In this document: piece after piece, positions 1-49,330 of the stretch | How positions within the stretch are numbered: position 1 is the stretch's first letter | How the letters are laid out: every line of letters begins with the position of its first letter | Origin: a virus | Virus genome (UHGV): UHGV-0139780 | Length of the DNA stretch: 49,330 nucleotides | Direction: 5' to 3' (one strand) | Made by a program: the position numbers and the translations under genes | The notes under the pieces: generated by a model | The model's input: only the letters and a program-made list of their open reading frames with translations | The model's database searches: none | What the model was told of the DNA's origin: nothing

Positions 1-312
1 CCGGAAAAACCCGCGTGATAAAAAGGCCCGCACACAAGGTGCGGGCAAATGATCGCGTAATATACTCAACAATTAGCTCTGTAATTATACAGATTCTTAA
101 TAGCGACAGAACTATTTAATGCGCTCGGATTCGTTTTTAGTTGAAGTAATATTAAACACCCTGAAATATCGTATAAGTTACTCGAAGGGGTTCATTAGAA
201 TCCATTCAATGCTTTCTCGGCAGTGCTTTGAAACGATAATGGATAAGTAAGCACATACCTACAATGAAAGTGTGATATGTGATATAAATCCGCCATCCCG
301 ATTTGACTTTTC

Positions 313-648
313 ATGGAGGAAAACATGTCGAACGAGATGGCGGGCGTTACAACAGATCAAGTTGAGCGTATTGCCGCAATCGTTGCTCGGGAGGTTGTTG
401 GCAAATTGGGTAAAGAGCTACGTGAAGAAATTGGCCAGGAGGTCAACGATCAGCTGAAAACCTACTTTGGTGATATGACCCCGGCGCAACATAGTATTCA
501 ACACTCCAACCTGGACAAACTCCTTAACCGGTTAGATTCCATCTCAAGTGGGTTCTTTGGCGGCATTGTTTCTAAAATAACGTCGTTCATTATTACCGCA
601 CTGCTTTTGGGGTTAGCCGCGTATGGCGTAAAAAACGGGCTGCAATAA
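313..648 (+). CDS. small membrane protein with single C-terminal TM helix; putative holin
   Basis: 111 aa, hydrophobic C-terminal segment (ITSFIITALLLGLAAYGV); sits immediately upstream of the endolysin-like gene; GGAGGA before an alternative ATG at 325. Confidence 0.35.
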   Translation: MEENMSNEMAGVTTDQVERIAAIVAREVVGKLGKELREEIGQEVNDQLKTYFGDMTPAQHSIQHSNLDKLLNRLDSISSGFFGGIVSKITSFIITALLLGLAAYGVKNGLQ

Positions 649-661
649 CAGGAGATCAAGG

Positions 662-1354
662 ATGAAAACTCCGAGAGGCATTCGTAATAATAACCCCGGT
701 AATCTTGATAAAGGATCACCGTGGCAAGGTCTGGTTGCGAATCCAGACGAACCGCGCTTTTGCACGTTTAAAGACCCTGTTTGGGGGATTCGTGCGCTGG
801 CGGTGACTCTAATTACCTACCACGATAAACGTCGCGCAAAAGACGGCTCAAGTATCGATACCATTCGTGAAGTTATTGAACGCTGGGCACCGCCGAATGA
901 AAACAATACTGACGCCTACATTAATGAGGTGTCTAAAGCCGTTGGTGTAACCGCAGACATGATCATCGATCTGCATGATTACGACATCCTTCGACCTTTG
1001 GTTGAGGCAATCATTCGCCACGAGAATGGTCGAGGTCCACTCAAAACGCTGAACACCTGGTATGCGGCAGAAGTTATTGAGGAAGGTCTGCGTCGAGCTG
1101 GCGTCGTTAAGCCGGTGAAAACCGTGAAGGCTGTTCCTGTAACTAAAGAAACCGCAGGCGCAACTGTTACAGCAGGTATTGGTCTGGCGCAGCTGGCCGA
1201 TGTTATGCCGCAGGTTTCCGCTGCTATGGATAAGGCACAAGGTCATATCTCTAGCGGGGATACAGTACGCATCATCTTCGGTATTGCCACTATTGTTGTG
1301 GCAGGATTCATTGCCTGGTCGCAGGTAAGAAAACATCAGAAAGGGATGGTCTAA
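662..1354 (+). CDS. putative peptidoglycan hydrolase (endolysin-like) with C-terminal transmembrane anchor
   Basis: 230 aa; N-terminal GIRNNNPGNL motif; C-terminal hydrophobic helix (IIFGIATIVVAGFIAW); position between holin-like and spanin-like genes. Confidence 0.4.
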   Translation: MKTPRGIRNNNPGNLDKGSPWQGLVANPDEPRFCTFKDPVWGIRALAVTLITYHDKRRAKDGSSIDTIREVIERWAPPNENNTDAYINEVSKAVGVTADMIIDLHDYDILRPLVEAIIRHENGRGPLKTLNTWYAAEVIEEGLRRAGVVKPVKTVKAVPVTKETAGATVTAGIGLAQLADVMPQVSAAMDKAQGHISSGDTVRIIFGIATIVVAGFIAWSQVRKHQKGMV

Positions 1355-1355
1355 T

Positions 1356-1607
1356 ATGCTAGGCAGCCTGATGACAAAGCTAAAAGTTGCTTTGATTACG
1401 CTGGCTGCCGTTCTTTTCGTTCTGGTCGGCGCTTACACGATGGGCGGAAATGCGGCGCGACGAGCAATGGAAGAGAAGGCAAAACAGGAAGACAGAAAAC
1501 GACTTCAAAACACAGTGGAAGTGGTAAATGAGACGAGCAATAAAATACGTCAGAAAGATGCTTCTGCCATTCATCGTGAGTTGTATGATAAGTGGGTGCG
1601 TCATTAA
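1356..1607 (+). CDS. i-spanin-like protein (N-terminal TM, charged coiled-coil-like remainder)
   Basis: 83 aa with N-terminal TM (LKVALITLAAVLFVLVGAYT); directly follows the endolysin-like gene; overlaps a lipoprotein ORF in another frame. Confidence 0.45.
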   Translation: MLGSLMTKLKVALITLAAVLFVLVGAYTMGGNAARRAMEEKAKQEDRKRLQNTVEVVNETSNKIRQKDASAIHRELYDKWVRH

Positions 1608-1743
1608 ACCACAAACCGCCAGCGTATTGTTCTGCGATGGAGCTGAGCCTATCTATATCAGCAATAATGATGTAATGACCGAAGAAACCGAACGCCAAAT
1701 CCTTTTTCACAATACGATGGGAGAGAGAGTTTGCGGTTGGTGA
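1528..1743 (+). CDS. o-spanin-like outer-membrane lipoprotein (overlapped architecture)
   Basis: 71 aa with lipobox-like ISGC after a hydrophobic leader; starts inside the i-spanin-like ORF in a different frame. Confidence 0.45.
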   Translation: MRRAIKYVRKMLLPFIVSCMISGCVIKPQTASVLFCDGAEPIYISNNDVMTEETERQILFHNTMGERVCGW

Positions 1744-1774
1744 TACGAAGTTCCCCTCATTTGAGGGGAGTACA

Positions 1775-2296
1775 TTATTCTTCGAACAATTTTTCGATAG
1801 ATTTTGTTGGATAGAACAAAGATCGCTCGTTGTTTCCAATCAACTGGATAAAGCCCAGGCTTTTATAAAACGCCTTAGCCTTATCATTCAACGCCTCAAC
1901 GAAGAGTCCATGAATACCAACAGCAAGAGAGGCGTTATACACAACACGCATAGCGTGTGTTACAAGCATTGAGCCAAACCCTTGACTTTGAAGAGGTTTG
2001 TCCAAAGCCAGTCTGCCCAAAGTAACACTTGGCACATTCCGATAAGGCACCTTCTTTTGCTGGCTTCTTGAAGGTAAGGACTCCTTTTCAAAGCAGCTGC
2101 CTGACAAAGTGTAATACCCTAACACTTTGGGTCTGTCTTCTTTAGTGCAAAGCACATAAGCGCGAAGAATTTTTCCCTCATGCTGTCTTTTTAAGTGGTT
2201 GATTAAAAAGGAGTTTAGAGATTCTTCACCGCAATCAAAGCCATTCAAATCATAATCTTTCTCTCCAGAGAAAATTTCTATCTTTATATTATCCAC
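1775..2296 (-). CDS. GNAT-family acetyltransferase toxin (TacT/AtaT-like)
   Basis: 173 aa with GNAT-like core (QSQGFGSMLVTHAM...AKAFYKSLGF); GTG start 7 nt after the stop of an upstream DUF1778-like ORF. Confidence 0.7.
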   Translation of the reverse strand: MDNIKIEIFSGEKDYDLNGFDCGEESLNSFLINHLKRQHEGKILRAYVLCTKEDRPKVLGYYTLSGSCFEKESLPSRSQQKKVPYRNVPSVTLGRLALDKPLQSQGFGSMLVTHAMRVVYNASLAVGIHGLFVEALNDKAKAFYKSLGFIQLIGNNERSLFYPTKSIEKLFEE

Positions 2297-2303
2297 GAGT
2301 AAA

Positions 2304-2573
2304 CTATTCCATGCTTTTCAGACGATCAGCAGCTCGTTTCAGCTTGTCGTTCGGTGCCGGAGGATTGCTTATAGCGTCCATAACCAGATTCCAGGATTCC
2401 TCATTCAGAACCAGTCTACGGTGTTGCTCTATAACTTTCACGGCACGTTCAGATGCACTGCTAACCATAAACTGAGTAATGCTCTGGTTAGACATTGCGG
2501 CAGCTTCCTCGATGATGCTTTTATCGTCATCGGTTAATCTCAAATCGATGCGCTGCTTTTTTAGTGCTGACAT
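2304..2573 (-). CDS. DUF1778-type ribbon-helix-helix antitoxin (TacA-like)
   Basis: about 89 aa from the internal ATG at 2573, which has AGGAGG 5 nt upstream; the track ORF extends to 2612; coupled to the GNAT ORF. Confidence 0.65.
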   Translation of the reverse strand: MSALKKQRIDLRLTDDDKSIIEEAAAMSNQSITQFMVSSASERAVKVIEQHRRLVLNEESWNLVMDAISNPPAPNDKLKRAADRLKSME

Positions 2574-2891
2574 GTATTCCTCCTGATGGCCGTGATGTAG
2601 GAAGGCCATCAATCTCCTCTGTTCAAACTGAGGTTTCGACTCAAAAATTACTTTAAAAGGCTATAGCCCATTACGTGTGCATTATCAAATTGTGTACGGC
2701 ATATCACCGTACTTGTAATATAGAGGTCATTGTTACTTTTTTCAACAGACAAATACAAGCTGTGATTGCCAATTGTTAATCACAACCTACCATTTAACCT
2801 TTACACCGCAGCCGTAGGCATTTAGGCTATATCACATATAAGAAAACAAGTTGTTTCAGACGATAATTATATACGCAAAGGGAACTCTCCA

Positions 2892-3560
2892 ATGACCAAG
2901 ATCTTTGTGGTTGGCGGCACAAAGGGCGGGCCTGGCAAATCCACCGTTGCCCAGCAAATTGCCGTTTGCCTGAAAGTCAAAAAGAAGAAGAAGGTTTATA
3001 TCACTGATATAGATATTCAGCGCACGACAACAAGCTGGTGTGAAGACCGTCGACAGAACGAAGACCTTGAGCTGATTCCTTTTGCATACGTTCAGGATGA
3101 CATCATTAAGCACCTAAAATCACTTCAGGGTAGAGCTGAGTTTGTAGTGGTAGATGCTGGTGGCTTTGACTCCGAAATTCAGCGACAAGCGATGCTGATG
3201 GCTGACGTTATCATTATCCCGCTTCGTCCTAAGCGTCGTGATTTGAAATCTCTGCGTGACATCGATCCTATTATCGACAATGTTCGTAATGTAAACGATA
3301 AAGTGAAGGTCCGCGCGGTCATGAACCAGTGCCCGGCTTTGCCATCACAAGTGTCTCGCATTCTGGCGGCTAAAGAGATTGTCGAGACGTTTGGCATCGA
3401 GTCTGCGCCTGTCAATCTATATAACCGCAACGTCTACGATGATGCGGAAGAGTCTGGTCGTTCTATCTTTGAAATGACCGGTAGCGAGCGCGACAAAAAG
3501 GCGGAAGCCGAGTTTGAAGAATTTGTAGATTATCTGTTGAGTCTGGAGGAAGAAGAATAA
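2892..3560 (+). CDS. parA: ParA-family partition ATPase
   Basis: Deviant Walker A GGTKGGPGKST near the N-terminus; 222 aa; followed by a small basic ORF. Confidence 0.8.
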   Translation: MTKIFVVGGTKGGPGKSTVAQQIAVCLKVKKKKKVYITDIDIQRTTTSWCEDRRQNEDLELIPFAYVQDDIIKHLKSLQGRAEFVVVDAGGFDSEIQRQAMLMADVIIIPLRPKRRDLKSLRDIDPIIDNVRNVNDKVKVRAVMNQCPALPSQVSRILAAKEIVETFGIESAPVNLYNRNVYDDAEESGRSIFEMTGSERDKKAEAEFEEFVDYLLSLEEEE

Positions 3561-3919
3561 TGTCCATGAAAATGGGTGACCTAGCAAAGCGCAAAGAGCC
3601 TGATGCACCGGCTAAGAACACAACTCCTTTGCGCCAACCAGTCAGACCACAGGGACGCCCGACTCGTGGCAAAGAGAAAATTAAAAGCCGCACAATGTCA
3701 CTGGAAGACGAATACTTCGAACTGCTGGAGATGATGAAGTTCATCCCTCGTTTCGAGAAGTTCACCCGTTCTGACGTGATTCGAGCAGCTATTTTCCATC
3801 TGGCAGAGAAGTCACCGCAGGAAATCGAGGACATCGTGAAACTTAACGAGGCGATCACAGCTGCCGACGTTACTATGCGTACCGATGAAATCAAGCGAGA
3901 ACTCATGAAAAAAGGCTGA
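3560..3919 (+). CDS. small centromere-binding partner protein (ParG/RHH-like)
   Basis: 119 aa, basic N-terminal tail, start overlaps the parA stop; 3' end resembles an RHH fold. Confidence 0.5.
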   Translation: MSMKMGDLAKRKEPDAPAKNTTPLRQPVRPQGRPTRGKEKIKSRTMSLEDEYFELLEMMKFIPRFEKFTRSDVIRAAIFHLAEKSPQEIEDIVKLNEAITAADVTMRTDEIKRELMKKG

Positions 3920-3947
3920 CAACTTCCGGTCTGGCAGCTTCAATCAG

Positions 3948-4009
3948 AACCTGTTTCTGTATATAAATAATAAGTAACTTATTAAATATATATATACGGA
4001 AGCAGGTCT
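3948..4009 (+). terminator. large hairpin (16-bp stem, AT-rich loop) plus T-run; copy A of a recurring element
   Basis: cctgtttctgtatata ... tatatacggaagcagg followed by tctttt; a near-identical element lies at 47461-47520. Confidence 0.5.
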
Positions 4010-4114
4010 TTTAAAAGACACCCACCAGAACAACTCCCTTCCGTTTTCACTTCCAAAAACTGACACCAGTCGCTATCATCTGCTCATTGTGATAAGTAAG
4101 TAACTACCTACCAG

Positions 4115-4864
4115 GTGAGCCACATGAGCCAAATCTTTTTCGACACAATCGACAACGACCAGTACGACTTCATGACAGAGTGGAATACCGCTGTTATGGA
4201 CAAGTGGGTTGCTGAAAACATTGGTTTGTCGCGCTGCAAAGACGAGGCTGAACTCTTCTATACGAAGTGGTTTGATTACCGCGACATGCATCCTCTTATG
4301 GCTACCTGTCTGTTTACGGAGGCATACAAACGTCAGTACTCAAATATCATGCTGACGCACGGTCGCGAACACTTTGAAACAGCTCCGTTTACCACCGGGT
4401 TAAAACGCCTGCCTTATCAGGAGTTGTCGACTGCCAATAAAACGTCGCTATGGAAAGCACGCCAGTTTGCTGACCGCTATTGCTGCTCATACGACTACTT
4501 TATCTCCACCGTGCTTTCCGCAGCTGCACGACGTCTGTGGGACAAGCTGCCTCGCCCACAACATTTGTGGCAGCCAGAACTGATTGAGATATTTGAAGAG
4601 AAATTAGCCAGGCGCGCAACAACCCGTCTGGATGACTCTCTGGTTAGCTTTAAGCATATGGGAGACATGCAGTTCAACCCGATCCAGGAAAGCTATTTTG
4701 AGTGGATTCTGGAGCGTTTACGCACCATCCCCCGCAGCAAGCGCATACGCGCAATTTTCTCCGCTATCTGGCTAATGGAAATCGTTCCAGAGCGCCTTAT
4801 TTCCGCCCACTTTCCAGAAGAACTGGAAGAAGCACGGCGGTTTATTGATCCCCTATCTAATTAA
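4115..4864 (+). CDS. hypothetical protein
   Basis: 249-aa ORF immediately upstream of the helicase gene; no motif recognised. Confidence 0.4.
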   Translation: MSHMSQIFFDTIDNDQYDFMTEWNTAVMDKWVAENIGLSRCKDEAELFYTKWFDYRDMHPLMATCLFTEAYKRQYSNIMLTHGREHFETAPFTTGLKRLPYQELSTANKTSLWKARQFADRYCCSYDYFISTVLSAAARRLWDKLPRPQHLWQPELIEIFEEKLARRATTRLDDSLVSFKHMGDMQFNPIQESYFEWILERLRTIPRSKRIRAIFSAIWLMEIVPERLISAHFPEELEEARRFIDPLSN

Positions 4865-4907
4865 CTAATACTAGAAAACAATTTGTTTAAAAAACAAAGG
4901 AAAGCAC

Positions 4908-6248
4908 ATGACCGAACTTTGCCATACAGGACGCGGGCTGTCCGAAGAGTTTGATGAAGATTTCCAGAACAGATTGACGGCATATTTTTGTCGTGATCAC
5001 GAGTTTCTTACTCGTGCGGGAGATCTGGTTGTGCCTAGCCAATTTGCCAATGCGGCCAATGCCATATTGGTTAATATGGTTTCGGGCTATTACCGTATGT
5101 ACAAGAGCGCGCCCTCTTCATCTGCGATTCTGGATCTGCTTAAGCGTGCGAAACGCGATAAGACTATCCGTGAGGAACTATTCGCGGATGTTGTTGCTGC
5201 GTTTAAGCGCATCCTTGCAGAAAAATTGTCCGATACCTCGTACATGGTTGACCAGGTATCAACCTTCGCAAAAAGCGTAGCGTTTGATGATGCTCTGATT
5301 AAGGCTGCTGAACTTAAAGAGAAAGGCGACTTTCAGGGGGCGATGGCAATCATGGCCAAGGTTCAGCAGATTGGATCGAACGAAGCGGCCGGAATCTATG
5401 ACTACTACACTTCCGCAAGTGAGCGATTGAAAGCGCGTGAATATGAGGCTTCAGAGGAGTATGTGCCAAACAGCATTACAACTGGACTCCCTCTGCTCGA
5501 TAGGTTGCTGTACCAAAAAGGCTGGGCGAAGCGTGAAATGGTGCTCTTCATGGGGTTCGCTAAATCCGGTAAATCGACCGCAATGGGTGAGTTTTCGGTA
5601 AACGCAACGCTTGCTGGCTACAATGTTCTGTATCTCTCGCTGGAGGTTCACACCACCATTTTATCCGACCGTTTTGATGCAAGATTGTCGGAGACGGAAA
5701 TGTCCAGACTGGTGGAACGGCGCGATGAAGTTCATCGTAAGTTGGCAGAGTTGGGAGCCACTAAGGGGATTGGTAGTTTGTGGGTTGTTGAGCGTCCGTC
5801 AGGAAGTATGTCACCGGCAGATCTGGACCGTATGCTTAACAGTATGAAAGCCAATGGCATGGTGCCTGACATGGTTGTTGTCGACTACGCAGATTTGATG
5901 CGTGCCAGTTATGACCTTCGTGATGATCGCGCCAATATTCGTAGTATCTACACAGATTTACGTGCTCTTTATGACAAACATAACGTTGCTGGAATCACGG
6001 CATCGCAGACAAACCGTGAAGGTGGCGCGTCAGAAGTTGCCACAATGATGCACGCTGCCGACAACATCGAAAAAGTACGTATTGCTGACCTGGTAATAAC
6101 GATCAACAAAACCGAAGAAGAAGAAGCGAAAGGAGAGGCTCGTCTCTACTTTGCTGGTTCACGTAACCAGCAAGGAGGGATCAGCATTCGTGTTAAACAA
6201 AACCTCGAACAAATGCGCTTCATTGAGCGGATCTTAGACGTTACCTAA
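4908..6248 (+). CDS. replicative DNA helicase (DnaB/gp4-like RecA-fold)
   Basis: Walker A GFAKSGKST, Walker B-like VVVDYADLM; conserved ACAAAGGAAAGCACATG start context. Confidence 0.75.
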   Translation: MTELCHTGRGLSEEFDEDFQNRLTAYFCRDHEFLTRAGDLVVPSQFANAANAILVNMVSGYYRMYKSAPSSSAILDLLKRAKRDKTIREELFADVVAAFKRILAEKLSDTSYMVDQVSTFAKSVAFDDALIKAAELKEKGDFQGAMAIMAKVQQIGSNEAAGIYDYYTSASERLKAREYEASEEYVPNSITTGLPLLDRLLYQKGWAKREMVLFMGFAKSGKSTAMGEFSVNATLAGYNVLYLSLEVHTTILSDRFDARLSETEMSRLVERRDEVHRKLAELGATKGIGSLWVVERPSGSMSPADLDRMLNSMKANGMVPDMVVVDYADLMRASYDLRDDRANIRSIYTDLRALYDKHNVAGITASQTNREGGASEVATMMHAADNIEKVRIADLVITINKTEEEEAKGEARLYFAGSRNQQGGISIRVKQNLEQMRFIERILDVT

Positions 6249-6329
6249 AAAATAAGCGTGGAGAACACCTCCACGCTTGATTCATTGGTGAAACAACTTT
6301 TCTTTTGCCAAACCACAAAAGAAAAACAC

Positions 6330-7511
6330 ATGAACCTTTATGTTATATCAACATTTAGGTTGGTCACAATATTGCCTGTTAAAAGTGGAATTATCGTGAG
6401 CGAGCTGAAAGAGCTAATTACCGAATTAGATTTTGAACAATGGTTGGACACTGAAGGTATCGTTTATCGACGTGGAGGTGTGAGTACTCGCGGTCGTGAA
6501 GTGAATATCAAGGAGTGTCCGGTATGCGGCAGCTCCAACTGGAAGGTATATTTCAATCTGACCAGCGGCGTCGGTAAATGCTTCGCTGGTGATCATCCCG
6601 AAGAGATTCAGTTCAATAAGCTGGTCTTCCTCAAGCACTACAGCGGTAAATCACGACGACAGTTCGAGGAATATGTGCAGAACGCTCTTCTTTCCCAGGG
6701 GTGGGCACCAAAGAAAGAAGAGATAGTGCTTGCAAGCACAGTCGAGTTAGAGGGACCACTTGCACTCCCTCGTCATTACGAACTTCCTATAGATGGCCGT
6801 CTTCCAGACTATCTGGTTGAACGAAACATATCGCCTGAAATGGCAAAGTATTTTGACCTACGATACTGCGTCGAAGGTAAGCACGCCTATGTAGATCCGT
6901 ATACAGATCAGGTTAAAGGACAGATATTCGATATGCGAATACTGATACCGGTTTACGATCTGGATGGGGTAATGAAGACATTTCAGGGGCGAGACATTAC
7001 CGGTACAGCTGAACGTCGCTACCTCTTTCCTATGCAGCTTCCAGCTTCAGGTAAGTTCCTCTACAACGGCCATAATGCAGTCGGCAAACAAACTGTTGTT
7101 GTCTGTGAGGGGGCGTTCGATGTTATGGGAGTCAAACGAGCTATTTTTGACGAAGAAACATTACGTGATTACGTGGAACCGATAGGAACGTTCGGGATGC
7201 ATCTATCTGGTAACACTACTCAGGATGCAGAAGATCAGTTAGGCGCGTTCCTGACGCTCAAGGCGCGTGGATTACGTAATGTGATCATGATGTGGGATAG
7301 TGAAAAGCAAGCTATACGAAACACTATGGCCGCAGCCAGGCGACTGACCAGTATCGGTCTTAATGTCAAAGTTGCGTGTTTGGGTGAGGAAGGACTCGAC
7401 CCGGGCGGTGCAACGCCAGAACAAATTATCAAAGCCTATTATCGGGCAAAACCGTATACCAAACAGTTGGAGTTGCAAAGCAAGGTTTTGGGCATTAAGG
7501 CTCTCTCATAA
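6330..7511 (+). CDS. DNA primase (zinc-finger plus TOPRIM)
   Basis: CPVCGSS...C zinc finger and VVVCEGAFDVMG TOPRIM motif; start placed at the ATG preceded by AAAAGAAAAACACATG; track start 6258 overlaps a hairpin. Confidence 0.7.
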   Translation: MNLYVISTFRLVTILPVKSGIIVSELKELITELDFEQWLDTEGIVYRRGGVSTRGREVNIKECPVCGSSNWKVYFNLTSGVGKCFAGDHPEEIQFNKLVFLKHYSGKSRRQFEEYVQNALLSQGWAPKKEEIVLASTVELEGPLALPRHYELPIDGRLPDYLVERNISPEMAKYFDLRYCVEGKHAYVDPYTDQVKGQIFDMRILIPVYDLDGVMKTFQGRDITGTAERRYLFPMQLPASGKFLYNGHNAVGKQTVVVCEGAFDVMGVKRAIFDEETLRDYVEPIGTFGMHLSGNTTQDAEDQLGAFLTLKARGLRNVIMMWDSEKQAIRNTMAAARRLTSIGLNVKVACLGEEGLDPGGATPEQIIKAYYRAKPYTKQLELQSKVLGIKALS

Positions 7512-7587
7512 AATCGCACCTTTAAAATAAGTAGATAGTCACTTATCTTTCTGTAAGAATAGTTTCATCTGTTAGCTAGGAGTTGGT

Positions 7588-8370
7588 ATGAAAGACGAAA
7601 TTCAGAAATTAGCTTGCGACATCATTGATAAAACTGGTTTAGAAATCAGCGAGAGTAACCGGCTAGACATTATTGAAAAAGCCGTCAATACAGCAATGGA
7701 TCATATTGCCACTCGTTTAGTCGATATCCCGCTACCAGGACTACCTTATCTGAAAGTTGAGTTACGCGTATGGGGCGAATCTTCTGATGCACGGCGTTCT
7801 GCATTGGTTGTTTTTATTAGCAAAGAAAACATACAAGCTCTAAAAGTGCAGGTTGGGGCATGGTTTGATGGTAGGGTTATCTACACTGATACTCTCATTT
7901 GTCCTTCAGGTGATGAGCATATTGAAGCCACTATTCGAGAATCAATTCGGGCTATGCGCAACTTGTCTTTGCTGAAAGACAAGCCTAACTATGAAAATTA
8001 CTTGCTATCAACAAAATCTGAACCAGCATTGTCGCTGAAAGCCGATTTTGTGACCCCGGCTAACTTGCTAGAAGTTTTGATCAATAAAGGGGCGAAGAAT
8101 GCCGTAAATGTAATCAGAGAGAGTGAATATGCATCTCTTTGCGACATGTGCAAAAGCCAGTTGGATCTGGTGCATATCGTTATTGATGCTGGGAAGGCAT
8201 GTGATGGCGTAATGGCGGAATTTGCTGGGAAGATGGTCAGGATTGCTAACGAATTACCGATGATAGAGCAAGAGGCTAAATCATACGCCACCAATCATGT
8301 CACAGAGCTTCTTGTCCCCTATCGCTTAGAAAGCAATCAGCGCAAGATGATTAGCTGGGGAAGTTGGTAA
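7588..8370 (+). CDS. hypothetical protein
   Basis: 260-aa ORF with good coding continuity; no motif recognised. Confidence 0.4.
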   Translation: MKDEIQKLACDIIDKTGLEISESNRLDIIEKAVNTAMDHIATRLVDIPLPGLPYLKVELRVWGESSDARRSALVVFISKENIQALKVQVGAWFDGRVIYTDTLICPSGDEHIEATIRESIRAMRNLSLLKDKPNYENYLLSTKSEPALSLKADFVTPANLLEVLINKGAKNAVNVIRESEYASLCDMCKSQLDLVHIVIDAGKACDGVMAEFAGKMVRIANELPMIEQEAKSYATNHVTELLVPYRLESNQRKMISWGSW

Positions 8371-8427
8371 TCTCTCCGAGCGTCGTTTCTTTTACGCAAA
8401 CAATGATAGGTAAGTACAAGGTTATTT

Positions 8428-8910
8428 ATGGCGATAGTTGTGAAAGCTGATTTGTCAAAAATCCCCTCTATTTCAGGAAATAATGGTTATTCACTTCGTT
8501 GTGAGGAAGTAAAGATAAACGGTGAGTCGGCATATTGCAGTTACTCCGTTTGCCAGCATACCATTCTTGCCTTCAAAGAAAACCGTCTTCCTCGAACTTC
8601 ATTCCAGTCGTGCGCAACCGCTATCAAAGCAGGCAAATGCAAGGCGTTAAAAATGATGGTTGGAGAGATTCGTAAAGGAGAATCTCTGTATTTCGAAGAT
8701 ATGACCGCGCTCATTAAGGAGGTTGAAGAACGGAATAAACAAGCCAGAACTATAAAACGAAAACGTGACAGTGTAACGATTAATAGCATGGTTAAGAAGA
8801 GCACCACATCACAAACAGCGATCACTGACGTGTATGCGGCGTTGCTTGAAGAAACAACAAAAGAAACACATGAGCAAATCGATCAACATATGGAGGCAAA
8901 ACAACAATGA
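8428..8910 (+). CDS. hypothetical protein (Cys-containing, basic C-terminus)
   Basis: 160-aa ORF; no motif recognised. Confidence 0.4.
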   Translation: MAIVVKADLSKIPSISGNNGYSLRCEEVKINGESAYCSYSVCQHTILAFKENRLPRTSFQSCATAIKAGKCKALKMMVGEIRKGESLYFEDMTALIKEVEERNKQARTIKRKRDSVTINSMVKKSTTSQTAITDVYAALLEETTKETHEQIDQHMEAKQQ

Positions 8911-9376
8911 AAAAGTTGATCGCACTTAAGCATAAGCTGGACGAAATGAAAGCTATGGGAACCAATGCAAAAAAAGAGGCATTGGCCAACATGGATGACT
9001 TCGAGCAAAGCATGGTTTCATTGATGCTCAACCCTTTCATTCGTTTTGGGGTAAAGAAATACAAAGTGACCGGAGTTCCCTGAGTACTGGAAGCCTAAAA
9101 CGCGAGCTAAGTTAGAGCGTTTAGGGTTGGTTGCAAACGTTTCTGAAACGAAGTGTTCGGCCAACTACCAGTTAACTGATAAAGGGAAAGTATTGCTACA
9201 GCAATTAGTAGAATCAGGAGTGTTAAAATGATTCCATACATCTCATTAGCTTTTATGGCGGGCTTCCTTATCGGCTTCGGCATCTGTCGTGACTTAATTA
9301 AGCAGGAACTTAAAACCAAAACACTGTGCATCGGAAAGCGTGTGTATCGAGTAGTTCATGAAACAAAGGTTAGAAA

Positions 9377-9667
9377 ATGAGCAATTTAACTTCTTGGGAA
9401 TGGTGGTTGGTCACCTATTTCTTAGCGGCCGGAGTCGCATTCGCCTTTTACGTAGGTCAGTTAGTCGTAAAACTGCTGCTGATGAAATTTGCCAGTCATA
9501 AACGTATCGATGATGGTCTGTGGCGTCTTGGCACCCTGGTGGAAACTCGCTACGGGCAACTTAAGGAGAACGAAACCATTACTATCCAAGCGAAACGATT
9601 CACTGCCACCATCACAAGAACACCTGATCGTAGAGTGGCCTTGATCAAAAAAGTCACAACCGAATAA
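9377..9667 (+). CDS. hypothetical small membrane protein
   Basis: 96 aa with N-terminal hydrophobic helix (WWLVTYFLAAGVAFAFYVGQLVV). Confidence 0.35.
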   Translation: MSNLTSWEWWLVTYFLAAGVAFAFYVGQLVVKLLLMKFASHKRIDDGLWRLGTLVETRYGQLKENETITIQAKRFTATITRTPDRRVALIKKVTTE

Positions 9668-9872
9668 AAACACGACGATAAGTATTTACTTACCTATCCT
9701 TTGTGTATAAGATGACTTTGTTTTCGTTGAGACGCGACTGTTTGAACTTAAATACAAGTGCAAACGAAGAAGTCTATCTGGCAGTAGCCTAATAAGCCAA
9801 ACACCAGCGAGGTCAGTTTCCAGCCTCGTTACCGAAATGGAACACACTGAGCGAGTGTGATTGCAGAACGCA

Positions 9873-9978
9873 GGAGGGAACATGAGTGTTCCCTCCGATG
9901 AAGTAACAGGATGGGCGGTTGGTATTTCAACTCCATATGACTCCCGGATTCTTAGCCTCTGACCGCCCATCCTGTTAC
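9873..9978. repeat. two adjacent perfect hairpins (10-bp stem/4-nt loop; 17-bp stem/41-nt loop) in an ORF-free region
   Basis: ggagggaaca tgag tgttccctcc at 9873-9896; gtaacaggatgggcggt at 9904-9920 pairs with accgcccatcctgttac at 9962-9978. Confidence 0.6.
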
Positions 9979-10053
9979 GTCATTTTGTTCAATTATGTCG
10001 TTTATACTGGGTTAAAAAGCGGCGACGTAGCCCGGCTGGTATGGTTAGCCAGC

Positions 10054-10176
10054 ACACAACGTTGAGGCCATTACATTTTTATCAATTCTAAGGTTCTGTT
10101 CACAGAGATACCGGCGAGCGTTGATATGTAACATGTTGGGCAAACATTCAATCGGAGTAGTGGCCTCAACGTTGTG
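10054..10176. repeat. 16-bp perfect inverted repeat with about 90-nt loop upstream of the tRNA cluster
   Basis: cacaacgttgaggcca (10054-10069) and tggcctcaacgttgtg (10161-10176). Confidence 0.6.
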
Positions 10177-10440
10177 AAGACAGGATAGTTGTGTAGGTTT
10201 AACCACTGTTGCCATTGGTGCCTGTTTTCACAACAAATGATTCCATACATCACATTGTATAAATTATAAAGTAGGTGCTGTCCTCAGAAACATCATCTAC
10301 TTAAAGATTTAGCCTTCTATTGAGCGAAGTCGAAAGCGTCTGGCACTAACGTAAAGTGCAAGTAGCGGTGCGTTTCCTGGCAGAAACTAACACCGCCGCG
10401 ATTGGCACTGTTGAGTAATAAATACTGTCAGTGCTGAATT

Positions 10441-10515
10441 GATGGTGTAGCTCAGCGGCAGAGCAGTTGGCTGTTAACCAACTGGTCGGTGGTTCGAATC
10501 CACCCACCATCGCCA
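10441..10515 (+). tRNA. tRNA-Asn (anticodon GTT)
   Basis: Cloverleaf by eye: acceptor gatggtg/caccatc, anticodon loop ctGTTaa, T-loop ggttcgaatcc, encoded CCA. Confidence 0.8.
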
Positions 10516-10520
10516 ATTTA

Positions 10521-10608
10521 GGGGAGTTAGTCCGTAGAGGTAGCGGGGTAGACTGTAAATCTACTGTCATTGCGACTCGGATGGTTCGACTCCATCACTC
10601 CCCACCAA
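10521..10608 (+). tRNA. tRNA-Tyr (anticodon GTA), long variable arm
   Basis: Acceptor ggggagt/actcccc, anticodon stem-loop tagac-tGTAaat-ctact, long variable arm, T-loop ggttcgactcc, CCA. Confidence 0.8.
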
Positions 10609-10611
10609 ATT

Positions 10612-10687
10612 GCCGGTTTAGCTCAGTTGGTAGAGCAGTCGCTTTGTAAGCGAATGGCCAGCGGTTCAAGTCCGTTAACCGGCACCA
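10612..10687 (+). tRNA. tRNA-Thr (anticodon TGT)
   Basis: Acceptor gccggtt/aaccggc, D-arm gctcagttggtagagc, anticodon loop ttTGTaa, T-loop ttcaagt, CCA. Confidence 0.65.
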
Positions 10688-10695
10688 CAACAATT

Positions 10696-10782
10696 GGAGA
10701 GTAGGGAGCATGGTGCTCAAACGGTCTTGAAAACCGTCCCATTGCGCAAGCGATGATGGTTCGATTCCATTACTCTCCGCCA
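10696..10782 (+). tRNA. tRNA-Ser (anticodon TGA), long variable arm
   Basis: Acceptor ggagagt/actctcc, anticodon stem-loop acggt-ctTGAaa-accgt, long variable arm, T-loop ggttcgattcc, CCA. Confidence 0.75.
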
Positions 10783-10784
10783 GC

Positions 10785-10862
10785 CACAGCGTTGAGCGGT
10801 TTGGCCTTTTAATCACCCAGATTAAGACTCCGCTAACATAAACCAGACCGCTCAACGCTGTG
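10785..10862. repeat. 16-bp perfect inverted repeat with 46-nt loop just after the last tRNA
   Basis: cacagcgttgagcggt (10785-10800) and accgctcaacgctgtg (10847-10862); arm sequence resembles the 10054/10161 repeat. Confidence 0.6.
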
Positions 10863-10936
10863 ATAGACAATTACTGCAGACGTTCTTACCATAGCTTACT
10901 AACATCCCAGCAACTCTTCTGTCAGCGCAAAATTCA

Positions 10937-10958
10937 AAGGGGCTTCGGCCCCTTTTTT
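10937..10958 (+). terminator. rho-independent terminator
   Basis: aaggggc ttcg gcccctt followed by tttttt. Confidence 0.7.
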
Positions 10959-10998
10959 GTAACTGAAATAGTCAAATCGAACTTTGTAAGGAGAAGTA

Positions 10999-11244
10999 AT
11001 GACGATCACTATCTACGGACGAGATAACTGCTCTTACTGCAAACGTGCGGTCGAGCTGGCAAAGCAACTAAAGGGGCATGGCTGCGGTGATTATGAGTAC
11101 ATCGACATCACCACAGCCGGTATCGACAAGGAAAAACTAAGTGAAATTGTTGGTAAACCGGTAGAGACTATCCCACAGGTACTGATCGACGGCCAGCCGA
11201 TTGGCGGATACACAGAACTGGCTGCATACGTCAGCACCCTCTGA
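10999..11244 (+). CDS. glutaredoxin/NrdH-like redoxin
   Basis: 81 aa with CSYC active-site motif in a thioredoxin-fold context (ITIYGRDNCSYCKRA). Confidence 0.7.
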   Translation: MTITIYGRDNCSYCKRAVELAKQLKGHGCGDYEYIDITTAGIDKEKLSEIVGKPVETIPQVLIDGQPIGGYTELAAYVSTL

Positions 11245-11248
11245 TTTT

Positions 11249-11272
11249 AACGGCTCACAGGAGCCGTTTTTA
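11249..11272 (+). terminator. rho-independent terminator
   Basis: aacggctc acag gagccgtt followed by tttta. Confidence 0.65.
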
Positions 11273-11323
11273 TTCCCACCAAACTCACTCCCGTTTCCCT
11301 TAAAATTCAAAAAACAACGTCAA

Positions 11324-11356
11324 AATGATTCCATACCTACTATGTATGGAATCATT
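11324..11356. promoter_or_regulatory. lox/dif-like candidate recombination site: 13-bp perfect inverted arms around a 7-bp spacer
   Basis: aatgattccatac ctactat gtatggaatcatt, about 100 bp upstream of the tyrosine recombinase gene. Confidence 0.4.
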
Positions 11357-11454
11357 ACTGAAAATGAGTTACTTTTACTCTTGATCCTATAAGAATCTAT
11401 GCCTAATATACTGTTTACTTATACAGTGCAACGGCGTAACTCGGTGATTGTCAT

Positions 11455-12558
11455 ATGAAAAATAGCTTTGACAGAGCACGCGCTGCGGAGAACACCTCAA
11501 AAGAGGCGATTGAGTATCTCGAAAGAGCATCTCAAATGCAGGCCGTTATGATCTCCCAGGTCAGCAATGACATGAGATTCTCGGACGCATTCATGTTATT
11601 CACTCGCTTATCTCTGCTGATAACAAGACGTCGGCCAGAGATCGCTGTTCATTGTATTTTGATACATGTTTTGCCGCACATTGCCGACGTAAAAGTAAGT
11701 GATATTAATAGGTTCATGGTGAACCAACTGGTCAACCCACTAATACTGGATGGCAAAATTGTTATGGGCCGCCGCGTTTTCTCTCTGATGAAGCAGTTCC
11801 TCAGCTGGTGCGCCTTCCAGGGGATGATCGACGTGTCACCGTTAAACGATATGTCACTGAACAAAGTTGCCGGTGGCGCAAAGCCCACGCCTCGCGAGCG
11901 GAAGCTGACCGACGCAGAGGTATGGGTGTTCTGGAATATATGGGACTACTTCAATGTGTGCGCTGGTACAAAATGGGCGGCCAGGCTATGCCTTGTATCG
12001 GCAAGACGACCTGACGAAGTTCTGCGGGCTAAAAAAAGTGAGTTCAATCTTAAGCGTGGGGTTTGGAATCAAGGCAAGAGAAACAAGTCAGCACGTGAGC
12101 ATTCGCTGCCTTTAAGCACATTAATGCGCACATGCATTGAAGAATTGTTCGAATACGGCAAAGACAGCCAGTGGCTTGTGCCTTCGAATAAAAAAATCGG
12201 GAAAGACCTTCCTATGTCTAAAGTGGCAATAGCCCAGGCATTACGTCGTATTCTGGACCGACCAGAACTGATGGAGCTTGAGCCATTTACACCCCGAGAT
12301 TTGCGCCGTACTGCGCGTAGTTACTTCCCAGCATTAGGCATAAGCCAGGAGGTATCACGCAAAATCATGAACCACAGTCTTGAGGGGATAGATCGGGTCT
12401 ACGATCGACACGATTATATGGACGAGATGCGAGACGCCTTAGAAAGTTTCTCGACGTACATCGCATCAATCGTAGAGCAACCGGATTTAGACGAAATTGA
12501 CCACAAATTCAAGGGAGATCGTCTATCAACAGAGCTTATTCGTGTAAATTTTTCATAG
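11455..12558 (+). CDS. tyrosine site-specific recombinase (integrase/resolvase family)
   Basis: C-terminal catalytic-domain signature: ARLCLVSARRPDEV, TPRDLRRTARS, NHSLEGIDRVYDRHDY; N-terminal start uncertain. Confidence 0.6.
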   Translation: MKNSFDRARAAENTSKEAIEYLERASQMQAVMISQVSNDMRFSDAFMLFTRLSLLITRRRPEIAVHCILIHVLPHIADVKVSDINRFMVNQLVNPLILDGKIVMGRRVFSLMKQFLSWCAFQGMIDVSPLNDMSLNKVAGGAKPTPRERKLTDAEVWVFWNIWDYFNVCAGTKWAARLCLVSARRPDEVLRAKKSEFNLKRGVWNQGKRNKSAREHSLPLSTLMRTCIEELFEYGKDSQWLVPSNKKIGKDLPMSKVAIAQALRRILDRPELMELEPFTPRDLRRTARSYFPALGISQEVSRKIMNHSLEGIDRVYDRHDYMDEMRDALESFSTYIASIVEQPDLDEIDHKFKGDRLSTELIRVNFS

Positions 12559-12939
12559 AGACTTTATGGCCTCAACAACCTTTTGTGATGCGCCTTTCTC
12601 TTTACCGAATCGCTCGTTATATGCAGCAAGAACCTGTTTTTCGTCCTCGTTAAGAGGAGCGGTGCCTTCTTTGTATAAAAATGCTGCGAGTTCAGGTTGG
12701 CGTTCTTCCAGAACCATCATCATAAGGCGACTTGGCTCAATATCCAGTGCCAGCGCCAGCGGACGAACCTTATCGATAGGCAAAGGAATTTTGCCACTTT
12801 TAATTAAAGAAAGGTTGTTGGCATTTTTATAACCAATAAGTCTGGCTATTTGTGCCTGACTCATAGATGAGGATTCAATCAGCCCTGCAATAACAGCAGC
12901 ATAGCGACTTTCAATAAATTCAATTTTGTTTTCAGACAT
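12553..12939 (-). CDS. XRE-family helix-turn-helix transcriptional regulator (repressor-like)
   Basis: HTH segment SQAQIARLIGYKNANNLSLIKSGK; convergent with the recombinase gene; AT-rich intergenic region upstream. Confidence 0.6.
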   Translation of the reverse strand: MSENKIEFIESRYAAVIAGLIESSSMSQAQIARLIGYKNANNLSLIKSGKIPLPIDKVRPLALALDIEPSRLMMMVLEERQPELAAFLYKEGTAPLNEDEKQVLAAYNERFGKEKGASQKVVEAIKSL

Positions 12940-13189
12940 CGTTATAACCTTTGCGCGTTTAATTCTCTCTGGTAAGTGCTTACCGATATTACATCAAAGG
13001 TTAGGGTTGTAAAGCTATTATCATTTTTTCGGCAGGCACTTGTAAGACCGAGCAAAGGTCCATGCATGGAGAAGAACTAGCCCAAAATAGGTAAGAAAAT
13101 TAACTTGCATCTGATATAGATGTATTCAGTATTGATACAAATTTTAGTAGTATTCCTTACCATAGTATAAGTTAGAATGGATTGATTGA

Positions 13190-13402
13190 ATGAAAACCAC
13201 TATTTCCAGCCTAATCGCTCTTGAGACCGGACACGTACAGAAATTAGCTGATGAGTGTGTAGCTGACATCCTCACCGATCTTCCGAATGAGCAGATTCAG
13301 GTTGGTTTGAATGACACAACTGGCTTTATATTCGAACTTAACAACAAACGCTTCACGCTTCTCAATACCGGCTCCGGGTCTTTAGCCGTCAGAATCTGTT
13401 AA
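13190..13402 (+). CDS. hypothetical small protein, divergent from the XRE regulator
   Basis: 70-aa ORF; a 9-bp inverted repeat hairpin follows at 13415-13447. Confidence 0.3.
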   Translation: MKTTISSLIALETGHVQKLADECVADILTDLPNEQIQVGLNDTTGFIFELNNKRFTLLNTGSGSLAVRIC

Positions 13403-13500
13403 CCCCTCTTCTCCCTGCGCGAATGGCTTAGTTCCCTGTTCGCGCAGTGCTACATTAAACACACTAGTAAATAATTTGTTTTCATAACAAAGGATTAGCC

Positions 13501-15609
13501 ATGTCTAAAAAACGTTCCATCAAAGAGGTTCAGGACTTCCGTGACAGTGTAAAACGAGTAGTCGCTCTCCTTTCAGGTAAAAACATCCCTGTTGCAGAAC
13601 GAGGGGACGACGCTTATGTACGCTATAACGATGATGGAGAGCCAATTCTCGTAAACATCCCATCAATCCCGGATAACGCAACACCGGCATTGATGAATGC
13701 TGTGCGCGGATTTCTCGATCATGAGGTTGCTCACATTTTGTTTACCGATATTCGTGTGTCCAACAAAATGAGAGAAAAAGGACGCGTTCCTTCCTGGTCG
13801 CTATGGAATGCCTTAGAAGACGTGTTCATCGAGCGAAAAATGGGGCAGGTCTTTAACGGAACGAGACGTAATCTGATGGCAACTCAGCGCCTTATAATCG
13901 GAAAAGTCTTTAAACCAAAGGCTTCAGAGGCTATTGCTTATTGTGGCAAAGATCAGCGCGCGCTTTTTCTAAACTTCTTTCTCTGTCCGGTTGTAAGAGC
14001 CTGGGATGGCCAAGCACCGTTCGTAGATTTCATGGATGAATACTGGCCTGTCATTGAGAAACCAATTTCATTATTAAAAGAACATGGTATCGATGTGGCC
14101 GTGCGTAACATGTCTTGCACCGAGGATTGTGTAAAGGTGGCTGCGACCATAGCTAAGATCCTCAAAGACACTGAAAGCGAAAGCAAAGGTAAGGAGTCAG
14201 CTCCGGGAAAAACTTCCGATCCTTCAGACGCTGACCAGACGGATGCCTCTGGAGAAAACAATGAAGATAACGAAGATCATGAGACACCCTCATCGTTAGA
14301 TAATCACAAATCTATCAAATCAGAATCACACAGTAAGCACAAACATGATAATAACGACAGTAATGATTCAGATAATTCTGAATCATCAGAAACAATATTC
14401 GATGATACAGAAAATGATAAAGAGGTATCAGATTCTGATGCTTCTGATAACGCGGCGTCAGAATCATTAACCGCTGACCACGAAAAAAGAAAAACGACAG
14501 AAGACGGCTCTTCAGATATTCCAACTCCGTCAAAAATGAGTCTGGAAGAGGCTTTAGAGGAGCTGGATAGCATAGAAGATGAAGTCGGAGGCATGACAGA
14601 AGATGCTATATCCGAAACGATTAAAAGCGAGTTAACAGAAAGCTCGAAAAGCGAATACAGGCCATACAATCGCTCATACGACTTCATCGGCTCGATTGAT
14701 CAGGCAGAAGCCCATATCAAACGGCTTATTAAAACATTCTCCGATATTGATTTAGGAGGATATCCAATCAGCCGCTATCGCATCGTTCCTGAAGGCAACC
14801 AGCTCTTCGACAAATATATTGAAAAGCATCTTTCGTCAGGTGTTTCGTCGACGCTGGCAAAAGACCTGGAGCGAGCAATAGCAAGCAGAAACAGAGTTCA
14901 GTTTATACCGGGCCAGCGTCGGGGGCGCATTCATGGTTCTAGTATCTACAGATTAGCAATGAATGATGATCGCGTGTTTCGTAAAAAAGAAGAATCTAAA
15001 GCCGTTAACGCCTGTGTTCAACAAGTGATTGATTTATCAGGTTCAATGTGTGGTATAACGATACAATTGGCTCTTGCAAGTGCATATACCATCGCCGATG
15101 CCCTTGATCGAATAAATGTTCCCAACATTATCACCGGCTTCACTACATTTGGTAGTCATATGGCGGCAGGAGAACTTAAGGCTGTCAAGTATGAGTTCTC
15201 TCGCTTTGAGTCTTTAATGCTACCTATCATCAAAAATTGGAATGAAAAGGTAAATTCTCGCGAAGTTCGCTCACGTATGGGGTGCGTAGGCTACACATTC
15301 CCACTTCTTAATAACGTGGATGGTGAAAGTATAGCCAGCCTTGCATCGTTATTTTCCGGTCGCATGGAGGACAGGAAGATCATGCTTGTTCTGAGTGATG
15401 GCGCGCCGTGGGCTGTTGGGAGAGGGTTTGACGCTCATTTGCGTTCGGTTGCGAAGCAAATTGAAACGCAGACTGACATTGATTTGATGGCAATTGGCAT
15501 CATGACTGACGCACCGGAGAGATTTTACTCAAATCATGCCCTGGTAACGAGCGTTGATAGTCTTGGTTCATCTGTAGTTACTGAACTATCTCGTATCATT
15601 TTGAAGTGA
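13501..15609 (+). CDS. von Willebrand factor A domain protein (CobT-like) with central acidic Ser/Asp-rich region
   Basis: MIDAS-like DLSGSM motif in the C-terminal half; long acidic low-complexity segment; followed by an AAA+ gene. Confidence 0.6.
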   Translation: MSKKRSIKEVQDFRDSVKRVVALLSGKNIPVAERGDDAYVRYNDDGEPILVNIPSIPDNATPALMNAVRGFLDHEVAHILFTDIRVSNKMREKGRVPSWSLWNALEDVFIERKMGQVFNGTRRNLMATQRLIIGKVFKPKASEAIAYCGKDQRALFLNFFLCPVVRAWDGQAPFVDFMDEYWPVIEKPISLLKEHGIDVAVRNMSCTEDCVKVAATIAKILKDTESESKGKESAPGKTSDPSDADQTDASGENNEDNEDHETPSSLDNHKSIKSESHSKHKHDNNDSNDSDNSESSETIFDDTENDKEVSDSDASDNAASESLTADHEKRKTTEDGSSDIPTPSKMSLEEALEELDSIEDEVGGMTEDAISETIKSELTESSKSEYRPYNRSYDFIGSIDQAEAHIKRLIKTFSDIDLGGYPISRYRIVPEGNQLFDKYIEKHLSSGVSSTLAKDLERAIASRNRVQFIPGQRRGRIHGSSIYRLAMNDDRVFRKKEESKAVNACVQQVIDLSGSMCGITIQLALASAYTIADALDRINVPNIITGFTTFGSHMAAGELKAVKYEFSRFESLMLPIIKNWNEKVNSREVRSRMGCVGYTFPLLNNVDGESIASLASLFSGRMEDRKIMLVLSDGAPWAVGRGFDAHLRSVAKQIETQTDIDLMAIGIMTDAPERFYSNHALVTSVDSLGSSVVTELSRIILK

Positions 15610-15704
15610 ATAAAACAGCCTTAACGATAAGTAACCACTTACGATAGTTAATGGTATATTTATATAAGAGGTTGAACGCTCATTAGAGAACAAAGGAAAA
15701 ACGC

Positions 15705-17987
15705 ATGACGACTACTGCACTGCAAAATGAAAAAAATCCTTCTGATTACCTTGTTTGCAAGTGGTGCGGCAAATCATTTCACTATTTTAAGTCCCATGTA
15801 GCCAATGGTAATTGTGAGGGCATTCCTGAGTCAGTAAAAGATTCCGACCCTGACACCGTACTGAAAATGTACACAACGCAGTTTCCAGATGAGCCAACGC
15901 TATCGAAAAAGGCACTTGATGCAATTCAAGCTAAACGTGCCGAGCAAAAAAGCGAACTGGCCAAATCTTCTGGCGTGACCAGTAGCCCAGGCTACACAGG
16001 CACAGTTGAGTACAAGACAGATCTGGTCGCAGCTCACGAACTGCTAAACGTAACGGTGGAAGAACTCGGAACAAAACGTGGGACGCCGCTCATGGTTAGC
16101 GTCAACGTCAATACGCCGTTTCCAGAGTTCGTTCCCGAAGTGAAGAAGGGCTACGTATATGGCGACTTCGAACTGATCAAAGATATTTTCATGATGCTTG
16201 AACTTGGCATACCTGGCTATTTGTGGGGTCATGCAGGAACAGGCAAGGCCCAGCCAGTAGATACGCTAATCCCAACACCAAGAGGGATGGTGCGCTTTGG
16301 TGATTTGAAAGTTGGTGATGAGGTATTCGGATCTAACGGAAAGTCCACAAAGATAACAGGCATCTTCCCACAAGGGATTAAGCCAATTTATCGCATCACC
16401 TTTAGAGATGGTTCTAGCACACGAGCTTGCGGCGAACATCTTTGGCATATCCTACCTACACATGAATACAAGACCAAAAACGGCAAGAGCTACAAGCAAC
16501 ATGCAAAAATCAGAACGACCAAAGAAATGATTGACTTGGGAATCAGAAATTCTGGTGGTCAGTGCAAGTTCAAAGTTCCTTTAACTAAAGCTGTCGAGTG
16601 GCCCTCGCAGGAACATCTCATCCATCCCTATTTATTAGGTGCGTTAATTGGAGACGGTTACTTATTAGGGAACACGCCAGCAATGAGCGTGGGTACGGAA
16701 GACATTGATATCAAGAGAAGAATCGATTCTCTTCTTCCTGATGGTATGCGCACCAGCAAGCTCAGAAACACGAGTGAAAACGGGCGGCAATTTAATATCA
16801 TCGACTGCAAAAAGTTCCGTCAAAACAGAATGATGGATGAGATTAAACGGCTGGGTTTGAATGTGCAATCAGGGGAAAAATTTATCCCAGATGAATATCT
16901 CTTCGACTCCACTGAAAATCGCCTCGCTTTACTCCGAGGACTGATGGATACAGACGGAAGCGTGAGACAAAACCGTACAAACTTCTCCACCACGTCTGAA
17001 AAGCTGGCTGCATGTGTGAAGTTTCTTGTTCAGTCTTTAGGCGGAACTGCGATAGTAAAAGATGGAGCCGCAGAACGTCATAAGAGCGGTTACTATGCTG
17101 ATATTAACGTGAAAATGTTCATTAACCCATTTTCCGCTGATCGGAAATCCAAAAACTGGTCTCCATCTACCAAGAATCCGCCAAGCAGATTTATCACCTC
17201 TATCGAGGAAGATGGCGAGGCTGAGTGCATATGTATAAAAGTAAGCGCAGATGATGAACTGTACATCACCGAAGAGTTTATCGTTACGCACAATACAACT
17301 CTGCCTACACAGCTATGTGCTTTGCTCAATCGCCCGTTGATCCGTGCCCAACATACAGCATCAATGGAAGAGGCACATGTTACGGGGCAAATTCTGGCGC
17401 GTGATGGCTCTACGTATTTCGAACCTGGCTTGCTTGCGCTCGCAATGAAGCATGGCTGGGTTTACCTCGCGGATGAATACGACTTTGCGTTTCCACAAAT
17501 TCTTGGCGTGTATCAGCCAGTGCTGGAAGGTGAAGCGTTGGTCATCAAAGAGGCGACTCCAGAATGGCGTCGCATTACTCCGCATGAACGGTTTGCTTTC
17601 ATTGGCACTGGCAACACGAACGGATCTGGTGATGAAACCGGCTTGTACCAGGGTACAAACATCCAGAACGCCGCGAACTTTTCGCGTTTTGGCATCGTTT
17701 CGAATGTGAAATACATGAGCAAAGAGGCAGAGATCAACATGTTGATAAATGCCGGCATTGTGGATGAATACGCTGAAAAGATGGTTAAGTTTGCCGGTAT
17801 CGTTCGCGATGGATACGAAGAACACAATATTAGCCAACCAATTGGGCCTCGTGAGCTTTTGTTGTCGGCCAAGATTGGAATGATGCGAGGCGATTTTGTG
17901 ACAGGTATTGAGCGTTCTTTCATTAACAAACTCCCTTCAGCTTCTGCGCAAGCGGCACGTGAAGTTGTTCAAAAAATATTTGGTTAA
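15705..17987 (+). CDS. AAA+ ATPase (CobS/MoxR-like) interrupted by an intein
   Basis: Walker A GHAGTGK is split from the TTLPTQL continuation by 349 aa carrying two LAGLIDADG-like motifs and a terminal HN. Confidence 0.6.
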   Translation: MTTTALQNEKNPSDYLVCKWCGKSFHYFKSHVANGNCEGIPESVKDSDPDTVLKMYTTQFPDEPTLSKKALDAIQAKRAEQKSELAKSSGVTSSPGYTGTVEYKTDLVAAHELLNVTVEELGTKRGTPLMVSVNVNTPFPEFVPEVKKGYVYGDFELIKDIFMMLELGIPGYLWGHAGTGKAQPVDTLIPTPRGMVRFGDLKVGDEVFGSNGKSTKITGIFPQGIKPIYRITFRDGSSTRACGEHLWHILPTHEYKTKNGKSYKQHAKIRTTKEMIDLGIRNSGGQCKFKVPLTKAVEWPSQEHLIHPYLLGALIGDGYLLGNTPAMSVGTEDIDIKRRIDSLLPDGMRTSKLRNTSENGRQFNIIDCKKFRQNRMMDEIKRLGLNVQSGEKFIPDEYLFDSTENRLALLRGLMDTDGSVRQNRTNFSTTSEKLAACVKFLVQSLGGTAIVKDGAAERHKSGYYADINVKMFINPFSADRKSKNWSPSTKNPPSRFITSIEEDGEAECICIKVSADDELYITEEFIVTHNTTLPTQLCALLNRPLIRAQHTASMEEAHVTGQILARDGSTYFEPGLLALAMKHGWVYLADEYDFAFPQILGVYQPVLEGEALVIKEATPEWRRITPHERFAFIGTGNTNGSGDETGLYQGTNIQNAANFSRFGIVSNVKYMSKEAEINMLINAGIVDEYAEKMVKFAGIVRDGYEEHNISQPIGPRELLLSAKIGMMRGDFVTGIERSFINKLPSASAQAAREVVQKIFG
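16248..17294 (+). mobile_element. intein with LAGLIDADG homing-endonuclease domain inside the AAA+ ATPase P-loop
   Basis: LLGALIGDGYL and LLRGLMDTDGSV blocks; ends ...VTHN with Thr as +1 residue; N-terminal residue Ala (non-canonical); excision restores GHAGTGKTTL. Confidence 0.6.
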
Positions 17988-18167
17988 TCGTGCGTAAAGG
18001 ATGTTTCGGCTCTCTTATCGCTGCTTCTGAAACTGGTAAGGCTTGTCTGGTATGTCCAGACAAGCCCGATTGTCACCAATCAGCAAAAGAAGTTGCGATT
18101 TCGATGCATGGGAAGTTCGTAGGCTTCCCCAATGACAAAATCAAAAAAACCAGAAAGGTAAAAACAC

Positions 18168-21100
18168 ATGAAGGCTCTGATGGTTCGAACTGACTTCTCT
18201 CTTGGGGAGTCGGCTCTAAAAGCAGAAAACGCGGTGAAGATTGCCAGAGAAGCTGGCTACACCGCTGTAATTTCGGCAGATAGCATGAATATTGCGAGTG
18301 TTATTCCACTACAACGTGCCGCTGGTGACGACATGGCGGTTATTTGTGGTGTGAAACTAAACATTGTTGATGATCCCACATACGAGCACCGGGCTAAACT
18401 TGCTAAAGAGTCTATGGGATGTATGGAATCATTAGAGCGTGGGCGGAACTACTCCTTTACCGCTCTAATTAAAAATGAGCAGGGATATCGAGACATCTGC
18501 GAACTAATGACGGCGGCCAACACACGAGAACAGTTCTACTTTGTACCGCGTCTCTCGCTCGAACAGTTGGTTTCTACATATGCCAAAGGCAACATCATCC
18601 TGCTAACTTCCGACATCGGTAGCGTGTTCCAACGCAACGATTTTGCAAAAATCATAAGCACATTGATTACAGCGGGTGGAAAAGACAACTTCTATAGTGT
18701 GATTTATCCGCACCCTACCCCATTCTACGACCAGATTAACGTCCGGGCGATGAAAGTCGCCAGCGCACTGAAAATAGAGCCAGTAGCGTTTTATCCCGCT
18801 TATTACGAATCGATCGACGATGCAGACATTAAAGACATTGCGCACATGGTTACGAACAACATCAAAATCGACCAGCCGCATCGTCTGCGTATCCCCCACC
18901 AGCGAGATAACGCCGTCAATGGTCGCCGCCATCTCCTTGAGGCGCTTAAAGCCTTCTCCGTTCGCATGGATGTGCCGGTAACAGCTGCAATGGCCTCAAC
19001 AACGCAGGATACCATTATCGATGCCTGCACATGGCGCTGGCATGAATTGCCACCAGCACTGCCAAAGATGGCAGACGACGAGCCTGCAACTCTGATGAAA
19101 CTGGCCGTTGCTGGGCTGCGTAAACGTCTTACCACAAAAGAGTTTGGCTACACACCACCGGCTTCTGAGAACAGGGTTTATGTTGAGCGACTTAAGTACG
19201 AAATGGATACGCTGACTCGCCTGGGATTCTGTGGTTACTTCCTGATGGTACGCGATCTGATGAATCACAGCCGTGAAACTGGCATTCCTGTCGGGCCTGG
19301 TCGTGGTTCCTCTGCTGGCTCTCTGGTGGCATGGTGCATAGGCATAACCAACGTCGACCCTATCCGTCACGGTCTTCTGTTTGAACGTTTCATCAACCCT
19401 GAGCGTCTCGACTTGCCAGATGCGGATTTGGACTTCAGCCAGGCACGTCGCCATGAGGTGATCGAGTATCTGAATGAACGCTACGGCGAAGATTACGTTG
19501 CAGGCATTCCGAACTTCACATATCTGGGCGCAGCCTCTGCACTACGTGACACTGCTCGTATTTATGGTGTGGAGTCCGCAGATATGGCGGTATCAAAAGA
19601 ACTGAAGAACGTCGAGGATGATAGCCTTCCACTGGAGGAGCTGCGCGAACAACTGGCAAGTCTCGACAAATACGCGACAAAATACCCTGATGCATTCAAT
19701 GCAGCCTGCAAGTTACAAAGCCTTATGCGTGGCTTTGGTAGACATGCGGCAGGGATGATCGTAGCAGGTGTTCCTCTGACAGAACGTACACCGGTTGAAC
19801 GACGTGGTGACGCGCGTTGTATCGCATTTGACAAGCGTTACTGCGAGGCTATGGGCCTAATTAAGCTGGACGTGCTTGGCCTGGCAACTCTCGATTTGCT
19901 CGATAGTGCAAAACGCTACATTAAAGAGAACACAGGTGAAGATATCAATCTTGATGCCATATCTCTTGAAGATCGCAAGGTGCTGGATGGTTTTGCTGCT
20001 GGGTACACTCAAGGTGTTTTCCAGCTTGAATCAGGCCCAATGCGCAAGCTGCTTAAAGATTTAGGTGGTGGAATTGAGCCAATGAGCTTTAAAACGGTTG
20101 TTGCTACGACTGCGCTCTTCCGGCCGGGACCAATTCAGTCAGGCATGTTGGATGATTATGTTTCTGTCGCCAAAGGCTTTATGACGCCGGAATCATTACA
20201 CCCCGTTCTTGATGAACTTACCGCAGAAACAAATGGCGTGATTCTCTATCAGGAACAGACGATGAACGCGACTCGATTGCTTGCTGGCTTCACAATGGCT
20301 GAAGCTGACGGTGTGCGTTCCGCAATCGGTAAGAAGAACATGGAAAAAATGAAGAGCATGGGCGAGAAGTTCATCGTTCAGGCTCAAGCTGGCTGGATAG
20401 ACGTTGAGCTGGAAGATGGCACTACACAGCGCATTCACCGTGCGGAACATTTTAAATGCGAAGACGGAACCCTGAAAACTGTCGAAGAAGCACTTGAGCA
20501 CGGAGCAAAACTACCTATAAACGCAGTACGCGTTACAGCGTCACATCCAGGGCTATCAGAGATGAAGGCGAAGGAGATCTGGACTGCATTCGAGAAAAAT
20601 GGTGCCTACCAGTTCAACAAATCACACTCTGTTGCTTACTCCTTAATCAGTTATCAATCTATGTGGTTGAAAACTCATTATCCCGCAGAGTTTTTCGCTG
20701 CTGCTCTCACTATTCTTGGCGAAGATAAACACCAGGGGCTGGTTAAAGATGCGCTGACCTATGGTATTCGCGTATTGCCACCAGACGTTAACGTGTCATC
20801 TAACCGAATCGAGATCCGCACGCTTGAAGATGGCAGCCAGGTGCTGTATGCGCCCTTCTCTGCTGTGAAGGGGTGTTCTGAGAATGGCTGCCAAGCCATC
20901 ATGAGAGCGCGAGAAAAAGTTGGCGGCAAATTCGAGTCACTGGCGCAATTCGAAGAAGCTGTCGAGAAACGTTCCTGTAATAGTCGAGTGCGCGAATCAC
21001 TGCAAAAAGTAGGTGCGTTTGCATCCATAGAGCCAGGTAGTCTGCCAGCAACTGATCCAGAGCGTCTCCGCGACCAGGCAGAATTGATGGGAAACCTTGT

Positions 21101-21686
21101 CATAGATGCAGTTAAAGCCTCACGTCCGTTTGAGATGAACCCCAAACGTTCGGCTGAGATTAACGTGCTCATGACACGGATGGCGGCTGAAATGAGCTTA
21201 GGTGATGAACTAATCCGCCCCAGCATTGGTATTAAGCCGAAAATCATGATCATTCTGGACAATGCAAACGGTAATGATGCTCGAACCGGTTACTTCATGG
21301 AGAACGGATACGACGATTTTAAGGCCAAGCTGTTGACGGCTGGAGATCTGCGCATGGGCGATATCTATGTCACAGGCGTTTGCAAAAAGATGAAAGACAA
21401 AGAAAAGGACTACACCAAAGACGAGATCGGCCAGTTCACCGACTTTATGCGTGAAGAGATCAATCTGGTGCGTCCGACCTATGTGCTGACGTGTGGCAGC
21501 CGGGCAACGGCATTGTTTAACAACAAAAACAAGCCATCCGATTTGGTCGGCAGGAAGGAGTATCTTCCAGACCTTGACGTTACTGTCTTTTACGGGTTTA
21601 ACCCCAACATTCTTTACTTCAGACCTGAAGAGGGGGAACGACTAGAAGCGATATTAGCCGACGTAGCAGAAACTATTAAGACGTGA
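18168..21686 (+). CDS. dnaE: DNA polymerase III alpha subunit (DnaE-type, PHP domain) with C-terminal extension
   Basis: Recalled DnaE blocks: GFCGYFLMV, GIPVGPGRGSSAGSLVAWCIGIT, LLFERFINPER, PDADLDF. Confidence 0.85.
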   Translation: MKALMVRTDFSLGESALKAENAVKIAREAGYTAVISADSMNIASVIPLQRAAGDDMAVICGVKLNIVDDPTYEHRAKLAKESMGCMESLERGRNYSFTALIKNEQGYRDICELMTAANTREQFYFVPRLSLEQLVSTYAKGNIILLTSDIGSVFQRNDFAKIISTLITAGGKDNFYSVIYPHPTPFYDQINVRAMKVASALKIEPVAFYPAYYESIDDADIKDIAHMVTNNIKIDQPHRLRIPHQRDNAVNGRRHLLEALKAFSVRMDVPVTAAMASTTQDTIIDACTWRWHELPPALPKMADDEPATLMKLAVAGLRKRLTTKEFGYTPPASENRVYVERLKYEMDTLTRLGFCGYFLMVRDLMNHSRETGIPVGPGRGSSAGSLVAWCIGITNVDPIRHGLLFERFINPERLDLPDADLDFSQARRHEVIEYLNERYGEDYVAGIPNFTYLGAASALRDTARIYGVESADMAVSKELKNVEDDSLPLEELREQLASLDKYATKYPDAFNAACKLQSLMRGFGRHAAGMIVAGVPLTERTPVERRGDARCIAFDKRYCEAMGLIKLDVLGLATLDLLDSAKRYIKENTGEDINLDAISLEDRKVLDGFAAGYTQGVFQLESGPMRKLLKDLGGGIEPMSFKTVVATTALFRPGPIQSGMLDDYVSVAKGFMTPESLHPVLDELTAETNGVILYQEQTMNATRLLAGFTMAEADGVRSAIGKKNMEKMKSMGEKFIVQAQAGWIDVELEDGTTQRIHRAEHFKCEDGTLKTVEEALEHGAKLPINAVRVTASHPGLSEMKAKEIWTAFEKNGAYQFNKSHSVAYSLISYQSMWLKTHYPAEFFAAALTILGEDKHQGLVKDALTYGIRVLPPDVNVSSNRIEIRTLEDGSQVLYAPFSAVKGCSENGCQAIMRAREKVGGKFESLAQFEEAVEKRSCNSRVRESLQKVGAFASIEPGSLPATDPERLRDQAELMGNLVIDAVKASRPFEMNPKRSAEINVLMTRMAAEMSLGDELIRPSIGIKPKIMIILDNANGNDARTGYFMENGYDDFKAKLLTAGDLRMGDIYVTGVCKKMKDKEKDYTKDEIGQFTDFMREEINLVRPTYVLTCGSRATALFNNKNKPSDLVGRKEYLPDLDVTVFYGFNPNILYFRPEEGERLEAILADVAETIKT
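21240..21683 (+). other. C-terminal domain of DnaE resembling a degenerate family-4 uracil-DNA glycosylase fold
   Basis: Last 148 aa align by eye to UDG4 block order, with catalytic motifs altered (DNANG in place of GEAPG; NPN in place of HPS). Confidence 0.35.
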
Positions 21687-21693
21687 TCCAATA

Positions 21694-21719
21694 AACATGG
21701 CCATAAAGGCCATGTTTTC
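21694..21719 (+). terminator. hairpin after dnaE (terminator-like, short T-run)
   Basis: aacatggcc ataaa ggccatgtt then ttcc; overlaps the first codons of the track ORF 21697. Confidence 0.45.
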
Positions 21720-21789
21720 CCTTATCCCCTCACATCCCCCTATCTTCAAGCTCATTGCTTCATCATCACAATGCTATAATAAATACAAA

Positions 21790-22245
21790 ATGATAAGTGA
21801 TAAGGAAATGCTCATGTTCGCCGATATTTACGAGAAAATAATGTCTGATCTCGAGTTTGACCGAGACAATCTGGAAGAAGTCTGGCGTAGACAACCCCGC
21901 CTTTTAATGGAGTATGGCTCAAAACTCGCTCATGCAGAAAGAAGTGTCGCAGAGGCAAAACTTAACCTTGAAGCTGTTGAAGCCAAGCTATACGACACAG
22001 AGCGTAAGAACTTGAGTATGAACGGCATTAAGTTCAATGAGTCTGTACTGGACGCTAAGGTTAAAACAAACCCACAGTATCTGTCTAAACGGCAGAAGTT
22101 GGATGAAGCACGGCACATCGCAGACATATACAAACATGCTGTCGCCGCCTTTTCGCATCGCCGAGACATGATCGTTCAGGCGTCGAAGATGGCCATCGTT
22201 GAGTTAGATCGATTAGGCTCTGAACGCTTTATTACTCCCCGCTGA
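21790..22245 (+). CDS. hypothetical protein (possibly UvsY-like recombination mediator; weak)
   Basis: Start moved to ATG at 21790, downstream of the hairpin and a TATAAT-like box; about 151 aa, mostly helical and charged. Confidence 0.35.
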   Translation: MISDKEMLMFADIYEKIMSDLEFDRDNLEEVWRRQPRLLMEYGSKLAHAERSVAEAKLNLEAVEAKLYDTERKNLSMNGIKFNESVLDAKVKTNPQYLSKRQKLDEARHIADIYKHAVAAFSHRRDMIVQASKMAIVELDRLGSERFITPR

Positions 22246-22362
22246 TTTTTGATAGATAATAAGTATGTACTGATCTATCATTTGACAGCTCGAAAAAGCC
22301 ACGAATGAACGAAAGCCCAACGCGCATAGCGCCATCGGTCAAATCACAACAAGGAGAAACAC

Positions 22363-23391
22363 ATGTCTAAGACATTACTTGATTTGCTTAACAAAACTCG
22401 TAAAGACATTGCCGCCAAACGTGGTAACAACGTTGATCTGGCTCGCTTAAAAGATGGCATCAACTATATCCGTATCTTCCCGAATAAAGACGATCCAAAT
22501 GGTAAGTTTTTCCAGACTTTCGGTATGCACTACGTTAAGTATCAGAACGAGGACGGTAAAGAAGCCACCAACGCTTATATTTGTGAGCAACAAACTCACG
22601 GTCGCGCTTGTCAGCTATGCGAAATGGTGATGGAAGGTCGCGCTCGTCACAAGGATAACACAGCAATGGAAGATCGCATCAGTAAAATGCGCGCGTCCCC
22701 TCGCTACCTAGTCAACGGTGTTCTGTCTGCGCGTGAAGACTTTGCCGATGCAGAGAAATGCCAGTTAATCGAATTGCCGTCCACGGTCTTCGACGATATC
22801 TGCAAAGCAATCGCCGAAGACATTGCTGACGATATCGGAAATCCACTGAGCAAAGAGGAAGGCTACGCATTCCTGATTAATCGCACTGGCTCTTACCCCA
22901 ATACCGTATATGACCTCACGCGTAAGCGTAAAGTCTTCAACGGCGATATCGAAGATAAATTCTGGAACACCCAGCATGATCTAAGCGCATTCGTAAATCA
23001 GGCTGATGAAACTCGTCTTCTCTCGACAATTCGCACTATGGGCCGTCTGATTGGCATCGCAGCACCAACTGCCTCTGCATCTGCACCAGCAATTTCCTCT
23101 ACCGCGAAAACATCGGCCGCGGCACTGCCTGGATTTGGCTCTGTCACTGGTCATACGGAGGGTGCGACTGCTGTAGCAACCGCTCACACCCCAGCTTCTG
23201 AACCAACCAGTCTGGTTGATGAAGAAATCCTCCGTGCCGTTGAAACTGAATTTAAACCAGAAGCAAGTTCCGCTGCCGTTGCCGTATCAGTCAAAGAGTC
23301 TGAAGCAGTCGCAGCGACATCTGTAGCAGCCGCATCTGCGACGGAAGATGAAGGTCTGGATGATCTACTGAGAGAGCTTGACTCTCTGTAA
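22363..23391 (+). CDS. gp32-like single-stranded DNA-binding protein
   Basis: IRIFPNKDD block, Cys/His cluster (CEQQTHGRACQLC), Ala/Ser-rich linker and acidic C-terminus (DDLLRELDSL), as in T4 gp32. Confidence 0.6.
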   Translation: MSKTLLDLLNKTRKDIAAKRGNNVDLARLKDGINYIRIFPNKDDPNGKFFQTFGMHYVKYQNEDGKEATNAYICEQQTHGRACQLCEMVMEGRARHKDNTAMEDRISKMRASPRYLVNGVLSAREDFADAEKCQLIELPSTVFDDICKAIAEDIADDIGNPLSKEEGYAFLINRTGSYPNTVYDLTRKRKVFNGDIEDKFWNTQHDLSAFVNQADETRLLSTIRTMGRLIGIAAPTASASAPAISSTAKTSAAALPGFGSVTGHTEGATAVATAHTPASEPTSLVDEEILRAVETEFKPEASSAAVAVSVKESEAVAATSVAAASATEDEGLDDLLRELDSL

Positions 23392-23406
23392 TCCCATTAC
23401 GTGACC

Positions 23407-23436
23407 AGTAAGGCGTCTACGGACGCCTTACTTTTT
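23407..23436 (+). terminator. rho-independent terminator after the SSB gene
   Basis: agtaaggcgtc tacg gacgccttact followed by ttttt. Confidence 0.65.
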
Positions 23437-23451
23437 GGAAGGAATGTACCG

Positions 23452-24396
23452 GTGAATTATCTCTTCGTAGATGGCAATAGCCTGGGTTATTACCACCAAA
23501 AATCTGACAAATTGTATAACGGCGAAATGGAAGTACAGGCTGCTTTCGGCTTTGTTAAGAACGTCCGTCGTTATGCCTCAATTCTCCATGCCCGGCCTAT
23601 GATTCTTTGGGATGGATTTAGTGACAAGCGTCGCGACTTTTACCCGGATTACAAGGCAAATCGCGACAACGACCCTGATATAAAAAAGATGAAGGAAGGC
23701 TTTGCTATCCAGAAGCCATACATCCTCAAAATGATGACCGCGCTTGGAGTTAACCAACTCATTGCAAAAGATGCAGAAGCGGACGATCTGGCCGGGCTGC
23801 TGGTATCCCGTATGGCACCGCAGCCAACCGTTGAACACATCTATCTGTTAACAGGCGATGGTGACTGGCTTCAGTTAGTTCGTGAAAACGTAAGCTGGGT
23901 AAGCCTGCGTGAAGACGCCAAAAACAAGCAGGTTAATTTTGAGCAATTTGCGGAGCTGACAGGGTTCGCCACGCCTCGCGCATTTTTGGAAGCAAAAGCA
24001 TTACAAGGCGATAACTCGGACAACATTAGCGGTGTTGGTGGCATTGGTGCTGGCGGTGCGAAAGAGCTGCTGCATGAATGGGGAAGTGTCGCAACGATGG
24101 TACGCGGCATCAACGACGGCTCAATCGTGGTTAATAAAGGGCGTCATAAGACCGCCTTCAACAAACTAGCGAAGAATGCCTTCAACGAGAAAACAGGCTG
24201 TCGAATGCTCGAAGCGTTCAAGAGAAACATCACGCTAATGAACCTGATTGAGACGAAGTTTCCGCCTACCGAAATCGAAACAATCAAAGGCAATCGTGAC
24301 GTGAAAGCATTCGAGCAACTGTGTTACGAGCTGAATTTCCGTTCGTTCCTTGAAGACCTTGAAGTGTTTGTTCTTCCATTCGAAAGGTATTGCTAA
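23452..24396 (+). CDS. 5'-3' exonuclease / flap endonuclease (FEN, RNase H-like)
   Basis: FEN-family blocks by eye: N-terminal FVDGNSL, central LTGDGDWLQLV, and a Gly-rich helix-hairpin-helix-like segment; start set to GTG 23452 after GGAAGGA, downstream of the terminator. Confidence 0.7.
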   Translation: MNYLFVDGNSLGYYHQKSDKLYNGEMEVQAAFGFVKNVRRYASILHARPMILWDGFSDKRRDFYPDYKANRDNDPDIKKMKEGFAIQKPYILKMMTALGVNQLIAKDAEADDLAGLLVSRMAPQPTVEHIYLLTGDGDWLQLVRENVSWVSLREDAKNKQVNFEQFAELTGFATPRAFLEAKALQGDNSDNISGVGGIGAGGAKELLHEWGSVATMVRGINDGSIVVNKGRHKTAFNKLAKNAFNEKTGCRMLEAFKRNITLMNLIETKFPPTEIETIKGNRDVKAFEQLCYELNFRSFLEDLEVFVLPFERYC

Positions 24397-24662
24397 TGCT
24401 TAAATCGATTATTAATGGCGCTACAACCACCCCTGCCAAACTGGCAAAAGAGATTGTCTTTTATCACGGTGAGTACGCTGTCATCGCACTGCCGTCAATT
24501 CTAGGCGCTGCCGGAATGAAAGCGACAAATCGCGAGTTTGAATTAGTCAGCGAGCAGGTCGTAAAAATCCTCGCTCGTTTATCCAAACTCCTTAACCACG
24601 ATGCGATTGTATTCGACGAATCCGCCGCTTTAAAACGAATCAACAAAACAAAAGGAGCCTGA
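24390..24662 (+). CDS. hypothetical small protein
   Basis: 90-aa ORF tightly packed between the FEN and recombinase genes. Confidence 0.3.
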   Translation: MLMLKSIINGATTTPAKLAKEIVFYHGEYAVIALPSILGAAGMKATNREFELVSEQVVKILARLSKLLNHDAIVFDESAALKRINKTKGA

Positions 24663-24664
24663 TC

Positions 24665-26842
24665 ATGGCAAAAGGAAAATCCGCACTGGCACTTGCTCTG
24701 AAAAAGAAAATCGGTAGCAACGACGAAATTCAGAAAGTAACTCATTGGATTGACACAGGCTTTCCTCCGTTAAACAAAGCTATTTCCGGTCGTTACGATG
24801 GCGGTTTCCCATGTGGTCGTATCGTAGAAGTATTCGGGCCGCCAAGCGCGGGGAAAACCTTTTTGGCAACAGCAGCAATGATATCCGCTCAGAAACAAGA
24901 TGGTCTGGCGGTATTCCTCGATCATGAGAACAGTTTTGATGTTGGCCTGGCTGTCGCCAATGGCCTGAACGCAGATGAGGATGACGGTCAGTGGGTATAC
25001 AAGCAGCCTGATACCTTCGAAGACTCTGTAGAGTTGATCGGCACAATACTTAAATTGGTACGTGATGAAGAGCTTATCCCTGAATCAGCACCTATCTGTA
25101 TCGTGGCTGACTCACTTGCGTCTATGGTTCCGAACTCCAAAGCCGAGAAGTTCGAAAAGATGGCTGAAGGCACTGCCAAAGACAAAGATCAGCTAAACAT
25201 GAACGACAATACGGCGCTGGCGCGTGCGACGAGTGCGAACTTTCCTACTCTGGCTTTGTGGGCGCGTAAATACAATGCTTGTTTAATTTTCCTCAATCAG
25301 ATGAGGACAAATCTGGGAATTATGTTTGGCGATAGATGTTTGAGAGGGGATGCAATAATACCTTTCGTTGATGGCACAAGCGCAACTATCCGAGAAATTG
25401 TAGAGAACAAAATAGAAAAAGATGTGTGGTCGTACAACGAAGAGTCAGGCGTTATCGAGCCAAAGAAAATCAACGAATGGCATGATAACGGCCGCAAGCC
25501 AGATGATGAGGAATGGATACACATCAGCACGCTTGGACACAATACCAAAAACGGGGTTATGGCTGCGACATTTACAGAGGATCACCGCATCCTGACTCGT
25601 CGTGGTTGGACTACGGCCAAAGACATAATTGAAGGCGATGAATTGCTTACCAAGCGCACAACTGTTTTAACTAATGAAACCAGGTCTCAAGTTGTCGGCT
25701 TCTTAGTGGGAGACTGCGCTTTTAGAAAGATGAGAGGCGAAAGAACCACAGCAGGCATTGCTTTTCAGGATAATGCGAACCCGTCTTACTCAAAGTGGAA
25801 AGCGGATAAGCTATCGAATCTATTTGGCGAATTTACAGAGACAAAAGTTCTTTTAGGTCGAATGTCAGGAAAGTACGGAATTAGACACGACTCTCCTGTT
25901 AACAACGATTTTAAAGACCTGGAGGATTATGTCAGAAATCCGCTAAAAGTGTTTACGGAGTTTGCCTCCTGGCAAAACTTCGCTCTACTGGTAATGGATG
26001 ACGGTCATCTTGATAGCAGAGGTCGATACGACATTTCATTTAAACGTAAGGCTAAAAAACACTGTGGCAGAGGGTATCTCCAAAACCTGGCCGATATCCT
26101 GTACGACAAATTCAGCATCAGATCAAAAGTTAACGCGCGTAAGGGAGGCCTCCTCTTTGACCAGGAATCCAGCGCCATAATTGCTGAGAATATTGCATCG
26201 TTTGTCTTTGATTCTATGCAGTACAAGCTCCCCTCGGAGTATCGTGGCAAGTTCGTCGATAATTATGATATGCAACCGGTAGTCTCATTCTATGAACATT
26301 GGACGGTCGTCAAAGATGTCCGCGAGAGCAAGGTAAAAAAGGGAGCGGGGAGAACATTAACACGACGTTATGACATTGGTGTTGAAGACAACCATAACTA
26401 TATGGTTGGAAATTCGGCAAATGGATTTATCGTTCACAATTGCACGTCACCAGGTGGCGATTCACCGAAGTTTTACGCTTCTGTGCGCATCCGTCTCGGT
26501 GCATCGGTGATGAAGGATGGTAAAGAGAAGATCGGTCAGGACGTAGGCGCAGAGTGCATCAAAAACAAAGTTGCACCACCGTATGGCAAATGCACCTGGA
26601 AATTCTACTTCGATCCTACTCGTGGCCTCGACGTTATCGAATCGCTCGTCGAGTACATGCTGGAAGAAGGATACCTGCCAAAGAACGCCAGCGGGCGCGT
26701 AGAAATTGGTGACAAGAAATACACCAAATCACAGATCGTCGAGATGTATCGGGAGAAGCCACTAGCTGAAATCATTGCGGCTTTACAGGCAATCGACGAC
26801 CGGAGAGCAAAAGATACCCCCACGGAGTCAGTAGAAGGGTAA
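24665..26842 (+). CDS. RecA/UvsX-like recombinase interrupted by an intein
   Basis: Walker A GPPSAGKT; exteins rejoin as LNQMRTNLGIMFGDR-CTSPGGDSPKFYASVRIRLG, matching the RecA block NQIR..[23 protein letters not shown]. Confidence 0.7.
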   Translation: MAKGKSALALALKKKIGSNDEIQKVTHWIDTGFPPLNKAISGRYDGGFPCGRIVEVFGPPSAGKTFLATAAMISAQKQDGLAVFLDHENSFDVGLAVANGLNADEDDGQWVYKQPDTFEDSVELIGTILKLVRDEELIPESAPICIVADSLASMVPNSKAEKFEKMAEGTAKDKDQLNMNDNTALARATSANFPTLALWARKYNACLIFLNQMRTNLGIMFGDRCLRGDAIIPFVDGTSATIREIVENKIEKDVWSYNEESGVIEPKKINEWHDNGRKPDDEEWIHISTLGHNTKNGVMAATFTEDHRILTRRGWTTAKDIIEGDELLTKRTTVLTNETRSQVVGFLVGDCAFRKMRGERTTAGIAFQDNANPSYSKWKADKLSNLFGEFTETKVLLGRMSGKYGIRHDSPVNNDFKDLEDYVRNPLKVFTEFASWQNFALLVMDDGHLDSRGRYDISFKRKAKKHCGRGYLQNLADILYDKFSIRSKVNARKGGLLFDQESSAIIAENIASFVFDSMQYKLPSEYRGKFVDNYDMQPVVSFYEHWTVVKDVRESKVKKGAGRTLTRRYDIGVEDNHNYMVGNSANGFIVHNCTSPGGDSPKFYASVRIRLGASVMKDGKEKIGQDVGAECIKNKVAPPYGKCTWKFYFDPTRGLDVIESLVEYMLEEGYLPKNASGRVEIGDKKYTKSQIVEMYREKPLAEIIAALQAIDDRRAKDTPTESVEG
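25337..26440 (+). mobile_element. intein with LAGLIDADG homing-endonuclease domain in the recombinase
   Basis: 368 aa beginning CLRGDAII and ending FIVHN with Cys +1; internal VVGFLVGDCAF and FALLVMDDGHL blocks. Confidence 0.7.
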
Positions 26843-26847
26843 ACACA

Positions 26848-26871
26848 AGGCGTCCTATGGACGCCTTTTTT
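26848..26871 (+). terminator. rho-independent terminator
   Basis: aaggcgtcc tatg gacgcctt followed by tttttt. Confidence 0.7.
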
Positions 26872-26934
26872 ATCTCTTGAAAATATATAAGCACTTACTT
26901 ATCATTTTCGCATAACAACCACATAGGAAAACAC

Positions 26935-27135
26935 ATGATCAAAATCTATCTATTGGCAGTAGCCACAGGTCTTTCAGTGGCTCTCATCTACGGATTACTG
27001 GTTCCGTCGCTGATTTCTGCAAAGAGTGATTTGGCCGTCATGCTTGGAGTTCTCGTTGGTTTTGGTACTCCTGTAATCGGTCTTATTGCTGGTCGTAAGT
27101 TTATTAACTCATTAATCAAAGCAAAGGGGAAATAA
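26935..27135 (+). CDS. small hydrophobic membrane protein
   Basis: 66 aa, two predicted TM helices; start context ACATAGGAAAACACATG. Confidence 0.3.
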   Translation: MIKIYLLAVATGLSVALIYGLLVPSLISAKSDLAVMLGVLVGFGTPVIGLIAGRKFINSLIKAKGK

Positions 27136-27138
27136 GTA

Positions 27139-27969
27139 ATGAAGAAAGGTTTACTTGCAGTTGCTCTGGCGGCTATTTGCACAATGGGTCTTACTGGCTG
27201 TGATCGCGTGGAGCCTGGATACGTTGGCATCAAAGTAAACAAATTAGGTGAAGACAAAGGGATTGGTGAAGTGGTTGGCGTTGGTCGCCAATGGACAGGT
27301 CTTAACACCGAACTTTACGTATTCCCGACCTTCAAACAAATGAAGACCTACGACGAGCCGTTCACATTCCAGATGAGTGACGGTACTGCTATTGGTCACA
27401 AAATTGGCGTTGCGTATCTGGTTAATCGTGACAAGGTAACGACGGTGTTCCAGACCTATCGCAAAGGCGTAGATGATATCACCGAATCAGATCTGCGTCA
27501 GAAAATTGCCGACTCTCTAAACCGTTTGGCCAGCCGTATGACCACTGACTCATTTATCGACGGTGGTAAGGCGCAATTGCTGGACAACGCACTGAAAGAT
27601 ATTCAGAAAGAGATGTCTCCGGTTGGTATTGAGGTACTGAGCCTGTCATGGGTTGGAAAGCCTGATTACCCAAAAACCGTCATTGAATCTATCAACGCCA
27701 AAGTAACGGCTAACCAGCGTACTCTGCAACGTCAGCAGGAAGTCGAACAACGTAAAGCTGAGGCGAATATGCTGCGTGAACAGGCTAATGGTGAAGCTGA
27801 TGCTATTCGTGCTCGTGCGCAAGCAGAAGCAGACGCTATTCGTCTGCGCGGTGAAGCTCTGCGTCAAAACCCGAACGTTATGGAACTGGAAGCCATCAAT
27901 AAATGGAATGGCCAGTTACCGCAGTACATGACTCAAGGGGCTAACACTCCTTTCATTACAGTGAAATAA
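27139..27969 (+). CDS. SPFH/band-7 domain lipoprotein
   Basis: Lipobox LTGC after a signal peptide; band-7-like body with Ala/Glu/Arg/Gln-rich C-terminal coiled-coil region. Confidence 0.55.
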   Translation: MKKGLLAVALAAICTMGLTGCDRVEPGYVGIKVNKLGEDKGIGEVVGVGRQWTGLNTELYVFPTFKQMKTYDEPFTFQMSDGTAIGHKIGVAYLVNRDKVTTVFQTYRKGVDDITESDLRQKIADSLNRLASRMTTDSFIDGGKAQLLDNALKDIQKEMSPVGIEVLSLSWVGKPDYPKTVIESINAKVTANQRTLQRQQEVEQRKAEANMLREQANGEADAIRARAQAEADAIRLRGEALRQNPNVMELEAINKWNGQLPQYMTQGANTPFITVK

Positions 27970-27985
27970 CTCCCCTTAAAAGTTC

Positions 27986-28010
27986 AGGCGTCCAGTTGGA
28001 CGCCTTTTTT
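27986..28010 (+). terminator. rho-independent terminator
   Basis: aggcgtcc agtt ggacgcct followed by tttttt; stem nearly identical to the 26848 terminator. Confidence 0.7.
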
Positions 28011-28060
28011 ATCGCAATTATCTTATTAAGAAAACAATTTGTTTAAATGGTTAAGAAAAC

Positions 28061-28522
28061 ATGGCAGCAATTAAGAAACTCTACGATGCCGCAAACGCGG
28101 CTCTGAATGTTATTGATGATGAAGTATCAAAAGGCTTTCCTGAACCTGATTGGGCGCATCAGCTACGAAACGCTATCGCCGAAATGAATCCACCAGCTCC
28201 GACCACCGACGAGACAGACTGGCAGCGATTTATCCGTATGTACGCTCAGGAAATAGGTCCAACGCCAACGGCAGAGCAAGCAATGCTGCTGAAATACTTC
28301 AAAGAGGCGGGAGAGGATTTACCAATTGATGACTCAGCATATTGGTTCCACTGCGCATGGCGTAAATATGACGTGATATTCACACAAGGTATGGGAAGCA
28401 AAGATATGGTTGTGTGGCATCTACTCCATATAGAACAGCCGTTGACAGAGTTATTGAACAGTTTTTCCCTAAACAAGAAGATTGATCGCCTATTCATAAC
28501 TAACAAAATAAGTAAACACTAA
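28061..28522 (+). CDS. hypothetical protein
   Basis: 153-aa ORF preceded by the gaaaacaatttgtttaaa palindromic motif. Confidence 0.4.
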   Translation: MAAIKKLYDAANAALNVIDDEVSKGFPEPDWAHQLRNAIAEMNPPAPTTDETDWQRFIRMYAQEIGPTPTAEQAMLLKYFKEAGEDLPIDDSAYWFHCAWRKYDVIFTQGMGSKDMVVWHLLHIEQPLTELLNSFSLNKKIDRLFITNKISKH

Positions 28523-28540
28523 CCACAAAAGGAAAAACAC

Positions 28541-28816
28541 ATGAGAGTTTTAGTTCGAATCGTTACCAGCACTGTCTATGACGTGTTTCCGCTTTTTATG
28601 GTCAAAGCCGATGGCCTTAACGACGAAGAAACTGACGCGCTGATCCAGCGTATTCTCGTTGAATATACAGGTCATGACGCTGATTCAGTGATGGTTGATG
28701 ATGATGGTGTTTGTTGGCATAACGGCAACTGTTGGTACGTAGAAGAGACTCAACAAATCAGTGATGAAGATGCCGCACATCTTGAGCGTATTTTAAGCAT
28801 CAGCACTTTTGAGTGA
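28541..28816 (+). CDS. hypothetical acidic protein
   Basis: 91-aa ORF with conserved AAAGGAAAAACACATG start context. Confidence 0.4.
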   Translation: MRVLVRIVTSTVYDVFPLFMVKADGLNDEETDALIQRILVEYTGHDADSVMVDDDGVCWHNGNCWYVEETQQISDEDAAHLERILSISTFE

Positions 28817-29031
28817 GTTTACAGTAAAATTTATATAAGTTAGTATCTACCTATCATGAAGATTTTTATTGAATACTTGTTACTCATCGTGTCAATAGCT
28901 TTTGTCATCGACTGCATTTTCACTGGTGTCATTCGTAAAGTCTTTTCCCCGGTGAACGAAGTAGTCATAAACGCTTTGGCTATCGTGCTCGTATTTAATT
29001 CAGCATTTGATGTAATCAAAGAGGTGGCAGC

Positions 29032-29367
29032 ATGAAGGCCATCCCATTCGCTCTGTTGTTCCTTTCTTCGATCGTTGTGGCCGACGCCACTGTTTATCAG
29101 TGTGAAATGTCTGTAGCCGAAGTTAAGAATGGCGCTCTTACCGACGTCATAAAAGCACCATATGGCGCGATGGTCGTAGACAGCGGCGACCAGTTCTATG
29201 TTGTGCGTGACGATCGAGTATTGTCATCCCCATATCTCACAAACCGTAATGGCAAATTAACCGGCGTCGGAGAAGACCACTTCGTATACAACAAATACAA
29301 GGGCTTCTATGGCGTTCACGCTTCTCAGCAAAGCTACCTTTTCGATGACTGCAAGGAGGTTGGATAA
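29032..29367 (+). CDS. hypothetical secreted protein (signal peptide)
   Basis: N-terminal signal-like segment MKAIPFALLFLSSIVVADA; 111 aa. Confidence 0.4.
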   Translation: MKAIPFALLFLSSIVVADATVYQCEMSVAEVKNGALTDVIKAPYGAMVVDSGDQFYVVRDDRVLSSPYLTNRNGKLTGVGEDHFVYNKYKGFYGVHASQQSYLFDDCKEVG

Positions 29368-29579
29368 TGGCATTAACACTGGCAGGTCTGGAAATCGAGA
29401 AAACAAGCGGCTACTGGCGTGCTAAGGGCTTCAAGCAGCCTGGCATTCTTGAGCGTCTGGAACGTGAAGATGGGTATATCGTCCACCAGCGGCGTGAATG
29501 GCGTATGTACGATCCAGAAACAGGAAAACTGACTACAAAAGCCGGGACACTTTGGGGTCTGTTAAAGAAAATACACTAA
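29367..29579 (+). CDS. hypothetical small protein
   Basis: 70-aa ORF overlapping the previous stop (ATGA); hairpin follows at 29590-29610. Confidence 0.35.
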   Translation: MALTLAGLEIEKTSGYWRAKGFKQPGILERLEREDGYIVHQRREWRMYDPETGKLTTKAGTLWGLLKKIH

Positions 29580-29627
29580 ATGCAAACTGACTGCGGCTCG
29601 TTCCGCAGTCATATTTCATTGTCGTCA

Positions 29628-30159
29628 CCGCTGACAGCATACACAATCAATTACCGCTGATAGCATATCGAGAGTTTATCTCACCGCTCACAGCATACTT
29701 TACTCGATTTTTTACCGCTGACAGCATACTTAAGACATTGCATGAATAATGTGTACCGGTATGGGTATAACCAGAACAAAATTACCGCTGGCAGCATACG
29801 AAGGTCTGACATATACCATTAATTACCGCTGATAGCATATCCAAACAAAAATTCCTCAATAAAACACCGCTGACAGCATACGTTCTATCAGGGAGCAGCA
29901 GGCAATAAATGCCTTTCACTACAAGCAATCAGCGCAATGGCAATAGAATGTTAGTGAGCGCAAACCTATATGGAATGCACTCTTCGAGGTTAGTAACCAC
30001 TGGGTAGGTATGACAGAGCATTGAGTGGTGATAGATGTTTTACCGCTCACAGCATACGTTTATCTCACTATACCGCTAGTAGCATATCTCTAACCGTTCA
30101 CAGCATACTTTTCAGAAAAATAGCCGCTGATAGCATACATTTCACCGCTGACAGCATAT
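29628..30159 (+). repeat. iteron array (12 direct repeats, consensus CCGCTGACAGCATAC) downstream of repA; incA-like
   Basis: Copies start at 29628, 29654, 29684, 29715, 29785, 29826, 29867, 30043, 30073, 30094, 30124, 30145; same orientation; irregular spacing. Confidence 0.75.
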
Positions 30160-31253
30160 CAAAGCAGTTTGAGACTATTGGAAAGGATCTCAATCATCTT
30201 GATATTTTCAGGCGTCAAATTCTGCGAAAGTTCGGTTATCTTGTTGATAATGTTCTGTTTGGCATCAATTTCCCCAGCTTTCTCATCTGGTTTTTTGGGT
30301 TCGATGTCTTCAGGTTTTGGCGGTGCGACTTTGAGTTTTGGATTGCGGCTGTGAATCTGGATATAGATCGACCGCCCTCGCTTAATCTCGCTGTATTCGA
30401 GATAGCCCAAATCTTGAAGAACTTTTAAGCCGTTACGTATAGTCTGATTCTGCGAGCTGACATTCCTGCTACTCAAATTGAGTCGCGCACGCAATCGAGC
30501 AAGCGATACCGGCGCAGGCTTGGTTGGAAGACTTTCGATGAAGGTGTACAGAGCCTGTGCTGTTTCTTTGCGTGGTAGCTTATTGATAACCTTTAACTGC
30601 AAAAGAACCTTATGGTCAAAGCGATATAGTTCGGCCAGCTTCGGTTCTGCATAGAATACCACCGTATCTTTCTGCTCGTTGTAGTCCACGCTATTGATGA
30701 GGTGCACCATCAGAAGCGAGATCTTGTTAGAACCGTCGACATTCTTTTCTTCATACGTTCTCTGGAAAGACAGAGTGGTACGCATAATCTTCAAAAGACT
30801 GTTTGTAAGCCGGTCGCGGAGTGTTTTGCGGATCTGTGACGATGGATAGCCACAAAACTTCGCAAATTTCGTGATGCTTAACTCGACACGACCGTTAGGT
30901 TCGCCGTATTCTGCCAGCGAACGCACGACGCCCACCCACGTTTTGAAATCATGATCCATGTCGAGACGAGGACCGGTTATCTTGATATCGGAATAGCCTT
31001 CAGAACGGGCTACTTCGAGCTGAACAAGCTCCTTTGAAGCATCGATCTCATTTGGCTTGTTACGCTTGCTGTATTTTGTCCCCTTGAGCGTGGGCACGAA
31101 CAACCCCAGCCGCATCAACGCAATTGGTTGGACTGTATTGTTGCTATTAGGGACAAGTTCCCCTGTGTACAATTCAAGGGAACCTTCTTCAAAGTTGTCG
31201 AGATTATCTTCTACTTCTTTGTTATTTTTACCTTTTTTATTTTTTGTGGACAT
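30159..31253 (-). CDS. repA: iteron-binding replication initiator (RepA-like)
   Basis: Large basic ORF flanked on both sides by iterons; start set to the internal ATG at 31253 (MSTKNKK...) because the track extension overlaps the upstream iterons. Confidence 0.6.
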   Translation of the reverse strand: MSTKNKKGKNNKEVEDNLDNFEEGSLELYTGELVPNSNNTVQPIALMRLGLFVPTLKGTKYSKRNKPNEIDASKELVQLEVARSEGYSDIKITGPRLDMDHDFKTWVGVVRSLAEYGEPNGRVELSITKFAKFCGYPSSQIRKTLRDRLTNSLLKIMRTTLSFQRTYEEKNVDGSNKISLLMVHLINSVDYNEQKDTVVFYAEPKLAELYRFDHKVLLQLKVINKLPRKETAQALYTFIESLPTKPAPVSLARLRARLNLSSRNVSSQNQTIRNGLKVLQDLGYLEYSEIKRGRSIYIQIHSRNPKLKVAPPKPEDIEPKKPDEKAGEIDAKQNIINKITELSQNLTPENIKMIEILSNSLKLL

Positions 31254-31274
31254 GTGGACACCTTTGTCATTCAA

Positions 31275-31375
31275 CCGCTGACAGCATACTTGATTTGCCG
31301 CTGGCAGCATACCAAAAACAGTTGGCAGCATACGGCGAACCGTTGACAGACTATCAATTACCGCTGGCAGCATAC
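31275..31375 (+). repeat. iteron cluster upstream of repA (3 full and 2 partial copies); incC/origin-like
   Basis: ccgctgacagcatac at 31275, ccgctggcagcatac at 31298 and 31361; partial copies at 31322 and 31339. Confidence 0.7.
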
Positions 31376-31414
31376 ATGAACATGACTTCAGACCAGTCGT
31401 GGCGCGGCTTACAG

Positions 31415-31493
31415 CGATCGGGGATCTTATTTGATCTATACAAGGATCTATCTATGGATCTCTTTATTAGGATCTATCCTGTGGATATGTGAA
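31415..31493. promoter_or_regulatory. candidate replication origin core: six GATC sites in an AT-rich stretch plus a DnaA-box-like 9-mer
   Basis: GATC at 31415, 31425, 31435, 31447, 31459, 31473; tgtggatat at 31481-31489 matches the complement of the DnaA box TTATCCACA at 8 of 9. Confidence 0.45.
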
Positions 31494-31574
31494 TAATTAA
31501 AACAGGCATTTACTACCTTCGGCGCACCTGGTGGGTTATCGTTGCCTCGGCTAACAATCACAGAAAAATGACAT

Positions 31575-32219
31575 ATGGATCTAAAACGCACGCGCTGGGT
31601 TCGTCGTCTTGAAGACGGCTCCTACACTATCGAATCAAATTCCAACCTGAATAAGCAGAAGCTGCTTTGTGACATCTGCGGTATAGCGGCGAAGTGCCCG
31701 ATCTACGAAACCAGAATTAAACTTGATAAGGCTGGTGTGAACTTTCATTTAAACAGTTGCATCAGGTACGTTCCATTGCTCGCATTTCGTAAACCGATCA
31801 TCGGATTGGATGCCCCCTACTTCAACACACTTCGTTCAGGTGTGACGTGGCGAGATCGTTTATCACCAGACAAGCTGATTTGCCTTGTATCCGCAGACAC
31901 AGGGAAAATCATCCGTTTTGGGAAAGTAGACAAGGTTTACTCAGGTCCAGTAGACGAAATGTTGCGAAAACACAGCCGGTTTAATCATCTCTGTATGGGT
32001 GGAGAGAAAATCGAGAAGGTAGAAGAAGTGATCCGTAAATCCTACGGACACTTCCTAACCAAAGATAGCCTGCTCACCGCAATCTACATCAGACATGTAA
32101 AACGTGAGTTCGACCTCGAATACCACAGTGAAGAAGAGCTTAACCTTGTTGACCCACGTCCAAAAGCTGGCGTCATAAGCATAAACGCAGCGCGTAAAAA
32201 GCCCACTGACGCGCTGTAA
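31575..32219 (+). CDS. hypothetical protein
   Basis: 214-aa ORF, Cys-containing; no motif recognised. Confidence 0.4.
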   Translation: MDLKRTRWVRRLEDGSYTIESNSNLNKQKLLCDICGIAAKCPIYETRIKLDKAGVNFHLNSCIRYVPLLAFRKPIIGLDAPYFNTLRSGVTWRDRLSPDKLICLVSADTGKIIRFGKVDKVYSGPVDEMLRKHSRFNHLCMGGEKIEKVEEVIRKSYGHFLTKDSLLTAIYIRHVKREFDLEYHSEEELNLVDPRPKAGVISINAARKKPTDAL

Positions 32220-32473
32220 CCTTCCAGATCGTATATTGGCGTAGATAGAATCTACGCCTCCTCAAAATAGCTCTCATAGCGTTCTACAGTGATCCTGTCT
32301 TATTTTTAATCATACAGACAAGCAAAGTTGCGCCACAGCAAATAGGTATATACTTACTTATAAATTTTGTATATTAAGACGCTCGTTTCATTCCTAACAT
32401 ACCGTTATGCATAGTTGTTTACCTTCTTATTGCTCTTAAAATTTGTATCAAAATAACCACAAAGGAAAAATAC

Positions 32474-33559
32474 ATGACTTTGCCATACGGCGTCATTTCT
32501 GACTGCCACTACCACAAATGGGATGCGTTCTCCACGACGAACGCTGAGGGGCTTAACTCCAGACTTGAAATACAGTTGGAAGCAACGAAAGAAGCAGCCA
32601 TCGCCATGAAGAAGGCCGGTTGTAAGTACATGTTGGTTGCCGGTGATACATTTCACGTCCGAGGAACTGTGTCCCCTTCTGTTTTGCATTACGTAACTGA
32701 AACGTACAAGTGGATTATCAACGAGCTTGATCTGACAGTAGTAATGCTGGCCGGTAATCACGATCTTGAAACCAACGATTCAGTATATAGCGCCAACGCA
32801 GCAGCATCGCTGAGTTCTATCGGCGTGATAATCGTATGTGGCAAGCGCCCACACTCAATAAAAATTGGTGATGTCACTGTCCACCTGATTAGCTGGCGTA
32901 ACAATCATGCGGAGCTTATCAGCGATCTGAAAGCATTACGTAAGAGCGTAGAAGGTGATAATCATGACGTTGTTATCCATACATCCATTAACAAAGCTAT
33001 TCCAACAATGCCTGACGTCGGTATCGATGCGCAGGAGTTAAAGGATATCGGCTTTCGTCTCGTGCTTAGTGGGCATTACCACAATCACAAAGAGGTCATT
33101 CCTGGAGTTATCAGTGTCGGTGCACTGACCCATCAAAATTGGGGAGATGTTGGATCTCTAGCTGGTTACATGATCGTAAACCCGGACGGCAGTTTCAGTC
33201 ACTACGAAACCAGTGCGCCTAAATTCATTAACCTGGAAGATTATGTTGCAGATGACCAAATTCGCGGCAACTACGTGCGTTTCCGCGCCGTAATCGAGAA
33301 CGACGAAGAAGGCATTAAGTACCAGAACATCCTCAAAACAATGGGTGCAAAAGGTGTTGTGTGCAACTTCATCCGTAAGTCATCAATGATGGAAGGGACA
33401 GCAAGCACAACGGAAACCAGCAAAATCGATAGCCTGGGAGAGTCGGTATCTGCTTATTGCAAGATTGTCCACGATACTGACGGCGGATTTGATCTGAGCA
33501 AGTTGGATATTTTGTGTCAGGAAATCCTCACCGAAGCGGAGAGTTCGGAGGCTGTGTGA
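32474..33559 (+). CDS. SbcD/Mre11-like nuclease (calcineurin-like phosphoesterase)
   Basis: Metallophosphoesterase motifs DCHYH, GDTFH, GNHD; upstream of a Rad50-like gene. Confidence 0.75.
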   Translation: MTLPYGVISDCHYHKWDAFSTTNAEGLNSRLEIQLEATKEAAIAMKKAGCKYMLVAGDTFHVRGTVSPSVLHYVTETYKWIINELDLTVVMLAGNHDLETNDSVYSANAAASLSSIGVIIVCGKRPHSIKIGDVTVHLISWRNNHAELISDLKALRKSVEGDNHDVVIHTSINKAIPTMPDVGIDAQELKDIGFRLVLSGHYHNHKEVIPGVISVGALTHQNWGDVGSLAGYMIVNPDGSFSHYETSAPKFINLEDYVADDQIRGNYVRFRAVIENDEEGIKYQNILKTMGAKGVVCNFIRKSSMMEGTASTTETSKIDSLGESVSAYCKIVHDTDGGFDLSKLDILCQEILTEAESSEAV

Positions 33560-33600
33560 GGCAAAGTCGTTATGGGAGCTTTTGAGACTTTGCCATCACG

Positions 33601-33792
33601 ATGAAAAGACTTGAACGAGGCCAGACGGTGATGTTTCACAAGCCCTACCCGCCACAAGGAAATCCCGTAGCGTTTTATCTTGGAAGGTTAACCAGAAAAG
33701 GCGTATTGAGGCGCAGATCCTTCCCGGCGCATACGGAGTTCAGATTGAAAGAAGGTCAAAAGCTAACACACGGTATCAAAGGTGTTATATGA
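33601..33792 (+). CDS. hypothetical small protein
   Basis: 63-aa ORF between the SbcD-like and SbcC-like genes, overlapping the SbcC start. Confidence 0.25.
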   Translation: MKRLERGQTVMFHKPYPPQGNPVAFYLGRLTRKGVLRRRSFPAHTEFRLKEGQKLTHGIKGVI

Positions 33793-35705
33793 AGTTTTTA
33801 AAACTCCAGGTTGAGAATTTTATGGCTATCGCCAGCGCGGAGGTCGAGTTAGATCAGCGTGGTTTAGTGCTAATTCAGGGCGTTAATAGTGACGATAGTT
33901 CCGCATCAAGCAATGGCTCTGGAAAGTCAACGCTAATGAATAGCCTGATGTGGTGTCTTTATGGCGAAACAGCTCATGGTGTGAAGGGTGACGATGTGTT
34001 GTCTACCGACCATGAAAAGAACTGTCGTGTTGCAGTAACCATCGAGGATGAAGGCAAGAGATATGCGATCATTCGTCACCGTAAACACAAAGAGTTCAAA
34101 AATCGTCTTATCGTTCGTGGTGAAGATGGCGATATGACGAAAGGCAAAGATGCGCTGACGCAAGAGTTCGTCGAGCGTCTGATCGGTGCATCTAAAGAGG
34201 TTTTCATGGCTTCTATCTATGCGAGCCAAGAAGCTATGCCAGATCTACCTGGAATGTCCGACAAAAACCTTAAAACCATCGTAGAAGAAGCCGCTGGCGT
34301 TGACAGACTGACACGCGCCTACGCTATTGCTCGTGAACGAGCTAACGCAGCTGCCGCACGTACGGACGTGGTTAAAACCAAATTGGAGTCAACAATCTCG
34401 ACCATTGAGGCAACACAGTCAGAAATTGAGTCCGCGAAAGCCTCCTCTGAATCATGGGAACAAGAGCGTTCTAAACGTTATGACGATGCCCTGGCTGGGC
34501 TGGCAAGTGCCGAAGTTGAGTTAACGGAAGTTGAACTTGAGATCCGCACTCTTCCCGAACAGATCCGTGATACCGAGAAGGCAATCGAAAGTGAGCGCAA
34601 AAAGTTAGCCTCAAAAGAAGAACATGATGCCAAGTTGCTCAAAGTGCGTGGTGCGATAACTGATATTCGGGCAAGCATCAAAGCTACAGAAAATAGTCAG
34701 GCTGATGCAATGAGCCGCGCGCGCAATTTTAAGACCAAAGCAGAAGAGGTTGGTACTAAAGTAGGATCACCATGCCCTACTTGTGGCAAAGCCTACTGCG
34801 AAGAAGATCTATCAACGGTGAAGGAGAATTTCATTGAACAAGCACGTCAGGAAATTGGTCAGGCGAAGACACTTGCAGAGGCAATGGCTAAACACAAAAC
34901 GAATCTTGAGAAGGCGTTAAGCATTGAGTCTGCCCTTGTTAAAACGACACCTGATGTAACGGCTATCATTGCCCGGATTGAAGAACTTACTAAACAACTC
35001 TCATCTTTGCGTCATCGTGAGAAGGAGGTTGTTGCTATTGAGTCTCTTGTTACTCGTGCTCGTACTGAGGTCGATCGTATATCAAAAGAGATTAATCCGT
35101 TTATTGCTCTTATCGCCAGACACGAAGATAACCTGGTATCCAGTAAGTCTACCTTCAAGTCCTTAAAAGATGAGTTGAAGGCTATTCAGGAACAAACGTT
35201 GCTATTGGAAAAAGCTCGTCAGGTCTACTCTCCTGCCGGGGTGCGTTCTCATATTTTGACGTCTGTTACGCCTTTCCTGAATACACGCACAGCCGAGTAT
35301 CTCAATACGTTGTCTGACGGGAATATTACTGCTGAGTGGTCGACGATGGATGTCACTAAAAAAGGTGAGTATCGCGACAAATTCAACATTAGTGTGCAGA
35401 AGAAAGGTTCAAGTAAGTCGTTCCAGACCCTCTCTGGTGGTGAGAAGCGGAAGGTTCGCATTGCGTGTTCTTTGGCATTGCAGGATCTGGTTAGTAACCG
35501 GGCGAGTAAAAACATCGATTTGTTTATCGGCGACGAAATTGACGATGCACTCGATACAGCCGGTCTTGAACGCCTCATGGGTATTCTGGAGTCCAAAGCT
35601 CGCGAGCGAGGTACTGTGCTGATTATCTCCCATAAAGAGATGAAGTCATGGTTCCGGGAAACTATTACGCTGGAAGTTAAAGAGGGGCGCAGCTATGTCG
35701 TTTAA
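33789..35705 (+). CDS. SbcC/Rad50-like ATPase
   Basis: Walker A NGSGKST, long coiled-coil with CPTCG zinc hook, signature LSGGEKR, Walker B DEIDDALD. Confidence 0.75.
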   Translation: MKFLKLQVENFMAIASAEVELDQRGLVLIQGVNSDDSSASSNGSGKSTLMNSLMWCLYGETAHGVKGDDVLSTDHEKNCRVAVTIEDEGKRYAIIRHRKHKEFKNRLIVRGEDGDMTKGKDALTQEFVERLIGASKEVFMASIYASQEAMPDLPGMSDKNLKTIVEEAAGVDRLTRAYAIARERANAAAARTDVVKTKLESTISTIEATQSEIESAKASSESWEQERSKRYDDALAGLASAEVELTEVELEIRTLPEQIRDTEKAIESERKKLASKEEHDAKLLKVRGAITDIRASIKATENSQADAMSRARNFKTKAEEVGTKVGSPCPTCGKAYCEEDLSTVKENFIEQARQEIGQAKTLAEAMAKHKTNLEKALSIESALVKTTPDVTAIIARIEELTKQLSSLRHREKEVVAIESLVTRARTEVDRISKEINPFIALIARHEDNLVSSKSTFKSLKDELKAIQEQTLLLEKARQVYSPAGVRSHILTSVTPFLNTRTAEYLNTLSDGNITAEWSTMDVTKKGEYRDKFNISVQKKGSSKSFQTLSGGEKRKVRIACSLALQDLVSNRASKNIDLFIGDEIDDALDTAGLERLMGILESKARERGTVLIISHKEMKSWFRETITLEVKEGRSYVV

Positions 35706-36438
35706 ATTAAGCCGCTCGCAGTTTTTGCAGGTGTTTGCAGTGATGCAGTCGATAAAACTGATCAATGGGCATACTTCCAATAGTGCGGCTCCACGTATTC
35801 TGTGGGGCAGCAATAATATTGACAAAGCACAATTCGCCCCGTTGCTTGGTCTAATATCCGAGACACCATTGATGCAAAGTTTGGAATCACTGCCGTCTGG
35901 ATGTATTGCGCCGATCTTGATTAATCCTTTTGTTGAGGGGGGATATCTTCCCAACGTCGGACCTGGGTTTATCGCAACCCATGAAACTGAAGATCTTAAC
36001 ATTAATAGCGAAGGGTTCTTTGGGGCAATGGATGCGCATCTCTGTATGGCTTTCACGAATCTTATTCGACTTGCCAATAAGCGGGCGGATAGTTTGGCAT
36101 CGCCAGGTGATGCTTTTACTGGTTTCCTTATCCAAAGGAGGGATAAAAAGTACAGTGCGGACAAACTACAGTTTGTTGGTAAGTATGGAGAAATGGTAGA
36201 AATCGAACTTCAGCTCCCTCATGTTTTAGCAAACGATAGTGCAGACAGTCGGAGGCTGTTGGGCATCATGCGTCATTTCATAGCAAGTGGCGTTAAAGAT
36301 GCCGCAGATAAACTTGTCACGCAGGAAAATGAGTATTCAGACTTTGCAAACTATCCCCAACCAACGTTGCAAACGGCAATAGTAGCCAATTCGTTGGAGG
36401 CGAGATTATTGGAAAACCCTATATGGGGAACATGGTAA
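35695..36438 (+). CDS. hypothetical protein
   Basis: 247-aa ORF overlapping the SbcC stop. Confidence 0.4.
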   Translation: MSFKLSRSQFLQVFAVMQSIKLINGHTSNSAAPRILWGSNNIDKAQFAPLLGLISETPLMQSLESLPSGCIAPILINPFVEGGYLPNVGPGFIATHETEDLNINSEGFFGAMDAHLCMAFTNLIRLANKRADSLASPGDAFTGFLIQRRDKKYSADKLQFVGKYGEMVEIELQLPHVLANDSADSRRLLGIMRHFIASGVKDAADKLVTQENEYSDFANYPQPTLQTAIVANSLEARLLENPIWGTW

Positions 36439-36447
36439 GGAGACTAT

Positions 36448-37017
36448 ATGAGTAAAAAAATCAGCGTAGTTGGTGTTGATCCCTCAATGAGCAACTTTGG
36501 GCTTGCTGTGGGCACTTTAGACCTTGAAACGGACGAACTTGAGATTCACGGCCTTACTCTTGTTGAGACTAAAGCGGGGAATAACAAAAAGACAGTTCGT
36601 GTGAACAGTGACGATCTTCGCCGCGCCAGTGAAATATGGCGTGTTGCAAAGCCAATCATTGATAAGGCAAATATGGTTTTTTGTGAGCTACCGGTTGGGA
36701 GCCAAAACTCTCGTTCGCAGACGTCTTACGGTATTTGCATCGGTGTACTTGCGTGTGTGGATAAGCCATTGATCCAGGTTACTCCAAACGAAATTAAACA
36801 TTTTGTCGGCAATAAACTTACAACATCGAAAGAAGAGATTATCCAGTGGGCTACGAAAAAACACCCTAAAGCACCGTGGCTGCGTCGTAAGCAATCTGGA
36901 CAGGATGTTCTCGTGAACAAAAACGAACATTTGGCTGATGCGGTGGCTGCCATCCATACCGGTATGCAAACAGATCAGTTCCGCCAGGTGTGCGATGTTC
37001 TCAAGTCTCTCATTTGA
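36448..37017 (+). CDS. RuvC-like Holliday junction resolvase
   Basis: N-terminal VVGVDPSMSNFG resembling the RuvC catalytic-Asp block; size typical of phage RuvC-like resolvases. Confidence 0.5.
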   Translation: MSKKISVVGVDPSMSNFGLAVGTLDLETDELEIHGLTLVETKAGNNKKTVRVNSDDLRRASEIWRVAKPIIDKANMVFCELPVGSQNSRSQTSYGICIGVLACVDKPLIQVTPNEIKHFVGNKLTTSKEEIIQWATKKHPKAPWLRRKQSGQDVLVNKNEHLADAVAAIHTGMQTDQFRQVCDVLKSLI

Positions 37018-37090
37018 CCTCATTGATAGGTAGGCACTTATCTATTAACATGGGCCACTATATTTAGTGGCCCTCTTTATTTGGTGATAC

Positions 37091-39406
37091 ATGATAAGCA
37101 TCGTAAAACGTAACGGCCAAACAGAGCCGTTATCCGAAGAAAAATACAACCGCGTCGTAATGTATGGCGTAGAAGGCATTCGTGGTGTAAGCGCATCCGC
37201 TGTAGCAATGGGAGCTGCGGCCAGCATTTTTGATGGGATTACCACCAGCCAGTTGCATGAGGCTTTGGTTAAATCTGCCGCTGATTTGATCTCACCAGAT
37301 GCACCAAATTACTCACAGGTGGCTGCCCGCCTGAACATTTTTAAAATCCGCAAAGATGCCTTCGGTCGTTACGACTATCCGAACTTCTACCAACACATTG
37401 TCAAGAACGTTAACAAGGGCGTTTATGACAAGGATTTGCTGACACATTATTCGTTTGAAGAGATCGAAGAACTCGGCAATTACATTAAGCCTAAACGTGA
37501 CGATCTTTTTGGCTATGCAGCTACGGTGCAATTGCAAAGCAAATACCTCGTTCAAAACCGTGTTACTGGTGAGATTCATGAGGGGCCGCAACATATCTAT
37601 ATGCTGGTAGGCATGTGTCTGTTCCAGAATTGGGAAGACGACTGCGCTGGCAAAACACGTATGGAGATGGTCAAAGGTTTCTATGACGTTACAAGTACGT
37701 TCAAACTGTCTCTGCCCACACCAATCATGGCCGGCGTCCGTACTCCAACCCGTCAGTTCTCCAGTTGTGTGCTGATTGAGTCTGGCGATAGTCTGAAAGG
37801 GATTAGCGCAGCTTCAGCCGCAATTATCGACTACGTTTCACGTCGTGCTGGAATTGGTATTGGTTTTGGCCGTATCCGTGCGCTGGGCAGTGAGATCCGC
37901 AATGGTGAAGCCACCCATACCGGAGTTATTCCATTCCTGAAGCATTTCCAGACGGCTGTTAAATCTTGCTCGCAAGGTGGTGTCCGTGGTGGCGCAGCAA
38001 CAGCGTTTTACCCGATTTGGCATCTTGAAGTTGAAAGTCTGCTGGTGGTGAAAAATAACCGTGGTATCGATGAAAACCGCGTTCGCCATCTTGATTACGG
38101 TGTCATGAGTAACCGTCTGATGTACCGTCGACTCGTCAGAAGCGAGAACATCACTCTGTTCAGCCCGCATGATGTGCCTGATATGTACGAAGCCTTCTTC
38201 ACAGACCAGGATCTGTTTGAAAAGCTGTACCATAAATACGAAGCCGATGATTCAATTCGCAAGAAGTCAGTGCCTGCCATTGAGCTGTTCTCATATCTGA
38301 TGCAGGAACGTGCGTCCACGGGCCGAATTTATATTGCGAACGTCGATCATATTAACGAGCATGGCGCTTTCATTCCTGCTCTTGCACCTGTCCGCCAGTC
38401 AAACCTGTGTATGGAGATCACCCTACCCACCCGTCCACTGACATTTACCGACGACCCGAACGGTGAGATCGCGCTTTGCACTTTATCCGCTTTTAATCTC
38501 GGAGCCATCCGTTCACTGGAGTCTCTTAAAGAGGTGGCGTTCTATGCCGTCGCTGCACTGGATTCGTTACTGGATTATCAAGACTATCCGATGGAGGCAG
38601 CCGAAGTGCCTGCCAAAGCTCGTCGTAGCCTGGGAATCGGTGTAACCAACTTTGCTTATTACCTGGCAAAGAATGGCGTTCGTTATTCTGATACCGCTGG
38701 CAATAAACTGGTGCATGAAACGTTCGAAGCTATCCAGTATTACCTTCTCGATGCCAGCTGCCAACTTGCTGAAGCTAAAGGTGAGTGTGACTGGTTTGAG
38801 CAGACCAAATACGCAATTGGTCAGTTGCCGATCGACCATTACCGTTCTTCATTAGACGAAAGTGGTGAAACCAACTTTGAGTTAAAGATGCCGTGGGAAG
38901 AACTGCGTGAACGTATTGCAAAATACGGTCTTCGCAACTCCACACTGACGGCACAAATGCCATGCGAGACTTCCAGCCAGATCACTAATTCCACCAACGG
39001 CATCGAACCGCCTCGTGGACCGGTGTCGGTGAAATCTTCTAAGGACGGCATCGTTAAGATGGTCGTGCCTGAGTTTGAAAAACTGAAGAAACAGTATGAA
39101 TACCTGTGGGATATGCCGGACAACCGCGGCTATCTGACAAAGGTGGCGATCATCCAGAAGTTCTTTGACCAGGCTATTTCAGCCAATACCAACTATGACC
39201 CTTCTCGCTTTGAAGGCGATAAAGTCCCAATGATGACGCTACTGTCAGATTTGCTTCTCGCCTACAAGATGGGGGTTAAAACGCTTTACTACCACAACAC
39301 CAGAGATGGGGCAGGAAAGCGTGATGACGACGAACCGCAGAATCCACTGACGCAAGCTGTAGCCGTCGAGCCAGAAGATGAGTGCGACGGAGCCTGCAAA
39401 ATCTGA
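37091..39406 (+). CDS. nrdA: ribonucleotide reductase class Ia alpha subunit
   Basis: Extended identity to recalled enterobacterial NrdA blocks (YLVQNRVTGEI, SCVLIE, NLCMEITLPT, PCETSSQITNSTNGIEPP, C-terminal CxxC tail). Confidence 0.9.
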   Translation: MISIVKRNGQTEPLSEEKYNRVVMYGVEGIRGVSASAVAMGAAASIFDGITTSQLHEALVKSAADLISPDAPNYSQVAARLNIFKIRKDAFGRYDYPNFYQHIVKNVNKGVYDKDLLTHYSFEEIEELGNYIKPKRDDLFGYAATVQLQSKYLVQNRVTGEIHEGPQHIYMLVGMCLFQNWEDDCAGKTRMEMVKGFYDVTSTFKLSLPTPIMAGVRTPTRQFSSCVLIESGDSLKGISAASAAIIDYVSRRAGIGIGFGRIRALGSEIRNGEATHTGVIPFLKHFQTAVKSCSQGGVRGGAATAFYPIWHLEVESLLVVKNNRGIDENRVRHLDYGVMSNRLMYRRLVRSENITLFSPHDVPDMYEAFFTDQDLFEKLYHKYEADDSIRKKSVPAIELFSYLMQERASTGRIYIANVDHINEHGAFIPALAPVRQSNLCMEITLPTRPLTFTDDPNGEIALCTLSAFNLGAIRSLESLKEVAFYAVAALDSLLDYQDYPMEAAEVPAKARRSLGIGVTNFAYYLAKNGVRYSDTAGNKLVHETFEAIQYYLLDASCQLAEAKGECDWFEQTKYAIGQLPIDHYRSSLDESGETNFELKMPWEELRERIAKYGLRNSTLTAQMPCETSSQITNSTNGIEPPRGPVSVKSSKDGIVKMVVPEFEKLKKQYEYLWDMPDNRGYLTKVAIIQKFFDQAISANTNYDPSRFEGDKVPMMTLLSDLLLAYKMGVKTLYYHNTRDGAGKRDDDEPQNPLTQAVAVEPEDECDGACKI

Positions 39407-39511
39407 TATATGGTGGGGTGTATCCCCACCTTCTCTTTGATTTGTAAGCCTTGTTTAAACAAATAAGATAACAACTTGTTTAAACACATCAAAAAGCAAA
39501 AGGAAAAACAC

Positions 39512-40654
39512 ATGTCATATTCAACGTTCCGTTTGGGTGCTAATGATGCAACCAAAGAGCCTATGTTCCTCGGACAATCTGTCAACGTGGCACGTTACGA
39601 TCAGCAAAAATACCGTGATTTTGAAAAGTTGATTGAACGTCAATTGTCTTTCTTCTGGCGGCCGGAAGAAGTTGATATTTCGAGCGATCGCATCGACTTC
39701 AATACGAAGCTGCGGGACCACGAACGCCACATTTTCCTGAGTAATCTCCGTTATCAAACGTTGCTCGATTCAGTTCAGGGACGTAGCCCAAATGCAACGC
39801 TGCTGCCGCTTATCTCTATTCCTGAACTGGAAACGTGGGTTGAAACGTGGTCTTTCTCTGAGACTATCCATAGCCGTAGCTACACCCATATTATTCGTGG
39901 CATGGTGGACGATCCGAGCATTGTTTTTGACGGTATTGTTACGGATGAAGAAATCATCAACCGAGCGATCAGTATCTCTGCTGAATATGACAGGCTTTAT
40001 GGGATGACATGCGAGCGCCAGTCGTTAGGTGAGAAGGAGTTTGAACGTCTGTACGTAAATGAATATGGCTGGGAGCCATACCCTTTGCACCGTCAGCTTT
40101 TCCGCACGTTGGTGTCCATTAATGCGCTTGAGGCGATCCGTTTCTATGTAAGTTTTGCATGTACGTTTGCCTTTGGCGAACGGAAGTTGCTTGAGGGTAA
40201 CACCAAAATTATGCGCTTTATTGCCCGTGATGAAGCTCTGCATTGCGAAGGAACTGAACGCATGATCCGCTTCATGCGTACCGGTCGCGAAGGTTTATTG
40301 TGGAAAGAGATTGCTGCTGATGAAGAAAACGTCATTTACGACACCATGAAATCAGTCGCCGAACAAGAAATGAACTGGGCAGACTATCTCTTCAAAGACG
40401 GTTCGATGATTGGTTTAAACGCGGATATTCTGAAGACCTATGTAAAATACCGCACCAATCTGGCTATGAATCGTCTTGGCCTGAAGGCTTTATTTCCAGA
40501 AGTTACCACTGATCCGCTGGTCTGGATGAACAAGTGGTTGTTAACCGACACACTGCAAATTGCACCACAAGAGGCAGAGCAAAGCACATATCTGGTAGGT
40601 CAGATCGATTCTACCGTGGATAAGGCTTCTCTAAGCCAGTTTGCAGACCTGTAA
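39512..40654 (+). CDS. nrdB: ribonucleotide reductase class Ia beta subunit
   Basis: N-terminus MSYSTF...[20 protein letters not shown] matches recalled E. coli NrdB; start at ATG 39512 after AAAAGGAAAAACACATG. Confidence 0.9.
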
Positions 40655-40731
40655 ACCGATACAAAGCATTATGTGGCCTGGCAACGCTGGGCCACAATGG
40701 ATCACAAGAATTAAGAAGGAACAAAACTAGC

Positions 40732-41601
40732 ATGAACTTTACCAAACTGACTGACCACCTGAAACTTGCCACCGATCGACTCATTGGATTTAAGCCAGAA
40801 CCATATGAGTTGCATGAAGGCCATGGTGTAGCCACTGAAAGTATTTACAAGATGGTCGATCAGTTTCATGAACTCTTCCAGCATCCGAGACGCGTTATGC
40901 CGACACCAGAGCTGCTTCGTCTCCGTGCAAGCCTGATTCATGAAGAAGCTGTAGTGGAAGGTATTCCAGCCGCAATGAATGGGGATATTGAGCAACTGCT
41001 GGATGCAATGGCCGACTTTTTATACGTTGGTGTTGGTACGATGGTCGCCATCAAAGGCGGCATTTCTACCGGCATGACCTATTACACGCAGGAACAGAGC
41101 ATTGATCGCTTTATGCAGACAATTTTTGTGCCTGGTAACACTGTTTTCGATGATATGGCAATGCCATTTCAGGAAGCTCGTGAGGCGTCATGTATGCTCG
41201 AAGAGCTGGCAGATAAACTTGAGAACAAGACTGTTAAGGATTCTGAGCTGATTCAGGAACTGCGCCGTGTCATGAACAAAATCTATGTGGCGTGCATGAT
41301 GACCTATCGACTGGCTGATTTCCTCGGTATCAATGTCGTCGAGCTGGTTGGCGAAATTCATCGGTCTAACATGACAAAATTATGGCCTGCTGATGTCGAG
41401 GAACGTCGCCAGGCTGTGGCCAACTGCAAATACGACTCTTCAGATCTGGGATTTCGCCATGCTGATGGCACCGATAAGATGATCGGCTTTCGAATTTCCG
41501 ATGGAAAAATTCTGAAGTCTCCAACCTATAGTGATGTCGATTTATCCTCCTTTGTTGAGCAAGCTAAAGCCTCAGCAATGTACGGAATGATCAAAAAATA
41601 A
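40732..41601 (+). CDS. MazG-like nucleoside triphosphate pyrophosphohydrolase (tandem all-alpha domains; tentative)
   Basis: Two EE..E...D-type helical blocks (HEEAVVEGI...DAMADFLYV and EELADKL); position among nucleotide-metabolism genes. Confidence 0.4.
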   Translation: MNFTKLTDHLKLATDRLIGFKPEPYELHEGHGVATESIYKMVDQFHELFQHPRRVMPTPELLRLRASLIHEEAVVEGIPAAMNGDIEQLLDAMADFLYVGVGTMVAIKGGISTGMTYYTQEQSIDRFMQTIFVPGNTVFDDMAMPFQEAREASCMLEELADKLENKTVKDSELIQELRRVMNKIYVACMMTYRLADFLGINVVELVGEIHRSNMTKLWPADVEERRQAVANCKYDSSDLGFRHADGTDKMIGFRISDGKILKSPTYSDVDLSSFVEQAKASAMYGMIKK

Positions 41602-41772
41602 TTGTAGGTAGTTATCTATCTATGTATATTGTGTCTGCGCGTTAAATTTCTGAAACAACTATTCGTTTTTGGTGGCCTATGGTCACCATTTTTTTATCTG
41701 TCTGGTCTTGTTCTCTCAATAAATGTAAACTCACACAATAAATAAGTGATTACCTATCTTTGTGAGGTTTTT

Positions 41773-42876
41773 GTGTCACTCCTTTTGAATCGTGAGCATA
41801 CGAACGGTCAGGTAACAAACGCATCGTATGCAAGAGTTATTGAGACGGTGCTTAAAAGCGGCGTGCAGGCTGATGATCGCACAGGCACTGGTACTTTAAG
41901 CACCTGCTACGTTCCCTCTTACTACATGCTTACTGGTGGGACTGTGCCGCTTATTTCTGGAAAGGCGGTAAATCTTAAGCCACTACTTGTCGAACTTGAG
42001 TGGTATCTGAAAGGCACGGGTAACATCCAATTTCTCAAGGATAACGGCGTGAAGATTTGGGACGCATGGGCCGATGAGAATGGTGATTTGGGGCCGGTTT
42101 ACGGCAAGCAGTGGCGTCGCTGGGAAGATACCCGCATCGTGAGCCATAGTGAGTATCTGAGCAAGATCGATACGTTCCGTGAACGCGGGTACAAAGTCGA
42201 GGGATACCTGGGTATCAGTGAAGATCGCGTAGTGCTGTCCCGTGAAATCGATCAGCTACAGCGTATTGTCGATACACTGCGCACGAACCCTACCGATCGT
42301 CGCATCATGCTTAACGCATGGAACGTAGGCGAGCTTGAGGATATGAAACTGCCACCTTGCCACTTTGTCTTCTCTTTGTGGAGTCGTGAGCTTGATTTTG
42401 AAACCCGTTTAACGATGGCAACTGACATTGGTCTTCAACACAGTCGCCTCGGTTACGAGTCTATCTACACCAAGATGCTATACGATCTGGAGATGGTCGG
42501 CAGTGTTACTGAAACTGAACTGGATGAACTTGGAATCCCCAAACGCATCCTCAACTCCTGCCTCGTACAGCGTAGCGTAGACACTTTTGTTGGTATGCCA
42601 TTCAATATTGCTGGTTATGGCATTCTCACTCATTTTCTCGCGAAGATTACGGGTCACATGGCCGGTGCCTTTGTGCATTTTGGCTTTGACGTGCATTTGT
42701 ACAACAACCACATGGAAAGTGTGTGTGAGCTAATGAAACGACAGGCTCCAGAGCATTCAGATCCGGTCGTTATTTTCCCTCATGAATGGTCAGAGTTGGA
42801 TGATTTCAAATGGGACGAGGTTCTAATTCTTGGCTATGCCCCTCTACCGTGGATCAAGGTTCCAGTGGCGGTGTGA
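41773..42876 (+). CDS. thyA: thymidylate synthase (ThyA) with two internal insertions
   Basis: DRTGTGTLS, IWDAWADENGDLGPVYGKQWR, NAWNVGEL, LPPCH, VQRSVDTFVGMPFNIA blocks; start set to GTG 41773 after GAGG; track ATG 41746 lies inside an intergenic motif. Confidence 0.8.
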   Translation: MSLLLNREHTNGQVTNASYARVIETVLKSGVQADDRTGTGTLSTCYVPSYYMLTGGTVPLISGKAVNLKPLLVELEWYLKGTGNIQFLKDNGVKIWDAWADENGDLGPVYGKQWRRWEDTRIVSHSEYLSKIDTFRERGYKVEGYLGISEDRVVLSREIDQLQRIVDTLRTNPTDRRIMLNAWNVGELEDMKLPPCHFVFSLWSRELDFETRLTMATDIGLQHSRLGYESIYTKMLYDLEMVGSVTETELDELGIPKRILNSCLVQRSVDTFVGMPFNIAGYGILTHFLAKITGHMAGAFVHFGFDVHLYNNHMESVCELMKRQAPEHSDPVVIFPHEWSELDDFKWDEVLILGYAPLPWIKVPVAV

Positions 42877-42877
42877 T

Positions 42878-43291
42878 ATGGCAAGAGGTATGTATGTCTT
42901 ATGCGAAATTGAAGGTGTGCTGGCAAATACCAGCCATCGTAAATCTGTATCTGACGCGGATGCAGGCCAGCTCATTGCCGGTGATGAACTCATTTTCCCC
43001 ACCAGCCGTATGTTGCGTGGTTTTGCTCGCTCAGGGGCTGAAGTGGTGCTTATCAGTAGCCGCTCTGAAACTCTTGAAGCGCCCACTAAACGATGGCTGA
43101 AAGATTTTGGTGTTGATTACGACTGGCTTCATCTCGTACCGAATGGCATCAGTTATGAGAAGCATATTAAGCGCACATTAGCGGAGCATAAAGGCGATCT
43201 GCTTATCGCTGCGCTGGTGCACGATCCTCGACTCCGTGCCGCTTTAGCTGACTCTCATCATAGACCGGTCATCTATGAGGTGGGCAAATGA
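42878..43291 (+). CDS. hypothetical protein (possible HAD-like phosphatase; weak)
   Basis: Start at ATG 42878 just after the thyA stop; 137 aa; no confident motif. Confidence 0.3.
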   Translation: MARGMYVLCEIEGVLANTSHRKSVSDADAGQLIAGDELIFPTSRMLRGFARSGAEVVLISSRSETLEAPTKRWLKDFGVDYDWLHLVPNGISYEKHIKRTLAEHKGDLLIAALVHDPRLRAALADSHHRPVIYEVGK

Positions 43292-43764
43292 AGATGATAG
43301 CTGCTGTTGGCCGTAATTATGAGATCGGTATAGCGAACGAACTGCCCTGGCGTTGCTCTACCGATCTGAAGCTATTTAAGAGACTCACCAAAAACGCCAC
43401 TGTCGTTATGGGACGTAAAACGATGGAAAGTCTCAAACGCCCTCTTCCAGAGCGTCATAATCTCGTTTTGACGCGCTCTCATGGCTTTGTACCAAATGGA
43501 TTCTACCCTGCTGGTGTGGATGATGTGTTGCGATTACCAGAGCCTGTGTGGGTGATTGGCGGGGAACAAATTTACTCGCTATTCATGCCGCATGTTGAAG
43601 AGATTTGGCTCTCCCACATCGGCGTTGATGTACCAAACGCTGATGCATTCTTCCCGGCAAGCATGATGCGTAACTTAGGCTTTGTGCCTGTTGAAACAGC
43701 TTATACCCAACGAGCCAGCGAGGAAGAGCCTGGCTTTTCGCAGATCGTATACAGAAGGTCGTAA
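43288..43764 (+). CDS. dihydrofolate reductase
   Basis: DHFR N-terminal pattern MIAAVGRNYEIGIANELPW and VVMGRKT; adjacent to thyA. Confidence 0.8.
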   Translation: MKMIAAVGRNYEIGIANELPWRCSTDLKLFKRLTKNATVVMGRKTMESLKRPLPERHNLVLTRSHGFVPNGFYPAGVDDVLRLPEPVWVIGGEQIYSLFMPHVEEIWLSHIGVDVPNADAFFPASMMRNLGFVPVETAYTQRASEEEPGFSQIVYRRS

Positions 43765-44408
43765 TGGATTACCGGATTGGGATCACTGGTGCTCAGGGCA
43801 GTGGGAAAACAACCCTGGCTAAATATATCGACAAACATTACGGAATCCCTTACGTGGATGCTGGTGTCGGAAGTTTGATGAGCCGCCTCGGTGTTCGAGT
43901 AGGTGAGTCTATGCCTCTATATGAGCGGCTTCAGATTCAAATGGAAATAGCAAAGCATATAGAGCTACTTACGCGTGGTGTTGAAGGCTTTGTTATCGAT
44001 CGCACACCTGCTGATGTTATGGCCTACACGTTGGATTTGGTCGGCCATACAAATGAAGAGCGGTGTATTGAGTTAGCCCTCGATATCGAAAAATTTTGCC
44101 ACAAAACTGCCATTTCAAACTTTAACGCCATTGCTGGCTTACGCCCGGGAGTCGCTCTCTCAGAGCGAGATTACTTGCGATCACAACGAGCATCATTAGA
44201 CCGTCTGTATGTTGCTCGTATTGATGCGTTGATGTGCGGGGAACTGACAAAAATTCACCTGCATCCGCAAAGGGGAGATCTGCAAACTTTCGTCGTTTCC
44301 AACCGATATCGCACAGTTGAAGCAAGAGCCAGATCAGTAATGAGAATACTCGATAACGCTGTAGAAAAGATAGAAAACCGGTTCTGTGGCCGAGTGACCG
44401 TTCATTAG
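43764..44408 (+). CDS. P-loop nucleotide kinase (dNMP kinase-like)
   Basis: N-terminal P-loop GITGAQGSGKTT; context of nucleotide-metabolism genes. Confidence 0.5.
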   Translation: MDYRIGITGAQGSGKTTLAKYIDKHYGIPYVDAGVGSLMSRLGVRVGESMPLYERLQIQMEIAKHIELLTRGVEGFVIDRTPADVMAYTLDLVGHTNEERCIELALDIEKFCHKTAISNFNAIAGLRPGVALSERDYLRSQRASLDRLYVARIDALMCGELTKIHLHPQRGDLQTFVVSNRYRTVEARARSVMRILDNAVEKIENRFCGRVTVH

Positions 44409-44469
44409 AAATTGTTCGCCTCTTCGACATTGCGACAATAAAACTCTCAAAATGGGTTAAGGATAAAAA

Positions 44470-44889
44470 ATGTTTAGTGAAATGTTGCTTGAAGATGAAC
44501 TGGATCGGAAAACAACAGAGGCTTTGATTCGTGTGGCGGACGAACATTCTCGGTCGTTTATGAGCGATCGAGAGGCTCGTCTGGCTATTCGTGCCATATT
44601 CGAAACTGCGCAAGGGCTTGTTGGCGCACAAGTAGGTGAAGCCATTAACATCGCCATGTCTCAGTTCAGTGAAGGCAGTAAAAAGCCTCTGTTTCCTATG
44701 CATTTGATGCTGGCTGGTGGCACGGTGCTTTATATCTCTGTTTGTCTGGATAGCAACCAAATCAACATTCTCAACACAGCATCAGGTAAGTGGAAAGATC
44801 CGATTGTCTGTGAAACCAGTGAAGAAACTTTGAAAAAAGCGGCTCAATTTGTACGTAGCGCACTACTTAAGGGCGCTAAGAAGTTGTAA
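44470..44889 (+). CDS. hypothetical protein
   Basis: 139-aa ORF; no motif recognised. Confidence 0.3.
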   Translation: MFSEMLLEDELDRKTTEALIRVADEHSRSFMSDREARLAIRAIFETAQGLVGAQVGEAINIAMSQFSEGSKKPLFPMHLMLAGGTVLYISVCLDSNQINILNTASGKWKDPIVCETSEETLKKAAQFVRSALLKGAKKL

Positions 44890-44895
44890 GGAGTT

Positions 44896-45453
44896 TTGAT
44901 GACAACGATTGTTGCAGGCATCGATATCGAGTCTACGGGGCTGGATTTCCTTGCTGGTCATAAAATTATTGAAATCGCAATGGTGAAGTACGAAATTGAG
45001 ACACAGACAATGGTTGATAGTTTTGTAATGCGGTTCAACCCGCGTCGCAGTATCGATCCGAAAGCGCAAGCGGTACACGGCATCAGTCTTGAAGATTTAG
45101 CCGCCGAGCCGTTACTAGCCGATCACGCTTCATCTGTCGCTTCGTACCTCTCTTCTTCCGATATTTGGATAGCCCACAACGGCGAAGCGTTCGATATTCC
45201 GTTTATTAGGCATGAGCTGAAAAGTTACGGTTTTTCGCTTCCAGACATCCCATTGATTGACACTCTATTTTCCCTGTGGGCCACAGAAGACGGTAAACGT
45301 CCCCGCCTTGAAGAGTTAGCCTTCTCTCTTGGCTTTATATACGATCATACCAAAGCACATAGTGCCTTATATGACACAAACTTAATGATGCAATGCTTCT
45401 TTAAGGCACGTAATAAGTACGGATTTTTTAAGTTGCCTTCTGAAATAGCTTAG
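44896..45453 (+). CDS. DEDDh 3'-5' exonuclease (DnaQ/DexA-like)
   Basis: Exo I GIDIESTG, Exo II HNGEAFD, Exo III HSALYD. Confidence 0.7.
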   Translation: MMTTIVAGIDIESTGLDFLAGHKIIEIAMVKYEIETQTMVDSFVMRFNPRRSIDPKAQAVHGISLEDLAAEPLLADHASSVASYLSSSDIWIAHNGEAFDIPFIRHELKSYGFSLPDIPLIDTLFSLWATEDGKRPRLEELAFSLGFIYDHTKAHSALYDTNLMMQCFFKARNKYGFFKLPSEIA

Positions 45454-45456
45454 AAT

Positions 45457-45494
45457 AAACCCTACTTTAAATTAACTTTAAAGTAGGGTTTTTA
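45457..45494 (+). terminator. rho-independent terminator (15-bp stem)
   Basis: aaaccctactttaaa ttaac tttaaagtagggttt followed by tta. Confidence 0.6.
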
Positions 45495-45659
45495 TTAAAA
45501 ATATCTCACAAAAAGATAAATGTATTCAACTACAGCGATACCAATAACAACTTTTATTAATAAGTTGCTAAATTGTTCTTTTTTTGATGATTCCATTTTC
45601 CTTGCCAAAAAAAACATGAACGTACAATATTATAAATAACCTTTATTGAAGGTTATTTT

Positions 45660-45675
45660 TGTGATGACGATCACA
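45660..45675. promoter_or_regulatory. CRP-like palindrome TGTGA-N6-TCACA
   Basis: tgtgatgacgatcaca in an AT-rich intergenic region about 175 bp upstream of the acidic-protein gene. Confidence 0.35.
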
Positions 45676-45850
45676 AAAATAATATGTGTAAATTTATTTG
45701 CTTATTTGTAAAGCAGTCAGACTCACATGATCATCAGGAATATAACCCGTTCATGACTAACTCGCCTGGATTTAACACTTTTCCGCCTAGTAGGTTTAGT
45801 CAAAATATAATCAACTAAACGCAAATATAACGAAAGAAAAGGAGACTTAC

Positions 45851-46660
45851 ATGAGTTCGACTGAAAATGTAATTATAAATGATGATCTGGACGAGCTGAC
45901 TGCAATGTTGCGATCACTTGATGAACCAGTAAAAAAAGCTGCACAGATTGAAAATACTGATGACATTGATTATCTTCTTCTTGGTCTCGATGAAGGTGTG
46001 GCTACGAGTTCTGATGATGTCGCCGAAGAGTTGTCCAATGAAGAAAATATCGGTGATTTCAGCTCTGCTTTAAATGAGTTGGAGTTAGCGCATGAACCTA
46101 TAAACGTAATTAACGCTGAAAGCGTTGAAGCTGCTGAAAACGAGCCAGAACAATTGGGGATTATTGATGTTGAAGAGTGTGTTGAGGTTAATGATGGATT
46201 AAAAGTCCAACAGTCAAATGATAGCAACACAAATAAAAAAGCTCGTGCTGCAAGAGGTCCTCGTTTTACTTTAAGTGATAAAGATGATTCGTTTTTCAAT
46301 AAAGCAGGTTTAGAAAAAGATATTTTCTTAGACGCTTACGAAAACGCGCCTGTCAAAGCAAAGGATAAGATATTAAACCTTCTTAATTGGTTTAGCGCGG
46401 GTCCAGATATTAGTGTTTACACAGTAATTTCCATGAGACACCTTCTCACAGAAAAGAAGGCTACAAGTAATAGTATTAAGATTGCTTTAATGAGCAATCC
46501 AGAAAAACCGTATCCGCTTAACACGGCGTCAACTCAGGCTGGGCAAATGATGGCTGTGTTTCCAGCTACAGGAATTGCTGTTAGAGACGGTGGAAATCTA
46601 ACACTGAACGAAGAATCACCGATCGTTAAGAAGTTTGTCGCGGAGTACACTATTGGATGA
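45851..46660 (+). CDS. hypothetical protein with strongly acidic N-terminal half
   Basis: 269-aa ORF with GGAGA RBS; first ~130 aa very rich in D/E. Confidence 0.4.
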   Translation: MSSTENVIINDDLDELTAMLRSLDEPVKKAAQIENTDDIDYLLLGLDEGVATSSDDVAEELSNEENIGDFSSALNELELAHEPINVINAESVEAAENEPEQLGIIDVEECVEVNDGLKVQQSNDSNTNKKARAARGPRFTLSDKDDSFFNKAGLEKDIFLDAYENAPVKAKDKILNLLNWFSAGPDISVYTVISMRHLLTEKKATSNSIKIALMSNPEKPYPLNTASTQAGQMMAVFPATGIAVRDGGNLTLNEESPIVKKFVAEYTIG

Positions 46661-46843
46661 CGTTCCCCTACTGAAAATAAAGCCCATAGAGAGCTTTATA
46701 GTGCTGGGTAAGCCAATCACATACCCAGCACCACAAAAACGCGCCAGAGAGCTTCTTGTTCGCATTTCTGGCGCATTTTATTTGATTGCTATACATAAAA
46801 CCAAATGCAAAAATAGGTAATCACCTACCTATTGAGAAAGAAG

Positions 46844-47437
46844 ATGATTGCAGCTGAAAAAATCAAACAGCGAAAGCGCGACAACTCTCTTCGTGATCTC
46901 TGGAGAACACCTGATTGGCTGTTTTCTGCCATTCAACGTTATCTTGGAGTGACATTTGATGTTGACGTTGCCTGCAACAAGGACAATGCAAAGCTGCCAA
47001 ATTTCATAGGCGTTGAGCGCGATGCTTTGAAATCTGAATGGGGGCAGCCAGGTACAATTGCCTTCCTCAATCCACCCTACTCCAAAATCTCCCCCTGGAT
47101 TGATGCGGCTATACGTGAGCAGGCTCGCGGAGTTACAACCGTGATGCTAATTCCTCAATCCCTCGATACAAAGTGGTATGAGCGTGCAACAGAGTGTGCG
47201 AATGAGACGATTATTCTGTCTGGTGGCCGCGTAGCGTTTGTCGAGCCTGACGTCAATTTGGGTCAGGTAGAAGTAAACATCAACCCCGGTGGCAGTATGC
47301 TCGTTGTTTTTCGAGGATTCTGTCAGGATGCTGGGCACTCTATAAGCAAGATCCCTCTGGACGTCATGAAAAGTCTGGGAGGGTATGACCCTGCGAATGT
47401 GATCAGGAAAAAAAGACCATCAAAGAAGGCTGCTTAG
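46844..47437 (+). CDS. DNA N6-adenine methyltransferase (phage Dam-like)
   Basis: NPPY catalytic motif and WRTPDWLF N-terminal block; start at ATG 46844 (track begins at a TTG at 46832). Confidence 0.65.
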   Translation: MIAAEKIKQRKRDNSLRDLWRTPDWLFSAIQRYLGVTFDVDVACNKDNAKLPNFIGVERDALKSEWGQPGTIAFLNPPYSKISPWIDAAIREQARGVTTVMLIPQSLDTKWYERATECANETIILSGGRVAFVEPDVNLGQVEVNINPGGSMLVVFRGFCQDAGHSISKIPLDVMKSLGGYDPANVIRKKRPSKKAA

Positions 47438-47460
47438 TTTGTTCTGGCGTCTGTAATTAG

Positions 47461-47520
47461 CCTGCTTCTGTATATATAAATAACTACATATTAATTATTA
47501 ATATACGGAAACAGGCTGTT
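47461..47520 (+). terminator. large hairpin with AT-rich loop plus T-run; copy B of the recurring element
   Basis: cctgcttctgtatata ... atatacggaaacagg followed by ctgtttt; homologous to 3948-4009. Confidence 0.5.
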
Positions 47521-47598
47521 TTATATCAGAGACTCCAGACCTGAACATCATCACAGAATCCACTAGAACCCCTTCCCAGACGCTTTAAAATCGATTTT

Positions 47599-47853
47599 AT
47601 GAACCACTTTAAGGAAACCAACATGTCATACCCGACTAATGTCGTTGCACTCGTAGAGAGCGATTTTCTGGCTCAGGCTCGTGAAATGATGAAAGATCGC
47701 GAGCAGGCTTTCACCTTGTATGAATGGGCAATTAAGTGCTTGCATCTTGGGGAGCATCGCGAACTTGTTGAACAGCTTTTAGGTGAGTTGATCAATGAGG
47801 TGTTTGCCTTGAATGTTCAACTACATGGTCGAGAAAGCAACCAATCACAATGA
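47599..47853 (+). CDS. hypothetical small protein
   Basis: 84-aa ORF with AAGGAAACCAACATG start context. Confidence 0.3.
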   Translation: MNHFKETNMSYPTNVVALVESDFLAQAREMMKDREQAFTLYEWAIKCLHLGEHRELVEQLLGELINEVFALNVQLHGRESNQSQ

Positions 47854-48382
47854 TAGATAAGTACTAACTATTTATAAAGTGAATGATAAGTGCTAAGATC
47901 TGATAGTTTCCAGTCGTAGACTGGAGGCTCGACCTGATGGGTGGGGGTAAGCGTCACTGGCGTCAGGTTTAAAAAAGCTCACTACCAGCGTAGAACCGGC
48001 ACCGTTTAGGGGTTGGGGAAGGGGGAACCAAAGTGGGCAGAGAGAAGGGTCACTTTATGATTGTCGAGTCTGGGGTGTTTCGAGAGGTTGAATCCAGTAC
48101 TCCCCTTCATAAAGTGTGGGAAGATCTCGGTTCTGGGGTGCTGTCATCCATAACTTCCCAAGCCTAAGCTGGCAGTAGACTTAGGTCATAACTTTTCAGG
48201 TTATGAAACGACCAGGTTGGTGAGGAATTTTTATACTCACCTCCCTGGGAGAGTATTACCTGAAAAGACAACCTCTCACTTCGTTCGAGGTGAACTTCAC
48301 TCACTTCGTTCGTTCAGTTCAGGTTTTATTAAAATCTGTTCTGGGAAGTAAGTTTTTTTTTTTCTAAAAAATTTTTAATATT

Positions 48383-48408
48383 TACACGCACGCGTGTGCG
48401 CACGCGCG
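48383..48408. repeat. 26-nt perfect alternating purine-pyrimidine tract flanked by T/A runs
   Basis: tacacgcacgcgtgtgcgcacgcgcg; preceded by a T13 run and followed by an A8 run. Confidence 0.6.
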
Positions 48409-48448
48409 AGGAAAAAAAATCGGCGCGGCGCTTGATTCAGGAGTTTAT

Positions 48449-48640
48449 ATGACGTCGAAGACACCAGCCCGATCGCAAGCAAAAACTCGCAAAAAAAACA
48501 AAAACAAAAATTCTCCCCACACCAATCCCACAACACCTGTCGTAGGATTCAATCCCCAGCTTAAAACCGTGAAAATCTTCAGTGATGGCTCTTGCCTTAA
48601 AAATCCGGGTGGCCCGGGCGGTTACCCCGGTGCGCCGTAA
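48449..48640 (+). pseudogene. rnhA-like (RNase HI) N-terminal fragment, interrupted by an IS element
   Basis: VKIFSDGSCLKNPGGPGGY matches the recalled RNase HI N-terminus (IFTDGSCLGNPGPGGYG); frame ends right after TTAC at 48622-48625. Confidence 0.5.
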
Positions 48641-48683
48641 AGCCCCGTCCTTCAGGTCGGGGATATAAGGCGCGGTTTTCCAC

Positions 48684-49100
48684 CTAACCAGGTGTTTGCT
48701 GTTGTTCAATGTATTGGCGGATGATGGATATTGGTGCACCACCGCAGCTACTGGCAAAATAGCTGGGACTCCATAAAACGCCTTTGTGGTAATATCGGGC
48801 TGCAATATCTGGTCGATCTCGTCGCAATAATCTACTCGATACGCCCTTGAGACTGTTCACCAGGCTGGATATCGCCAATTTTGGGGGATAGTTAATTAGC
48901 AGGTGAACGTGATCTCGTTCTCCATCCATTTCAACCAGTTCAGCTTCAAAATCAGCACATACACTTGAAAAGTAAGTGCGTAGTTTTTCTATTGCGTCAT
49001 GGTCAAAAATCTGACGTCGGTATTTCGCGACAAAGACAAGGTGAACGTGCATCAGGAAGACGCAGTGCCTTCCACGTCGGATATCAGTTTCTTTTTTCAT
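48684..49100 (-). CDS. tnpA: IS200/IS605 Y1 (HUH) transposase TnpA
   Basis: HVHLVF...KYRR and DHVHLL HUH blocks, C-terminal LWSPSYF...GGAP; start at internal ATG 49100 (MKKETD...). Confidence 0.75.
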   Translation of the reverse strand: MKKETDIRRGRHCVFLMHVHLVFVAKYRRQIFDHDAIEKLRTYFSSVCADFEAELVEMDGERDHVHLLINYPPKLAISSLVNSLKGVSSRLLRRDRPDIAARYYHKGVLWSPSYFASSCGGAPISIIRQYIEQQQTPG

Positions 49101-49122
49101 AGACCAAAGTATAATTTGGCTT

Positions 49123-49330
49123 ATGAAACGACTACAAGCCTTCAAATTCCAGTTAAGACCAAATGGACAGCAGGAGCGTAAAATGAGGCGCTTCGCGGGC
49201 GCATGTCGTTTTGTTTTCAATCGTGCTCTGGCGCTTCAGAATGAGAATCATGAGGCCGGGAACAAATATATTTCTTATGCAAAGATGACTTCCTGGCTGG
49301 TTGAGTGGAAAAATGCCACTGAAACCCAAT
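49123..49330 (+). CDS. tnpB: IS605-family TnpB (OrfB), N-terminal part only
   Basis: MKRLQAFKFQLRPNGQQERKMRRFAGACRFVFNRAL is a typical OrfB N-terminus; no stop before the window end. Confidence 0.6.
   Translation, partial: MKRLQAFKFQLRPNGQQERKMRRFAGACRFVFNRALALQNENHEAGNKYISYAKMTSWLVEWKNATETQ

Follow-up and report, generated by a model that had tools for sequence, protein, structure and literature searches.

The window, by which we mean the whole stretch of 49,330 nucleotides that was analyzed, contains a 1.04-kb cassette between its lysis genes and parA. With a probability of roughly 0.65, this cassette carries a functional type II toxin-antitoxin (TA) operon of the AtaRT/KacAT branch ('clade A') that stabilizes the plasmid state of a phage-plasmid by post-segregational killing. 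This analysis established what the module is, how it is laid out, its regulatory sites, the selection acting on it and where it occurs. The module itself is already known: it is an ordinary annotated TA pair that occurs in hundreds of public records, including RefSeq.

The first-pass annotation of this DNA had described an 89-aa antitoxin followed 7 nt downstream by a 173-aa GNAT protein on the minus strand, with a strong ribosome-binding site before the antitoxin. Both open reading frames were found exactly as claimed, and the ribosome-binding site was confirmed as AGGAGG, 5 nt from the ATG. The cassette contains the following features.

1744-2784, minus strand: slot-1 cargo cassette in full, with both TA genes, the hairpin, the 5' UTR and the operator-promoter region
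1750-1771: hairpin rich in G+C (9-bp stem, 4-nt loop), flanked by the Rz1 and toxin genes, which are convergent
1775-2296, minus strand: toxin gene, GNAT, AtaT/KacT clade, 173 aa, GTG start
2297-2303, minus strand: 7-nt spacer TTTACTC from the antitoxin stop to the toxin start, no obvious Shine-Dalgarno sequence
2304-2573, minus strand: antitoxin gene, DUF1778/TacA-family ribbon-helix-helix (RHH) protein, 89 aa, ATG start, TAG stop
2579-2584, minus strand: Shine-Dalgarno sequence AGGAGG, 5 nt upstream of the antitoxin ATG
2584-2611, minus strand: 8-bp inverted repeat TGATGGCC-N12-GGCCATCA in the 5' UTR, abutting the Shine-Dalgarno sequence, possible RNA hairpin
2694-2712: operator palindrome GTACGGT-gatat-GCCGTAC, directly downstream of the -10 hexamer
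2717-2745, minus strand: predicted sigma-70-like promoter of the TA operon (-35 TTGAAA at 2740-2745, 17-nt spacer, -10 TATATT at 2717-2722)
2761-2784: imperfect 24-bp palindrome TGTGATTGCCAATTGTTAATCACA at the right cassette edge, not conserved in other alleles

The operon is an antitoxin-first bicistron with a 7-nt spacer, a single promoter-like site upstream and a hairpin downstream. The spacer, which lacks a clear Shine-Dalgarno sequence, suggests translational coupling and low toxin translation.

Both proteins had been proposed to belong to a TacAT/AtaRT-type module, and profile and sequence searches against the GNAT toxin and DUF1778 families gave positive results that go well beyond a generic family match. 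The antitoxin matched Pfam PF08681 (TacA1/DUF1778; E=5.7e-26) over profile positions 1-79 of 80, and its best PDB sequences were KacA (E=6.6e-42) and AtaR (E=1.3e-40), which agrees with its earlier description as an RHH-like DUF1778 antitoxin. KacA of Klebsiella pneumoniae (PDB 5XUN, 5ZGN) is the closest solved antitoxin, with 80.5% global identity, compared with 76% for AtaR. The residues R8, D10 and R12, which contact the operator DNA through the RHH domain in KacA (PMC6698736), are conserved in the window antitoxin.

The toxin scored above the gathering threshold against the GNAT models PF00583 and PF13508 and matched AtaT and KacT in the PDB at E=3e-77 to 7e-73, the upper value being that of KacT. 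Its global identity to AtaT of Escherichia coli O157:H7 is 67%, and the two align without gaps over residues 1-171. The AtaT/KacT chains scored 248-262 bits, whereas the other matching solved GNAT chains reached at most 79 bits; the Salmonella TacT entry 5FVJ gave 45 bits. These match scores place the toxin, by sequence, among the clade A GNAT toxins (AtaT, KacT and AcaT), which have relaxed specificity; the clade definitions and the clade A target range follow PMC9177977. The acetyl-CoA-binding Q/R-x-x-G-x-G/A motif is represented by QSQGFG at residues 103-108, including G108 aligned to AtaT G108, and the catalytic Y144 lies within FYKSLGF and aligns to AtaT Y144. Of 18 experimentally important AtaT residues (functional roles from PMC7595197), 13 are identical in the window toxin, including Y144, G108, Y85, R95 and L27; K81 and K82 are also conserved. 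Five tRNA-contact positions are altered relative to AtaT (A26S, R40E, R71K, K77R and K79Q), with R40E, K79Q and A26S on the tRNA/aminoacyl-binding surface, so the specificity of the toxin may differ from that of AtaT.

The sequence matches, operon layout, operator and catalytic residues together assign the pair to the GNAT/DUF1778 type II TA family and, more specifically, to its AtaRT/KacAT branch. That the gene instead encodes an ordinary non-toxic acetyltransferase, for example a RimI-like enzyme, beside an unrelated small regulator is extremely improbable. Such a reading could draw on weak NCBIfam RimI matches (E=1e-5, far under the cutoff) and on one JGI record in the cluster look-up that calls a 173-aa GNAT member 'RimI-like'. 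However, the full-length identity of 67% to AtaT, the E values of about 1e-77 to solved toxins and the conservation of the cognate DUF1778 partner, the operator and the operon layout all argue against it.

The regulatory region points in the same direction as the proteins. The promoter hexamers match the sigma-70 consensus at 10 of 12 positions and are both invariant across eight alleles. In the same eight alleles, the half-sites of the operator are invariant and its spacer is variable. The half-sites match those of the O157 ataRT operator (GTACGGT-gacat-ACCGTAC), giving the common form GTACGGT / (A/G)CCGTAC, and a paralogue on RepB plasmids has the same half-sites. At the level of sequence, these features are as expected for autoregulation through a predicted palindromic operator bound by the RHH domains. 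KacA and KacT form a T-A2-A2-T hexamer on a palindrome that spans the transcription start, with conditional cooperativity (PMC6698736); although KacAT is chromosomal and comes from another genus, the same hexamer and the same mode of control are expected, by analogy, for the window pair.

AtaR-AtaT (PDB 6AJM, 6GTS, 6GTP, 7CHD) is likewise antitoxin-first, with a spacer of 6 nt rather than 7 nt, and the two systems differ in several respects. The ataRT locus is chromosomal, between livK and panM, whereas the window pair is plasmid/phage-borne; ataT starts with ATG and the window toxin with GTG; and the operator lies about 120 nt from the antitoxin ATG in the window but only about 30-45 nt from it in ataRT. 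The 5' UTR of the window operon would therefore be long and would include the conserved hairpin next to the Shine-Dalgarno sequence. The arms of the repeat at 2584-2611 are near-invariant in the eight alleles, the single variant being a C-to-T change that would leave a G-U pair, and no compensatory changes supporting the hairpin were seen among these alleles. A structured, riboswitch-like leader was considered and rejected: the minus-strand segment 2560-2712 folded no more stably than its shuffles (z=-1.61), and Rfam gave no match in the TA leader region. The palindrome at 2761-2784 is probably not functional because it is not conserved in other alleles; its lack of conservation in the Cyrano, S87 and pD228 alleles led us to reject it as a regulatory site or recombination scar. 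It was also rejected as a CRP site, since its TGTGA...TCACA arms are similar but 14 nt apart, and the CRP consensus has a 6-nt spacer between the arms.

The first-pass annotation had placed the pair between a lysis cassette and parA on a phage-plasmid, and both the neighboring genes and the collinearity of the window with SSU5-like phage-plasmids agree with this. By this collinearity, the window is an SSU5-like phage-plasmid of Escherichia. The surrounding features are listed below.

313-648: holin-like gene
662-1354: endolysin gene
1356-1607: Rz gene
1528-1743: Rz1 gene (o-spanin)
2785-2891, plus strand: backbone region upstream of parA, kept in all SSU5-like relatives, flanking the cassette
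2892-3560, plus strand: parA, small Walker-type partition ATPase of 222 aa (MipZ/AAA_31/CbiA; phrog_164, ParA-like)
3560-3919, plus strand: 119-aa open reading frame that overlaps the parA stop codon and is presumed, from its position and conservation (phrog_5111), to encode a 'parG-like' centromere-binding partner
3920-3948: second cargo slot, empty in the window

ParA matched NCBIfam NF041546 (ParA_partition) at E=1.9e-33, under the cutoff. Of the components expected of a type Ib (ParF/ParG-like) partition locus, the ATPase is supported by these matches, and centromere repeats were not identified. The 119-aa product had no Pfam or PDB match and nothing meaningful in NCBIfam. Its single-sequence AF2 model (pLDDT 67) has a disordered N-terminus and helices at residues 48-59, 70-84 and 86-118, and this low-confidence model is merely compatible with an RHH protein. 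The label 'RelE/ParE toxin' given to it in Cyrano was not supported by the Pfam, NCBIfam and PDB searches.

The hairpin at 1750-1771, which is also present in the Cyrano and S87 alleles, is terminator-like in sequence for the plus-strand lysis operon; on the minus strand, a U-tract is absent. The stretches that contain it fold at about -17 kcal/mol (plus strand, 1744-1790) and about -16 kcal/mol (minus strand, 1735-1790). The lysis cassette and the TA operon run toward each other with only this hairpin and its poor U-tract between them, and late transcription of the lysis operon might pass the weak hairpin and run antisense over the TA genes, so that the antitoxin would fall and the toxin be freed late. 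The toxin would then shut off host translation or time lysis. We consider such control of the lytic program very unlikely: SSU5, PhiR41_1 and all Klebsiella relatives lack the cassette yet go through a full life cycle, Cyrano has it and still makes virions, and a global block of translation would hurt the element's own late protein synthesis.

The cassette sits in a swappable slot, with the o-spanin stop on one side and the region upstream of parA on the other. Its edges are sharp, as the homology to the TA-less relatives SSU5 and PhiR41_1 ends at the Rz1 stop (approximately 1725-1743) and returns at 2785, and its G+C content is 0.39-0.44 compared with 0.47-0.51 for most neighboring genes. In E. 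coli complete genomes searched by megablast, all 257 cassette places were on plasmids and none was chromosomal. The cassette was present in 152 of the 254 E. coli genomes detected by the probe (approximately 60%) and in 143-144 PLSDB plasmids, and it was confined to Escherichia/Shigella elements. It was missing from approximately 40% of the detected E. coli relatives and from every Klebsiella and Salmonella relative seen, and is therefore dispensable for the element. Joint retention of the cassette and parA was also seen in large IncY/IncFIB/IncHI1B plasmids and a 64-kb derivative, where the phage-derived block around them is bordered or broken up by IS elements.

This distribution bears on the view that the cassette is purely selfish, being retained in slot 1 because its deletion is lethal and spreading by homologous recombination, while neither the phage-plasmid nor the host gains on balance. 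The clean boundaries with presence/absence polymorphism, the G+C content below that of most neighboring genes, the mosaic recombination within the toxin gene and the restriction to Escherichia/Shigella elements are all in keeping with it, and sequence cannot separate it from post-segregational killing. However, the module stays linked to parA even in the rearranged plasmids, and its prevalence of about 60% among the detected E. coli relatives suggests that it is at least not costly. We regard a purely selfish cassette as unlikely.

Slot 2 carries 0.8-1.9 kb of cargo in relatives, including the defense candidates PDC-S31 (DUF2971) and PD-T4-3 (GIY-YIG), detected by PADLOC at E=3e-41 and E=2e-23, respectively. 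The alternative slot-1 cargo in relatives consists of phrog_2594 and phrog_3307, for which searches of Pfam, PADLOC, NCBIfam and PDB gave no clue to function. The location of the cassette in one of two swappable slots flanking parA/parG, the candidates in slot 2 and the expression of the operon in lysogeny as a moron in Cyrano have also to be weighed for an anti-phage or anti-competitor module, in which infection by a further phage or the arrival of a competing phage-plasmid would stop host transcription or degrade the antitoxin, the freed toxin would abort the infection and stabilization would be a by-product. Moreover, tRNA-directed toxins are presented as an established class of phage-defense effectors in PMC12409363 and PMC11559606. 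We think such a module unlikely. Neither protein matched PADLOC-DB v2 at E<=0.01, a weak negative given that this library is not aimed at generic TA modules; our literature search found no GNAT/DUF1778 pair that protects against phage; and guilt by association holds for slot 2 and not for slot 1, whose other cargo has no known function. If the toxin did act in phage defense or in competition between phage-plasmids, this would be the first such role of an aminoacyl-tRNA acetyltransferase found in our literature search.

A broader proposal, which we consider doubtful, is that the cassette and slot 2 form a small conflict island around parA/parG of SSU5-like phage-plasmids. The toxin would then serve in warfare between elements, through abortive infection against other phages or through the death of cells whose resident phage-plasmid is displaced by an incompatible rival, and the swapping of toxin alleles beside an invariant antitoxin would reflect selection on the tRNA target range or escape from phage countermeasures. 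The toxin alleles do vary at positions 73, 77 and 79 of the tRNA-contact helix alpha-3, and the anti-phage candidates in the neighboring slot of relatives fit a conflict role equally well.

The first-pass annotation had raised plasmid addiction, abortive infection and control of the lytic switch as roles of the pair. Circumstantial evidence makes stabilization of the plasmid state by post-segregational killing, by analogy, the most likely one, with GmvAT as the precedent; our literature search found no experiment on the window allele or on that of another phage-plasmid. GmvA-GmvT of the Shigella plasmid pINV is likewise a GNAT/DUF1778 type II TA system on a low-copy plasmid, which it stabilizes in a Lon-dependent manner (PMC6519299), although GmvT belongs to the Gly-tRNA-specific clade D and not to clade A (PMC9177977). 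A similar role is played by phd-doc of the phage-plasmid P1, the classic addiction module, which comprises unrelated families (the toxin is a Fic kinase) and has a different target; passages in PMC7969092 and PMC6698736 describe it as autoregulated by conditional cooperativity. Low-copy extrachromosomal carriage and expression in the plasmid state, as expected of an addiction module, were indicated by the plasmid-only places in E. coli and by the copy number and lysogeny transcripts of Cyrano. In Cyrano (pLF82), CYRAN_26/27 form the same cassette in the same slot, with an antitoxin 100% and a toxin 93.6% identical to those of the window; HicAB and the slot-2 PDC-S31 gene of Cyrano are missing from the window. 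The Cyrano pair was published as a 'KacT' moron expressed in lysogeny, with transcription of the toxin and antitoxin homologues at 35 and 60 times the local background, respectively (PMC9928086). Pairs annotated as 'GNAT family N-acetyltransferase / TacA family antitoxin' occupy the same cassette and slot in RefSeq SSU5-like plasmids. We also counted the position of the cassette, which is adjacent to and divergent from parA, in favor of a maintenance role.

By close homology to the characterized systems, toxicity, the tRNA targets, the lability of the antitoxin and the stabilizing effect can be envisaged as follows. In the plasmid (lysogenic) state the operon would be on, and the GTG start together with the missing Shine-Dalgarno sequence would hold toxin output below antitoxin output. 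The C-terminal half of the antitoxin would enfold the toxin and block its acetyl-CoA binding and dimerization, and the T-A2-A2-T hexamer would sit, via its RHH domains, on GTACGGT-N5-GCCGTAC overlapping the transcription start and repress the operon with conditional cooperativity. If the element were lost or the cassette deleted, the protease-labile antitoxin would disappear, and the toxin would N-acetylate aminoacyl-tRNA and stop translation, arresting the cell. Its targets would be those of clade A, namely Gly-tRNA and the tRNAs charged with hydrophobic or aromatic amino acids, initiator Met-tRNA among them. Post-segregational killing of this kind would complement the neighboring ParA system. 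Since Cyrano has ParA and is present at approximately 5.5 copies per cell (PMC9928086), loss may be rare and the benefit of post-segregational killing small. A link between the toxin and the tRNA cluster of the element was considered and rejected. In the tRNA-Tyr of the window, the AtaT determinant (G-C at 4-6:67-69) is interrupted by A5-U68, but Cyrano has the TA pair and lacks this tRNA-Tyr, so that the association is not consistent.

Chromosomal ataRT, which is present in approximately 30% of E. coli genomes, shares its operator half-sites with the window pair and encodes an antitoxin of 76% identity, and it could blunt the addiction by cross-neutralization. The summary counts, taken over 1,855 genomes, were 1,627 chromosomal places and 301 plasmid places; they imply that no more than about 73 genomes have both the plasmid module and chromosomal ataRT compared with about 90 expected by chance, a difference that is not interpretable from summary counts uncorrected for phylogeny. 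Because the operator half-sites are common to both and the antitoxins are 76% identical, the two loci make it possible to ask, in a natural setting, if the chromosomal copy is an anti-addiction locus against the phage-plasmid. In other respects, a well-understood TA family has been found in an expected place, which mostly changes nothing. The cassette is nevertheless a marker for the maintenance region in a group of Escherichia phage-plasmids that is clinically widespread, and the two precise cargo slots around parA can be mined for addiction and defense genes.

All 12 alleles examined were intact, and with dN/dS values of approximately 0.07 for the toxin and 0.03 for the antitoxin, both genes are under strong purifying selection. 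Synonymous divergence from Cyrano is about 0.58 in the toxin (dS 0.58) compared with 0.055 in the antitoxin, and the backbone shows 0-4 mismatches per 100 nt, a pattern that indicates mosaic recombination within the toxin gene. The toxin allele of the window is rare: no PLSDB record exceeded 94.3% nucleotide identity to it, and the exact protein was found on only two contigs. A recombinant, rare toxin allele next to an invariant antitoxin is a curiosity of this window.

The gene pair, its control region and the adjoining hairpin lie in the window as follows.

1750-1771: G+C-rich hairpin between the toxin stop codon and the convergent stop codon of Rz1 (o-spanin) at 1743
1775-2296, minus strand: toxin gene, 173 aa, GTG start
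2304-2573, minus strand: antitoxin gene, 89 aa, ATG start 5 nt past AGGAGG, TAG stop
2694-2712: palindrome GTACGGT-gatat-GCCGTAC, directly after the -10 hexamer, predicted operator
2717-2722 and 2740-2745: -10 (TATATT) and -35 (TTGAAA) of a predicted sigma-70-like promoter upstream of the antitoxin gene, 17-nt spacer, 10/12 matches

The coordinates of the two minus-strand ORFs match those of the first-pass annotation exactly, and the strong ribosome-binding site described there is the AGGAGG upstream of the antitoxin ATG. A longer antitoxin reading, from a TTG start and extending to 2612, is possible, but AtaR and KacA, its homologues, have their first residues at the corresponding MSA/MPA, so the ATG is the real start. 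The spacer TTTACTC separates the antitoxin TAG from the toxin GTG. In each of the 12 phage-plasmid toxin genes examined, the start codon is GTG and a Shine-Dalgarno sequence is lacking, whereas AtaT and a paralogue on a RepB plasmid start with ATG; toxin output should therefore stay low and be coupled to antitoxin translation.

The first-pass annotation had proposed a toxin-antitoxin (TA) module of the TacAT/AtaRT type, and profile searches, matches to solved structures and conserved catalytic residues all bear this out. The antitoxin is an end-to-end match to Pfam TacA1/DUF1778 (PF08681; E=5.7e-26), and the 173-aa protein exceeded the gathering scores of two GNAT models. The toxin matched AtaT of E. 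coli O157:H7 (6GTS, 6AJM and 7CHD; E ~1e-77; global identity 67%) and KacT of Klebsiella pneumoniae (5XUN and 5ZGN; E ~1e-73), with a gapless alignment over residues 1-171, and the antitoxin matched KacA (E=7e-42; identity 80.5%) and AtaR (E=1e-40; identity 76%). The other solved GNAT chains among the matches scored no more than 79 bits (Salmonella TacT entry 5FVJ, 45 bits), against ~260 bits for AtaT/KacT, which places the pair in the AtaT/KacT branch. This branch is clade A of Ovchinnikov and colleagues, who showed that its toxins acetylate Gly-tRNA as well as tRNAs carrying hydrophobic amino acids (PMC9177977). Eighteen AtaT residues matter by mutagenesis or structure (PMC7595197), and 13 of them are identical in the window toxin; shared residues include the catalytic Y144, G108 of the acetyl-CoA site, Y85, R95, L27, F30, H34, R37 and K81/K82, and the changes relative to AtaT are A26S, R40E, R71K, K77R and K79Q. 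Also kept in the antitoxin are R8, D10 and R12, residues by which KacA contacts the bases of its operator (PMC6698736). The pair is almost certainly a GNAT/DUF1778 TA module of the AtaRT/KacAT branch.

By homology, a toxin dimer would acetylate the alpha-amine of charged tRNAs and so stop translation (PMC7595197, PMC9177977), the antitoxin C-terminus would neutralise the toxin, and a T-A2-A2-T hexamer on the palindrome would repress the promoter with conditional cooperativity (PMC6698736). The half-sites of the palindrome are common to the chromosomal ataRT promoter of O157 Sakai (GTACGGT-gacat-ACCGTAC; locus L006, 1459-1477), and the third paralogue, on the RepB plasmid, has GTACGGT-N6-CCGTAC. 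When eight phage-plasmid alleles were aligned, both half-sites and both promoter hexamers were invariant and the five spacer bases varied, a pattern expected for a protein-binding operator. In contrast to ataRT, the operator lies ~120 nt from the start codon, leaving a long leader; within it only a conserved 8-bp hairpin adjoining the Shine-Dalgarno sequence stands out, and the leader taken as a whole was no more stably folded than shuffled controls (z=-1.6).

The window is collinear with the SSU5-like phage-plasmids Cyrano (= pLF82), CMS-2020a, PhiR41_1, SSU5 and Klebsiella relatives, and PHROGs confirmed the endolysin, Rz, Rz1 and ParA. The placement of the pair between a lysis cassette and a partition locus of a phage-plasmid therefore stood, and the "parG" label given to the gene after parA is tentative. 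This 119-aa ORF (3560-3919, plus strand) overlaps the parA stop codon, and its Cyrano counterpart, CYRAN_29, is annotated "RelE/ParE putative toxin"; searches of Pfam, NCBIfam and PDB backed neither label. Its AF2 model (pLDDT 67), in which a basic N-terminus is disordered and helices occupy the C-terminal part, would suit a small protein that binds the centromere. An AT-rich inverted repeat at 3949-4007 (29 nt, 79% complementary, arms 1 nt apart) follows the partition genes closely and may serve as a centromere-like site, promoter element or terminator.

Homology to relatives without the TA pair ends at the Rz1 stop codon and restarts at 2785, 107 bp before parA; these clean edges define the module as a 1.04-kb cassette (1744-2784), with a G+C content slightly below that of most neighbouring genes. 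At this position SSU5 (L002 2797-3953, SSU5_031/032) and PhiR41_1 (L003 2770-3945) carry instead a plus-strand pair, phrog_2594 (132-140 aa) and phrog_3307 (233-258 aa), with its own terminator at the end. The pair had no match in Pfam, NCBIfam, PADLOC or PDB and, since it fills the slot of the TA cassette in these elements, might be a module for addiction or conflict that has so far escaped recognition. A second slot, directly after the 119-aa ORF and before a 249-aa ORF at 4115, is empty in the window (3920-3948), and the backbone restarts after it at the inverted repeat. In relatives it holds 0.8-1.9 kb (L001 5425-6236, L003 5132-6070, L002 5133-7047 and L005 7175-8410), including the PADLOC candidates PDC-S31 (DUF2971; Cyrano and SSU5) and PD-T4-3 (GIY-YIG; PhiR41_1) and, in S87, a 352-aa protein without assigned function. 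Thus, two swappable cargo slots flank the partition locus of SSU5-like phage-plasmids. This setting and the defence genes of the second slot suggest that the TA pair might serve in defence or inter-element competition; however, PADLOC gave no match for the pair, and we found no precedent in the literature.

The most likely role, to which circumstantial evidence leads us to assign a probability of roughly 0.55, is maintenance of the plasmid state by post-segregational killing. The operon adjoins parA and diverges from it, and it is expressed in lysogeny: in virion-producing lysogens, transcription of the Cyrano pair, described as a moron, reached 35x (toxin) and 60x (antitoxin) the local background (PMC9928086). 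Of 5,426 complete E. coli genomes, 254 contained the backbone probe and 152 the full cassette, every copy being plasmid-borne, which again favours maintenance. Retention argues likewise, since the cassette and parA are kept together in large conjugative or mobilisable plasmids and a 64-kb derivative, in which the phage-derived block is bordered or broken up by IS elements. GmvAT of Shigella pINV provides an experimental, Lon-dependent precedent for plasmid maintenance within the family (PMC6519299). Finally, HicAB of Cyrano is missing from the window, so the AtaRT-like pair is the only recognised TA module in these 49 kb. A purely selfish cassette would be indistinguishable from an addiction module in sequence. 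A part in the lytic switch through convergent transcription is conceivable, since the weak hairpin is all that separates the TA and lysis operons, but unlikely, because many relatives do without the cassette and Cyrano makes virions despite carrying it.

In PLSDB, the parA-upstream backbone occurred in 598 plasmids and the cassette in 143-144 (Escherichia 140, Shigella 3 and Enterobacter 1), with none in Klebsiella or Salmonella elements. The feature is already annotated and mentioned in the literature, as a member of a well-characterised TA family in an expected place: RefSeq names are "GNAT family N-acetyltransferase" (ataT in one record) and "type II toxin-antitoxin system TacA family antitoxin", and the Cyrano copy is annotated "KacT acetyltransferase-type toxin".

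Both genes are intact in 12 of 12 alleles and under strong purifying selection across them (mean dN/dS: toxin 0.07, antitoxin 0.03). Compared with Cyrano, the window shows a dS of ~0.58 for the toxin gene and ~0.055 for the antitoxin gene, with 0-4 differences per 100 nt in the backbone; some alleles (loci L008 and L009) are mosaic inside the toxin gene, and the antitoxin protein is identical in most. The toxin gene has therefore been exchanged piece by piece through recombination with older alleles, alongside a single antitoxin protein that has persisted. The exact antitoxin protein occurred in at least 1,000 contigs and the exact toxin protein in only 2, one of these with the window's length of 49,330 bases; the maximum nucleotide identity of this rare toxin allele in PLSDB was 94.3%, and the closest plasmid overall came from an E. 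coli prawn isolate. Among the variable toxin residues are 73, 77 and 79 in helix alpha-3, the element of AtaT that recognises the tRNA acceptor stem; this is at most suggestive, and toxin-allele turnover might reflect selection on tRNA targets.

About 30% of complete E. coli genomes carry chromosomal ataRT, at ~65% nucleotide identity. The common operator half-sites and the 76% identical antitoxin make cross-repression or cross-neutralisation (anti-addiction) between it and the phage-plasmid copies plausible. There is a hint of slightly fewer co-occurrences than expected (at most ~73 genomes versus ~90, from summary counts uncorrected for phylogeny).

Differences from Cyrano (L016) lie at 21653-21834, 9064-9068 and 29597-31386: the window lacks the HicAB pair (2.0 kb), the DNA ligase segment (1.4 kb) and CYRAN_43, and in place of homologous sequence around the RepA gene (30159-31373, minus strand) it has a different replication-initiator allele. 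A four-tRNA cluster (Asn-GTT, Tyr-GTA, Thr-TGT and Ser-TGA) lies at 10441-10782 on the plus strand; at the gathering score, Rfam left the Ser-TGA member unconfirmed. In the tRNA-Tyr acceptor stem, A5-U68 breaks the G-C run 4-6:67-69 needed by AtaT. Cyrano has the TA pair but not this tRNA-Tyr, so no consistent link between tRNA-Tyr and toxin is apparent. The P1-like phages P7 and D6 have similar Asn/Thr/Ser tRNA clusters.

Follow-up and report, generated by a model that had tools for sequence, protein, structure and literature searches.

The stretch of DNA analyzed here, referred to as the window, comprises 49,330 nucleotides of viral sequence (UHGV-0139780) and represents approximately half of an SSU5/pHCM2-like phage-plasmid of Escherichia coli, whose genome measures 105 kb. 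It shares 96-97% identity with phages Cyrano and PhiR41_1 and 74-82% with Salmonella phage SSU5. The + strand carries nearly every gene of the window, and the genome is transcribed almost wholly one way. The window contains two copies of a long hairpin, which we call c1 and c2. Of 5,426 complete E. coli genomes, 263 have plasmids that match the c1 region, and relatives are found in Salmonella, Klebsiella, Cronobacter, Kluyvera, and Providencia. Some phage-plasmids of this type carry resistance genes (PMC9600943).

Copy c1 starts 30 nt past the stop codon of a parA/parG-like operon, and c2 follows the gene for a Dam methyltransferase. The preliminary description had reported, behind parG and Dam, two hairpins with a common 16-bp stem sequence, an AT-rich loop, and a T-run. 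Our analysis confirmed these hairpins at 3950-4006 and 47461-47515, with 16-nt inverted arms, an AT-rich spacer of 23 to 25 nt, and a TTTT run, as well as the upstream genes, as Dam gave a PF05869 match and "parG" proved to be the 119-amino acid (aa) partner of a small ParA. The features of the two regions, all on the + strand, are as follows.

2892-3560, +: small ParA (Pfam MipZ/AAA_31/CbiA), in the upstream block ended by c1
3560-3919, +: 119-aa ParG-like partner of ParA, last gene before c1; no Pfam match
3928-3934, +: c1 outer left box GGTCTGG, inverted partner of CCAGAAC at 4025-4031
3950-3965, +: c1 5' arm CCTGTTTCTGTATATA, 16 nt
3966-3990, +: c1 AT-only spacer, 25 nt, with inner mini-palindrome AATAAGT-A-ACTTATT
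3991-4006, +: c1 3' arm TATATACGGAAGCAGG, 16 nt
4007-4012, +: c1 T-run TCTTTT right behind the stem, U-tract of a putative intrinsic terminator
4007-4106, +: C-rich, G-poor untranslated leader behind c1 (C 29, G 11 per 100 nt)
4025-4031, +: c1 outer right box CCAGAAC
4124-4864, +: 246-aa all-helical protein, first gene of the block after c1
4908-6248, +: DnaB-like helicase, downstream of the 246-aa gene and followed by a primase
46844-47437, +: Dam methyltransferase, final gene ahead of c2 (PF05869, E = 2.7e-38)
47441-47447, +: c2 outer left box GTTCTGG
47461-47476, +: c2 5' arm CCTGCTTCTGTATATA, 16 nt
47477-47499, +: c2 AT-rich spacer, 23 nt
47500-47515, +: c2 3' arm AATATACGGAAACAGG, 16 nt
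47516-47522, +: c2 T-run CTGTTTT
47516-47615, +: C-rich, G-poor leader behind c2 (C 27, G 13 per 100 nt)
47533-47541, +: c2 outer right box CTCCAGACC; a further CCCAGAC at 47575-47581
47623-47853, +: 76-aa gene, opening the block after c2

Folding of the two copies as + strand RNA gave -24.8 kcal/mol for c1 (z-score -6.7) and -22.7 kcal/mol for c2 (z-score -5.3). Both stems are imperfect: in c1, stem positions 5 and 9 are U.G pairs, and in c2, position 5 is a C.A mismatch and position 9 a U.G pair. The outer 8 bp of the stems read CCUGYUUC/GAARCAGG, and the result is a stable stem-loop with a G+C-rich base. When the window was searched for the arm motif at up to three mismatches, only the four known arm positions were detected; the mean in shuffled sequence was 0.49, and none of 100 shuffles reached four. 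The leaders behind the hairpins stand out by their composition, with C minus G amounting to +18 behind c1 (99.6th percentile among all 100-nt windows) and +14 behind c2 (98.3rd percentile of the window). The leader behind c1 may be rut-like.

The interval between the ParG-like gene and c1 (3919-3950) is a variable cargo slot. The slot is empty in the window, whereas Cyrano has a single + strand gene there, PhiR41_1 a single - strand gene, and SSU5 three genes. Both Cyrano and PhiR41_1 have a canonical hairpin of their own right after the ParG-like stop codon. Homology with relatives begins at or just 5' of the left edge of c1 (window 3930-3950), and upstream of this point the cargo genes differ.

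Several other features were observed in the window. An operator-like 20-bp palindrome, ATARGTA-N6-TACYTAT, is present in at least 10 copies on both strands (at 242, 4091, 8403, 9677, 22256, 28832, 32343, 37025, 41736, 46812, and 47849); at up to three mismatches there are five matches against 0.00 expected. It usually lies just 5' of the first gene of an operon, as with the copy at 4091-4111, which stops 13 nt ahead of the ATG at 4124, and the copy at 46812, ahead of Dam. These sites are probably the early promoter/operator set of the prophage repressor. A half-site resembling this operator, ATAAGTAAC, is found in the spacers of c1 and of a third copy, c3, described below. In addition, a 13-bp palindrome, AAACAAnTTGTTT, with TTAAAC..AAGA in front of it, lies 10 to 35 nt ahead of many start codons, including those of parA and the DnaB-like helicase. 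It occurs at 2844, 4876, 13469, 28032, and 39469 (5 copies against 0.38 expected), is present in 20 copies in SSU5 (L003-L005) and twice ahead of terS in relatives, and looks like a phage-specific promoter or activator site. Matches to a sigma-70-like promoter are depleted in two parts of the window, 1-12000 (8 against 19.3 +/- 4.7 in shuffles) and 40000-49330 (8 against 16.6 +/- 4.1). At least 11 iterons with the core ACCGCTGACAGCATAC, at 29623-30138 and 31268-31375, flank a 404-aa gene on the - strand (30159-31373), which is read here as RepA and whose SSU5 counterpart is annotated as "replication helicase". The RepA gene and the iterons (29.6-31.4 kb) are the plasmid replicon of the prophage. 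Last, two further large inverted repeats at 9898-9983 and 10055-10176 lie just upstream of a tRNA cluster (10441-10684); one has 22-nt arms, 95% complementary and 42 nt apart, and the other 20-nt arms, 95% complementary and 82 nt apart.

A three-site family in SSU5-like genomes

Relatives of the phage-plasmid keep the element at the three junctions that separate their main gene blocks, in agreement with the earlier claim that the copies stand at the ends of such blocks. The c1 site is followed by a hypothetical gene and then the DnaB-like helicase, and the c2 site is flanked by Dam and the 76-aa gene. The c3 site, which falls outside the window, lies before terS and ends ~115 nt ahead of it. 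Structural, lysis, and partition genes lead up to c1, genes of DNA replication and nucleotide metabolism to c2, and small early and regulatory genes to c3, with a spacing of ~25 to 45 kb between the three sites. All three are present in SSU5, Cyrano, a Cronobacter plasmid, and a Providencia plasmid. In IMG/VR, a scan for the element pattern detected at least 120 loci, and all those listed fit the three syntenic classes, with 55 c1, 31 c2, and 34 c3 sites among the matches listed; a scan of genome contigs anchored on the helicase yielded 6 loci only. The preliminary description had proposed a search for further copies and would have counted a total of two copies, neither at a transcript 3' end, against a specific function. 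We found a third copy in relatives, outside the window, and hundreds of orthologous copies.

The element consists of two inverted arms of 14 to 16 bp around an AT-rich core, with the arm consensus CCTGYTTCYGTATA, and its 3' arm is the best-conserved piece of the family. In SSU5-type genomes, the repeat exceeds the hairpin, with a TCTGG box 10 to 25 nt upstream and an inverted CCAGA(C/A) box 11 to 26 nt downstream. Only the 5-bp core of these outer boxes is constant, and the box flanks are not complementary. The TCTGG core recurs at c1, c2, and c3 in most SSU5-type relatives, even with different upstream cargo; c1 of Cyrano is without it.

The family also shows losses and exchanges. The c1 copy is absent in relatives L221 and L223, and in L194 and L195, two apparently complete 110-kb genomes, c3 and the preceding 88-aa gene are replaced by a minus-strand gene, with terS and terL kept. 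Within one lineage, c1 and c3 share spacer variants (AAATAAT against AAATACT). Gene conversion between copies happens and could account for some of the concerted change. For both SSU5 and Cyrano, the linear GenBank record is cut within the c3 loop, at points 1 nt apart; as draft contigs often break at the element repeats, these record ends may be assembly artifacts.

We compared the element with known types of sites. Mobile palindromic repeats (REP, ERIC, and MITE) were ruled out by the three fixed syntenic positions in all relatives, with no flanking duplication visible. A LexA box, suggested by CTGT...ACAG in the arms, was rejected on the basis of a spacing of ~30 nt rather than 8, of 3' arms that mostly read ACGG, and of Providencia-type arms without CTGT. 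A loxP-like or Xer-like site has the wrong spacing, and three directly usable sites would delete thirds of the genome. Inspection of arms and spacer by eye gave no convincing match to a sigma-54 or sigma-70 promoter, and scans returned weak minus-strand matches only. The whole window was searched against Rfam at the gathering threshold, and the c1 region with a cutoff of E <= 10; these searches returned only tRNAs and hairpin-shaped miRNA noise. In the literature on SSU5 termini, cos sites, palindromes, or hairpins, we found no earlier description of the element.

The family extends to distant lineages. The Providencia plasmid carries the element at the same three sites, with protein identities of 83% for terL, 60% for DnaB, and 60% for Dam. 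The sequence GCCGTGCTCCCATA / TATGGGAGCACGGC is present in five of its six arms, and the 5' arm of c3 is a degenerate version (CCGCGCTCTCAATA); the spacers are ~130, 50, and 150 nt long, without a consistent T-run. In type B, the 3' arm is TATACAGAGCCAGG at c1 and c2, and in types C and D, the 3' arms are ATATAGGAGCCAGG and TATCCAGAGCA[A/C]GG, at c3, c1, and c2. Distant lineages mostly share their own arm variant across all sites of one genome; in one mosaic genome, c2 is of type D, and c1a and c3 are of type C. The 5' arm is often decayed in types B, C, and D, where a separate canonical GC-rich terminator lies beside the surviving arm. Thus, the arm is retained even where termination is supplied otherwise.

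Arm sequence, base pairing, and termination

Because a pattern scan biases the arms, we collected loci anchored on neighboring genes instead. The SSU5-type element was present in 58 of 80 loci anchored on terL, 67 of 80 on DnaB, and 55 of 67 on Dam, which gave 59 unique elements and 43 distinct arm pairs. Among the 43 arm pairs, 96.0% of the cells pair, compared to 95.9 +/- 0.4% when the letters of the 3' arm are shuffled. The covariation score was 0.081 versus 0.082 in shuffles, although the SSU5-type sequences are phylogenetically non-independent and the absence of covariation is thus weaker evidence than these figures suggest. At stem position 9, the sole strongly polymorphic one, the 59 unique elements carry T.G 27, T.A 14, C.G 12, and C.A 6 times. 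These counts are the exact products of the single-arm frequencies, meaning that the arms vary independently. Moreover, G.A, A.A, and C.A mismatches are fixed across whole lineages, and spacers have been replaced wholesale between lineages while the arms remained unchanged.

At the level of sequence comparison, these data show that the arms are selected each for its own sequence, separately, and not for mutual pairing. The preliminary description had held that the stem is conserved in sequence and not in structure alone, and this view is supported by the lack of covariation, the uncompensated arm changes fixed in large lineages, and the lineage-specific arm variants common to the sites of one genome. 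Arms that are kept as sequence and not as base pairs suggest that a protein recognizes them, in addition to a probable role in termination. From the earlier suggestion of a function beyond termination, a protein-binding site fits the data; an RNA-processing site is not favored, as pairing is not conserved.

A small GC hairpin with a T-run, found ~20 to 55 nt 5' of terS in relatives L134-L198 (outside the window), provides an internal contrast to the large palindromes. This hairpin shows true compensatory changes, with the variants GAGCGC..GCGCTC, GAGCAC..GTGCTC, and CGGCGC..GCGCCG, and resembles a tR'-like terminator under antitermination control.

To score a T-run, we required at least four T in the first 8 nt after the stem. 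By this measure, T-runs are present in 33 of 35 distinct c1 and 20 of 22 distinct c2 elements, compared to 3 of 24 c3 elements, and they always lie on the coding-strand side. The spacers of the window copies, 25 and 23 nt, exceed the usual short terminator loop (about 3 to 10 nt), and a simple consensus terminator scan reported neither copy. The genes listed for the LF82 lysogen as having expression above background include CYRAN_29 and CYRAN_30, on the par side, and the genes after c1 are missing from the list (PMC9928086). This gene-level list is compatible with termination at c1. We conclude that termination is likely to be an additional role of both window copies, which are credible terminators; across the family as a whole, termination is not the common property.

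Possible roles of the element

As a tentative but plausible reading, we propose that c1 and c2 are boundary elements, whose arms are sites for a putative element-encoded DNA-binding protein and whose transcript, in this lineage, is also the intrinsic terminator of the upstream block. Each hairpin would represent one copy of a family-specific element placed at the three gene-block junctions. The putative protein would read the arms as double-stranded DNA and, when bound at the three borders, could block or regulate transcription passing from block to block. On the RNA side, the + strand transcript is predicted to form a 16-bp hairpin with UCUUUU or CUGUUUU directly behind it, which would end the par operon at c1 and the Dam operon at c2, and the C-rich, G-poor leader behind the hairpin could serve as a Rho-dependent backup. 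Several points count against this model. None of the candidate proteins gave an informative match to a family, sequence, or fold, and arm-like motifs were detected neither in the parA promoter region nor as conserved single sites elsewhere. The non-independence of the SSU5-type sequences, gene conversion between copies, and the mosaic genome also speak against it. The scarcity of U-tracts at c3 means that its terminator half is not applicable to every copy, and the long stems and large loops of the window copies are atypical for intrinsic terminators.

A broader claim, possible if on the unlikely side, is that the three elements are loading or binding sites of a dedicated protein that insulates three domains of the 105-kb genome, or a dispersed centromere, or multiple lytic origins, and that they constitute an undescribed cis-acting system linking plasmid maintenance to the separation of lysogenic and lytic transcription.

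The strongest alternative, which we consider rather unlikely, is that the copies are plain intrinsic terminators derived from one ancestor, kept alike by a stability constraint on the outer stem and by gene conversion between copies and arms, with no protein reader. The hairpins with their coding-strand T-run at c1 and c2, and their position at operon ends, are as expected for terminators, and c3 has a T-run in some other lineages (L193, L199, L203, L205, and L207). Whatever the arm type, complementarity is found over the outer 8 bp, and spacer variants common to c1 and c3 within a lineage are what conversion would give. However, in the Providencia-type copies, the homologous stretches of ~20 bp are too short for ordinary RecA-dependent conversion, and the independent variation of the arms, the lack of covariation, and the mismatches fixed in large lineages also count against this alternative. 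Nor do terminators explain why a U-tract is missing at c3 in 21 of 24 distinct SSU5-type elements, why the Providencia arms of 18 nt are near-identical (the 5' arm of c3 excepted) despite spacers of 50 to 150 nt and no consistent U-tract, or why single arms are kept where a separate canonical terminator stands alongside. At other places in its genome, such as 41670-41688, the phage has canonical terminators that are small and GC-rich.

An improbable reading is that the three sites form a dispersed centromere, in which either the ParG-like 119-aa protein or one of the two ParB_N-domain proteins encoded before c3 binds the arms. As in N15, the sites would function mainly in segregation and to a lesser degree in gene regulation. 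The repeated palindromic sites, three per genome, reside on a par replicon, and the par pair is present in every lineage having the element. No centromere-typical repeat array was found upstream of parA, and N15 provides a precedent with its four separate palindromic SopB sites, IR1-4 (PMC7205306). The c1 copy adjoins the par operon in the window and in types C and D, where it lies ~50 nt past the stop codon of the operon. In most relatives, however, cargo genes and a separate terminator intervene between parG and c1, as seen in Cyrano, PhiR41_1, and SSU5. The break of homology at the left edge of c1, with cargo upstream, thus suggests that c1 moves together with the replication block rather than with par. 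Moreover, no arm-like motif was detected in the parA promoter region (window 2600-2900), where a type Ib adaptor normally binds too, nor as a conserved single site elsewhere, and the polarity of the T-run is left unexplained by a centromere.

The properties of the ParG-like protein itself also bear on the centromere reading. It is 98% identical to SSU5_034. The identity is 90-92% for close relatives, falls to 61-63% and 48-53% for lineages farther away, and reaches 33% for Providencia. Its putative DNA-reading strand (IKSRTMSxEDE) is invariant across arm types A, C, and D, which counts against the centromere reading. Known ribbon-helix-helix adaptors (PMC3130281) read arrays of 4-8 bp repeats and not arms of 14 to 16 bp. 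An AlphaFold model of the ParG-like protein, with a mean pLDDT of 63 that is too low for a fold search, places helices at residues 48-60 and 70-84; it is compatible with, rather than proof of, a ribbon-helix-helix fold.

Searches of Pfam, PHROGs, and PDB sequences with the ParG-like protein, the 246-aa and 76-aa proteins, the 88-aa protein before c3, and TerS gave no informative function, and fold searches of neighboring proteins gave no useful match. The SSU5 operon that ends at c3 (L005 1817-5237) encodes two ParB_N-domain proteins, an ABC-type ATPase, two unknown proteins, and the 88-aa protein, which is labeled "DNA-binding" in the Cyrano annotation. This operon is a candidate source of the arm-reading protein.

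Two further readings are very unlikely. In the first, the elements are lytic replication origins, where binding of an initiator to the inverted arms would lead to opening of the AT-rich core, in the manner of the palindromic herpes simplex virus origins. An AT-only core between arms, up to 150 bp in length, the position of c1 directly before the replication block (246-aa protein, DnaB-like helicase, and primase), and three sites ~25 to 45 kb apart would suit such origins, whereas the single-arm forms have no flanked core, the T-run polarity and the fixed operon-end positions are unexpected, and the plasmid replicon lies elsewhere. In the second, equally doubtful reading, the element acts as RNA, either as an RNase III-type processing site or as the binding site of a phage antiterminator. 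Hairpin and outer boxes can form an irregular hairpin of ~100 nt (-31 to -50 kcal/mol, z -4.5 to -8.6), and inter-operon positions on a nearly unidirectional genome, with a lineage-specific sequence common to the copies, are in line with an RNA signal. Against this, C.A, A.A, and G.A mismatches are tolerated, the loops, which are the usual protein contacts in RNA hairpins, vary freely, the outer boxes keep their TCTGG/CCAGA core between non-complementary flanks, and no Rfam family matched. Least probable of all are packaging signals (cos or pac), with the copies other than c3 as secondary terminase sites. The position of c3 ~115 nt ahead of terS and the two GenBank records cut within its loop would suit such signals. 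Against them, the proximity to terS holds for c3 only, three copies per genome would yield subgenomic cuts, c3 is absent from L194 and L195, which keep terS and terL, and the record ends in the c3 loop may be artifactual, with no termini reported in the SSU5-related literature that we found.

SSU5/pHCM2-like phage-plasmids are common, and their regulatory layout is almost unstudied. The boundary-element reading would offer a handle on how the genes of the plasmid state stay apart from lytic genes on the same strand. A three-site boundary element predicts where transcription stops and where a regulator, partition, or replication protein binds, and it marks the edge of a variable cargo slot. If the element is only a terminator family, it still helps to annotate operon ends and explains the breaks in short-read assemblies of these plasmids.

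Comparison with known systems

Among sites that combine arms with an AT-rich center, P1 parS is a single site right after the par operon, in which arms of protein boxes of two types surround an AT-rich, bendable center with an IHF site and are read by a large ParB. The c1 copy is similar in its position behind the par operon and in its arms flanking an AT-rich center; unlike parS, its possible partner is small and ParG-like, and the best IHF-like match in the spacer is without the conserved C. The herpesvirus origins oriS/oriL, three per genome and intergenic, consist of inverted initiator sites around an AT-rich center. The element resembles them in number, position, and layout, but an origin does not agree with its single-arm variants and its U-tract polarity. 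Lambdoid nut sites and T7 RNase III sites are few per genome, lie at operon borders, have a lineage-specific sequence, and act as RNA with conserved loops or pairing. The element shares with them its low number, its position at operon borders, and a lineage-specific sequence common to the copies, but its loops vary and its pairing is not selected.

In comparison with intrinsic terminators, the window copies have a G+C-containing stem followed immediately by a U-tract on the coding strand at the 3' end of an operon. They differ in having a loop of 23 to 25 nt, with an inner hairpin in it, instead of the usual 3 to 10 nt, and in a stem kept as sequence. Furthermore, c3 and the distant lineages are without a U-tract or have 50 to 150 nt between the arms, and some sites consist of a single arm.

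Dispersed centromere or operator sites are also known from pSM19035 (omega sites) and from RK2 (the OB sites of KorB). In these systems, as in N15, one plasmid-encoded protein reads the sites for partition and for control of transcription. Their sites are compact palindromes of 13-16 bp or arrays of heptads, whereas here asymmetric arms of 14 to 16 bp enclose 23-150 bp of AT-rich DNA, and no copy of the element is present at the par promoter. What the element has in common with the IR1-4 sites of N15 SopB (PMC7205306) is a small number of palindromic, lineage-specific sites located near regions of replication and late-gene control.

Follow-up and report, generated by a model that had tools for sequence, protein, structure and literature searches.

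The SAS of Cluster K mycobacteriophages has a 13-bp consensus, GGGATAGGAGCCC, from which copies deviate at no more than 2 positions, and it is located 3 to 9 bp from the start (PMC3203893, PMC11373665). A genome carries about 11 to 19 copies, all in one orientation and only at non-structural genes (PMC3203893, PMC11373665). Directly upstream of some SAS copies lies the ESAS, an imperfect inverted repeat in a SigA-like promoter (PMC3203893; Adephagia study 2024, PMC11373665). The "stoperators" of Cluster A mycobacteriophages are mentioned in the same literature (PMC3203893).

When the layouts are compared, this SAS/ESAS pair is the closest known analogue of the sequences described here. These come from a 49,330-nt stretch of DNA (hereafter the window) that represents the non-structural module of an SSU5-like phage-plasmid and shares 96% identity with the Escherichia phages CMS-2020a and Cyrano. 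Escherichia, Salmonella, and Klebsiella commonly carry phage-plasmids of the SSU5-like type. To our knowledge, almost nothing has been established about the switching of these elements between maintenance as plasmids and lytic growth. A literature search returned no paper on the start motif or the palindrome for SSU5, pHCM2, or Cyrano, and the present analysis offers a first map of the cis-regulatory vocabulary of this group, in which one translation signal at gene starts is accompanied by two classes of dispersed operators.

A start-associated sequence precedes about 10 non-structural genes

The original prediction held that near-identical start contexts precede at least nine genes in the window, and it was made to depend on enrichment of these contexts relative to shuffled sequence. 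This enrichment was found. A search with ACAAAGGAAAAACACATG, allowing up to 3 mismatches, gave 6 matches in the window, all on the + strand, compared to 0.09 expected and a maximum of 1 in shuffles. The corresponding ATGs are located at 6330, 15705, 22363, 28541, 32474, and 39512, and a position weight matrix built from the sites additionally picks up 4908, 18168, and 26935. The consensus of the start context is (A)ACCACAAAGGAAAAACAC-ATG, and its occurrences are as follows.

4886 to 4910, + strand: start-associated sequence and ATG of the DnaB-like helicase gene; aaaaAACAAAGGAAAGCAC-ATG, 25 bits
6308 to 6332, + strand: start-associated sequence and ATG before primase; ccaAACCACAAAAGAAAAACAC-ATG, 32 bits
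13479 to 13503, + strand: weak copy before the CobT-like gene; ataACAAAGGATTAGCC-ATG, with only ACAAAGGA in common and without AAACAC
15683 to 15707, + strand: start-associated sequence and ATG of the CobS-like AAA gene with an intein; 28 bits
18146 to 18170, + strand: start-associated sequence and ATG of the DNA polymerase III alpha gene; 28 bits
22341 to 22365, + strand: start-associated sequence and ATG of the gp32-like ssDNA-binding protein gene; matrix match
26913 to 26937, + strand: start-associated sequence and ATG of a small membrane-protein gene; spacer one base shorter
28519 to 28543, + strand: best copy of the start-associated sequence; ctAACCACAAAAGGAAAAACAC-ATG, 34 bits
32452 to 32476, + strand: start-associated sequence and ATG of the sbcD-like nuclease gene; matrix match
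39490 to 39514, + strand: start-associated sequence and ATG of the nrdB gene; matrix match

Two of these sites had been described as weaker. This description fits 13501, but 18168 is strong, scoring 28 bits with GGT in place of GGA. An extra copy with its ATG at 8870 was discarded because it encodes the C-terminus (EETTKETH) of the upstream gene product; in the SSU5 counterpart, the "ATG" overlaps the stop codon of that gene.

The motif precedes about 10 + strand genes with functions in replication, recombination, and nucleotide metabolism, namely those for the helicase, primase, CobT/CobS-like proteins, Pol III alpha, gp32-like SSB, SbcD, NrdB, and two small proteins. Pfam identifies the product of the gene starting at 13501 as CobT and the protein from 22363 as gp32 (E = 4e-61). 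Nine of the 10 motif ATGs are starts independently annotated in Cyrano and SSU5. From the exception, 6330, it is 66 nt to the annotated start of primase, which is in the same frame. Eight of the 10 sites come after intergenic gaps of 43 nt or more.

The same bias toward non-structural genes is evident in Cyrano, a complete relative of 108 kb. Its whole genome has 12 matrix matches above 20 bits, all on the + strand, and every strong match falls between 32 and 86 kb. CAC occupies positions -3 to -1 in 13 of 86 non-structural starts but in none of 22 structural starts of this genome, and in 9 of the 53 curated starts of the window. Late genes generally need high expression. Since the structural genes lack the motif, it is not a general need for strong translation in this host. 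The shorter sequence AACACATG is likewise overrepresented, with 7 copies in the window compared to about 1.7 expected; all 7 are on the + strand, and 6 open ORFs of at least 50 codons. Cyrano has 12 copies (11 on the + strand, 10 opening genes). Besides SD hexamers, the region from -25 to -1 is enriched in AAACAC, AACCAC, and ACAAAG.

Across 185,579 representative genomes, the exact extended motif matched 6 times, which is at chance level, and never in Enterobacteriaceae, and an exact 16-mer search of IMG/VR yielded mostly lone chance matches in unrelated contigs. Variants are present at orthologous starts in Salmonella SSU5 and Klebsiella-type relatives. The motif can therefore be called element-specific, as originally proposed, at the level of the family but not for a single element.

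The motif combines a Shine-Dalgarno core with conserved flanks

Among the 10 sites, C is found at -1 in all, A at -2 in 8, and C at -3 in 8. AAGGA, AAGGAG, or AAGG is positioned 6 to 9 nt from the ATG in 9 of the 10 copies, the core form being AAGGA with a 7-nt spacer. Pairing with 16S rRNA was checked by using the established E. coli anti-SD sequence. By inspection, AAGGA alone pairs with 16S 3'-AUUCCUCC, whereas the conserved CAC and ACCACA do not. The remaining 43 starts in the window have varied SD sequences.

The start motif is A/C-rich and predicted to be unstructured. Motif starts are 60% A compared to 36% for other starts, and the predicted opening energy of positions -18 to +11 is 5.4 versus 7.8 kcal/mol (Mann-Whitney p = 0.009), although this difference in accessibility is modest and sites 6330 and 18168 are not notably open. 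Leaders of the helicase, 28061, nrdB, sbcD, 28541, and SSB genes fold no better than shuffles. A scan of the whole Cyrano genome for an antisense or small-RNA partner, with G-U pairs allowed, scored only the antisense of the sites themselves; the best other pairing reached 15 to 16 of 21, the same as shuffles. We also considered TTTGTTTAA as a MotA box and rejected it by inspection, given that no -10 is found where a MotA box needs one and that the element would contain the start codon. An Rfam scan at gathering thresholds recovered only three of the four tRNAs.

The start-proximal part of the motif is retained in relatives

Among 67 distinct relatives, positions -22 to -1 upstream of sbcD are 0.94 conserved, compared to 0.92 for first and 0.65 for third codon positions. 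At nrdB, the SD-proximal part changes among relatives but GG(G/A)AAACAC-ATG stays. The helicase site is also kept, and in one lineage (L347) with a longer spacer (GGATAACAAACAC-ATG) AAACAC still abuts the ATG. More generally, AAACAC-ATG is retained where the SD has lost GG (primase) or where the spacing is altered (helicase in L347), and this holds in SSU5 as well. The SSU5 orthologue of the 18168 site has 1 difference in the 24 bases before the ATG. For SSU5, the flanking thirds were examined by DNA sequence search only. Judged from this pattern of conservation, the start motif is under purifying selection.

In the window's lineage, the leader ORF from 6330 is fused in frame to primase. In SSU5, it forms a uORF of its own with 23 codons and an ATGA overlap, and in a third lineage it has only 6 codons. 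The SD region of this copy also differs, being AAAAGAAAAA in the window's lineage and AAAAGGAAAAA in another. Despite the differing leader ORFs, the motif and its ATG are kept in all lineages, which supports a role in ribosome loading. The motif can correct or support start-codon calls, as for the primase leader, and it marks genes that may be handled as one expression class.

Two classes of dispersed palindromes lie at predicted promoters

The palindrome that had been noted upstream of some start contexts, here called O2, is a dyad of about 19 bp, AGAAAACAA-n-TTGTTTTCT, with the core AACAAnTTGTT and a genome-wide distribution. Its reported positions proved accurate to within one base (18-mer GAAAACAATTTGTTTAAA at 4874-4891 and 28030-28047, and TTGTTTAAACAA at 39451-39462). 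The palindrome is longer than first described, and the sites at 2841-2859 and 39466-39484 were overlooked. With AAACAATTTGTTTAAA and up to 3 mismatches, 6 matches were found in the window compared to 1.16 expected. Cyrano has 12 exact AACAAnTTGTT cores compared to 0.4 expected, all of them intergenic and upstream of + strand genes. Most Cyrano O2 copies precede genes without a start motif, including parA and the gene for the small terminase subunit. The AAACAAnTTGTTT element displays both dyad symmetry and intergenic overrepresentation.

O2 copies coincide with the -10 of predicted sigma70-like promoters or come directly after it. The O2 sites and candidate promoters are as follows.

2841 to 2859, no strand: O2 palindrome AGAAAACAAGTTGTTTCAG upstream of parA (2892), which lacks the start-associated sequence; identical in SSU5
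4845 to 4872, + strand: predicted sigma70-like helicase promoter; -35 TTGATC at 4845-4850, 16-nt spacer, -10 AATACT at 4867-4872
4873 to 4891, no strand: O2 palindrome AGAAAACAATTTGTTTAAA, about +1 to +15 of the predicted helicase promoter
13466 to 13484, no strand: degenerate O2 AGTAAATAATTTGTTTTCA upstream of the CobT-like gene; the SSU5 orthologue has the exact core AGAAAACAAATTGTTTAAA
26877 to 26905: predicted promoter TTGAAA-N17-TATCAT, about 20 nt upstream of the motif of the 26935 gene
28029 to 28047, no strand: O2 palindrome upstream of the DUF7238 gene (28061), after a terminator at 27986-28005
32415 to 32420 and 32437 to 32442: predicted sbcD promoter upstream of the motif; TTGTTT, N16, TAAAAT
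39442 to 39484, + strand: predicted nrdB promoter with two O2-type sites; -35 TTGTAA at 39442-39447, -10 TAAGAT at 39464-39469
39451 to 39462 and 39466 to 39484: O2-type sites at nrdB, the former TTGTTTAAACAA in the spacer, the latter AACAACTTGTTTAAAC over the predicted start

The candidate helicase promoter occupies 3'-terminal sequence of the upstream ORF. Relatives keep TTGATC or TTGATT with TAnnnT 16 nt downstream (for example, TTGATC-N16-TAGTAT in SSU5-type lineages), and TAGAAAACAAnTTGTTTAAG of the helicase O2 is kept in 80 relatives with variable flanks. At nrdB, the candidate promoter comes after the nrdA terminator hairpin (39412-39430), and TTGnnn-N16-TAAGAT plus the dyad is conserved across lineages. 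The nrdB assignment is clear, whereas the hexamers of the helicase and 28061-gene promoters are weak; a generic promoter scan did not call these promoters. At sbcD, the start motif makes up most of a predicted 5' UTR of about 28 nt.

Two other identities for O2 were rejected. The arms are 1 nt apart, offer only A-U and G-U pairs, and give folding z-scores of -0.5 to +0.8, which does not fit an RNA hairpin or terminator; because the arms are not paired together in predicted folds, O2 has no RNA hairpin of its own. The NrdR box is a 16-bp palindrome of the type acaCwAtATaTwGtgt, which neither AACAACTTGTTTAAAC nor TTGTTTAAACAA matches. A better NrdR-box candidate, CCACTATATTTAGTGG, is located in the nrdA leader at 37055-37070.

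O2 is not the commonest dyad in the window. A second operator-like class, O1 (ATAGGTAAG-N2-CTTACCTAT), has 11 sites in the window compared to 0.1 expected and was missed by the original prediction. Sequences given for dyads of the element are AGAAAACAATTTGTTTTCT and ATAGGTAAGCACTTACCTAT. An HTH protein gene on the minus strand (12553-12939) has an O1 dyad in front of it. Its product is a candidate regulator of the dyads, as are Cyrano CYRAN_37, 98, 114, and 123 and SSU5_116 and 121. Among 25 proteins searched with Pfam, including small ones encoded downstream of the Cyrano palindromes, we found only DUFs, a weak HTH, and an S24 peptidase, and no RNA-binding regulator. The start motifs at 22363 and 26935 follow promoters of a different operator class.

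Interpretation and rival explanations

The 38 bases first noted, which form the helicase control region, are probably made of two independent modules, a start signal in the mRNA for ribosome loading and an operator dyad in the DNA. Their independence follows from the occurrence of the motif at 28541 and 18168 without a promoter and from the position of most O2 copies before genes that lack the motif. At 28541, the motif occupies an 18-nt intergenic gap and starts at the stop codon of the preceding gene; the 18168 site falls inside a preceding small ORF (17990-18193) and therefore has no promoter of its own. The initial proposal of a promoter/operator plus translation-initiation signature was thus right about the kinds of signal involved, but they do not form a composite, because the parts occur independently.

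The fixed register to the ATG, the single orientation, and the promoterless occurrences indicate that the start motif acts on translation and not on transcription. We infer that it raises or sets translation initiation and that the palindrome binds a repressor; the transcription starts used throughout are likewise predictions, placed at about 4878-4880 (helicase), 26912, 32448, and 39472-39476. Under this two-module account, (A)ACCACAAAGGAAAAACAC would be a self-contained and highly accessible site for ribosome loading at about 10 non-structural genes. Its A/C flanks, unable to pair mutually or with the 16S rRNA 3' end, would hold the site single-stranded, and after gaps of at least 43 nt ribosomes would load afresh rather than being handed over from the upstream gene. 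O2, which coincides with or closely follows the -10 and predicted start of weak sigma70-type promoters, would serve as the operator for a dimeric regulator, most likely a repressor.

Openness alone may not be the whole explanation, because the order of the A and C residues is position-specific and not interchangeable, which indicates a sequence-specific reader. Such a reader could be a phage or host RNA-binding protein that recognizes (ACCACA)...AAACAC-AUG and co-ordinately represses or activates the gene set, with a logic like that of T4 RegA or gp32 autoregulation; the gp32-like SSB and an ASCH-domain protein are conceivable readers. We consider a translational operator of this kind possible but rather doubtful. 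The conserved non-SD bases are position-specific and unable to pair with 16S rRNA, and AAACAC remains at the ATG when the SD or spacing varies. The genes form a regulon-like set for replication and recombination from which structural genes are excluded, the element's gp32-family SSB gene itself carries the motif, and an equivalent proposal exists for the mycobacteriophage SAS (PMC3203893, PMC11373665). However, a tblastn search of the window and whole Cyrano with T4 RegA found no homologue (best E-value 0.5), the Pfam scan of 25 proteins gave no RNA-binding regulator, the consensus does not co-vary by lineage among Escherichia, Salmonella, and Klebsiella relatives, and the A/C-rich motif is unlike the AU-rich RegA operators. 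It is an equally tentative suggestion that the start context serves enterobacterial elements as the SAS serves mycobacteriophages, being the RNA operator of a dedicated trans-acting factor that switches translation of the whole gene block. This factor could be the product of a phage gene, for example the gp32-like SSB or one of the small proteins, or else a host factor that has been hijacked. If a trans-acting reader exists, genes could be switched as a block, for example between plasmid-like maintenance and lytic replication, with dNTP supply included.

Action of the start context at the DNA level, for example as a half-site for the O2-binding protein, a downstream promoter element, or an initial-transcribed element, is improbable. 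The dyad left arm with its flank (CACCAACAAGAAAACAA) does resemble AACCACAAAGGAAAAACAC, with GAAAA(A)CA in common, and for several genes the motif makes up nearly the whole short 5' UTR just after the promoter. Yet this resemblance might reflect only A/C-rich composition, and the single orientation and exact register are relative to the ATG rather than to any promoter. Moreover, the distance from motif to -10 ranges from about 20 to more than 60 nt, and the motif also occurs inside a coding region and at the promoterless 18-nt gap. We find it harder still to accept that the copies have no function and were spread as short leader cassettes through recombination or duplication, or that they reflect chance together with A-rich composition at SDs. 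Mosaicism is usual in phage genomes, the motif is a short A-rich sequence, and the "copy" at 8870 was ordinary coding sequence, but similarity among the paralogous sites ends sharply at about -22 with unrelated flanks beyond. The orthologous conservation at sbcD also equals that of first codon positions and is well above that of third positions, the ATG-proximal part persists or reappears amid turnover, and shuffles fall far short of the matches observed. Least credible of all is cleavage of the ACA triplets, including C-ACA-UG, by an ACA-specific mRNA interferase of the MazF type, yielding leaderless translatable mRNAs under stress. ACA overlaps the AUG in most copies, another ACA is located 5' of the SD, and the element carries several toxin-antitoxin systems. 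However, no MazF-type toxin is annotated in the element and nothing in the data demands one. The leaderless-mRNA model for MazF is itself disputed.

Comparison with known systems

Ordinary strong SD regions with A- or CA-rich enhancers resemble the start motif in their AAGGA core, optimal spacing, unstructured A-rich spacer, and ATG, but the ordinary ribosome binding sites of one genome do not have about 20 position-specific bases in common. RegA operators of T4 are AU-rich and poorly conserved. They share with the present system a common sequence at the initiation codon of early and replication genes, which would permit co-ordinate translational control. The systems differ in that a homologue of T4 regA (annotated in NC_000866) was not found in the window or Cyrano and in that repression is a proposal for the start motif.

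The C1 operators of the phage-plasmid P1 are dispersed, asymmetric 17-mers. Like these operators and the stoperators, the dyads AGAAAACAA-n-TTGTTTTCT and ATAGGTAAG-N2-CTTACCTAT are present in many copies before separate operons. However, stoperators are asymmetric 13-mers in transcribed regions and the C1 sites are 17-mers, whereas O1 and O2 are symmetric dyads at predicted promoters.

The sequences of the SAS and the start motif are unrelated (GGGATAGGAGCCC versus ACCACAAAGGAAAAACAC). Because the SAS consensus is not matched, the start motif is not a sequence member of the SAS family and would be an analogue only. The hosts also differ (Actinobacteria for the SAS, Enterobacteriaceae for the start motif), and the SAS lies 3 to 9 bp from the start whereas the start motif abuts the ATG. 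Unlike the ESAS, the dyads here are of two classes and are not tightly linked to the start motif; they lie at promoters whose hexamers are predicted from conservation. An SAS-like system in an E. coli host would bring the role of such sequences within reach of routine genetics. Despite these differences, the two systems have much in common. Both consist of short asymmetric repeats, about 10 to 19 per genome, that occur in one orientation in the non-structural half and are absent from the host chromosome. Both are mostly found at ATG starts and combine an SD core with conserved flanks that do not pair with 16S rRNA. Finally, a subset of copies in each is preceded by an inverted repeat, read as a putative DNA-binding site, at a SigA-like promoter for the SAS and at a predicted sigma70-like promoter here.

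Genomic setting of the start motif

In a megablast search, window positions 4000-24000 are 96% identical to Escherichia phages CMS-2020a, Cyrano (pLF82), and PhiR41_1, 81% identical to Salmonella phage SSU5, and approximately 77% identical to Klebsiella phage-plasmids. By the annotation of Cyrano, the window is the non-structural module, with nearly all of its genes on the + strand. It includes lysis genes, toxin-antitoxin pairs, parA, a helicase, a primase, a tRNA cluster, an integrase, and an HTH repressor, as well as genes for CobT/CobS-like proteins, Pol III alpha, UvsY, a gp32-like SSB, an exonuclease, RecA, RepA, SbcCD, RuvC, NrdAB, MazG, ThyX, and DHFR.

The DNA ligase gene (window 8907-9083) is truncated. 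Approximately its first 54 codons match the 440-amino-acid ligase of Cyrano and SSU5, after which the ORF stops, and ligase has apparently been lost from this element. The CobS-like AAA gene (15705-17987) encodes 760 amino acids versus 411 in Cyrano and SSU5, and the RecA gene (24665-26842) encodes 725 versus 358 in SSU5. According to Pfam, both proteins contain LAGLIDADG homing-endonuclease domains, and RecA also has an intein splicing domain; based on the endonuclease domains and extra length, we infer that the CobS-like gene also contains an intein. Four tRNA genes (Asn-GTT, Tyr-GTA, Thr-TGT, and Ser-TGA) are clustered at 10441-10782, while Cyrano carries three (without Tyr) and SSU5 one. 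This segment shares 95% identity with a tRNA region in vB_EcoM-Ro157c2YLVW, an unrelated Escherichia phage, and 79% identity with N4-like phages, suggesting that tRNA cassettes have been exchanged horizontally.

A shared sequence abuts the start codons of ten genes

The original prediction that at least nine genes share a start context was borne out. The 18-mer ACAAAGGAAAAACACATG has six matches with three or fewer mismatches, all on the + strand, compared to 0.09 expected from shuffles. Furthermore, scoring with a matrix derived from these sites recovers ten starts (4908, 6330, 13501 [weak], 15705, 18168, 22363, 26935, 28541, 32474, and 39512), nine of which are annotated independently as starts in Cyrano and SSU5. 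The full consensus, (A)ACCACAAAGGAAAAACAC-ATG, is longer than originally written. Five sites have AACCAC in common, and CAC occupies positions -3 to -1 in 9 of 53 curated window starts. Among these 53 starts, the hexamers AAACAC, AACCAC, and ACAAAG are enriched between -25 and -1 beside Shine-Dalgarno (SD) hexamers, and the 43 starts other than the ten above have ordinary and varied SD sequences. Across the window, AACACATG occurs seven times versus approximately 1.7 expected, without exception on the + strand. Thus, the proposed check for enrichment over shuffled sequence was positive, and the shared context withstood it.

For a whole-genome scan, the 108-kb Cyrano genome was assembled from three pieces. 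All strong matches fall between 32 and 86 kb and on the + strand, and none was found in the 27-kb structural module or the last 22 kb. Three copies beyond the range of the window precede TciA-like, Ead/Ea22-like, and Eae-like genes. In this genome, CAC precedes 13 of 86 annotated non-structural starts versus 0 of 22 structural starts, and structural leaders are 33% A versus 60% for the motif leaders of the window. The exact extended motif has only six matches in 185,579 representative prokaryotic genomes, all in unrelated taxa at about chance level and none in Enterobacteriaceae, and therefore it is not a host type of ribosome-binding site.

Variants of the motif are retained in SSU5 orthologues (ccaaaggaaagcac, ccacaaaagaaaaacac, agtaaggaaaaaacac, cagaaaggtaaaaacac, caaggagaaatac, caaaaggaaacac, aaggagaaaacac, cacaaaggaaaagacac, and cagagggaaacac), and CAC-ATG is the commonest context among SD-preceded ATGs of long ORFs in that phage. 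Among 67 distinct IMG/VR relatives, conservation upstream of sbcD is 0.94 at positions -22 to -1, versus 0.65 at third and 0.92 at first codon positions; the region from the -10 hexamer through the ATG is nearly invariant, with divergence further upstream. The sbcD stretch between the -10 and the motif (TTGTATCAAAATAA, within window 32415-32451) is itself almost as invariant as the motif across diverged lineages, an invariance beyond that expected of a promoter or ribosome-binding site.

In front of nrdB, lineages differ in the SD-proximal part but retain GG(G/A)AAACAC-ATG. One helicase lineage has a longer spacer (GGATAACAAACAC-ATG) with AAACAC still abutting the ATG. For primase, the SD of the present lineage lacks its GG (ACAAAAGAAAAACAC), a loss not seen in another lineage. 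Maintenance of the ATG-proximal part thus does not depend on the SD.

The motif probably promotes ribosome loading

At every site the motif has the same orientation and an exact register to the ATG. The copy at 28541 starts on the stop codon of the previous gene (gap of 18 nt), the one at 18168 is contained within the preceding ORF, and elsewhere the motif follows differing promoter types at differing distances. These arrangements argue for a signal at translation initiation and not at transcription.

The motif consists almost entirely of A and C, the GG in its SD excepted, and by inspection only AAGGA can pair with the Escherichia coli anti-SD. The predicted energy for opening positions -18 to +11 is 5.4 kcal/mol for motif leaders versus 7.8 kcal/mol for others (p = 0.009), and none of the motif leaders folded (helicase, nrdB, sbcD, 28541, and SSB) has a predicted structure better than shuffles. 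Intergenic gaps of at least 43 nt precede eight of the ten sites, and thus ribosomes must load afresh there. In this lineage, the motif ATG of the primase opens a short leader ORF (6330-6395) fused in frame to primase. In SSU5 the leader (L005, 10838-10909) stands apart as a uORF of 23 codons, with its TGA overlapping the ATG of primase (ATGA), and that of a third lineage has only 6 codons. The motif is kept in all three, and this constancy amid leader variation fits a ribosome-loading function. Public annotations start primase at a downstream GTG or ATG.

We consider it reasonably likely that the motif serves non-structural genes as a class-specific, unstructured sequence for ribosome loading, accompanied by a separate, dispersed promoter operator. 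Its main rival, a translational operator read by a putative trans-acting factor, is plausible but considerably less likely. Accessibility alone does not explain why the order of A and C is position specific or why late genes lack the motif, and both observations keep such a reader in consideration. However, we found no RegA homologue and no recognizable RNA-binding regulator among 25 proteins scanned. Likewise, the genome yielded no complementary RNA partner for the motif, and Rfam yielded no family.

Two classes of dispersed palindromes

The predicted upstream palindromes were recovered at all three locations, along with further copies of the AACAAnTTGTT class.

Palindromes of the AACAAnTTGTT class in the window
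2845: core AACAAnTTGTT, upstream of parA
4874-4891: GAAAACAATTTGTTTAAA
13469: degenerate copy
28030-28047: GAAAACAATTTGTTTAAA
39451: TTGTTTAAACAA
39470: core AACAAnTTGTT, nrdB

Cyrano carries 12 exact cores versus 0.4 expected, all intergenic and each upstream of a + strand gene, at 13-42 nt from its ATG. Genes downstream of these cores include parA, the gene for the small terminase subunit, and, at 93-98 kb, a series of small genes without the start motif. Aligned copies reveal a dyad of approximately 19 bp (AGAAAACAA-n-TTGTTTTCT), usually with one arm better conserved, and in many of them a GATAAT or TATTAT hexamer precedes the dyad by 7-11 nt (mostly 9-10 nt). The region in front of nrdB has a common layout in 59 distinct relatives: a terminator hairpin followed by TTGnnn-N16-TAAGAT, with one palindrome site in the promoter spacer and another directly after the -10. 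Upstream of the helicase gene, TAGAAAACAAnTTGTTTAAG is conserved between variable flanks. Predicted RNA folds, which are no better than shuffles, show no pairing between the two arms. The palindrome is a candidate operator of a putative dimeric regulator, and its variable position relative to the -10 would favor a repressor.

A conserved block (GATAAT/TATTAT - tAACACCAAC - AAGAAAACAA) precedes many AAACAAnTTGTTT palindromes, at 93166, 95802, 97941, and 98426 in Cyrano (L001/L002/L004) and at 17731 and 31850 in SSU5 (L005). Its A/C-rich part resembles the start motif, with GAAAA(A)CA in both, through coincidence or a shared reader.

A second palindrome, ATAGGTAAG-N2-CTTACCTAT, is commoner than the AAACAAnTTGTTT class, with 11 window sites at up to 4 mismatches in 18 versus 0.1 expected.

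Sites of the second palindrome in the window
243-262
4092-4111
9678-9697
12968-12987
22259-22278
26883-26902
28835-28854
32342-32361
37026-37045
41738-41757
46813-46832

Those inspected lie upstream of gene starts. Several overlap the -35/-10 elements of the window's best sigma70-like promoters (for example, 26877-26905, 22253-22281, and 37023-37051), and one fronts the HTH repressor gene (12553-12939, minus strand). This class, rather than the AAACAAnTTGTTT class, is probably the main set of lysogeny-repressor operators. The original reading of a promoter/operator combined with a translation-initiation signature was therefore right in kind but incomplete, as it overlooked both the separate, dispersed nature of the operator and this second class.

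The leader between the nrdA promoter (37023-37051) and the nrdA ATG (37091) contains a hairpin rich in G+C with a T-run after it (GGGCCACTATATTTAGTGGCCC TCTTTATTT, 37052-37073), which SSU5 also keeps. At its core, CCACTATATTTAGTGG is similar to an NrdR box, and the element could be a leader attenuator or a site for host NrdR.

Comparison with known systems

In the literature searched, we found no description of these motifs for SSU5, pHCM2, or Cyrano. The T4 RegA regulon offers a more distant parallel, and the motif does not belong to it, as no RegA is encoded. The nearest analogue is the pair of start-associated sequences (SAS) and upstream inverted repeats (ESAS) of Cluster K mycobacteriophages. 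SAS are asymmetric 13-bp sequences with 11-19 copies, all in a single orientation and confined to the non-structural half. They lie a few bases upstream of start codons, most of which are ATG. They combine an SD core with conserved positions that cannot pair with rRNA, are absent from the host genome, and have a function still termed ill-defined. ESAS lie upstream of about half of SAS copies and are now placed within SigA-like promoters (PMC3203893, PMC11373665, PMC12699233). The present motif matches SAS in every organizational aspect given above for the start sequence itself but shares no sequence with it, and its palindrome is less tightly linked to the start motif than ESAS is to SAS. It is thus an independent analogue and not a family member. 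We place the present elements with the dispersed operators and the start-associated sequences already known from temperate phages.

Follow-up and report, generated by a model that had tools for sequence, protein, structure and literature searches.

What is the function of DNA that surrounds a cluster of phage tRNA genes, encodes no evident protein and is filled with long perfect hairpins? The question arises for an SSU5-family phage-plasmid, which is the source of the window considered here, that is, the whole 49,330-nucleotide stretch of the virus genome UHGV-0139780. An earlier note on this DNA had drawn attention to the region between about 9.7 and 10.9 kb, and had suggested that its hairpins could act as signals for processing, be small RNAs with structure or represent degenerate elements of tRNA-like type. 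Does the region act as DNA, as RNA or through an encoded protein and, if it acts as RNA, what kind of RNA is it?

The tRNA block and its inverted repeats

The packing of four tRNAs into 10441-10782 is borne out by ARAGORN, which calls tRNAs for Asn, Tyr, Thr and Ser, all on the plus strand, and these are preceded by a leader of their own.

10254-10440, plus strand: tRNA-block leader, variable and with local hairpins, conserved only in part in relatives
10441-10515, plus strand: tRNA-Asn (GTT), ARAGORN; Rfam tRNA 73 bits
10521-10607, plus strand: tRNA-Tyr (GTA), ARAGORN; Rfam tRNA 45.5 bits
10612-10687, plus strand: tRNA-Thr (TGT), ARAGORN; Rfam tRNA 69 bits
10696-10782, plus strand: tRNA-Ser (TGA), ARAGORN; Rfam tRNA-Sec 45.1 bits, slightly below the Rfam cut-off of 47 for tRNA-Sec

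The sole tRNA common to every SSU5-type locus is tRNA-Asn, and the module made up of tRNA-Ser and the start of the hairpin that follows it (I3, below) is 89% identical to its counterpart in phage D6. The view that the surroundings of the tRNAs hold no credible ORF also stands, in that the longest is of at most 94 aa and the positions and lengths of such frames vary among homologues.

The perfect inverted repeats of 10, 17, 16 and 16 bp are exactly as the earlier note described them, with their cores placed as follows.

9873-9882/9887-9896: perfect core of I5, 10 bp
9903-9919/9962-9978: perfect core of I1, 17 bp
10055-10070/10161-10176: perfect core of I2, 16 bp
10785-10800/10847-10862: perfect core of I3, 16 bp

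When one mismatch is allowed the repeats lengthen to 22, 20 and 20 bp, and there is an extra hairpin at 10171-10184/10221-10234 that had not been listed. The near-identity of two of the arms, CACAACGTTGAG and CACAGCGTTGAG, is confirmed, and a search of the whole window places both solely in these two hairpins. Such stems are indeed unlikely to arise by chance, as 3 perfect inverted repeats that reach 12 bp or more lie in the 1.2-kb region, whereas 300 Markov shuffles gave 0.01 on average and never more than 1; the entire 49-kb window has only 7.

An RNA gene with a tmRNA-type message core

The stretch from about 9720 to 10253 is a conserved, highly structured plus-strand RNA gene of the SSU5-family phage-plasmid, with a predicted fold of -190 kcal/mol (MFE, z = -6.5). 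The 5' third of the gene, 9738-9888, forms a message module derived from tmRNA, and the gene is without a tRNA-like acceptor domain. The parts of this message region are arranged in the order given below.

9720-9759, plus strand: 5' leader with an invariant GUUUUCG, a small hairpin, CGAC, an A/U-rich stretch and, at its end, the resume context UACAAGU
9760-9795, plus strand: tmRNA-type tag frame, read from the sequence as GCA AAC GAA GAA GTC TAT CTG GCA GTA GCC TAA TAA (ANEEVYLAVA and two stops)
9778-9807, plus strand: H5-like hairpin, CUGG/CCAG with an inner GC/GC, both stops in the loop
9808-9842, plus strand: H-type pseudoknot PKa, stem 1 9808-9812/9824-9828 and stem 2 9818-9822/9838-9842
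9843-9859, plus strand: hairpin S3, CACAC-UGAGCGA-GUGUG, with compensatory pairs in lambdoid/Felix and SSU5 types

The tag frame, stop-codon hairpin and pseudoknot at 9760-9859 had been overlooked in the earlier reading of the region. Within the leader, GTTTTCG shows no variation among 48 distinct cores, while the small hairpin (CGU-UGAG-ACG, 9725-9734) is variable and takes the compensatory form CGC-TGA-GCG in CP102. The sequence tacaagtgcaaacgaaga is what ARAGORN terms the 'resume consensus'.

As in tmRNA, the tag frame opens with a resume codon, needs no initiation signal and is closed by stop codons. It has 10 codons and is stop-free in all 126 family members, for which the consensus is AN[EDS][EDNT][MVQTAS][YF]LAVA with one AK exception. 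Variation is highest at third codon positions and pN/pS is 0.57 in the tag frame compared with 1.59 and 0.91 in the other two, a contrast that is modest and has to be read with the fact that H5 pairing also constrains part of the tag. At the nucleotide level there is almost no variation in H5 or in the 3' half of the tag, and tag codons 3-6 vary in a conservative, codon-periodic manner. When the 14 variable tag columns are permuted, only 6.8% of arrangements remain stop-free and none of 2000 matches the observed conservativeness (BLOSUM +0.93 as against -1.38 +/- 0.47). The tag variants evolve like coding sequence.

Might a protein gene simply have been missed? Candidate ORFs are present in the window, either a 94-aa minus-strand frame at 9686-9970 or a small tag-ended one of 26 aa from ATG 9712, and several relatives have minus-strand ORFs of 56-94 aa across the core, but their starts and lengths are unconserved and purifying selection, sought in the antisense frames across the core, was not seen (pN/pS 1.4-2.1, or stops present); the minus-strand ORF was rejected on these grounds. 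As for the ATG at 9712, it precedes the predicted start and is missing or out of frame in SSU5 and the other groups. Ordinary translation of the tag was likewise set aside, given that this in-frame ATG is specific to the window and that the amino acids of an overlapping ATG/GTG frame (MQT...) are unconserved. A missed protein gene is scarcely credible.

The structures that follow the tag also resemble those of tmRNA. The stop codons fall within an H5-type hairpin, which is 100% paired in 39 and in 8 distinct sequences, yet invariant, and PKa occupies the place 3' of the tag where tmRNAs have PK2-PK4. Support for PKa comes from covariation, with 3 compensatory pairs in stem 1 and 2 in stem 2 across the lambdoid and Felix types, where 99.5-100% of cells are paired, and 2 and 1, respectively, across the SSU5 types. 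In the lambdoid and Felix types the loop of S3 forms a second pseudoknot stem, the register of which shifts with matching insertions (GCCCTGA/TCAGGGC and GCCCAC/GTGGGC); within the window's own SSU5-type group this second stem finds no support. Overall, the 25 pairs in the lambdoid and Felix types are 95.9% paired, as against 30-41% with the partners slid, and 7 show compensatory change, both pseudoknot stems included. The 71 pairs of the SSU5 types are 94.8% paired with 12 compensatory, and many of their G-U pairs would be A-C mismatches if read on the other strand.

Hairpins downstream of the core

Beyond the message module the RNA gene continues as a series of hairpins, with a sister copy of one of them placed after the tRNAs.

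9873-9896, plus strand: hairpin I5, 10-bp perfect stem with a UGAG loop; 5 of 10 pairs compensatory in SSU5-type relatives
9897-9984, plus strand: hairpin I1, 23-pair stem; 3 compensatory pairs, several G-U changes, 94.6% of cells paired
9994-10053, plus strand: hairpin D (9994-10000/10023-10029) and hairpin E (10035-10053), kept in 9 of 9 SSU5-type sequences
10055-10176, plus strand: hairpin I2, 20-bp stem on a CACAACGUUGAG base, 82-nt variable loop
10171-10234, plus strand: hairpin I4, GUUGUGAAGACAGG/CCUGUUUUCACAAC, with GUUGUG common to I4 and the 3' arm of I2
10236-10251, plus strand: conserved motif AATGATTCCATACATC, invariant among SSU5-type relatives
10785-10862, plus strand: hairpin I3, 20-bp stem on a CACAGCGUUGAG base, sister copy of I2

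From comparison of the sequences, I5 is the counterpart of 'hairpin B' (GGUAAGAGCAU...AGUGCUCUUUCC) in other phage groups. In I1 an A.G mismatch (9902/9979) is conserved, as is a CCCGG within its 42-nt loop, and the position of I1 is taken by a tRNA-like 'domain C' in lambdoid types and by tRNA-Arg in Mijalis. Hairpin E (GCUGG-UAUGGUUAG-CCAGC) is invariant, and hairpin D may form a pseudoknot with 10030-10034, at the stem of which the alignment of SSU5-type sequences shifts. Compensatory variants of I2 include GACC/GGTC and ATTAC/GTAGT versus ACTG/CAGT; in the L014/CP102 subgroup I2 is missing and an ORF of about 72 aa is in its place. I4 is represented in L007/KpT877 by GTTGTGGCCACGG/CGTGGCCACAAC, a compensatory variant at multiple positions. 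I3 begins 2 nt past the CCA of tRNA-Ser and is found solely in loci that have tRNA-Ser.

Conservation of the stems in related genomes had been proposed as a check on the region, and pairing is in fact kept through compensatory and G-U changes. As these fit the plus strand only, the stems are RNA helices. The suggestion of small structured RNAs stands for the helices but not for their number, since they belong to one large RNA gene and are not separate small hairpin RNAs, and that of degenerate tRNA-like elements holds to the extent that homologues of two stems bear tRNA-like caps in other phages.

The same observations bear on whether the inverted repeats work instead in the DNA, as protein-binding or cruciform sites, an origin, or sites for partition/incompatibility or recombination. 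The host element is a plasmid-prophage, the dispersed 13-mer AATGATTCCATAC, which looks like a DNA site, abuts the region and forms a palindrome upstream of the integrase gene, all of which would suit such a role, but iteron-like direct repeats are absent, the core is common to non-plasmid and virulent phages, and covariation of a pseudoknot has no meaning for DNA. Furthermore, the helices accept G-U and not A-C, which points to single-stranded plus-strand RNA, and a DNA-level function for the repeats is very unlikely. The 13-mer itself has 5 copies in the window, in both orientations, with a palindromic pair at 11324-11356. A complementarity of AUUCCAUACAUC to helix 2 of E. coli tmRNA was dropped, the motif being this dispersed DNA 13-mer in its two orientations. 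The motif AATGATTCCATACATC is probably a DNA-level site that lies outside the RNA fold.

Distribution of the family

A covariance model, R1, built only from 39 non-SSU5 cores, matches the window once, at 9738-9888 on the plus strand, with 74.3 bits (E = 1.4e-13), whereas E. coli ssrA is given only 14.3 bits. The core of some 150-230 nt is found in at least 120 IMG/VR contigs, in 317 phage and 773 plasmid records and in 350 of 5426 E. coli genomes (about 6% of complete genomes); among 185,579 species-representative genomes only 3 have it. The family does not extend beyond mobile elements. Its carriers are many unrelated enterobacterial phages, prophages and phage-plasmids, among them Felixounaviruses, HK620-like prophages, Carvajevirus, pMT1 of Y. 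pestis and SSU5-like phage-plasmids of Klebsiella, Salmonella and Enterobacter. The core is without annotation in every record examined, one relative having the adjoining name 'C-type natriuretic protein', and no prior description of the tmRNA-like family was found in the literature searched, which consisted mostly of papers from outside subscription journals.

The association with tRNA genes is frequent, with same-strand tRNAs within about 1.2 kb at 77 of 126 loci; the other 49 have no tRNA from -700 to +1200 nt. In Mijalis, only 3 nt separate the end of the core from tRNA-Arg. In HK620 the core lies in the pR' late leader, between pR'/qut and the late terminator, and in Stx phages the equivalent slot is filled by rare-codon tRNA genes. 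In pMT1, everything beyond I2 has been lost.

Is the element then still at work, or is it the inert remnant of an old phage tmRNA, within a region that serves only as the structured 5' leader and punctuation of the tRNA operon, for RNase III/RNase P processing and exonuclease protection? Near-perfect hairpins of 20-23 bp do flank the tRNA block (I2 upstream and I3 right after tRNA-Ser), the segments past the core are modular, with an ORF substituting for I2-I4 in one subgroup, the hairpin tips vary freely and pMT1 is devoid of the segments beyond I2. All this would suit punctuation, but an inert relic would hardly keep a tag that is stop-free in 126 of 126 members, an invariant resume context and a pseudoknot that covaries. 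Nor does it account for an intact core in Felixounaviruses, lambdoid prophages, Carvajevirus and SSU5-like plasmids, or for retention of the core at the 49 loci that have no nearby tRNA. We consider such a relic improbable.

A probable transcription unit

The RNA gene has a putative promoter of its own and shares what is likely a common end with the tRNAs.

9685-9713, plus strand: putative sigma-70 promoter, TTTACT (9685-9690), 17-nt spacer, TAAGAT (9708-9713)
10939-10958, plus strand: intrinsic-terminator-like hairpin, GGGGC-TTCG-GCCCC then TTTTTT, read from the sequence

The predicted transcription start is at about G9720. The promoter block is kept in all SSU5-type relatives, with the -10 variants TATGAT and TATAGT, and the equivalent place is occupied by TTGACA-17-TATAGT in Mijalis and by TTGACA-17-TAGATT in the L010 type. 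In a consensus scan of the window the putative promoter, with a score of 8/12, was not called and the hairpin at 10939-10958 was not listed. No plus-strand terminator was found between 9415 and the tRNAs, and the hairpin at 10939-10958 is likely to be where the transcription unit of the RNA and tRNAs stops. A catalogue of sRNA-seq data for Y. pestis has two sRNAs from pMT1, both of which map away from the tmRNA-like element.

The search for a tRNA-like domain

What is it that separates this RNA from a tmRNA? Neither ARAGORN nor Rfam at gathering scores finds a tmRNA or tRNA-like domain in 100/103 kb of the SSU5 genome, and in the window Rfam again finds none, ARAGORN at default settings finds no tmRNA and a custom scan for a T-arm with a 7-bp acceptor stem yields the four tRNAs alone. 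Lacking an acceptor domain over this span, the RNA is not a canonical tmRNA. The Rfam tmRNA models do match the tag region below threshold, both in the window and in Mijalis, Carvaje, L010, L021, L031 and L091, with beta_tmRNA at 16.7-19.6 bits in the window (cut-off 84), tmRNA_permuted at 15 bits (cut-off 47) and a best score anywhere of 29.8 bits, all of them far below the cut-offs.

The individual hallmarks give the same picture. A conserved cis partner for the 5' GUUUUCG was sought by regex and none was seen, and a CG[AG]4C-N-CCA partner preceded by a T-arm was not found in the window or the SSU5 genome. The permuted two-piece arrangement of acceptor piece, intervening segment and coding piece is not present. 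To our knowledge every tmRNA has a G3-U70 pair for alanine charging; the window has no acceptor stem in which to place one, and the neighbouring tRNA-like elements of other phages have U3-A70 or A3-U70. In place of PK1 and helix 2, the 40-55 nt 5' of the resume codon hold one or two small hairpins, and there is no long-range helix between the predicted start and the resume codon.

ARAGORN does read the tag, as ANDNVFLAVA and two stops in Mijalis and, with settings relaxed, as ANEEVYLAVA and two stops in the window. Its ps60 proposal in the window was rejected, as the halves are placed within the CDS upstream and in a stretch that is not conserved, and its 'permuted tmRNA' in Mijalis was rejected as a whole, the 5' half being part of tRNA-Lys. 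In the Mijalis call the tag is real, and in the 3' half there is a peculiar permuted remnant resembling a tRNA. The 3' end of ssrA is found in phages that integrate there, and an attP copy of ssrA was considered and rejected since the element has no acceptor 3' end, has a putative promoter of its own and is present in virulent phages. Similarity to E. coli ssrA is confined to the tag, and global duplex prediction between the two is uninformative.

A missing tRNA-like domain is the look expected of a pure mimic. Ribosomal protein S1 and RNase R are among the factors that recognise the tmRNA body, and an undecoded RNA that imitates this body could divert a host factor or absorb a nuclease or defence that targets tmRNA, thereby modulating host ribosome rescue during infection. 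The near-constancy of the nucleotides in the 3' half of the tag and H5 would fit with this, and there is a reciprocal precedent in mycobacteriophage DS6A, which has a tmRNA remnant consisting of the TLD only that is a reported inhibitor of tmRNA (PMC4131195, PMC11915505). However, mimicry of nucleotides gives no reason for tag codons 3-6 to vary with codon periodicity and with conservation of amino-acid character, or for the tag to be consistently unlike that of the host (LAVA versus ALAA), and with just 14 bits for E. coli ssrA under model R1 the likeness to the host RNA is slight. A decoy is, on balance, unlikely.

A possible role in ribosome rescue

The reading we favour, though tentatively and with somewhat less than even confidence, is that the element is a phage message-only derivative of tmRNA that is co-transcribed with the tRNAs and feeds ribosome rescue. 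In this process transcription from its own promoter would begin with the G of GUUUUCG, and the RNA would form the leader of a single transcript extending past the four tRNAs and I3 as far as the putative terminator at 10939-10958. Cuts by RNase P at the tRNAs, and probably by RNase III at the 20-23-bp hairpins, would then release a stable message RNA together with the tRNAs. The tag frame would be decoded on stalled ribosomes, with the phage as the source of an alternative template for trans-translation, and rescued chains would end in ...YLAVA where the host's own end in ...YALAA. Ribosome rescue would in this way be coupled to the phage-borne supply of tRNAs.

The difficulty is that without a tRNA-like domain the known mechanism of trans-translation cannot start. 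Entry into the ribosome would need to come from a tRNA-like partner or from the host tmRNA-SmpB machinery. A specific split rescue system, in which the message-only module uses a partner in trans, or in cis at its 3' side, is possible but doubtful; the partner may be host tmRNA-SmpB, a neighbouring tRNA or a tRNA-like domain. If such a split system were real, the tag would be changed from ...YALAA to ...YLAVA, rescued proteins would meet a different fate in infected or plasmid-carrying cells, and the mode of trans-translation would be without known precedent.

Why does this matter? On present understanding, tmRNA requires that its tRNA-like part and its message be joined in a single molecule or a base-paired pair, and here is a family that has kept a decodable-looking tag frame for very long without any acceptor domain. 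Either there is a novel route for delivering a rescue template or the tmRNA body is used in some other way. The element is also common, being found in about 6% of complete E. coli genomes, SSU5-like phage-plasmids, pMT1, HK620-like prophages and the Felix O1 group, some of whose phages serve in typing and therapy. As it is linked to tRNA genes physically, and probably transcriptionally, it is relevant to an old problem, the reason for the presence of tRNA genes in phages. For annotation pipelines, spurious ORF calls at this element should stop.

Comparison with known systems

With the one-piece tmRNA (SsrA; RF00023) the phage RNA shares a resume GCA in an A/U-rich context, a 10-codon tag that starts with AN(D/E), is aromatic at position 6 and finishes in hydrophobic Ala/Val, and double stops inside an H5 hairpin that is followed by pseudoknots. 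At about 340 nt, the SSU5-type part that is conserved across all subgroups (9720-10053) comes near in length to E. coli tmRNA with its 363 nt. Unlike the one-piece molecule, however, it has no acceptor stem, T-arm, encoded or addable CCA end or G3-U70, it has a small hairpin upstream of the resume codon rather than a recognisable helix 2/PK1, its tag ends in LAVA and not ALAA, its Rfam scores are 15-30 bits against cut-offs of 47-84, and it is encoded on phages and plasmids only.

In the two-piece tmRNAs of alpha/beta-proteobacteria and cyanobacteria (RF01849-51, RF04321) the message is likewise on a piece apart from the aminoacylated 3' end, and the resume context AUAAAU followed by GCAAACGA, together with the tail GCA GUA GCC UAA, is nearer to the permuted-tmRNA consensus than E. 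coli ssrA is. The two-piece coding piece opens with the 5' acceptor strand and has its acceptor piece just upstream in the same precursor, whereas in three of the phage groups a promoter-like block is directly upstream of the element, and 100/103 kb of SSU5 holds no acceptor piece.

The hairpins can be compared with the RNase III sites of the T7 early region and the lambda N leader/sib, both being helices of 20-23 bp, near-perfect or with a single mismatch, set between the functional RNA units of a transcript; in the window one of them, I3, starts right after a tRNA 3' end. RNase III requires about two turns of dsRNA, and the 20-23-bp stems of the window fit this requirement as candidate sites. 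In contrast to such sites, several of the window's hairpins have large loops, conserved or variable, and in other phages they bear caps that are tRNA-like, while I5 and I1 have the appearance of arms integral to the RNA as opposed to spacers. Ornate structured RNAs near or among phage tRNA genes, and co-processed with them, include GOLLD, ROOL and species 1/2 of the T4 tRNA cluster; no sequence or Rfam similarity to these was seen, and we know of no tmRNA-type tag frame in them.

Finally, tmRNA genes or parts of them are also borne by other phages, such as mycobacteriophages Bxz1 etc. and Bacillus phage G, and DS6A has retained a partial tmRNA that is able to act on host trans-translation (PMC4131195, PMC11915505). 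The present family belongs to enterobacterial phages and is absent from those phage-tmRNA surveys (PMC4131195, PMC11915505). The phage tmRNAs are complete and DS6A has kept a tRNA-like domain without a message, whereas this family is the reverse, a message without the tRNA-like domain.

An RNA gene upstream of the tRNAs

The gap in front of the four tRNAs holds a conserved, structured, tmRNA-derived RNA gene. The tRNAs are real (ARAGORN, Rfam), and the inverted repeats are at the positions given in the earlier note, their perfect cores measuring 10, 17, 16 and 16 bp. That note thought such stems improbable by chance, and so they proved: 1.2 kb holds three perfect repeats 12 bp or longer, against 0.01 expected from Markov shuffles, the entire 49-kb window having seven.

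Features of the region, read on the + strand
9738-9888: tmRNA-like message module (core)
9760-9795: tag frame
9873-9896: hairpin I5
9897-9984: hairpin I1
9994-10053: hairpins D and E
10055-10176: hairpin I2
10171-10234: hairpin I4
10785-10862: hairpin I3

With the ORF-free gap as query, a distant-mode BLAST search gave matches of about 100 nt (74-77% identity) in unrelated phages, all in spacers that carry no annotation. In Felixounavirus/Mooglevirus phages the match lies within the tRNA cluster; in Klebsiella phage Carvaje it precedes the sole tRNA by 200 nt; and in HK620 it has pR'/qut on one side and the late terminator on the other. ARAGORN called one of these spacers a permuted tmRNA with the tag ANDNVFLAVA and two stops. 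The window frame at 9760-9795 reads GCA AAC GAA GAA GTC TAT CTG GCA GTA GCC TAA TAA, or ANEEVYLAVA and two stops; the E. coli tag is ANDENYALAA. A CUGG/CCAG hairpin encloses these stops in its loop, just as helix 5 (H5) of tmRNA holds stop codons in a hairpin. Directly 3' lies an H-type pseudoknot; covariation in both of its stems is seen among 39 lambdoid and Felix-type cores and also within the window's own SSU5 group. In the non-SSU5 groups, insertions that match on the two strands support a second pseudoknot. In the window alone, the tag is preceded by an in-frame ATG at 9712, which gives a 26-aa ORF (MTLFSLRRDCLNLNTSANEEVYLAVA, 9712-9792); translation from it was rejected, since SSU5 and other groups lack this ATG or have it in another frame, and since it lies 5' of the predicted transcription start.

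Folding and covariation

The stems are conserved in related genomes, paired and with compensatory changes, among nine aligned SSU5-type sequences (the window, SSU5, pMT1, Enterobacter CP102, one Klebsiella plasmid and four IMG/VR contigs). Pairing over the 71 proposed pairs is 94.8% in these, and 32-45% once one partner is slid. Both-sided changes affect 12 pairs, five in the 10-bp I5, three in the 23-pair I1 and the remainder in the pseudoknot and a small hairpin; I2 and I4 also show compensatory variation. The 534-nt RNA at 9720-10253 has a computed fold of -190 kcal/mol, 6.5 SD below shuffled sequences. Judged from the covariation, the hairpins of the earlier note are RNA helices. Many G-U pairs would become A-C mismatches on the opposite strand, and the structure is therefore that of a + strand RNA. 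The perfect repeats might also be read as a DNA-level element, or the gap as protein-coding; both are unlikely. The gap has no credible ORF: none keeps its position or length among relatives, and the antisense frames lack purifying selection.

Distribution and carriers

An IMG/VR scan with a pattern of the tag end plus H5 gave at least 120 matches. All 126 sequences collected (50 clusters at 88% identity) have a stop-free tag of 10 codons, AN[EDS][EDNT][MVQTAS][YF]LAVA, the last four being partly preset by the search pattern, and 77 of the 126 loci have same-strand tRNAs within about 1.2 kb. Of 5426 complete E. coli genomes, 350 carry the element, in prophages and plasmids, and none of the E. 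coli matches listed has an annotated feature over it. Among 185,579 species-representative genomes it is present in only three, all Enterobacteriaceae, which marks it as an RNA of mobile elements and not of the host. A covariance model trained without any SSU5-type sequence finds a single window match (9738-9888, 74.3 bits, E about 1e-13) and one match per relative; E. coli ssrA reaches just 14 bits.

The window is a portion of an SSU5-family phage-plasmid. Escherichia phages CMS-2020a and Cyrano and about 190 E. coli plasmids show 94-97% identity over 9600-10960; Salmonella phage SSU5, Yersinia pestis pMT1 and Klebsiella, Enterobacter and Citrobacter plasmids show about 78-80% over its first 500 nt. 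SSU5 and Cyrano have the same unannotated gap, flanked by a small hypothetical gene and tRNA-Asn. The gene in Y. pestis KIM10+ pMT-1 (L127 1240-1720) is nearly identical to that of SSU5 and ends just past I2, broken by caf1R and the F1 capsule locus, with tRNA-Asn lost; neither of two pMT1 sRNAs from a Y. pestis RNA-seq study maps to it.

Modules 3' of the core

All groups have a long hairpin next after the core (consensus GGUAAGAGCAU...AGUGCUCUUUCC; I5 in the window).

What follows the long hairpin
Citrobacter phage Mijalis: a real tRNA, tRNA-Arg, 3 nt on
Many lambdoid loci: tRNA-like domain with conserved closing helix UUGUGGUG/CACCACAA and D-like and T-like arms, some with canonical T-loops and ACCA ends
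SSU5 group: long hairpin I1

Extra in the SSU5 group are D, E, I4 and I2, whose left flank (GCCAGCACACAACGTTGAG) resembles the tRNA-Ser 3' end plus I3 (GCCAGCCACAGCGTTGAG). One subgroup has, in place of I2-I4, a ~72-aa ORF (MQDVDELKQAAATLLTKAIQQYRGDYG...; about 1560-1780 in the Enterobacter sp. CP102 plasmid, L128, with an equivalent in L014), its TGA stop within a conserved AAATGATTCC motif. I3, a sister copy of I2, starts 2 nt past the tRNA-Ser CCA and travels with tRNA-Ser; tRNA-Ser and the start of I3 (10783-10862) share 89% identity with the unrelated phage D6 (H29). The I2/I3 family looks as if it attaches behind CCA ends.

The tRNA slot (10441-10782) varies among close SSU5-type relatives (Asn; Asn-Ser; Asn-Thr-Ser; Asn-Tyr-Thr; Asn-Tyr-Thr-Ser), tRNA-Asn being in every one; AAC (Asn) is also the nearly invariant second tag codon. 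A 13-mer, AATGATTCCATAC, occurs in five exact copies.

Copies of AATGATTCCATAC
9227-9239, + strand
10236-10248, + strand: marks the structured RNA's 3' edge; every SSU5-type relative has this copy unchanged
11324-11336, + strand
11344-11356, - strand
18421-18433, - strand

The two at 11324-11356 make a perfect palindrome around a 7-nt spacer, about 100 nt 5' of the integrase gene (11455-12558), and the 13-mer looks like a recombinase or regulator binding site.

Mijalis (L004; ARAGORN coordinates, from which the annotation table is offset by 58 nt) has at about 1978-2060 a permuted tRNA-like element (T-arm, ACCCTTC, G, CCA, AACA, GAAGGGT, TA, D-arm), its 3' half first and the matching 5' half 4 nt later; the ARAGORN permuted tmRNA call there drew on this 3' half. 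Directly after tRNA-Arg lies an unannotated 121-nt tRNA-like element (2816-2936) with a 7-bp acceptor stem, a T-arm and an encoded GCCA end, in which an insert of ~85 nt replaces the D and anticodon arms; its T-loop, TTCAACT, is identical to that of E. coli tmRNA. Perhaps by chance, AACGAAA in the insert complements GUUUUCGUU, the invariant 5' sequence of the message RNA.

Long hairpins recur in lambdoid late leaders (HK620, L003 2330-2830; L021, L112, L117, L010 and others). Their middle part is conserved (GGTAAGAGCAT...AGTGCTCTTTCC, varying by compensation), and their tips vary freely, some being tRNA-like (T-arm GGGTTCGAATCCC). The leaders also hold a tRNA-like module with the closing helix TTGTGGTG/CACCACAA, and all these parts make up a modular, ornate RNA of roughly 650 nt from pR' to the late terminator.

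The tag and the missing tRNA-like domain

Is the tag decoded? Its variation is concentrated in third codon positions and codon 5, the only free position, with replacements of D/E and Y/F. The tag frame has a pN/pS of 0.57; the two other frames have 1.59 and 0.91. When the 14 variable columns were permuted, all sequences were stop-free in only 6.8% of trials, and the observed conservativeness of replacement was reached in 0 of 2000 (mean BLOSUM62 +0.93 against -1.38 +/- 0.47). By these statistics the tag varies as a translated sequence does, though H5 pairing also constrains the last codons.

No tRNA-like domain was found in the window by default ARAGORN, Rfam gathering or a custom acceptor/T-arm scan, which gave the four tRNAs only, and tRNA-Asn was the sole find in 100 of SSU5's 103 kb. 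The Rfam scan suggested in the earlier note returned the tRNAs and nothing tmRNA at gathering scores; the Rfam tmRNA models reach only 15-30 bits, from the tag region. Three phage groups have a sigma-70-like promoter from which transcripts would begin with the G of GUUUUCG, an invariant sequence 40-55 nt 5' of the resume codon; an acceptor strand, helix 2 and PK1 would not fit into that distance. Nearby there is no conserved complement of GUUUUCG with a CCA behind it; its partner in lambdoid-type loci is instead an upstream strand of a long hairpin. G3-U70 is absent from all the tRNA-like elements that follow the hairpin next to the core. A non-decoded mimic of the tmRNA body, a reading that the missing domain brings to mind, is improbable beside the coding-like tag.

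No terminator was found between the RNA and the tRNAs; at 10939-10958 the sequence has a GC hairpin with a T-run behind it. The RNA would be co-transcribed with the tRNAs and then processed, the 20-23-bp hairpins being likely RNase III or stability elements. A relic inside such a processing leader is a similarly doubtful reading, given a tag that is stop-free in all 126 sequences. As the most likely function we tentatively propose that stalled ribosomes use the tag frame as a template, the RNA reaching them by some putative route.

Comparison with known tmRNAs

No earlier description of this RNA was found in the literature searched. In surveys of the tmRNA database (PMC4131195, PMC11915505), mycobacteriophages and Bacillus phage G are the only phages listed with tmRNAs, apart from the TLD-only remnant of phage DS6A. 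Among known forms, the two-piece tmRNA consensus is closer to the resume context and tag tail of the family than E. coli ssrA is.

Follow-up and report, generated by a model that had tools for sequence, protein, structure and literature searches.

The stretch of DNA analysed here, referred to as the window, is the 49,330-nucleotide virus genome UHGV-0139780, an SSU5/pSLy3-type phage-plasmid. Its 2.7-kb segment at positions 10800–13500 shares 95% identity with Escherichia phage Cyrano and has matches in 540 plasmid records, which bears out a preliminary description of this DNA that had placed the locus on a phage-plasmid. The segment contains a perfect palindrome upstream of a tyrosine recombinase gene, a candidate promoter and predicted regulatory signals between the two, and a convergent regulator gene, arranged as follows.

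11302..11315, plus strand: A-rich element AAAATTCAAAAAAC, left of the site (CAGAWTTnAAAWW in relatives)
11324..11336, plus strand: left arm AATGATTCCATAC of the palindrome, read from the sequence
11337..11343, plus strand: spacer CTACTAT, the presumed crossover region
11344..11356, minus strand: right arm, the exact reverse complement of the left arm (GTATGGAATCATT)
11381..11409, plus strand: candidate recombinase promoter, read from the sequence as TTGATC (11381–11386), 17 nt and TAATAT (11404–11409)
11409..11428, plus strand: predicted LexA (SOS) box TACTGTTTACTTATACAGTG, overlapping the -10 hexamer; the single match in the window
11455..12558, plus strand: tyrosine recombinase of 367 residues (Pfam PF00589)
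12553..12939, minus strand: convergent XRE-type helix-turn-helix gene (weak HTH_19 and HTH_37 hits; phrog_8)

The palindrome is a 33-bp perfect inverted repeat at 11324–11356, built as 13 + 7 + 13 bp (AATGATTCCATAC-CTACTAT-GTATGGAATCATT), with a gap of 98 bp to the recombinase ATG; the preliminary description had correctly read the 13-bp arms, the 7-bp spacer and a distance of about 100 bp upstream of the gene. The spacer (xTAxTAx) comes close to symmetry, its direction set only by positions 1, 4 and 7. Chance is no explanation for this repeat, since about 0.004 perfect palindromes with arms of at least 13 bp and a spacer of 5–9 bp are expected per window and an arm length of 13 was reached in 2 of 100 first-order Markov simulations. 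Just one other palindrome of this kind is present in the window, an ordinary terminator at 45457. Two inverted arms of ~13 bp around a spacer in the 6–8 bp range, next to a recombinase gene, give the locus the layout of a Cre/lox-type site. A literature search with the arm sequences returned unrelated primers only and no paper with these arms, and the search for known RNA families across 8800–13500 found none beyond four tRNAs.

Over residues 172–320 the recombinase matches PF00589 (Phage_integrase), scoring 38.9 bits where 27.1 is the cut-off (E = 1e-9). The preliminary description had proposed an alignment of the catalytic residues, its reading hinging on the catalytic Tyr, and had noted from the motif TPRDLRRT that the conserved His may be replaced by Arg. 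The alignment bears out both points: the set R185, K211, R284, H307 and Y316 is present, and the HxxR His position is occupied by Arg281 in every family member, His being found in the outgroups except for one of P4 type that also carries Arg. Across the 19-member family alignment R185, K211, R284 and Y316 are invariant, and H307 is kept except in two Nissabacter/Serratia-type members (P0016 and P0019), which have Gln. With Arg281 in place of the canonical HxxR His, recombinase activity is not assured; some active relatives do have Arg or Lys there, and, judged by its sequence and its predicted fold, the enzyme looks active.

An AlphaFold2 model of the recombinase (mean pLDDT 81.4) predicts a two-domain, C-shaped clamp composed of a core-binding and a catalytic domain, preceded by a helical N-terminus with an extra helical segment of ~60 residues. 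The best PDB matches of the model are Tn1549 integrase (residues 82–397), lambda integrase (residues 75–356), XerA, XerH and IntI, with E values of 7e-7 to 1e-4, and DNA-bound lambda integrase is among the fold matches. The recombinase-like repressor SroF (9rgl) appears at rank 34, and Cre chains follow from rank 36 on, with E values of 0.019 or worse and 10–12% identity (Foldseek). In sequence, the closest relatives are P4-type integrases (25–34% identity), and the lineage is best read as related to them. The arm-binding domain PF13356 (DUF4102/Arm-DNA-bind_3), present in the outgroup hits P0114–P0120, was found neither in the query nor in any family member; arm-type sites are likewise absent, the satellite motifs described below being core-arm sequence and not a separate arm-type sequence.

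The relationship between palindrome and gene extends across the family, on dozens of plasmids from enterobacteria. In a sample of 62 true members, drawn from one-genome-per-species contigs, a palindrome of matching geometry lies ~60 to 290 bp upstream of the gene in 62/62 loci, and 56 of the 62 sites are perfect over at least 11 bp. The spacer is 7 bp long in all 62 loci and in 114/114 IMG/VR sites (>170 sites overall), and the recombinase gene lies 74–130 bp to the right of the site in 108 of the 114. Spacer sequences are lineage-specific, with 14 variants. The arm core TGATTCCATAC (11–12 nt) is identical in all relatives whose recombinase is at least 57% identical to that of the window, and the arms track the recombinase clade: ATGATTCCATAC accompanies recombinases at 57% identity or more and TGACTCCAGAC those at 45–53%, both clade-specific changes being mirrored in the left and right arms. 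Chimaeribacter genomes carry two paralogous modules with differing arms and spacers (L012 with L056; L013 with L060). Large plasmids of Pantoea, Rahnella and Erwinia that have no XRE neighbour also keep the site beside the recombinase gene; XRE, CobT and Grx are gone from most distant-clade loci, such as Pantoea ananatis pPANA1, and the site stays. The conclusion that site and recombinase belong together is thus supported by sequence conservation, by the co-variation of the arms and by persistence in unrelated genomic contexts.

Relative to the recombinase gene, a spacer can face either way, as seen for three spacer sequences and for the window's own spacer in phage PhiR41_1. Legitimate site-specific recombination was considered as the source of these flips and rejected, as it cannot turn a spacer round with respect to the gene; possible causes are antiparallel synapsis and template switching at the palindrome. 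The near-symmetry of the spacer weakens directionality.

The XRE open reading frame overlaps the recombinase gene by 6 bp, and its Cyrano homologue is named a putative repressor and is expressed in the lysogen. The preliminary description had its convergent orientation right and missed that it stands outside the module: since most distant loci keep site and recombinase without it, the XRE gene is, on this comparison of loci, a backbone neighbour and not a module component. A HigBA-like pairing of the XRE gene with a Gp49 gene was also rejected, the Gp49 gene lying upstream of grx and not adjoining XRE. That the palindrome is an XRE operator, or an RNA hairpin or terminator, in either case unrelated to the recombinase, is barely plausible. 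A perfect dyad is typical of helix-turn-helix operators, and expression of the Cyrano homologue in the lysogen would suit one, but an XRE operator was rejected, as the site persists in most distant-clade loci, where no XRE homologue is present. Partnerless single arms, at which a hairpin is impossible, are conserved elsewhere in the window, and a terminator is contradicted by the lack of a T run after the stem on the plus strand and by the failure of a terminator scan to list the palindrome.

Among 5,426 complete E. coli genomes, the site occurs in 252 and the recombinase gene in an equal number (252). All copies of both are on plasmids, with one site per record, and neither site nor gene was found on a chromosome, the site having been searched for as full-length copies, a search to which a split half-site is too short to be visible. 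A plasmid-only distribution with one site per replicon fits resolution or cyclisation and argues against integration. Were the protein a true integrase, which places the phage-plasmid in the chromosome at an attB site, the palindrome would serve as attP; P4-type integrases are indeed the nearest sequence relatives, and all records carry an integrase annotation. This reading is nevertheless highly improbable, as the gene is on 0/5,426 E. coli chromosomes, the site is intact beside the gene in every locus, including contigs of 300–900 kb, and is never split into attL and attR, the protein is without an arm-binding domain, and the annotations of the relatives examined list no excisionase gene in the vicinity.

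Control of the gene can be partly read from the interval between site and ATG. The candidate promoter is conserved in Klebsiella, Kluyvera and E. coli relatives; TTGATC-17-TAATAT scores under the threshold of a consensus promoter scan. The LexA box that overlaps it is a predicted one, and CTGT-N8-ACAG is kept at the equivalent place in Klebsiella, Kluyvera and Yersinia relatives and in the E. coli phage PhiR41_1 (L073), as expected of a LexA-regulon gene; it is absent from the more distant recombinase clade. This box had escaped the preliminary description. Because of its position on the promoter, the recombinase is probably raised in the SOS response in the E. coli/Klebsiella/Kluyvera subgroup. 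A LexA-repressed resolvase is an unusual arrangement; RecA-driven dimer formation also rises during SOS. The gene is transcribed in the plasmid state at ~5x local background (LB), and expression of the Cyrano homologue climbs from log2 5.6 in LB to 10.3 inside macrophages, while the replication genes nearby stay low.

Beyond the palindrome itself, its 13-mer occurs exactly at three further positions in the window, 9227 (+), 10236 (+) and 18421 (-), marking the following single arms.

9227..9242, plus strand: single arm A (AATGATTCCATACATC), over the start codon of a 50-residue membrane ORF
10236..10251, plus strand: single arm B (AATGATTCCATACATC), non-coding, upstream of the tRNA cluster
18418..18433, minus strand: single arm D, in the 5' part of dnaE on the opposite strand

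These three arms were also overlooked by the preliminary description. All of them point towards the palindrome, A and B as direct repeats on its cargo side. Arm A is found at the equivalent place in Cyrano, Klebsiella and Kluyvera though the flanks have diverged, and arm B, preceded by TTCACAACA, is conserved in relatives. Arm D forces the DnaE residues CMES(L); since the distant clade has unrelated residues at this place and the neighbouring codons vary, selection at arm D is, as far as such comparison reveals, acting on the DNA. The Cyrano genome contains only five arms, even with 2 mismatches allowed, and phage PhiR41_1 has an additional single arm near the left end of a foreign block. The spacers that follow the single arms (ATCnnnn) differ from the spacer of the palindrome. 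Single arms are confined to the subgroup with a LexA box on the recombinase promoter, the majority of family members having the palindrome only.

Several accounts of the single arms were tried and rejected. They are not decayed full sites, as A, B and D show no recognisable partner arm and are conserved, not decaying. Nor do they encode a shared peptide (MIPYI): a ribosome-binding site is not conserved, the frames at B and D stop after 6–10 codons, and arm D is antisense within dnaE. Promoters are discounted by the lack of a conserved -10 hexamer downstream. A replication-terminus model, with inward-pointing arms like Ter around dif, is disfavoured by an iteron origin only ~19 kb away and by arms unlike Ter.

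Between arm B and the palindrome lies a hot spot for cargo, occupied, depending on the relative, by CYRAN_43, AbiGi, DUF6645 or a 6-kb foreign block; a search for the source of the PhiR41_1 block returned IS fragments only. The 30-bp left flanks of the site are hypervariable, with 11 to 17 versions within lineages that share one spacer. The A-rich CAGAWTTnAAAWW element, in contrast, stays 14–28 bp left of the arm even where the sequence farther left is unrelated, and is also found in Pantoea loci; it may be a bend or a site for an accessory factor. Because this element is common to unrelated flanks, the cargo boundary must lie at least 30 bp from the spacer.

Such variability, together with LexA control that recalls integron integrases, could mean that the palindrome serves as an attI-like acquisition point, at which the SOS-induced recombinase inserts circular cargo bearing a single arm, each insertion regenerating the palindrome and leaving single arms as left-hand cassette boundaries. 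The hot spot, the direct repetition of A and B on the cargo side and the extra arm near the left end of the PhiR41_1 block would then find a common cause. We consider this quite improbable, and integron-like capture at the palindrome was rejected: cargo that abuts the site has no arm at its left boundary, Cyrano having just its five arms, and the boundary lies off the spacer by the distance given above. In addition, arms A, B and D sit in conserved backbone, D inside an essential gene and in the opposite orientation, and the ATCnnnn spacers do not match that of the palindrome.

An unlikely, though better founded, explanation is that the recombinase-like protein is mainly a DNA-binding regulator, for which the palindrome is a two-arm operator and the single arms are one-arm operators; after SOS induction it would time or block the tRNA and moron region, its own gene and dnaE, with recombination secondary or lost. 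Recombinase-fold repressors are known from SPbeta-type phages, and the C1 repressor of P1 acts at dispersed asymmetric operators. The single arms speak for such a role, being exact and conserved in backbone position across E. coli, Klebsiella and Kluyvera amid diverged flanks, one of them imposed on the dnaE coding sequence, and all limited to the subgroup with the LexA box; so do Arg281 in place of His, the match to SroF, though at rank 34 only, and the Pantoea-type loci, where a TAGAAT promoter has its -35 position within reach of the right arm, the two overlapping. However, the E. coli palindrome lies ~25 bp upstream of the -35 hexamer and not over the promoter, most members have the palindrome without single arms, and the 7-bp spacer is invariant, as expected of cleavage geometry. 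Repressors of the MrpR/YopR/SroF type combine catalytic loss with dispersed sites, whereas here the sites are dispersed in one subgroup and the catalytic residues, Tyr included, are kept family-wide, with Gln for H307 in two members as the sole exception.

We favour the reading, to which we give a probability of about 0.6, that the palindrome is the core recombination site of the adjacent recombinase and that the two form a self-contained, Cre/lox-like resolution module of the plasmid. Site geometry, association and co-variation with the recombinase family, plasmid-only and one-per-replicon spread, and kept catalytic residues are the direct observations behind it; binding, cleavage positions and biological role we infer by analogy with Cre/loxP and other simple tyrosine-recombinase sites. 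A recombinase monomer would bind each 12–13 bp arm, two sites would be brought together in a tetrameric synapse, and Tyr316 would cleave at the edges of the 7-bp spacer, leading to strand exchange via a Holliday junction. A plasmid dimer would carry two directly repeated sites, recombination between which would yield monomers and so make the low-copy plasmid prophage partitionable; once phage DNA with terminal redundancy has entered a cell, this reaction could also circularise it. The dimer-resolution or cyclisation system suggested in the preliminary description is supported by the pairing of site and gene and by their plasmid-only, one-per-replicon spread, with the role still inferential and homology to Cre absent. 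A scan for Xer dif/cer-like sites, modelled as 11-bp XerC/XerD arms (GGTGCGCATAA / TTATGTTAAAT) around a 6–8 bp spacer with up to 3 + 2 mismatches, found no match in the window or in Cyrano, which is weak negative evidence, and no other site-specific recombinase is annotated in Cyrano. As a point of reference, palindromes predicted beside Cre-type recombinase genes gave recombination in about half of tests (PMC10250229).

A simple resolution model does not account for the three conserved single arms, which lie 1–7 kb from the palindrome. One tentative extension, held at well below even odds, is that in the SSU5-type phage-plasmids of E. coli, Klebsiella and Kluyvera the SOS-induced recombinase occupies the three half-sites as a second job. 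After LexA cleavage, the half-sites at the membrane-protein gene start, upstream of the tRNA cluster and in dnaE would be bound, and this binding might serve to regulate replication or early genes, or to organise the DNA that surrounds the resolution site. If true, a catalytically competent tyrosine recombinase would double as a dispersed-site regulator in the DNA-damage response of a phage-plasmid.

SSU5-type phage-plasmids are common in E. coli, as the 252 of 5,426 complete genomes indicate, and likewise in Klebsiella and Salmonella, and they carry resistance and defence cargo; we know of no description of how their plasmid form is kept monomeric. The module, most likely a Cre/lox-like system not characterised before, is the obvious candidate, and the family also resides on large plasmids of Pantoea, Rahnella and Erwinia. 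At least two natural specificities, ATGATTCCATAC and TGACTCCAGAC, together with many spacer variants, could provide Cre/lox-orthogonal pairs as tools if active, and the invariant Arg of the family offers a natural experiment on what the HxxR His position does. The half-site in dnaE clearly exemplifies a DNA signal that takes precedence over protein sequence, and hints at an undescribed link between the SOS response, the recombinase and phage replication genes.

The module can be compared with several known systems. The arms of the palindrome are unrelated to the consensus of XerCD substrates (dif, cer, psi). Integron integrases are LexA-controlled, and IntI/attI likewise has its site upstream of a LexA-controlled tyrosine recombinase gene with a cargo-rich region adjoining; here, however, there are no attC-like cassette boundaries, the cargo boundary falls outside the spacer, and the recombinase is not of the IntI type. 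P4-type (DUF4102) integrases have the central and catalytic domains and the DLRRT and YDRHDY motifs in common with the recombinase, but possess PF13356 and a complex attP and are integrated in chromosomes between attL and attR, whereas the recombinase described here lacks PF13356, has a simple palindromic site and was never found integrated. In the TnpI/IRS systems of Tn4430 and Tn5401, a tyrosine recombinase has its resolution site directly upstream of its own gene, as an inverted pair of binding motifs with extra single copies of the motif elsewhere in the element. Those extra copies are found in the ends of the transposon or no more than ~100 bp from the core; in the phage-plasmid they are 1–7 kb away in the phage backbone, one of them in dnaE, and it has neither a transposase gene nor terminal repeats. 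The group formed by Cre/loxP of P1 with Dre/rox, VCre/VloxP, Vika/vox and Panto/pox differs in other respects: the spacer of loxP is 8 bp, against 7 bp and near-symmetry here; the recombinase is not a Cre homologue (Foldseek E of approximately 0.02 or above, 10–12% identity); Arg replaces the HxxR His; the N-terminus carries the extra ~60-residue helical segment; and one subgroup adds a LexA box and three satellite single arms. With this group the module nonetheless shares its plan: the tyrosine recombinase is carried by a plasmid or phage-plasmid, a single simple site is located close to the gene and is present once in each replicon, its inverted arms of 13 bp enclose a spacer that is short and asymmetric, arm-type sites are lacking, and the presumed function is to resolve multimers or to circularise DNA.

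A perfect inverted repeat, AATGATTCCATAC-CTACTAT-GTATGGAATCATT, occupies positions 11324-11356 of the window and has the geometry claimed for it in the preliminary description: two 13-bp arms that are exact reverse complements, separated by a 7-bp spacer. Such a core site is beyond chance expectation, as the expected number of perfect palindromes this large is only about 0.004 per window; one other is present, at 45457, and is an ordinary terminator. The spacer is nearly symmetric (xTAxTAx), with its direction set only by the first, middle, and last positions. The adjacent recombinase gene, described as lying about 100 bp downstream, begins 98 bp past the site. The surrounding 2.7 kb (10800-13500) share 95% identity with Escherichia phage Cyrano, which is the plasmid prophage of E. 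coli LF82, and 540 plasmid records of ~100-115 kb each also match, which identifies the window as an SSU5/pSLy3-type phage-plasmid.

Features around the core site, in window coordinates
9227-9242, plus strand: arm A, a single arm copy overlapping the start codon of a conserved 50-aa membrane ORF
10236-10251, plus strand: arm B, a single arm copy upstream of the tRNA cluster
10441-10782: four-tRNA cluster (Asn, Tyr, Thr, Ser)
11302-11315, left of the core site: A-rich element AAAATTCAAAAAAC, CAGAWTTnAAAWW in relatives
11381-11386 and 11404-11409, right of the core site: candidate recombinase promoter, TTGATC and TAATAT spaced by 17 nt, conserved
11409-11428: LexA (SOS) box TACTGTTTACTTATACAGTG, overlapping the -10 hexamer of that promoter, conserved in the close subgroup
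11455-12558, plus strand: recombinase ORF, 367 aa
12553-12939, minus strand: helix-turn-helix (XRE) ORF, 128 aa, convergent with the recombinase ORF and overlapping it by 6 bp
18418-18433, minus strand: arm D, a single arm copy 253 nt into dnaE, on the opposite strand, encoding CMES(L)

Elsewhere in the window, the strong palindromes at 45457-45491 and 45634-45680 are ordinary terminator-like hairpins followed by T runs in an AT-rich intergenic stretch. Many iteron-like repeats, ACCGCTGACAGCATAC and variants with GATAGC or GGCAGC, occur at 29626-31364 and probably mark the RepA plasmid origin, judging by Cyrano's annotated repA gene.

The site and the recombinase gene travel together. A scan of one genome per species yielded 65 loci, 62 of them true family members, and all 62 carry a palindrome of core-site geometry ~60-290 bp upstream of the recombinase gene, perfect over at least 11 bp in 56 and always with a 7-bp spacer. 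The arms read ATGATTCCATAC where the recombinase is at least 57% identical to the query (E. coli, Klebsiella, Kluyvera, Yersinia, Buttiauxella, Chimaeribacter) and TGACTCCAGAC at 45-53% identity (Pantoea, Rahnella, Erwinia, Ewingella, Xenorhabdus, Photorhabdus, Hafnia, Morganella), the two changes being mirrored in both arms; both kinds of module coexist in each of two Chimaeribacter genomes, with differing arms and spacers. Judged from these sequences, the arms co-vary with the recombinase protein. A pattern scan of IMG/VR added 114 sites, 108 of which have the recombinase gene 74-130 bp to their right, with 14 spacer variants, each lineage-specific. At most of the 45-53% loci, the site still accompanies the recombinase among genes unrelated to the phage-plasmid, as in Pantoea ananatis pPANA1, where GGDEF, H-NS, and TonB-receptor genes surround it and XRE, CobT, and Grx are missing. 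The XRE gene noted in the preliminary description does converge on the recombinase gene, but the persistence of site and recombinase without it ties the site to the recombinase, and the XRE gene is a backbone neighbor rather than a component. In plasmid NZ_CP061531.1 (E. coli WEM25), an insertion of the ISL3-family element ISKox3 apparently lies between the palindrome and the promoter of the recombinase gene, at a point equivalent to window ~11357-11415, which would be a natural separation of site from gene.

The recombinase ORF has an above-threshold match to the Pfam tyrosine recombinase domain, and its ~150 homologues all come from Enterobacterales. In a 19-member family alignment, R185, K211, R284, and Y316 are invariant, so the catalytic tyrosine is in place, and H307 is kept in 17 members, with Gln in the other two (aligned proteins P0016 and P0019). 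The histidine of the HxxR motif was suspected of being replaced by arginine (TPRDLRRT); this is correct, since all 19 members have Arg281 (PRDLRRT). Three of four outgroups have HDLRRT, and the fourth, P0119, also has Arg. The AlphaFold2 model (mean pLDDT 81) matches the core-binding and catalytic domains of the Tn1549 and lambda integrases, XerA, XerH, and IntI, and Cre only weakly; ahead of these domains, it predicts an additional helical N-terminal segment of ~60 residues. The next relatives beyond the family are P4-type integrases, at no more than 34% identity, whose N-terminal arm-binding domain PF13356 is absent from the family. The recombinase falls outside the Cre family; it represents a separate lineage, related to P4-type integrases, in which the arm-binding domain was lost. 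Within its gene, at 12061-12073 on the minus strand, codons for VWNQ contain an arm copy with three mismatches in the window, exact in Kluyvera and Yersinia and with one mismatch in Klebsiella (at +606 in the relatives' loci L008, L009, and L010, and at 12736 in L007); it could be an autoregulatory site or, given the constraint on the protein, a chance match.

The site is present in 252 of 5,426 complete E. coli genomes, and the recombinase gene in equally many; every copy lies on a plasmid, with one site per record, and neither site nor gene was found on a chromosome. All loci, those on contigs of 300-900 kb among them, have an intact site next to the gene, never one split in attL/attR-like fashion. 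These observations oppose chromosomal integration. A search for dif/cer-like Xer sites found none in either the window or the Cyrano genome, whose annotation lists no other site-specific recombinase. A single intact site confined to plasmids, with no Xer site found and no other recombinase annotated, favors a role in plasmid maintenance over integration. In that role, multimers would be resolved at the single site per replicon, and a possible second use would be to circularize incoming phage DNA, as Cre/loxP does in P1. A literature search for the arm sequences turned up only unrelated primers. When, in one study, target sites were predicted as palindromes adjoining Cre-type recombinase genes, about half of the experimental tests succeeded (PMC10250229).

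Across lineages, three spacer sequences are found in both orientations with respect to the recombinase gene. Escherichia phage PhiR41_1 (locus L073, 8997-9033) carries the window's spacer inverted (ATAGTAG) amid sequence that shares 96% identity with the window, and its palindrome is extended by 4 bp to 17-bp arms, CAGTAATGATTCCATAC. Legitimate site-specific recombination is rejected as the cause, because it cannot invert a spacer against the flank that spacer belongs to; candidate causes are template switching at the palindrome and antiparallel synapsis.

The core-site 13-mer has three more exact copies in the window, at 9227 (plus), 10236 (plus), and 18421 (minus), each followed by ATC. These arms A, B, and D all point towards the palindrome, and none has a recognizable second arm beside it. 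In the 108-kb Cyrano genome, the same five arms are the only matches, allowing up to two mismatches, and the layout recurs despite strongly diverged flanks in Kluyvera and in Klebsiella phage pJN2-26, whose recombinase gene has ~74% nucleotide identity. Around arm D, the adjacent dnaE codons vary and the DnaE residues of the distant clade (recombinase 45-53% identical) are unrelated there, so it is the DNA motif that dictates CMES(L).

The stretch from arm B to the palindrome (window 10252-11323; relatives' loci L002, L073, L194, L195, and L007) is a cargo hot spot whose morons and defense genes differ between relatives, and the 30 bp left of the site exist in 11-17 versions within single lineages. 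A model of integron-like capture was tested and is not supported: cargo units abut the palindrome without a boundary arm, at least 30 bp separate the cargo boundary from the spacer, and the backbone in which arms A, B, and D are located is conserved. Depending on the relative, the cargo is a Gp49-family gene, the moron CYRAN_43, which is expressed at a very high level, AbiGi-type genes, a DUF6645 gene, or a 6-kb foreign block adjoining an IS remnant; the window has only tRNAs and grx. The tRNA cluster itself varies, with Tyr missing from Cyrano and only Asn annotated in Klebsiella pJN2-26. Upstream of it, 9741-9843 weakly matches the tRNA-like part of the tmRNA model (19.6 bits, far below threshold) and may be a decayed tRNA.

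Left of the site, the A-rich element keeps a distance of 14-28 bp from the arm even where sequence further left is unrelated, and it may be a bend or accessory-factor site. Inside macrophages, LF82 mounts an SOS response. Published transcriptome data for LF82 show that the Cyrano recombinase homologue rises from log2 5.6 in LB to 10.3 in macrophages at 6 h (~26-fold), its neighbors cobT, cobS, and dnaE stay at 3-6, and, according to its authors, Cyrano undergoes no lytic induction in macrophages. This expression fits the LexA box. The single arms are confined to the subgroup that also has this box, and the most attractive reading is that they are additional places for the recombinase to bind, which would play a regulatory or architectural role once the SOS response is induced.

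The adjacent recombinase very probably has the palindrome as its target, and the module probably works in a Cre/lox-like manner on plasmids. Pairing, co-variation, and plasmid-only distribution lend comparative support to the resolution or cyclization system first suggested for this site. The likeness to Cre/lox would lie in the mode of action, whereas the recombinase itself is not of the Cre family, and the satellite half-sites and SOS control could take the module beyond the plain Cre/lox-like kind.
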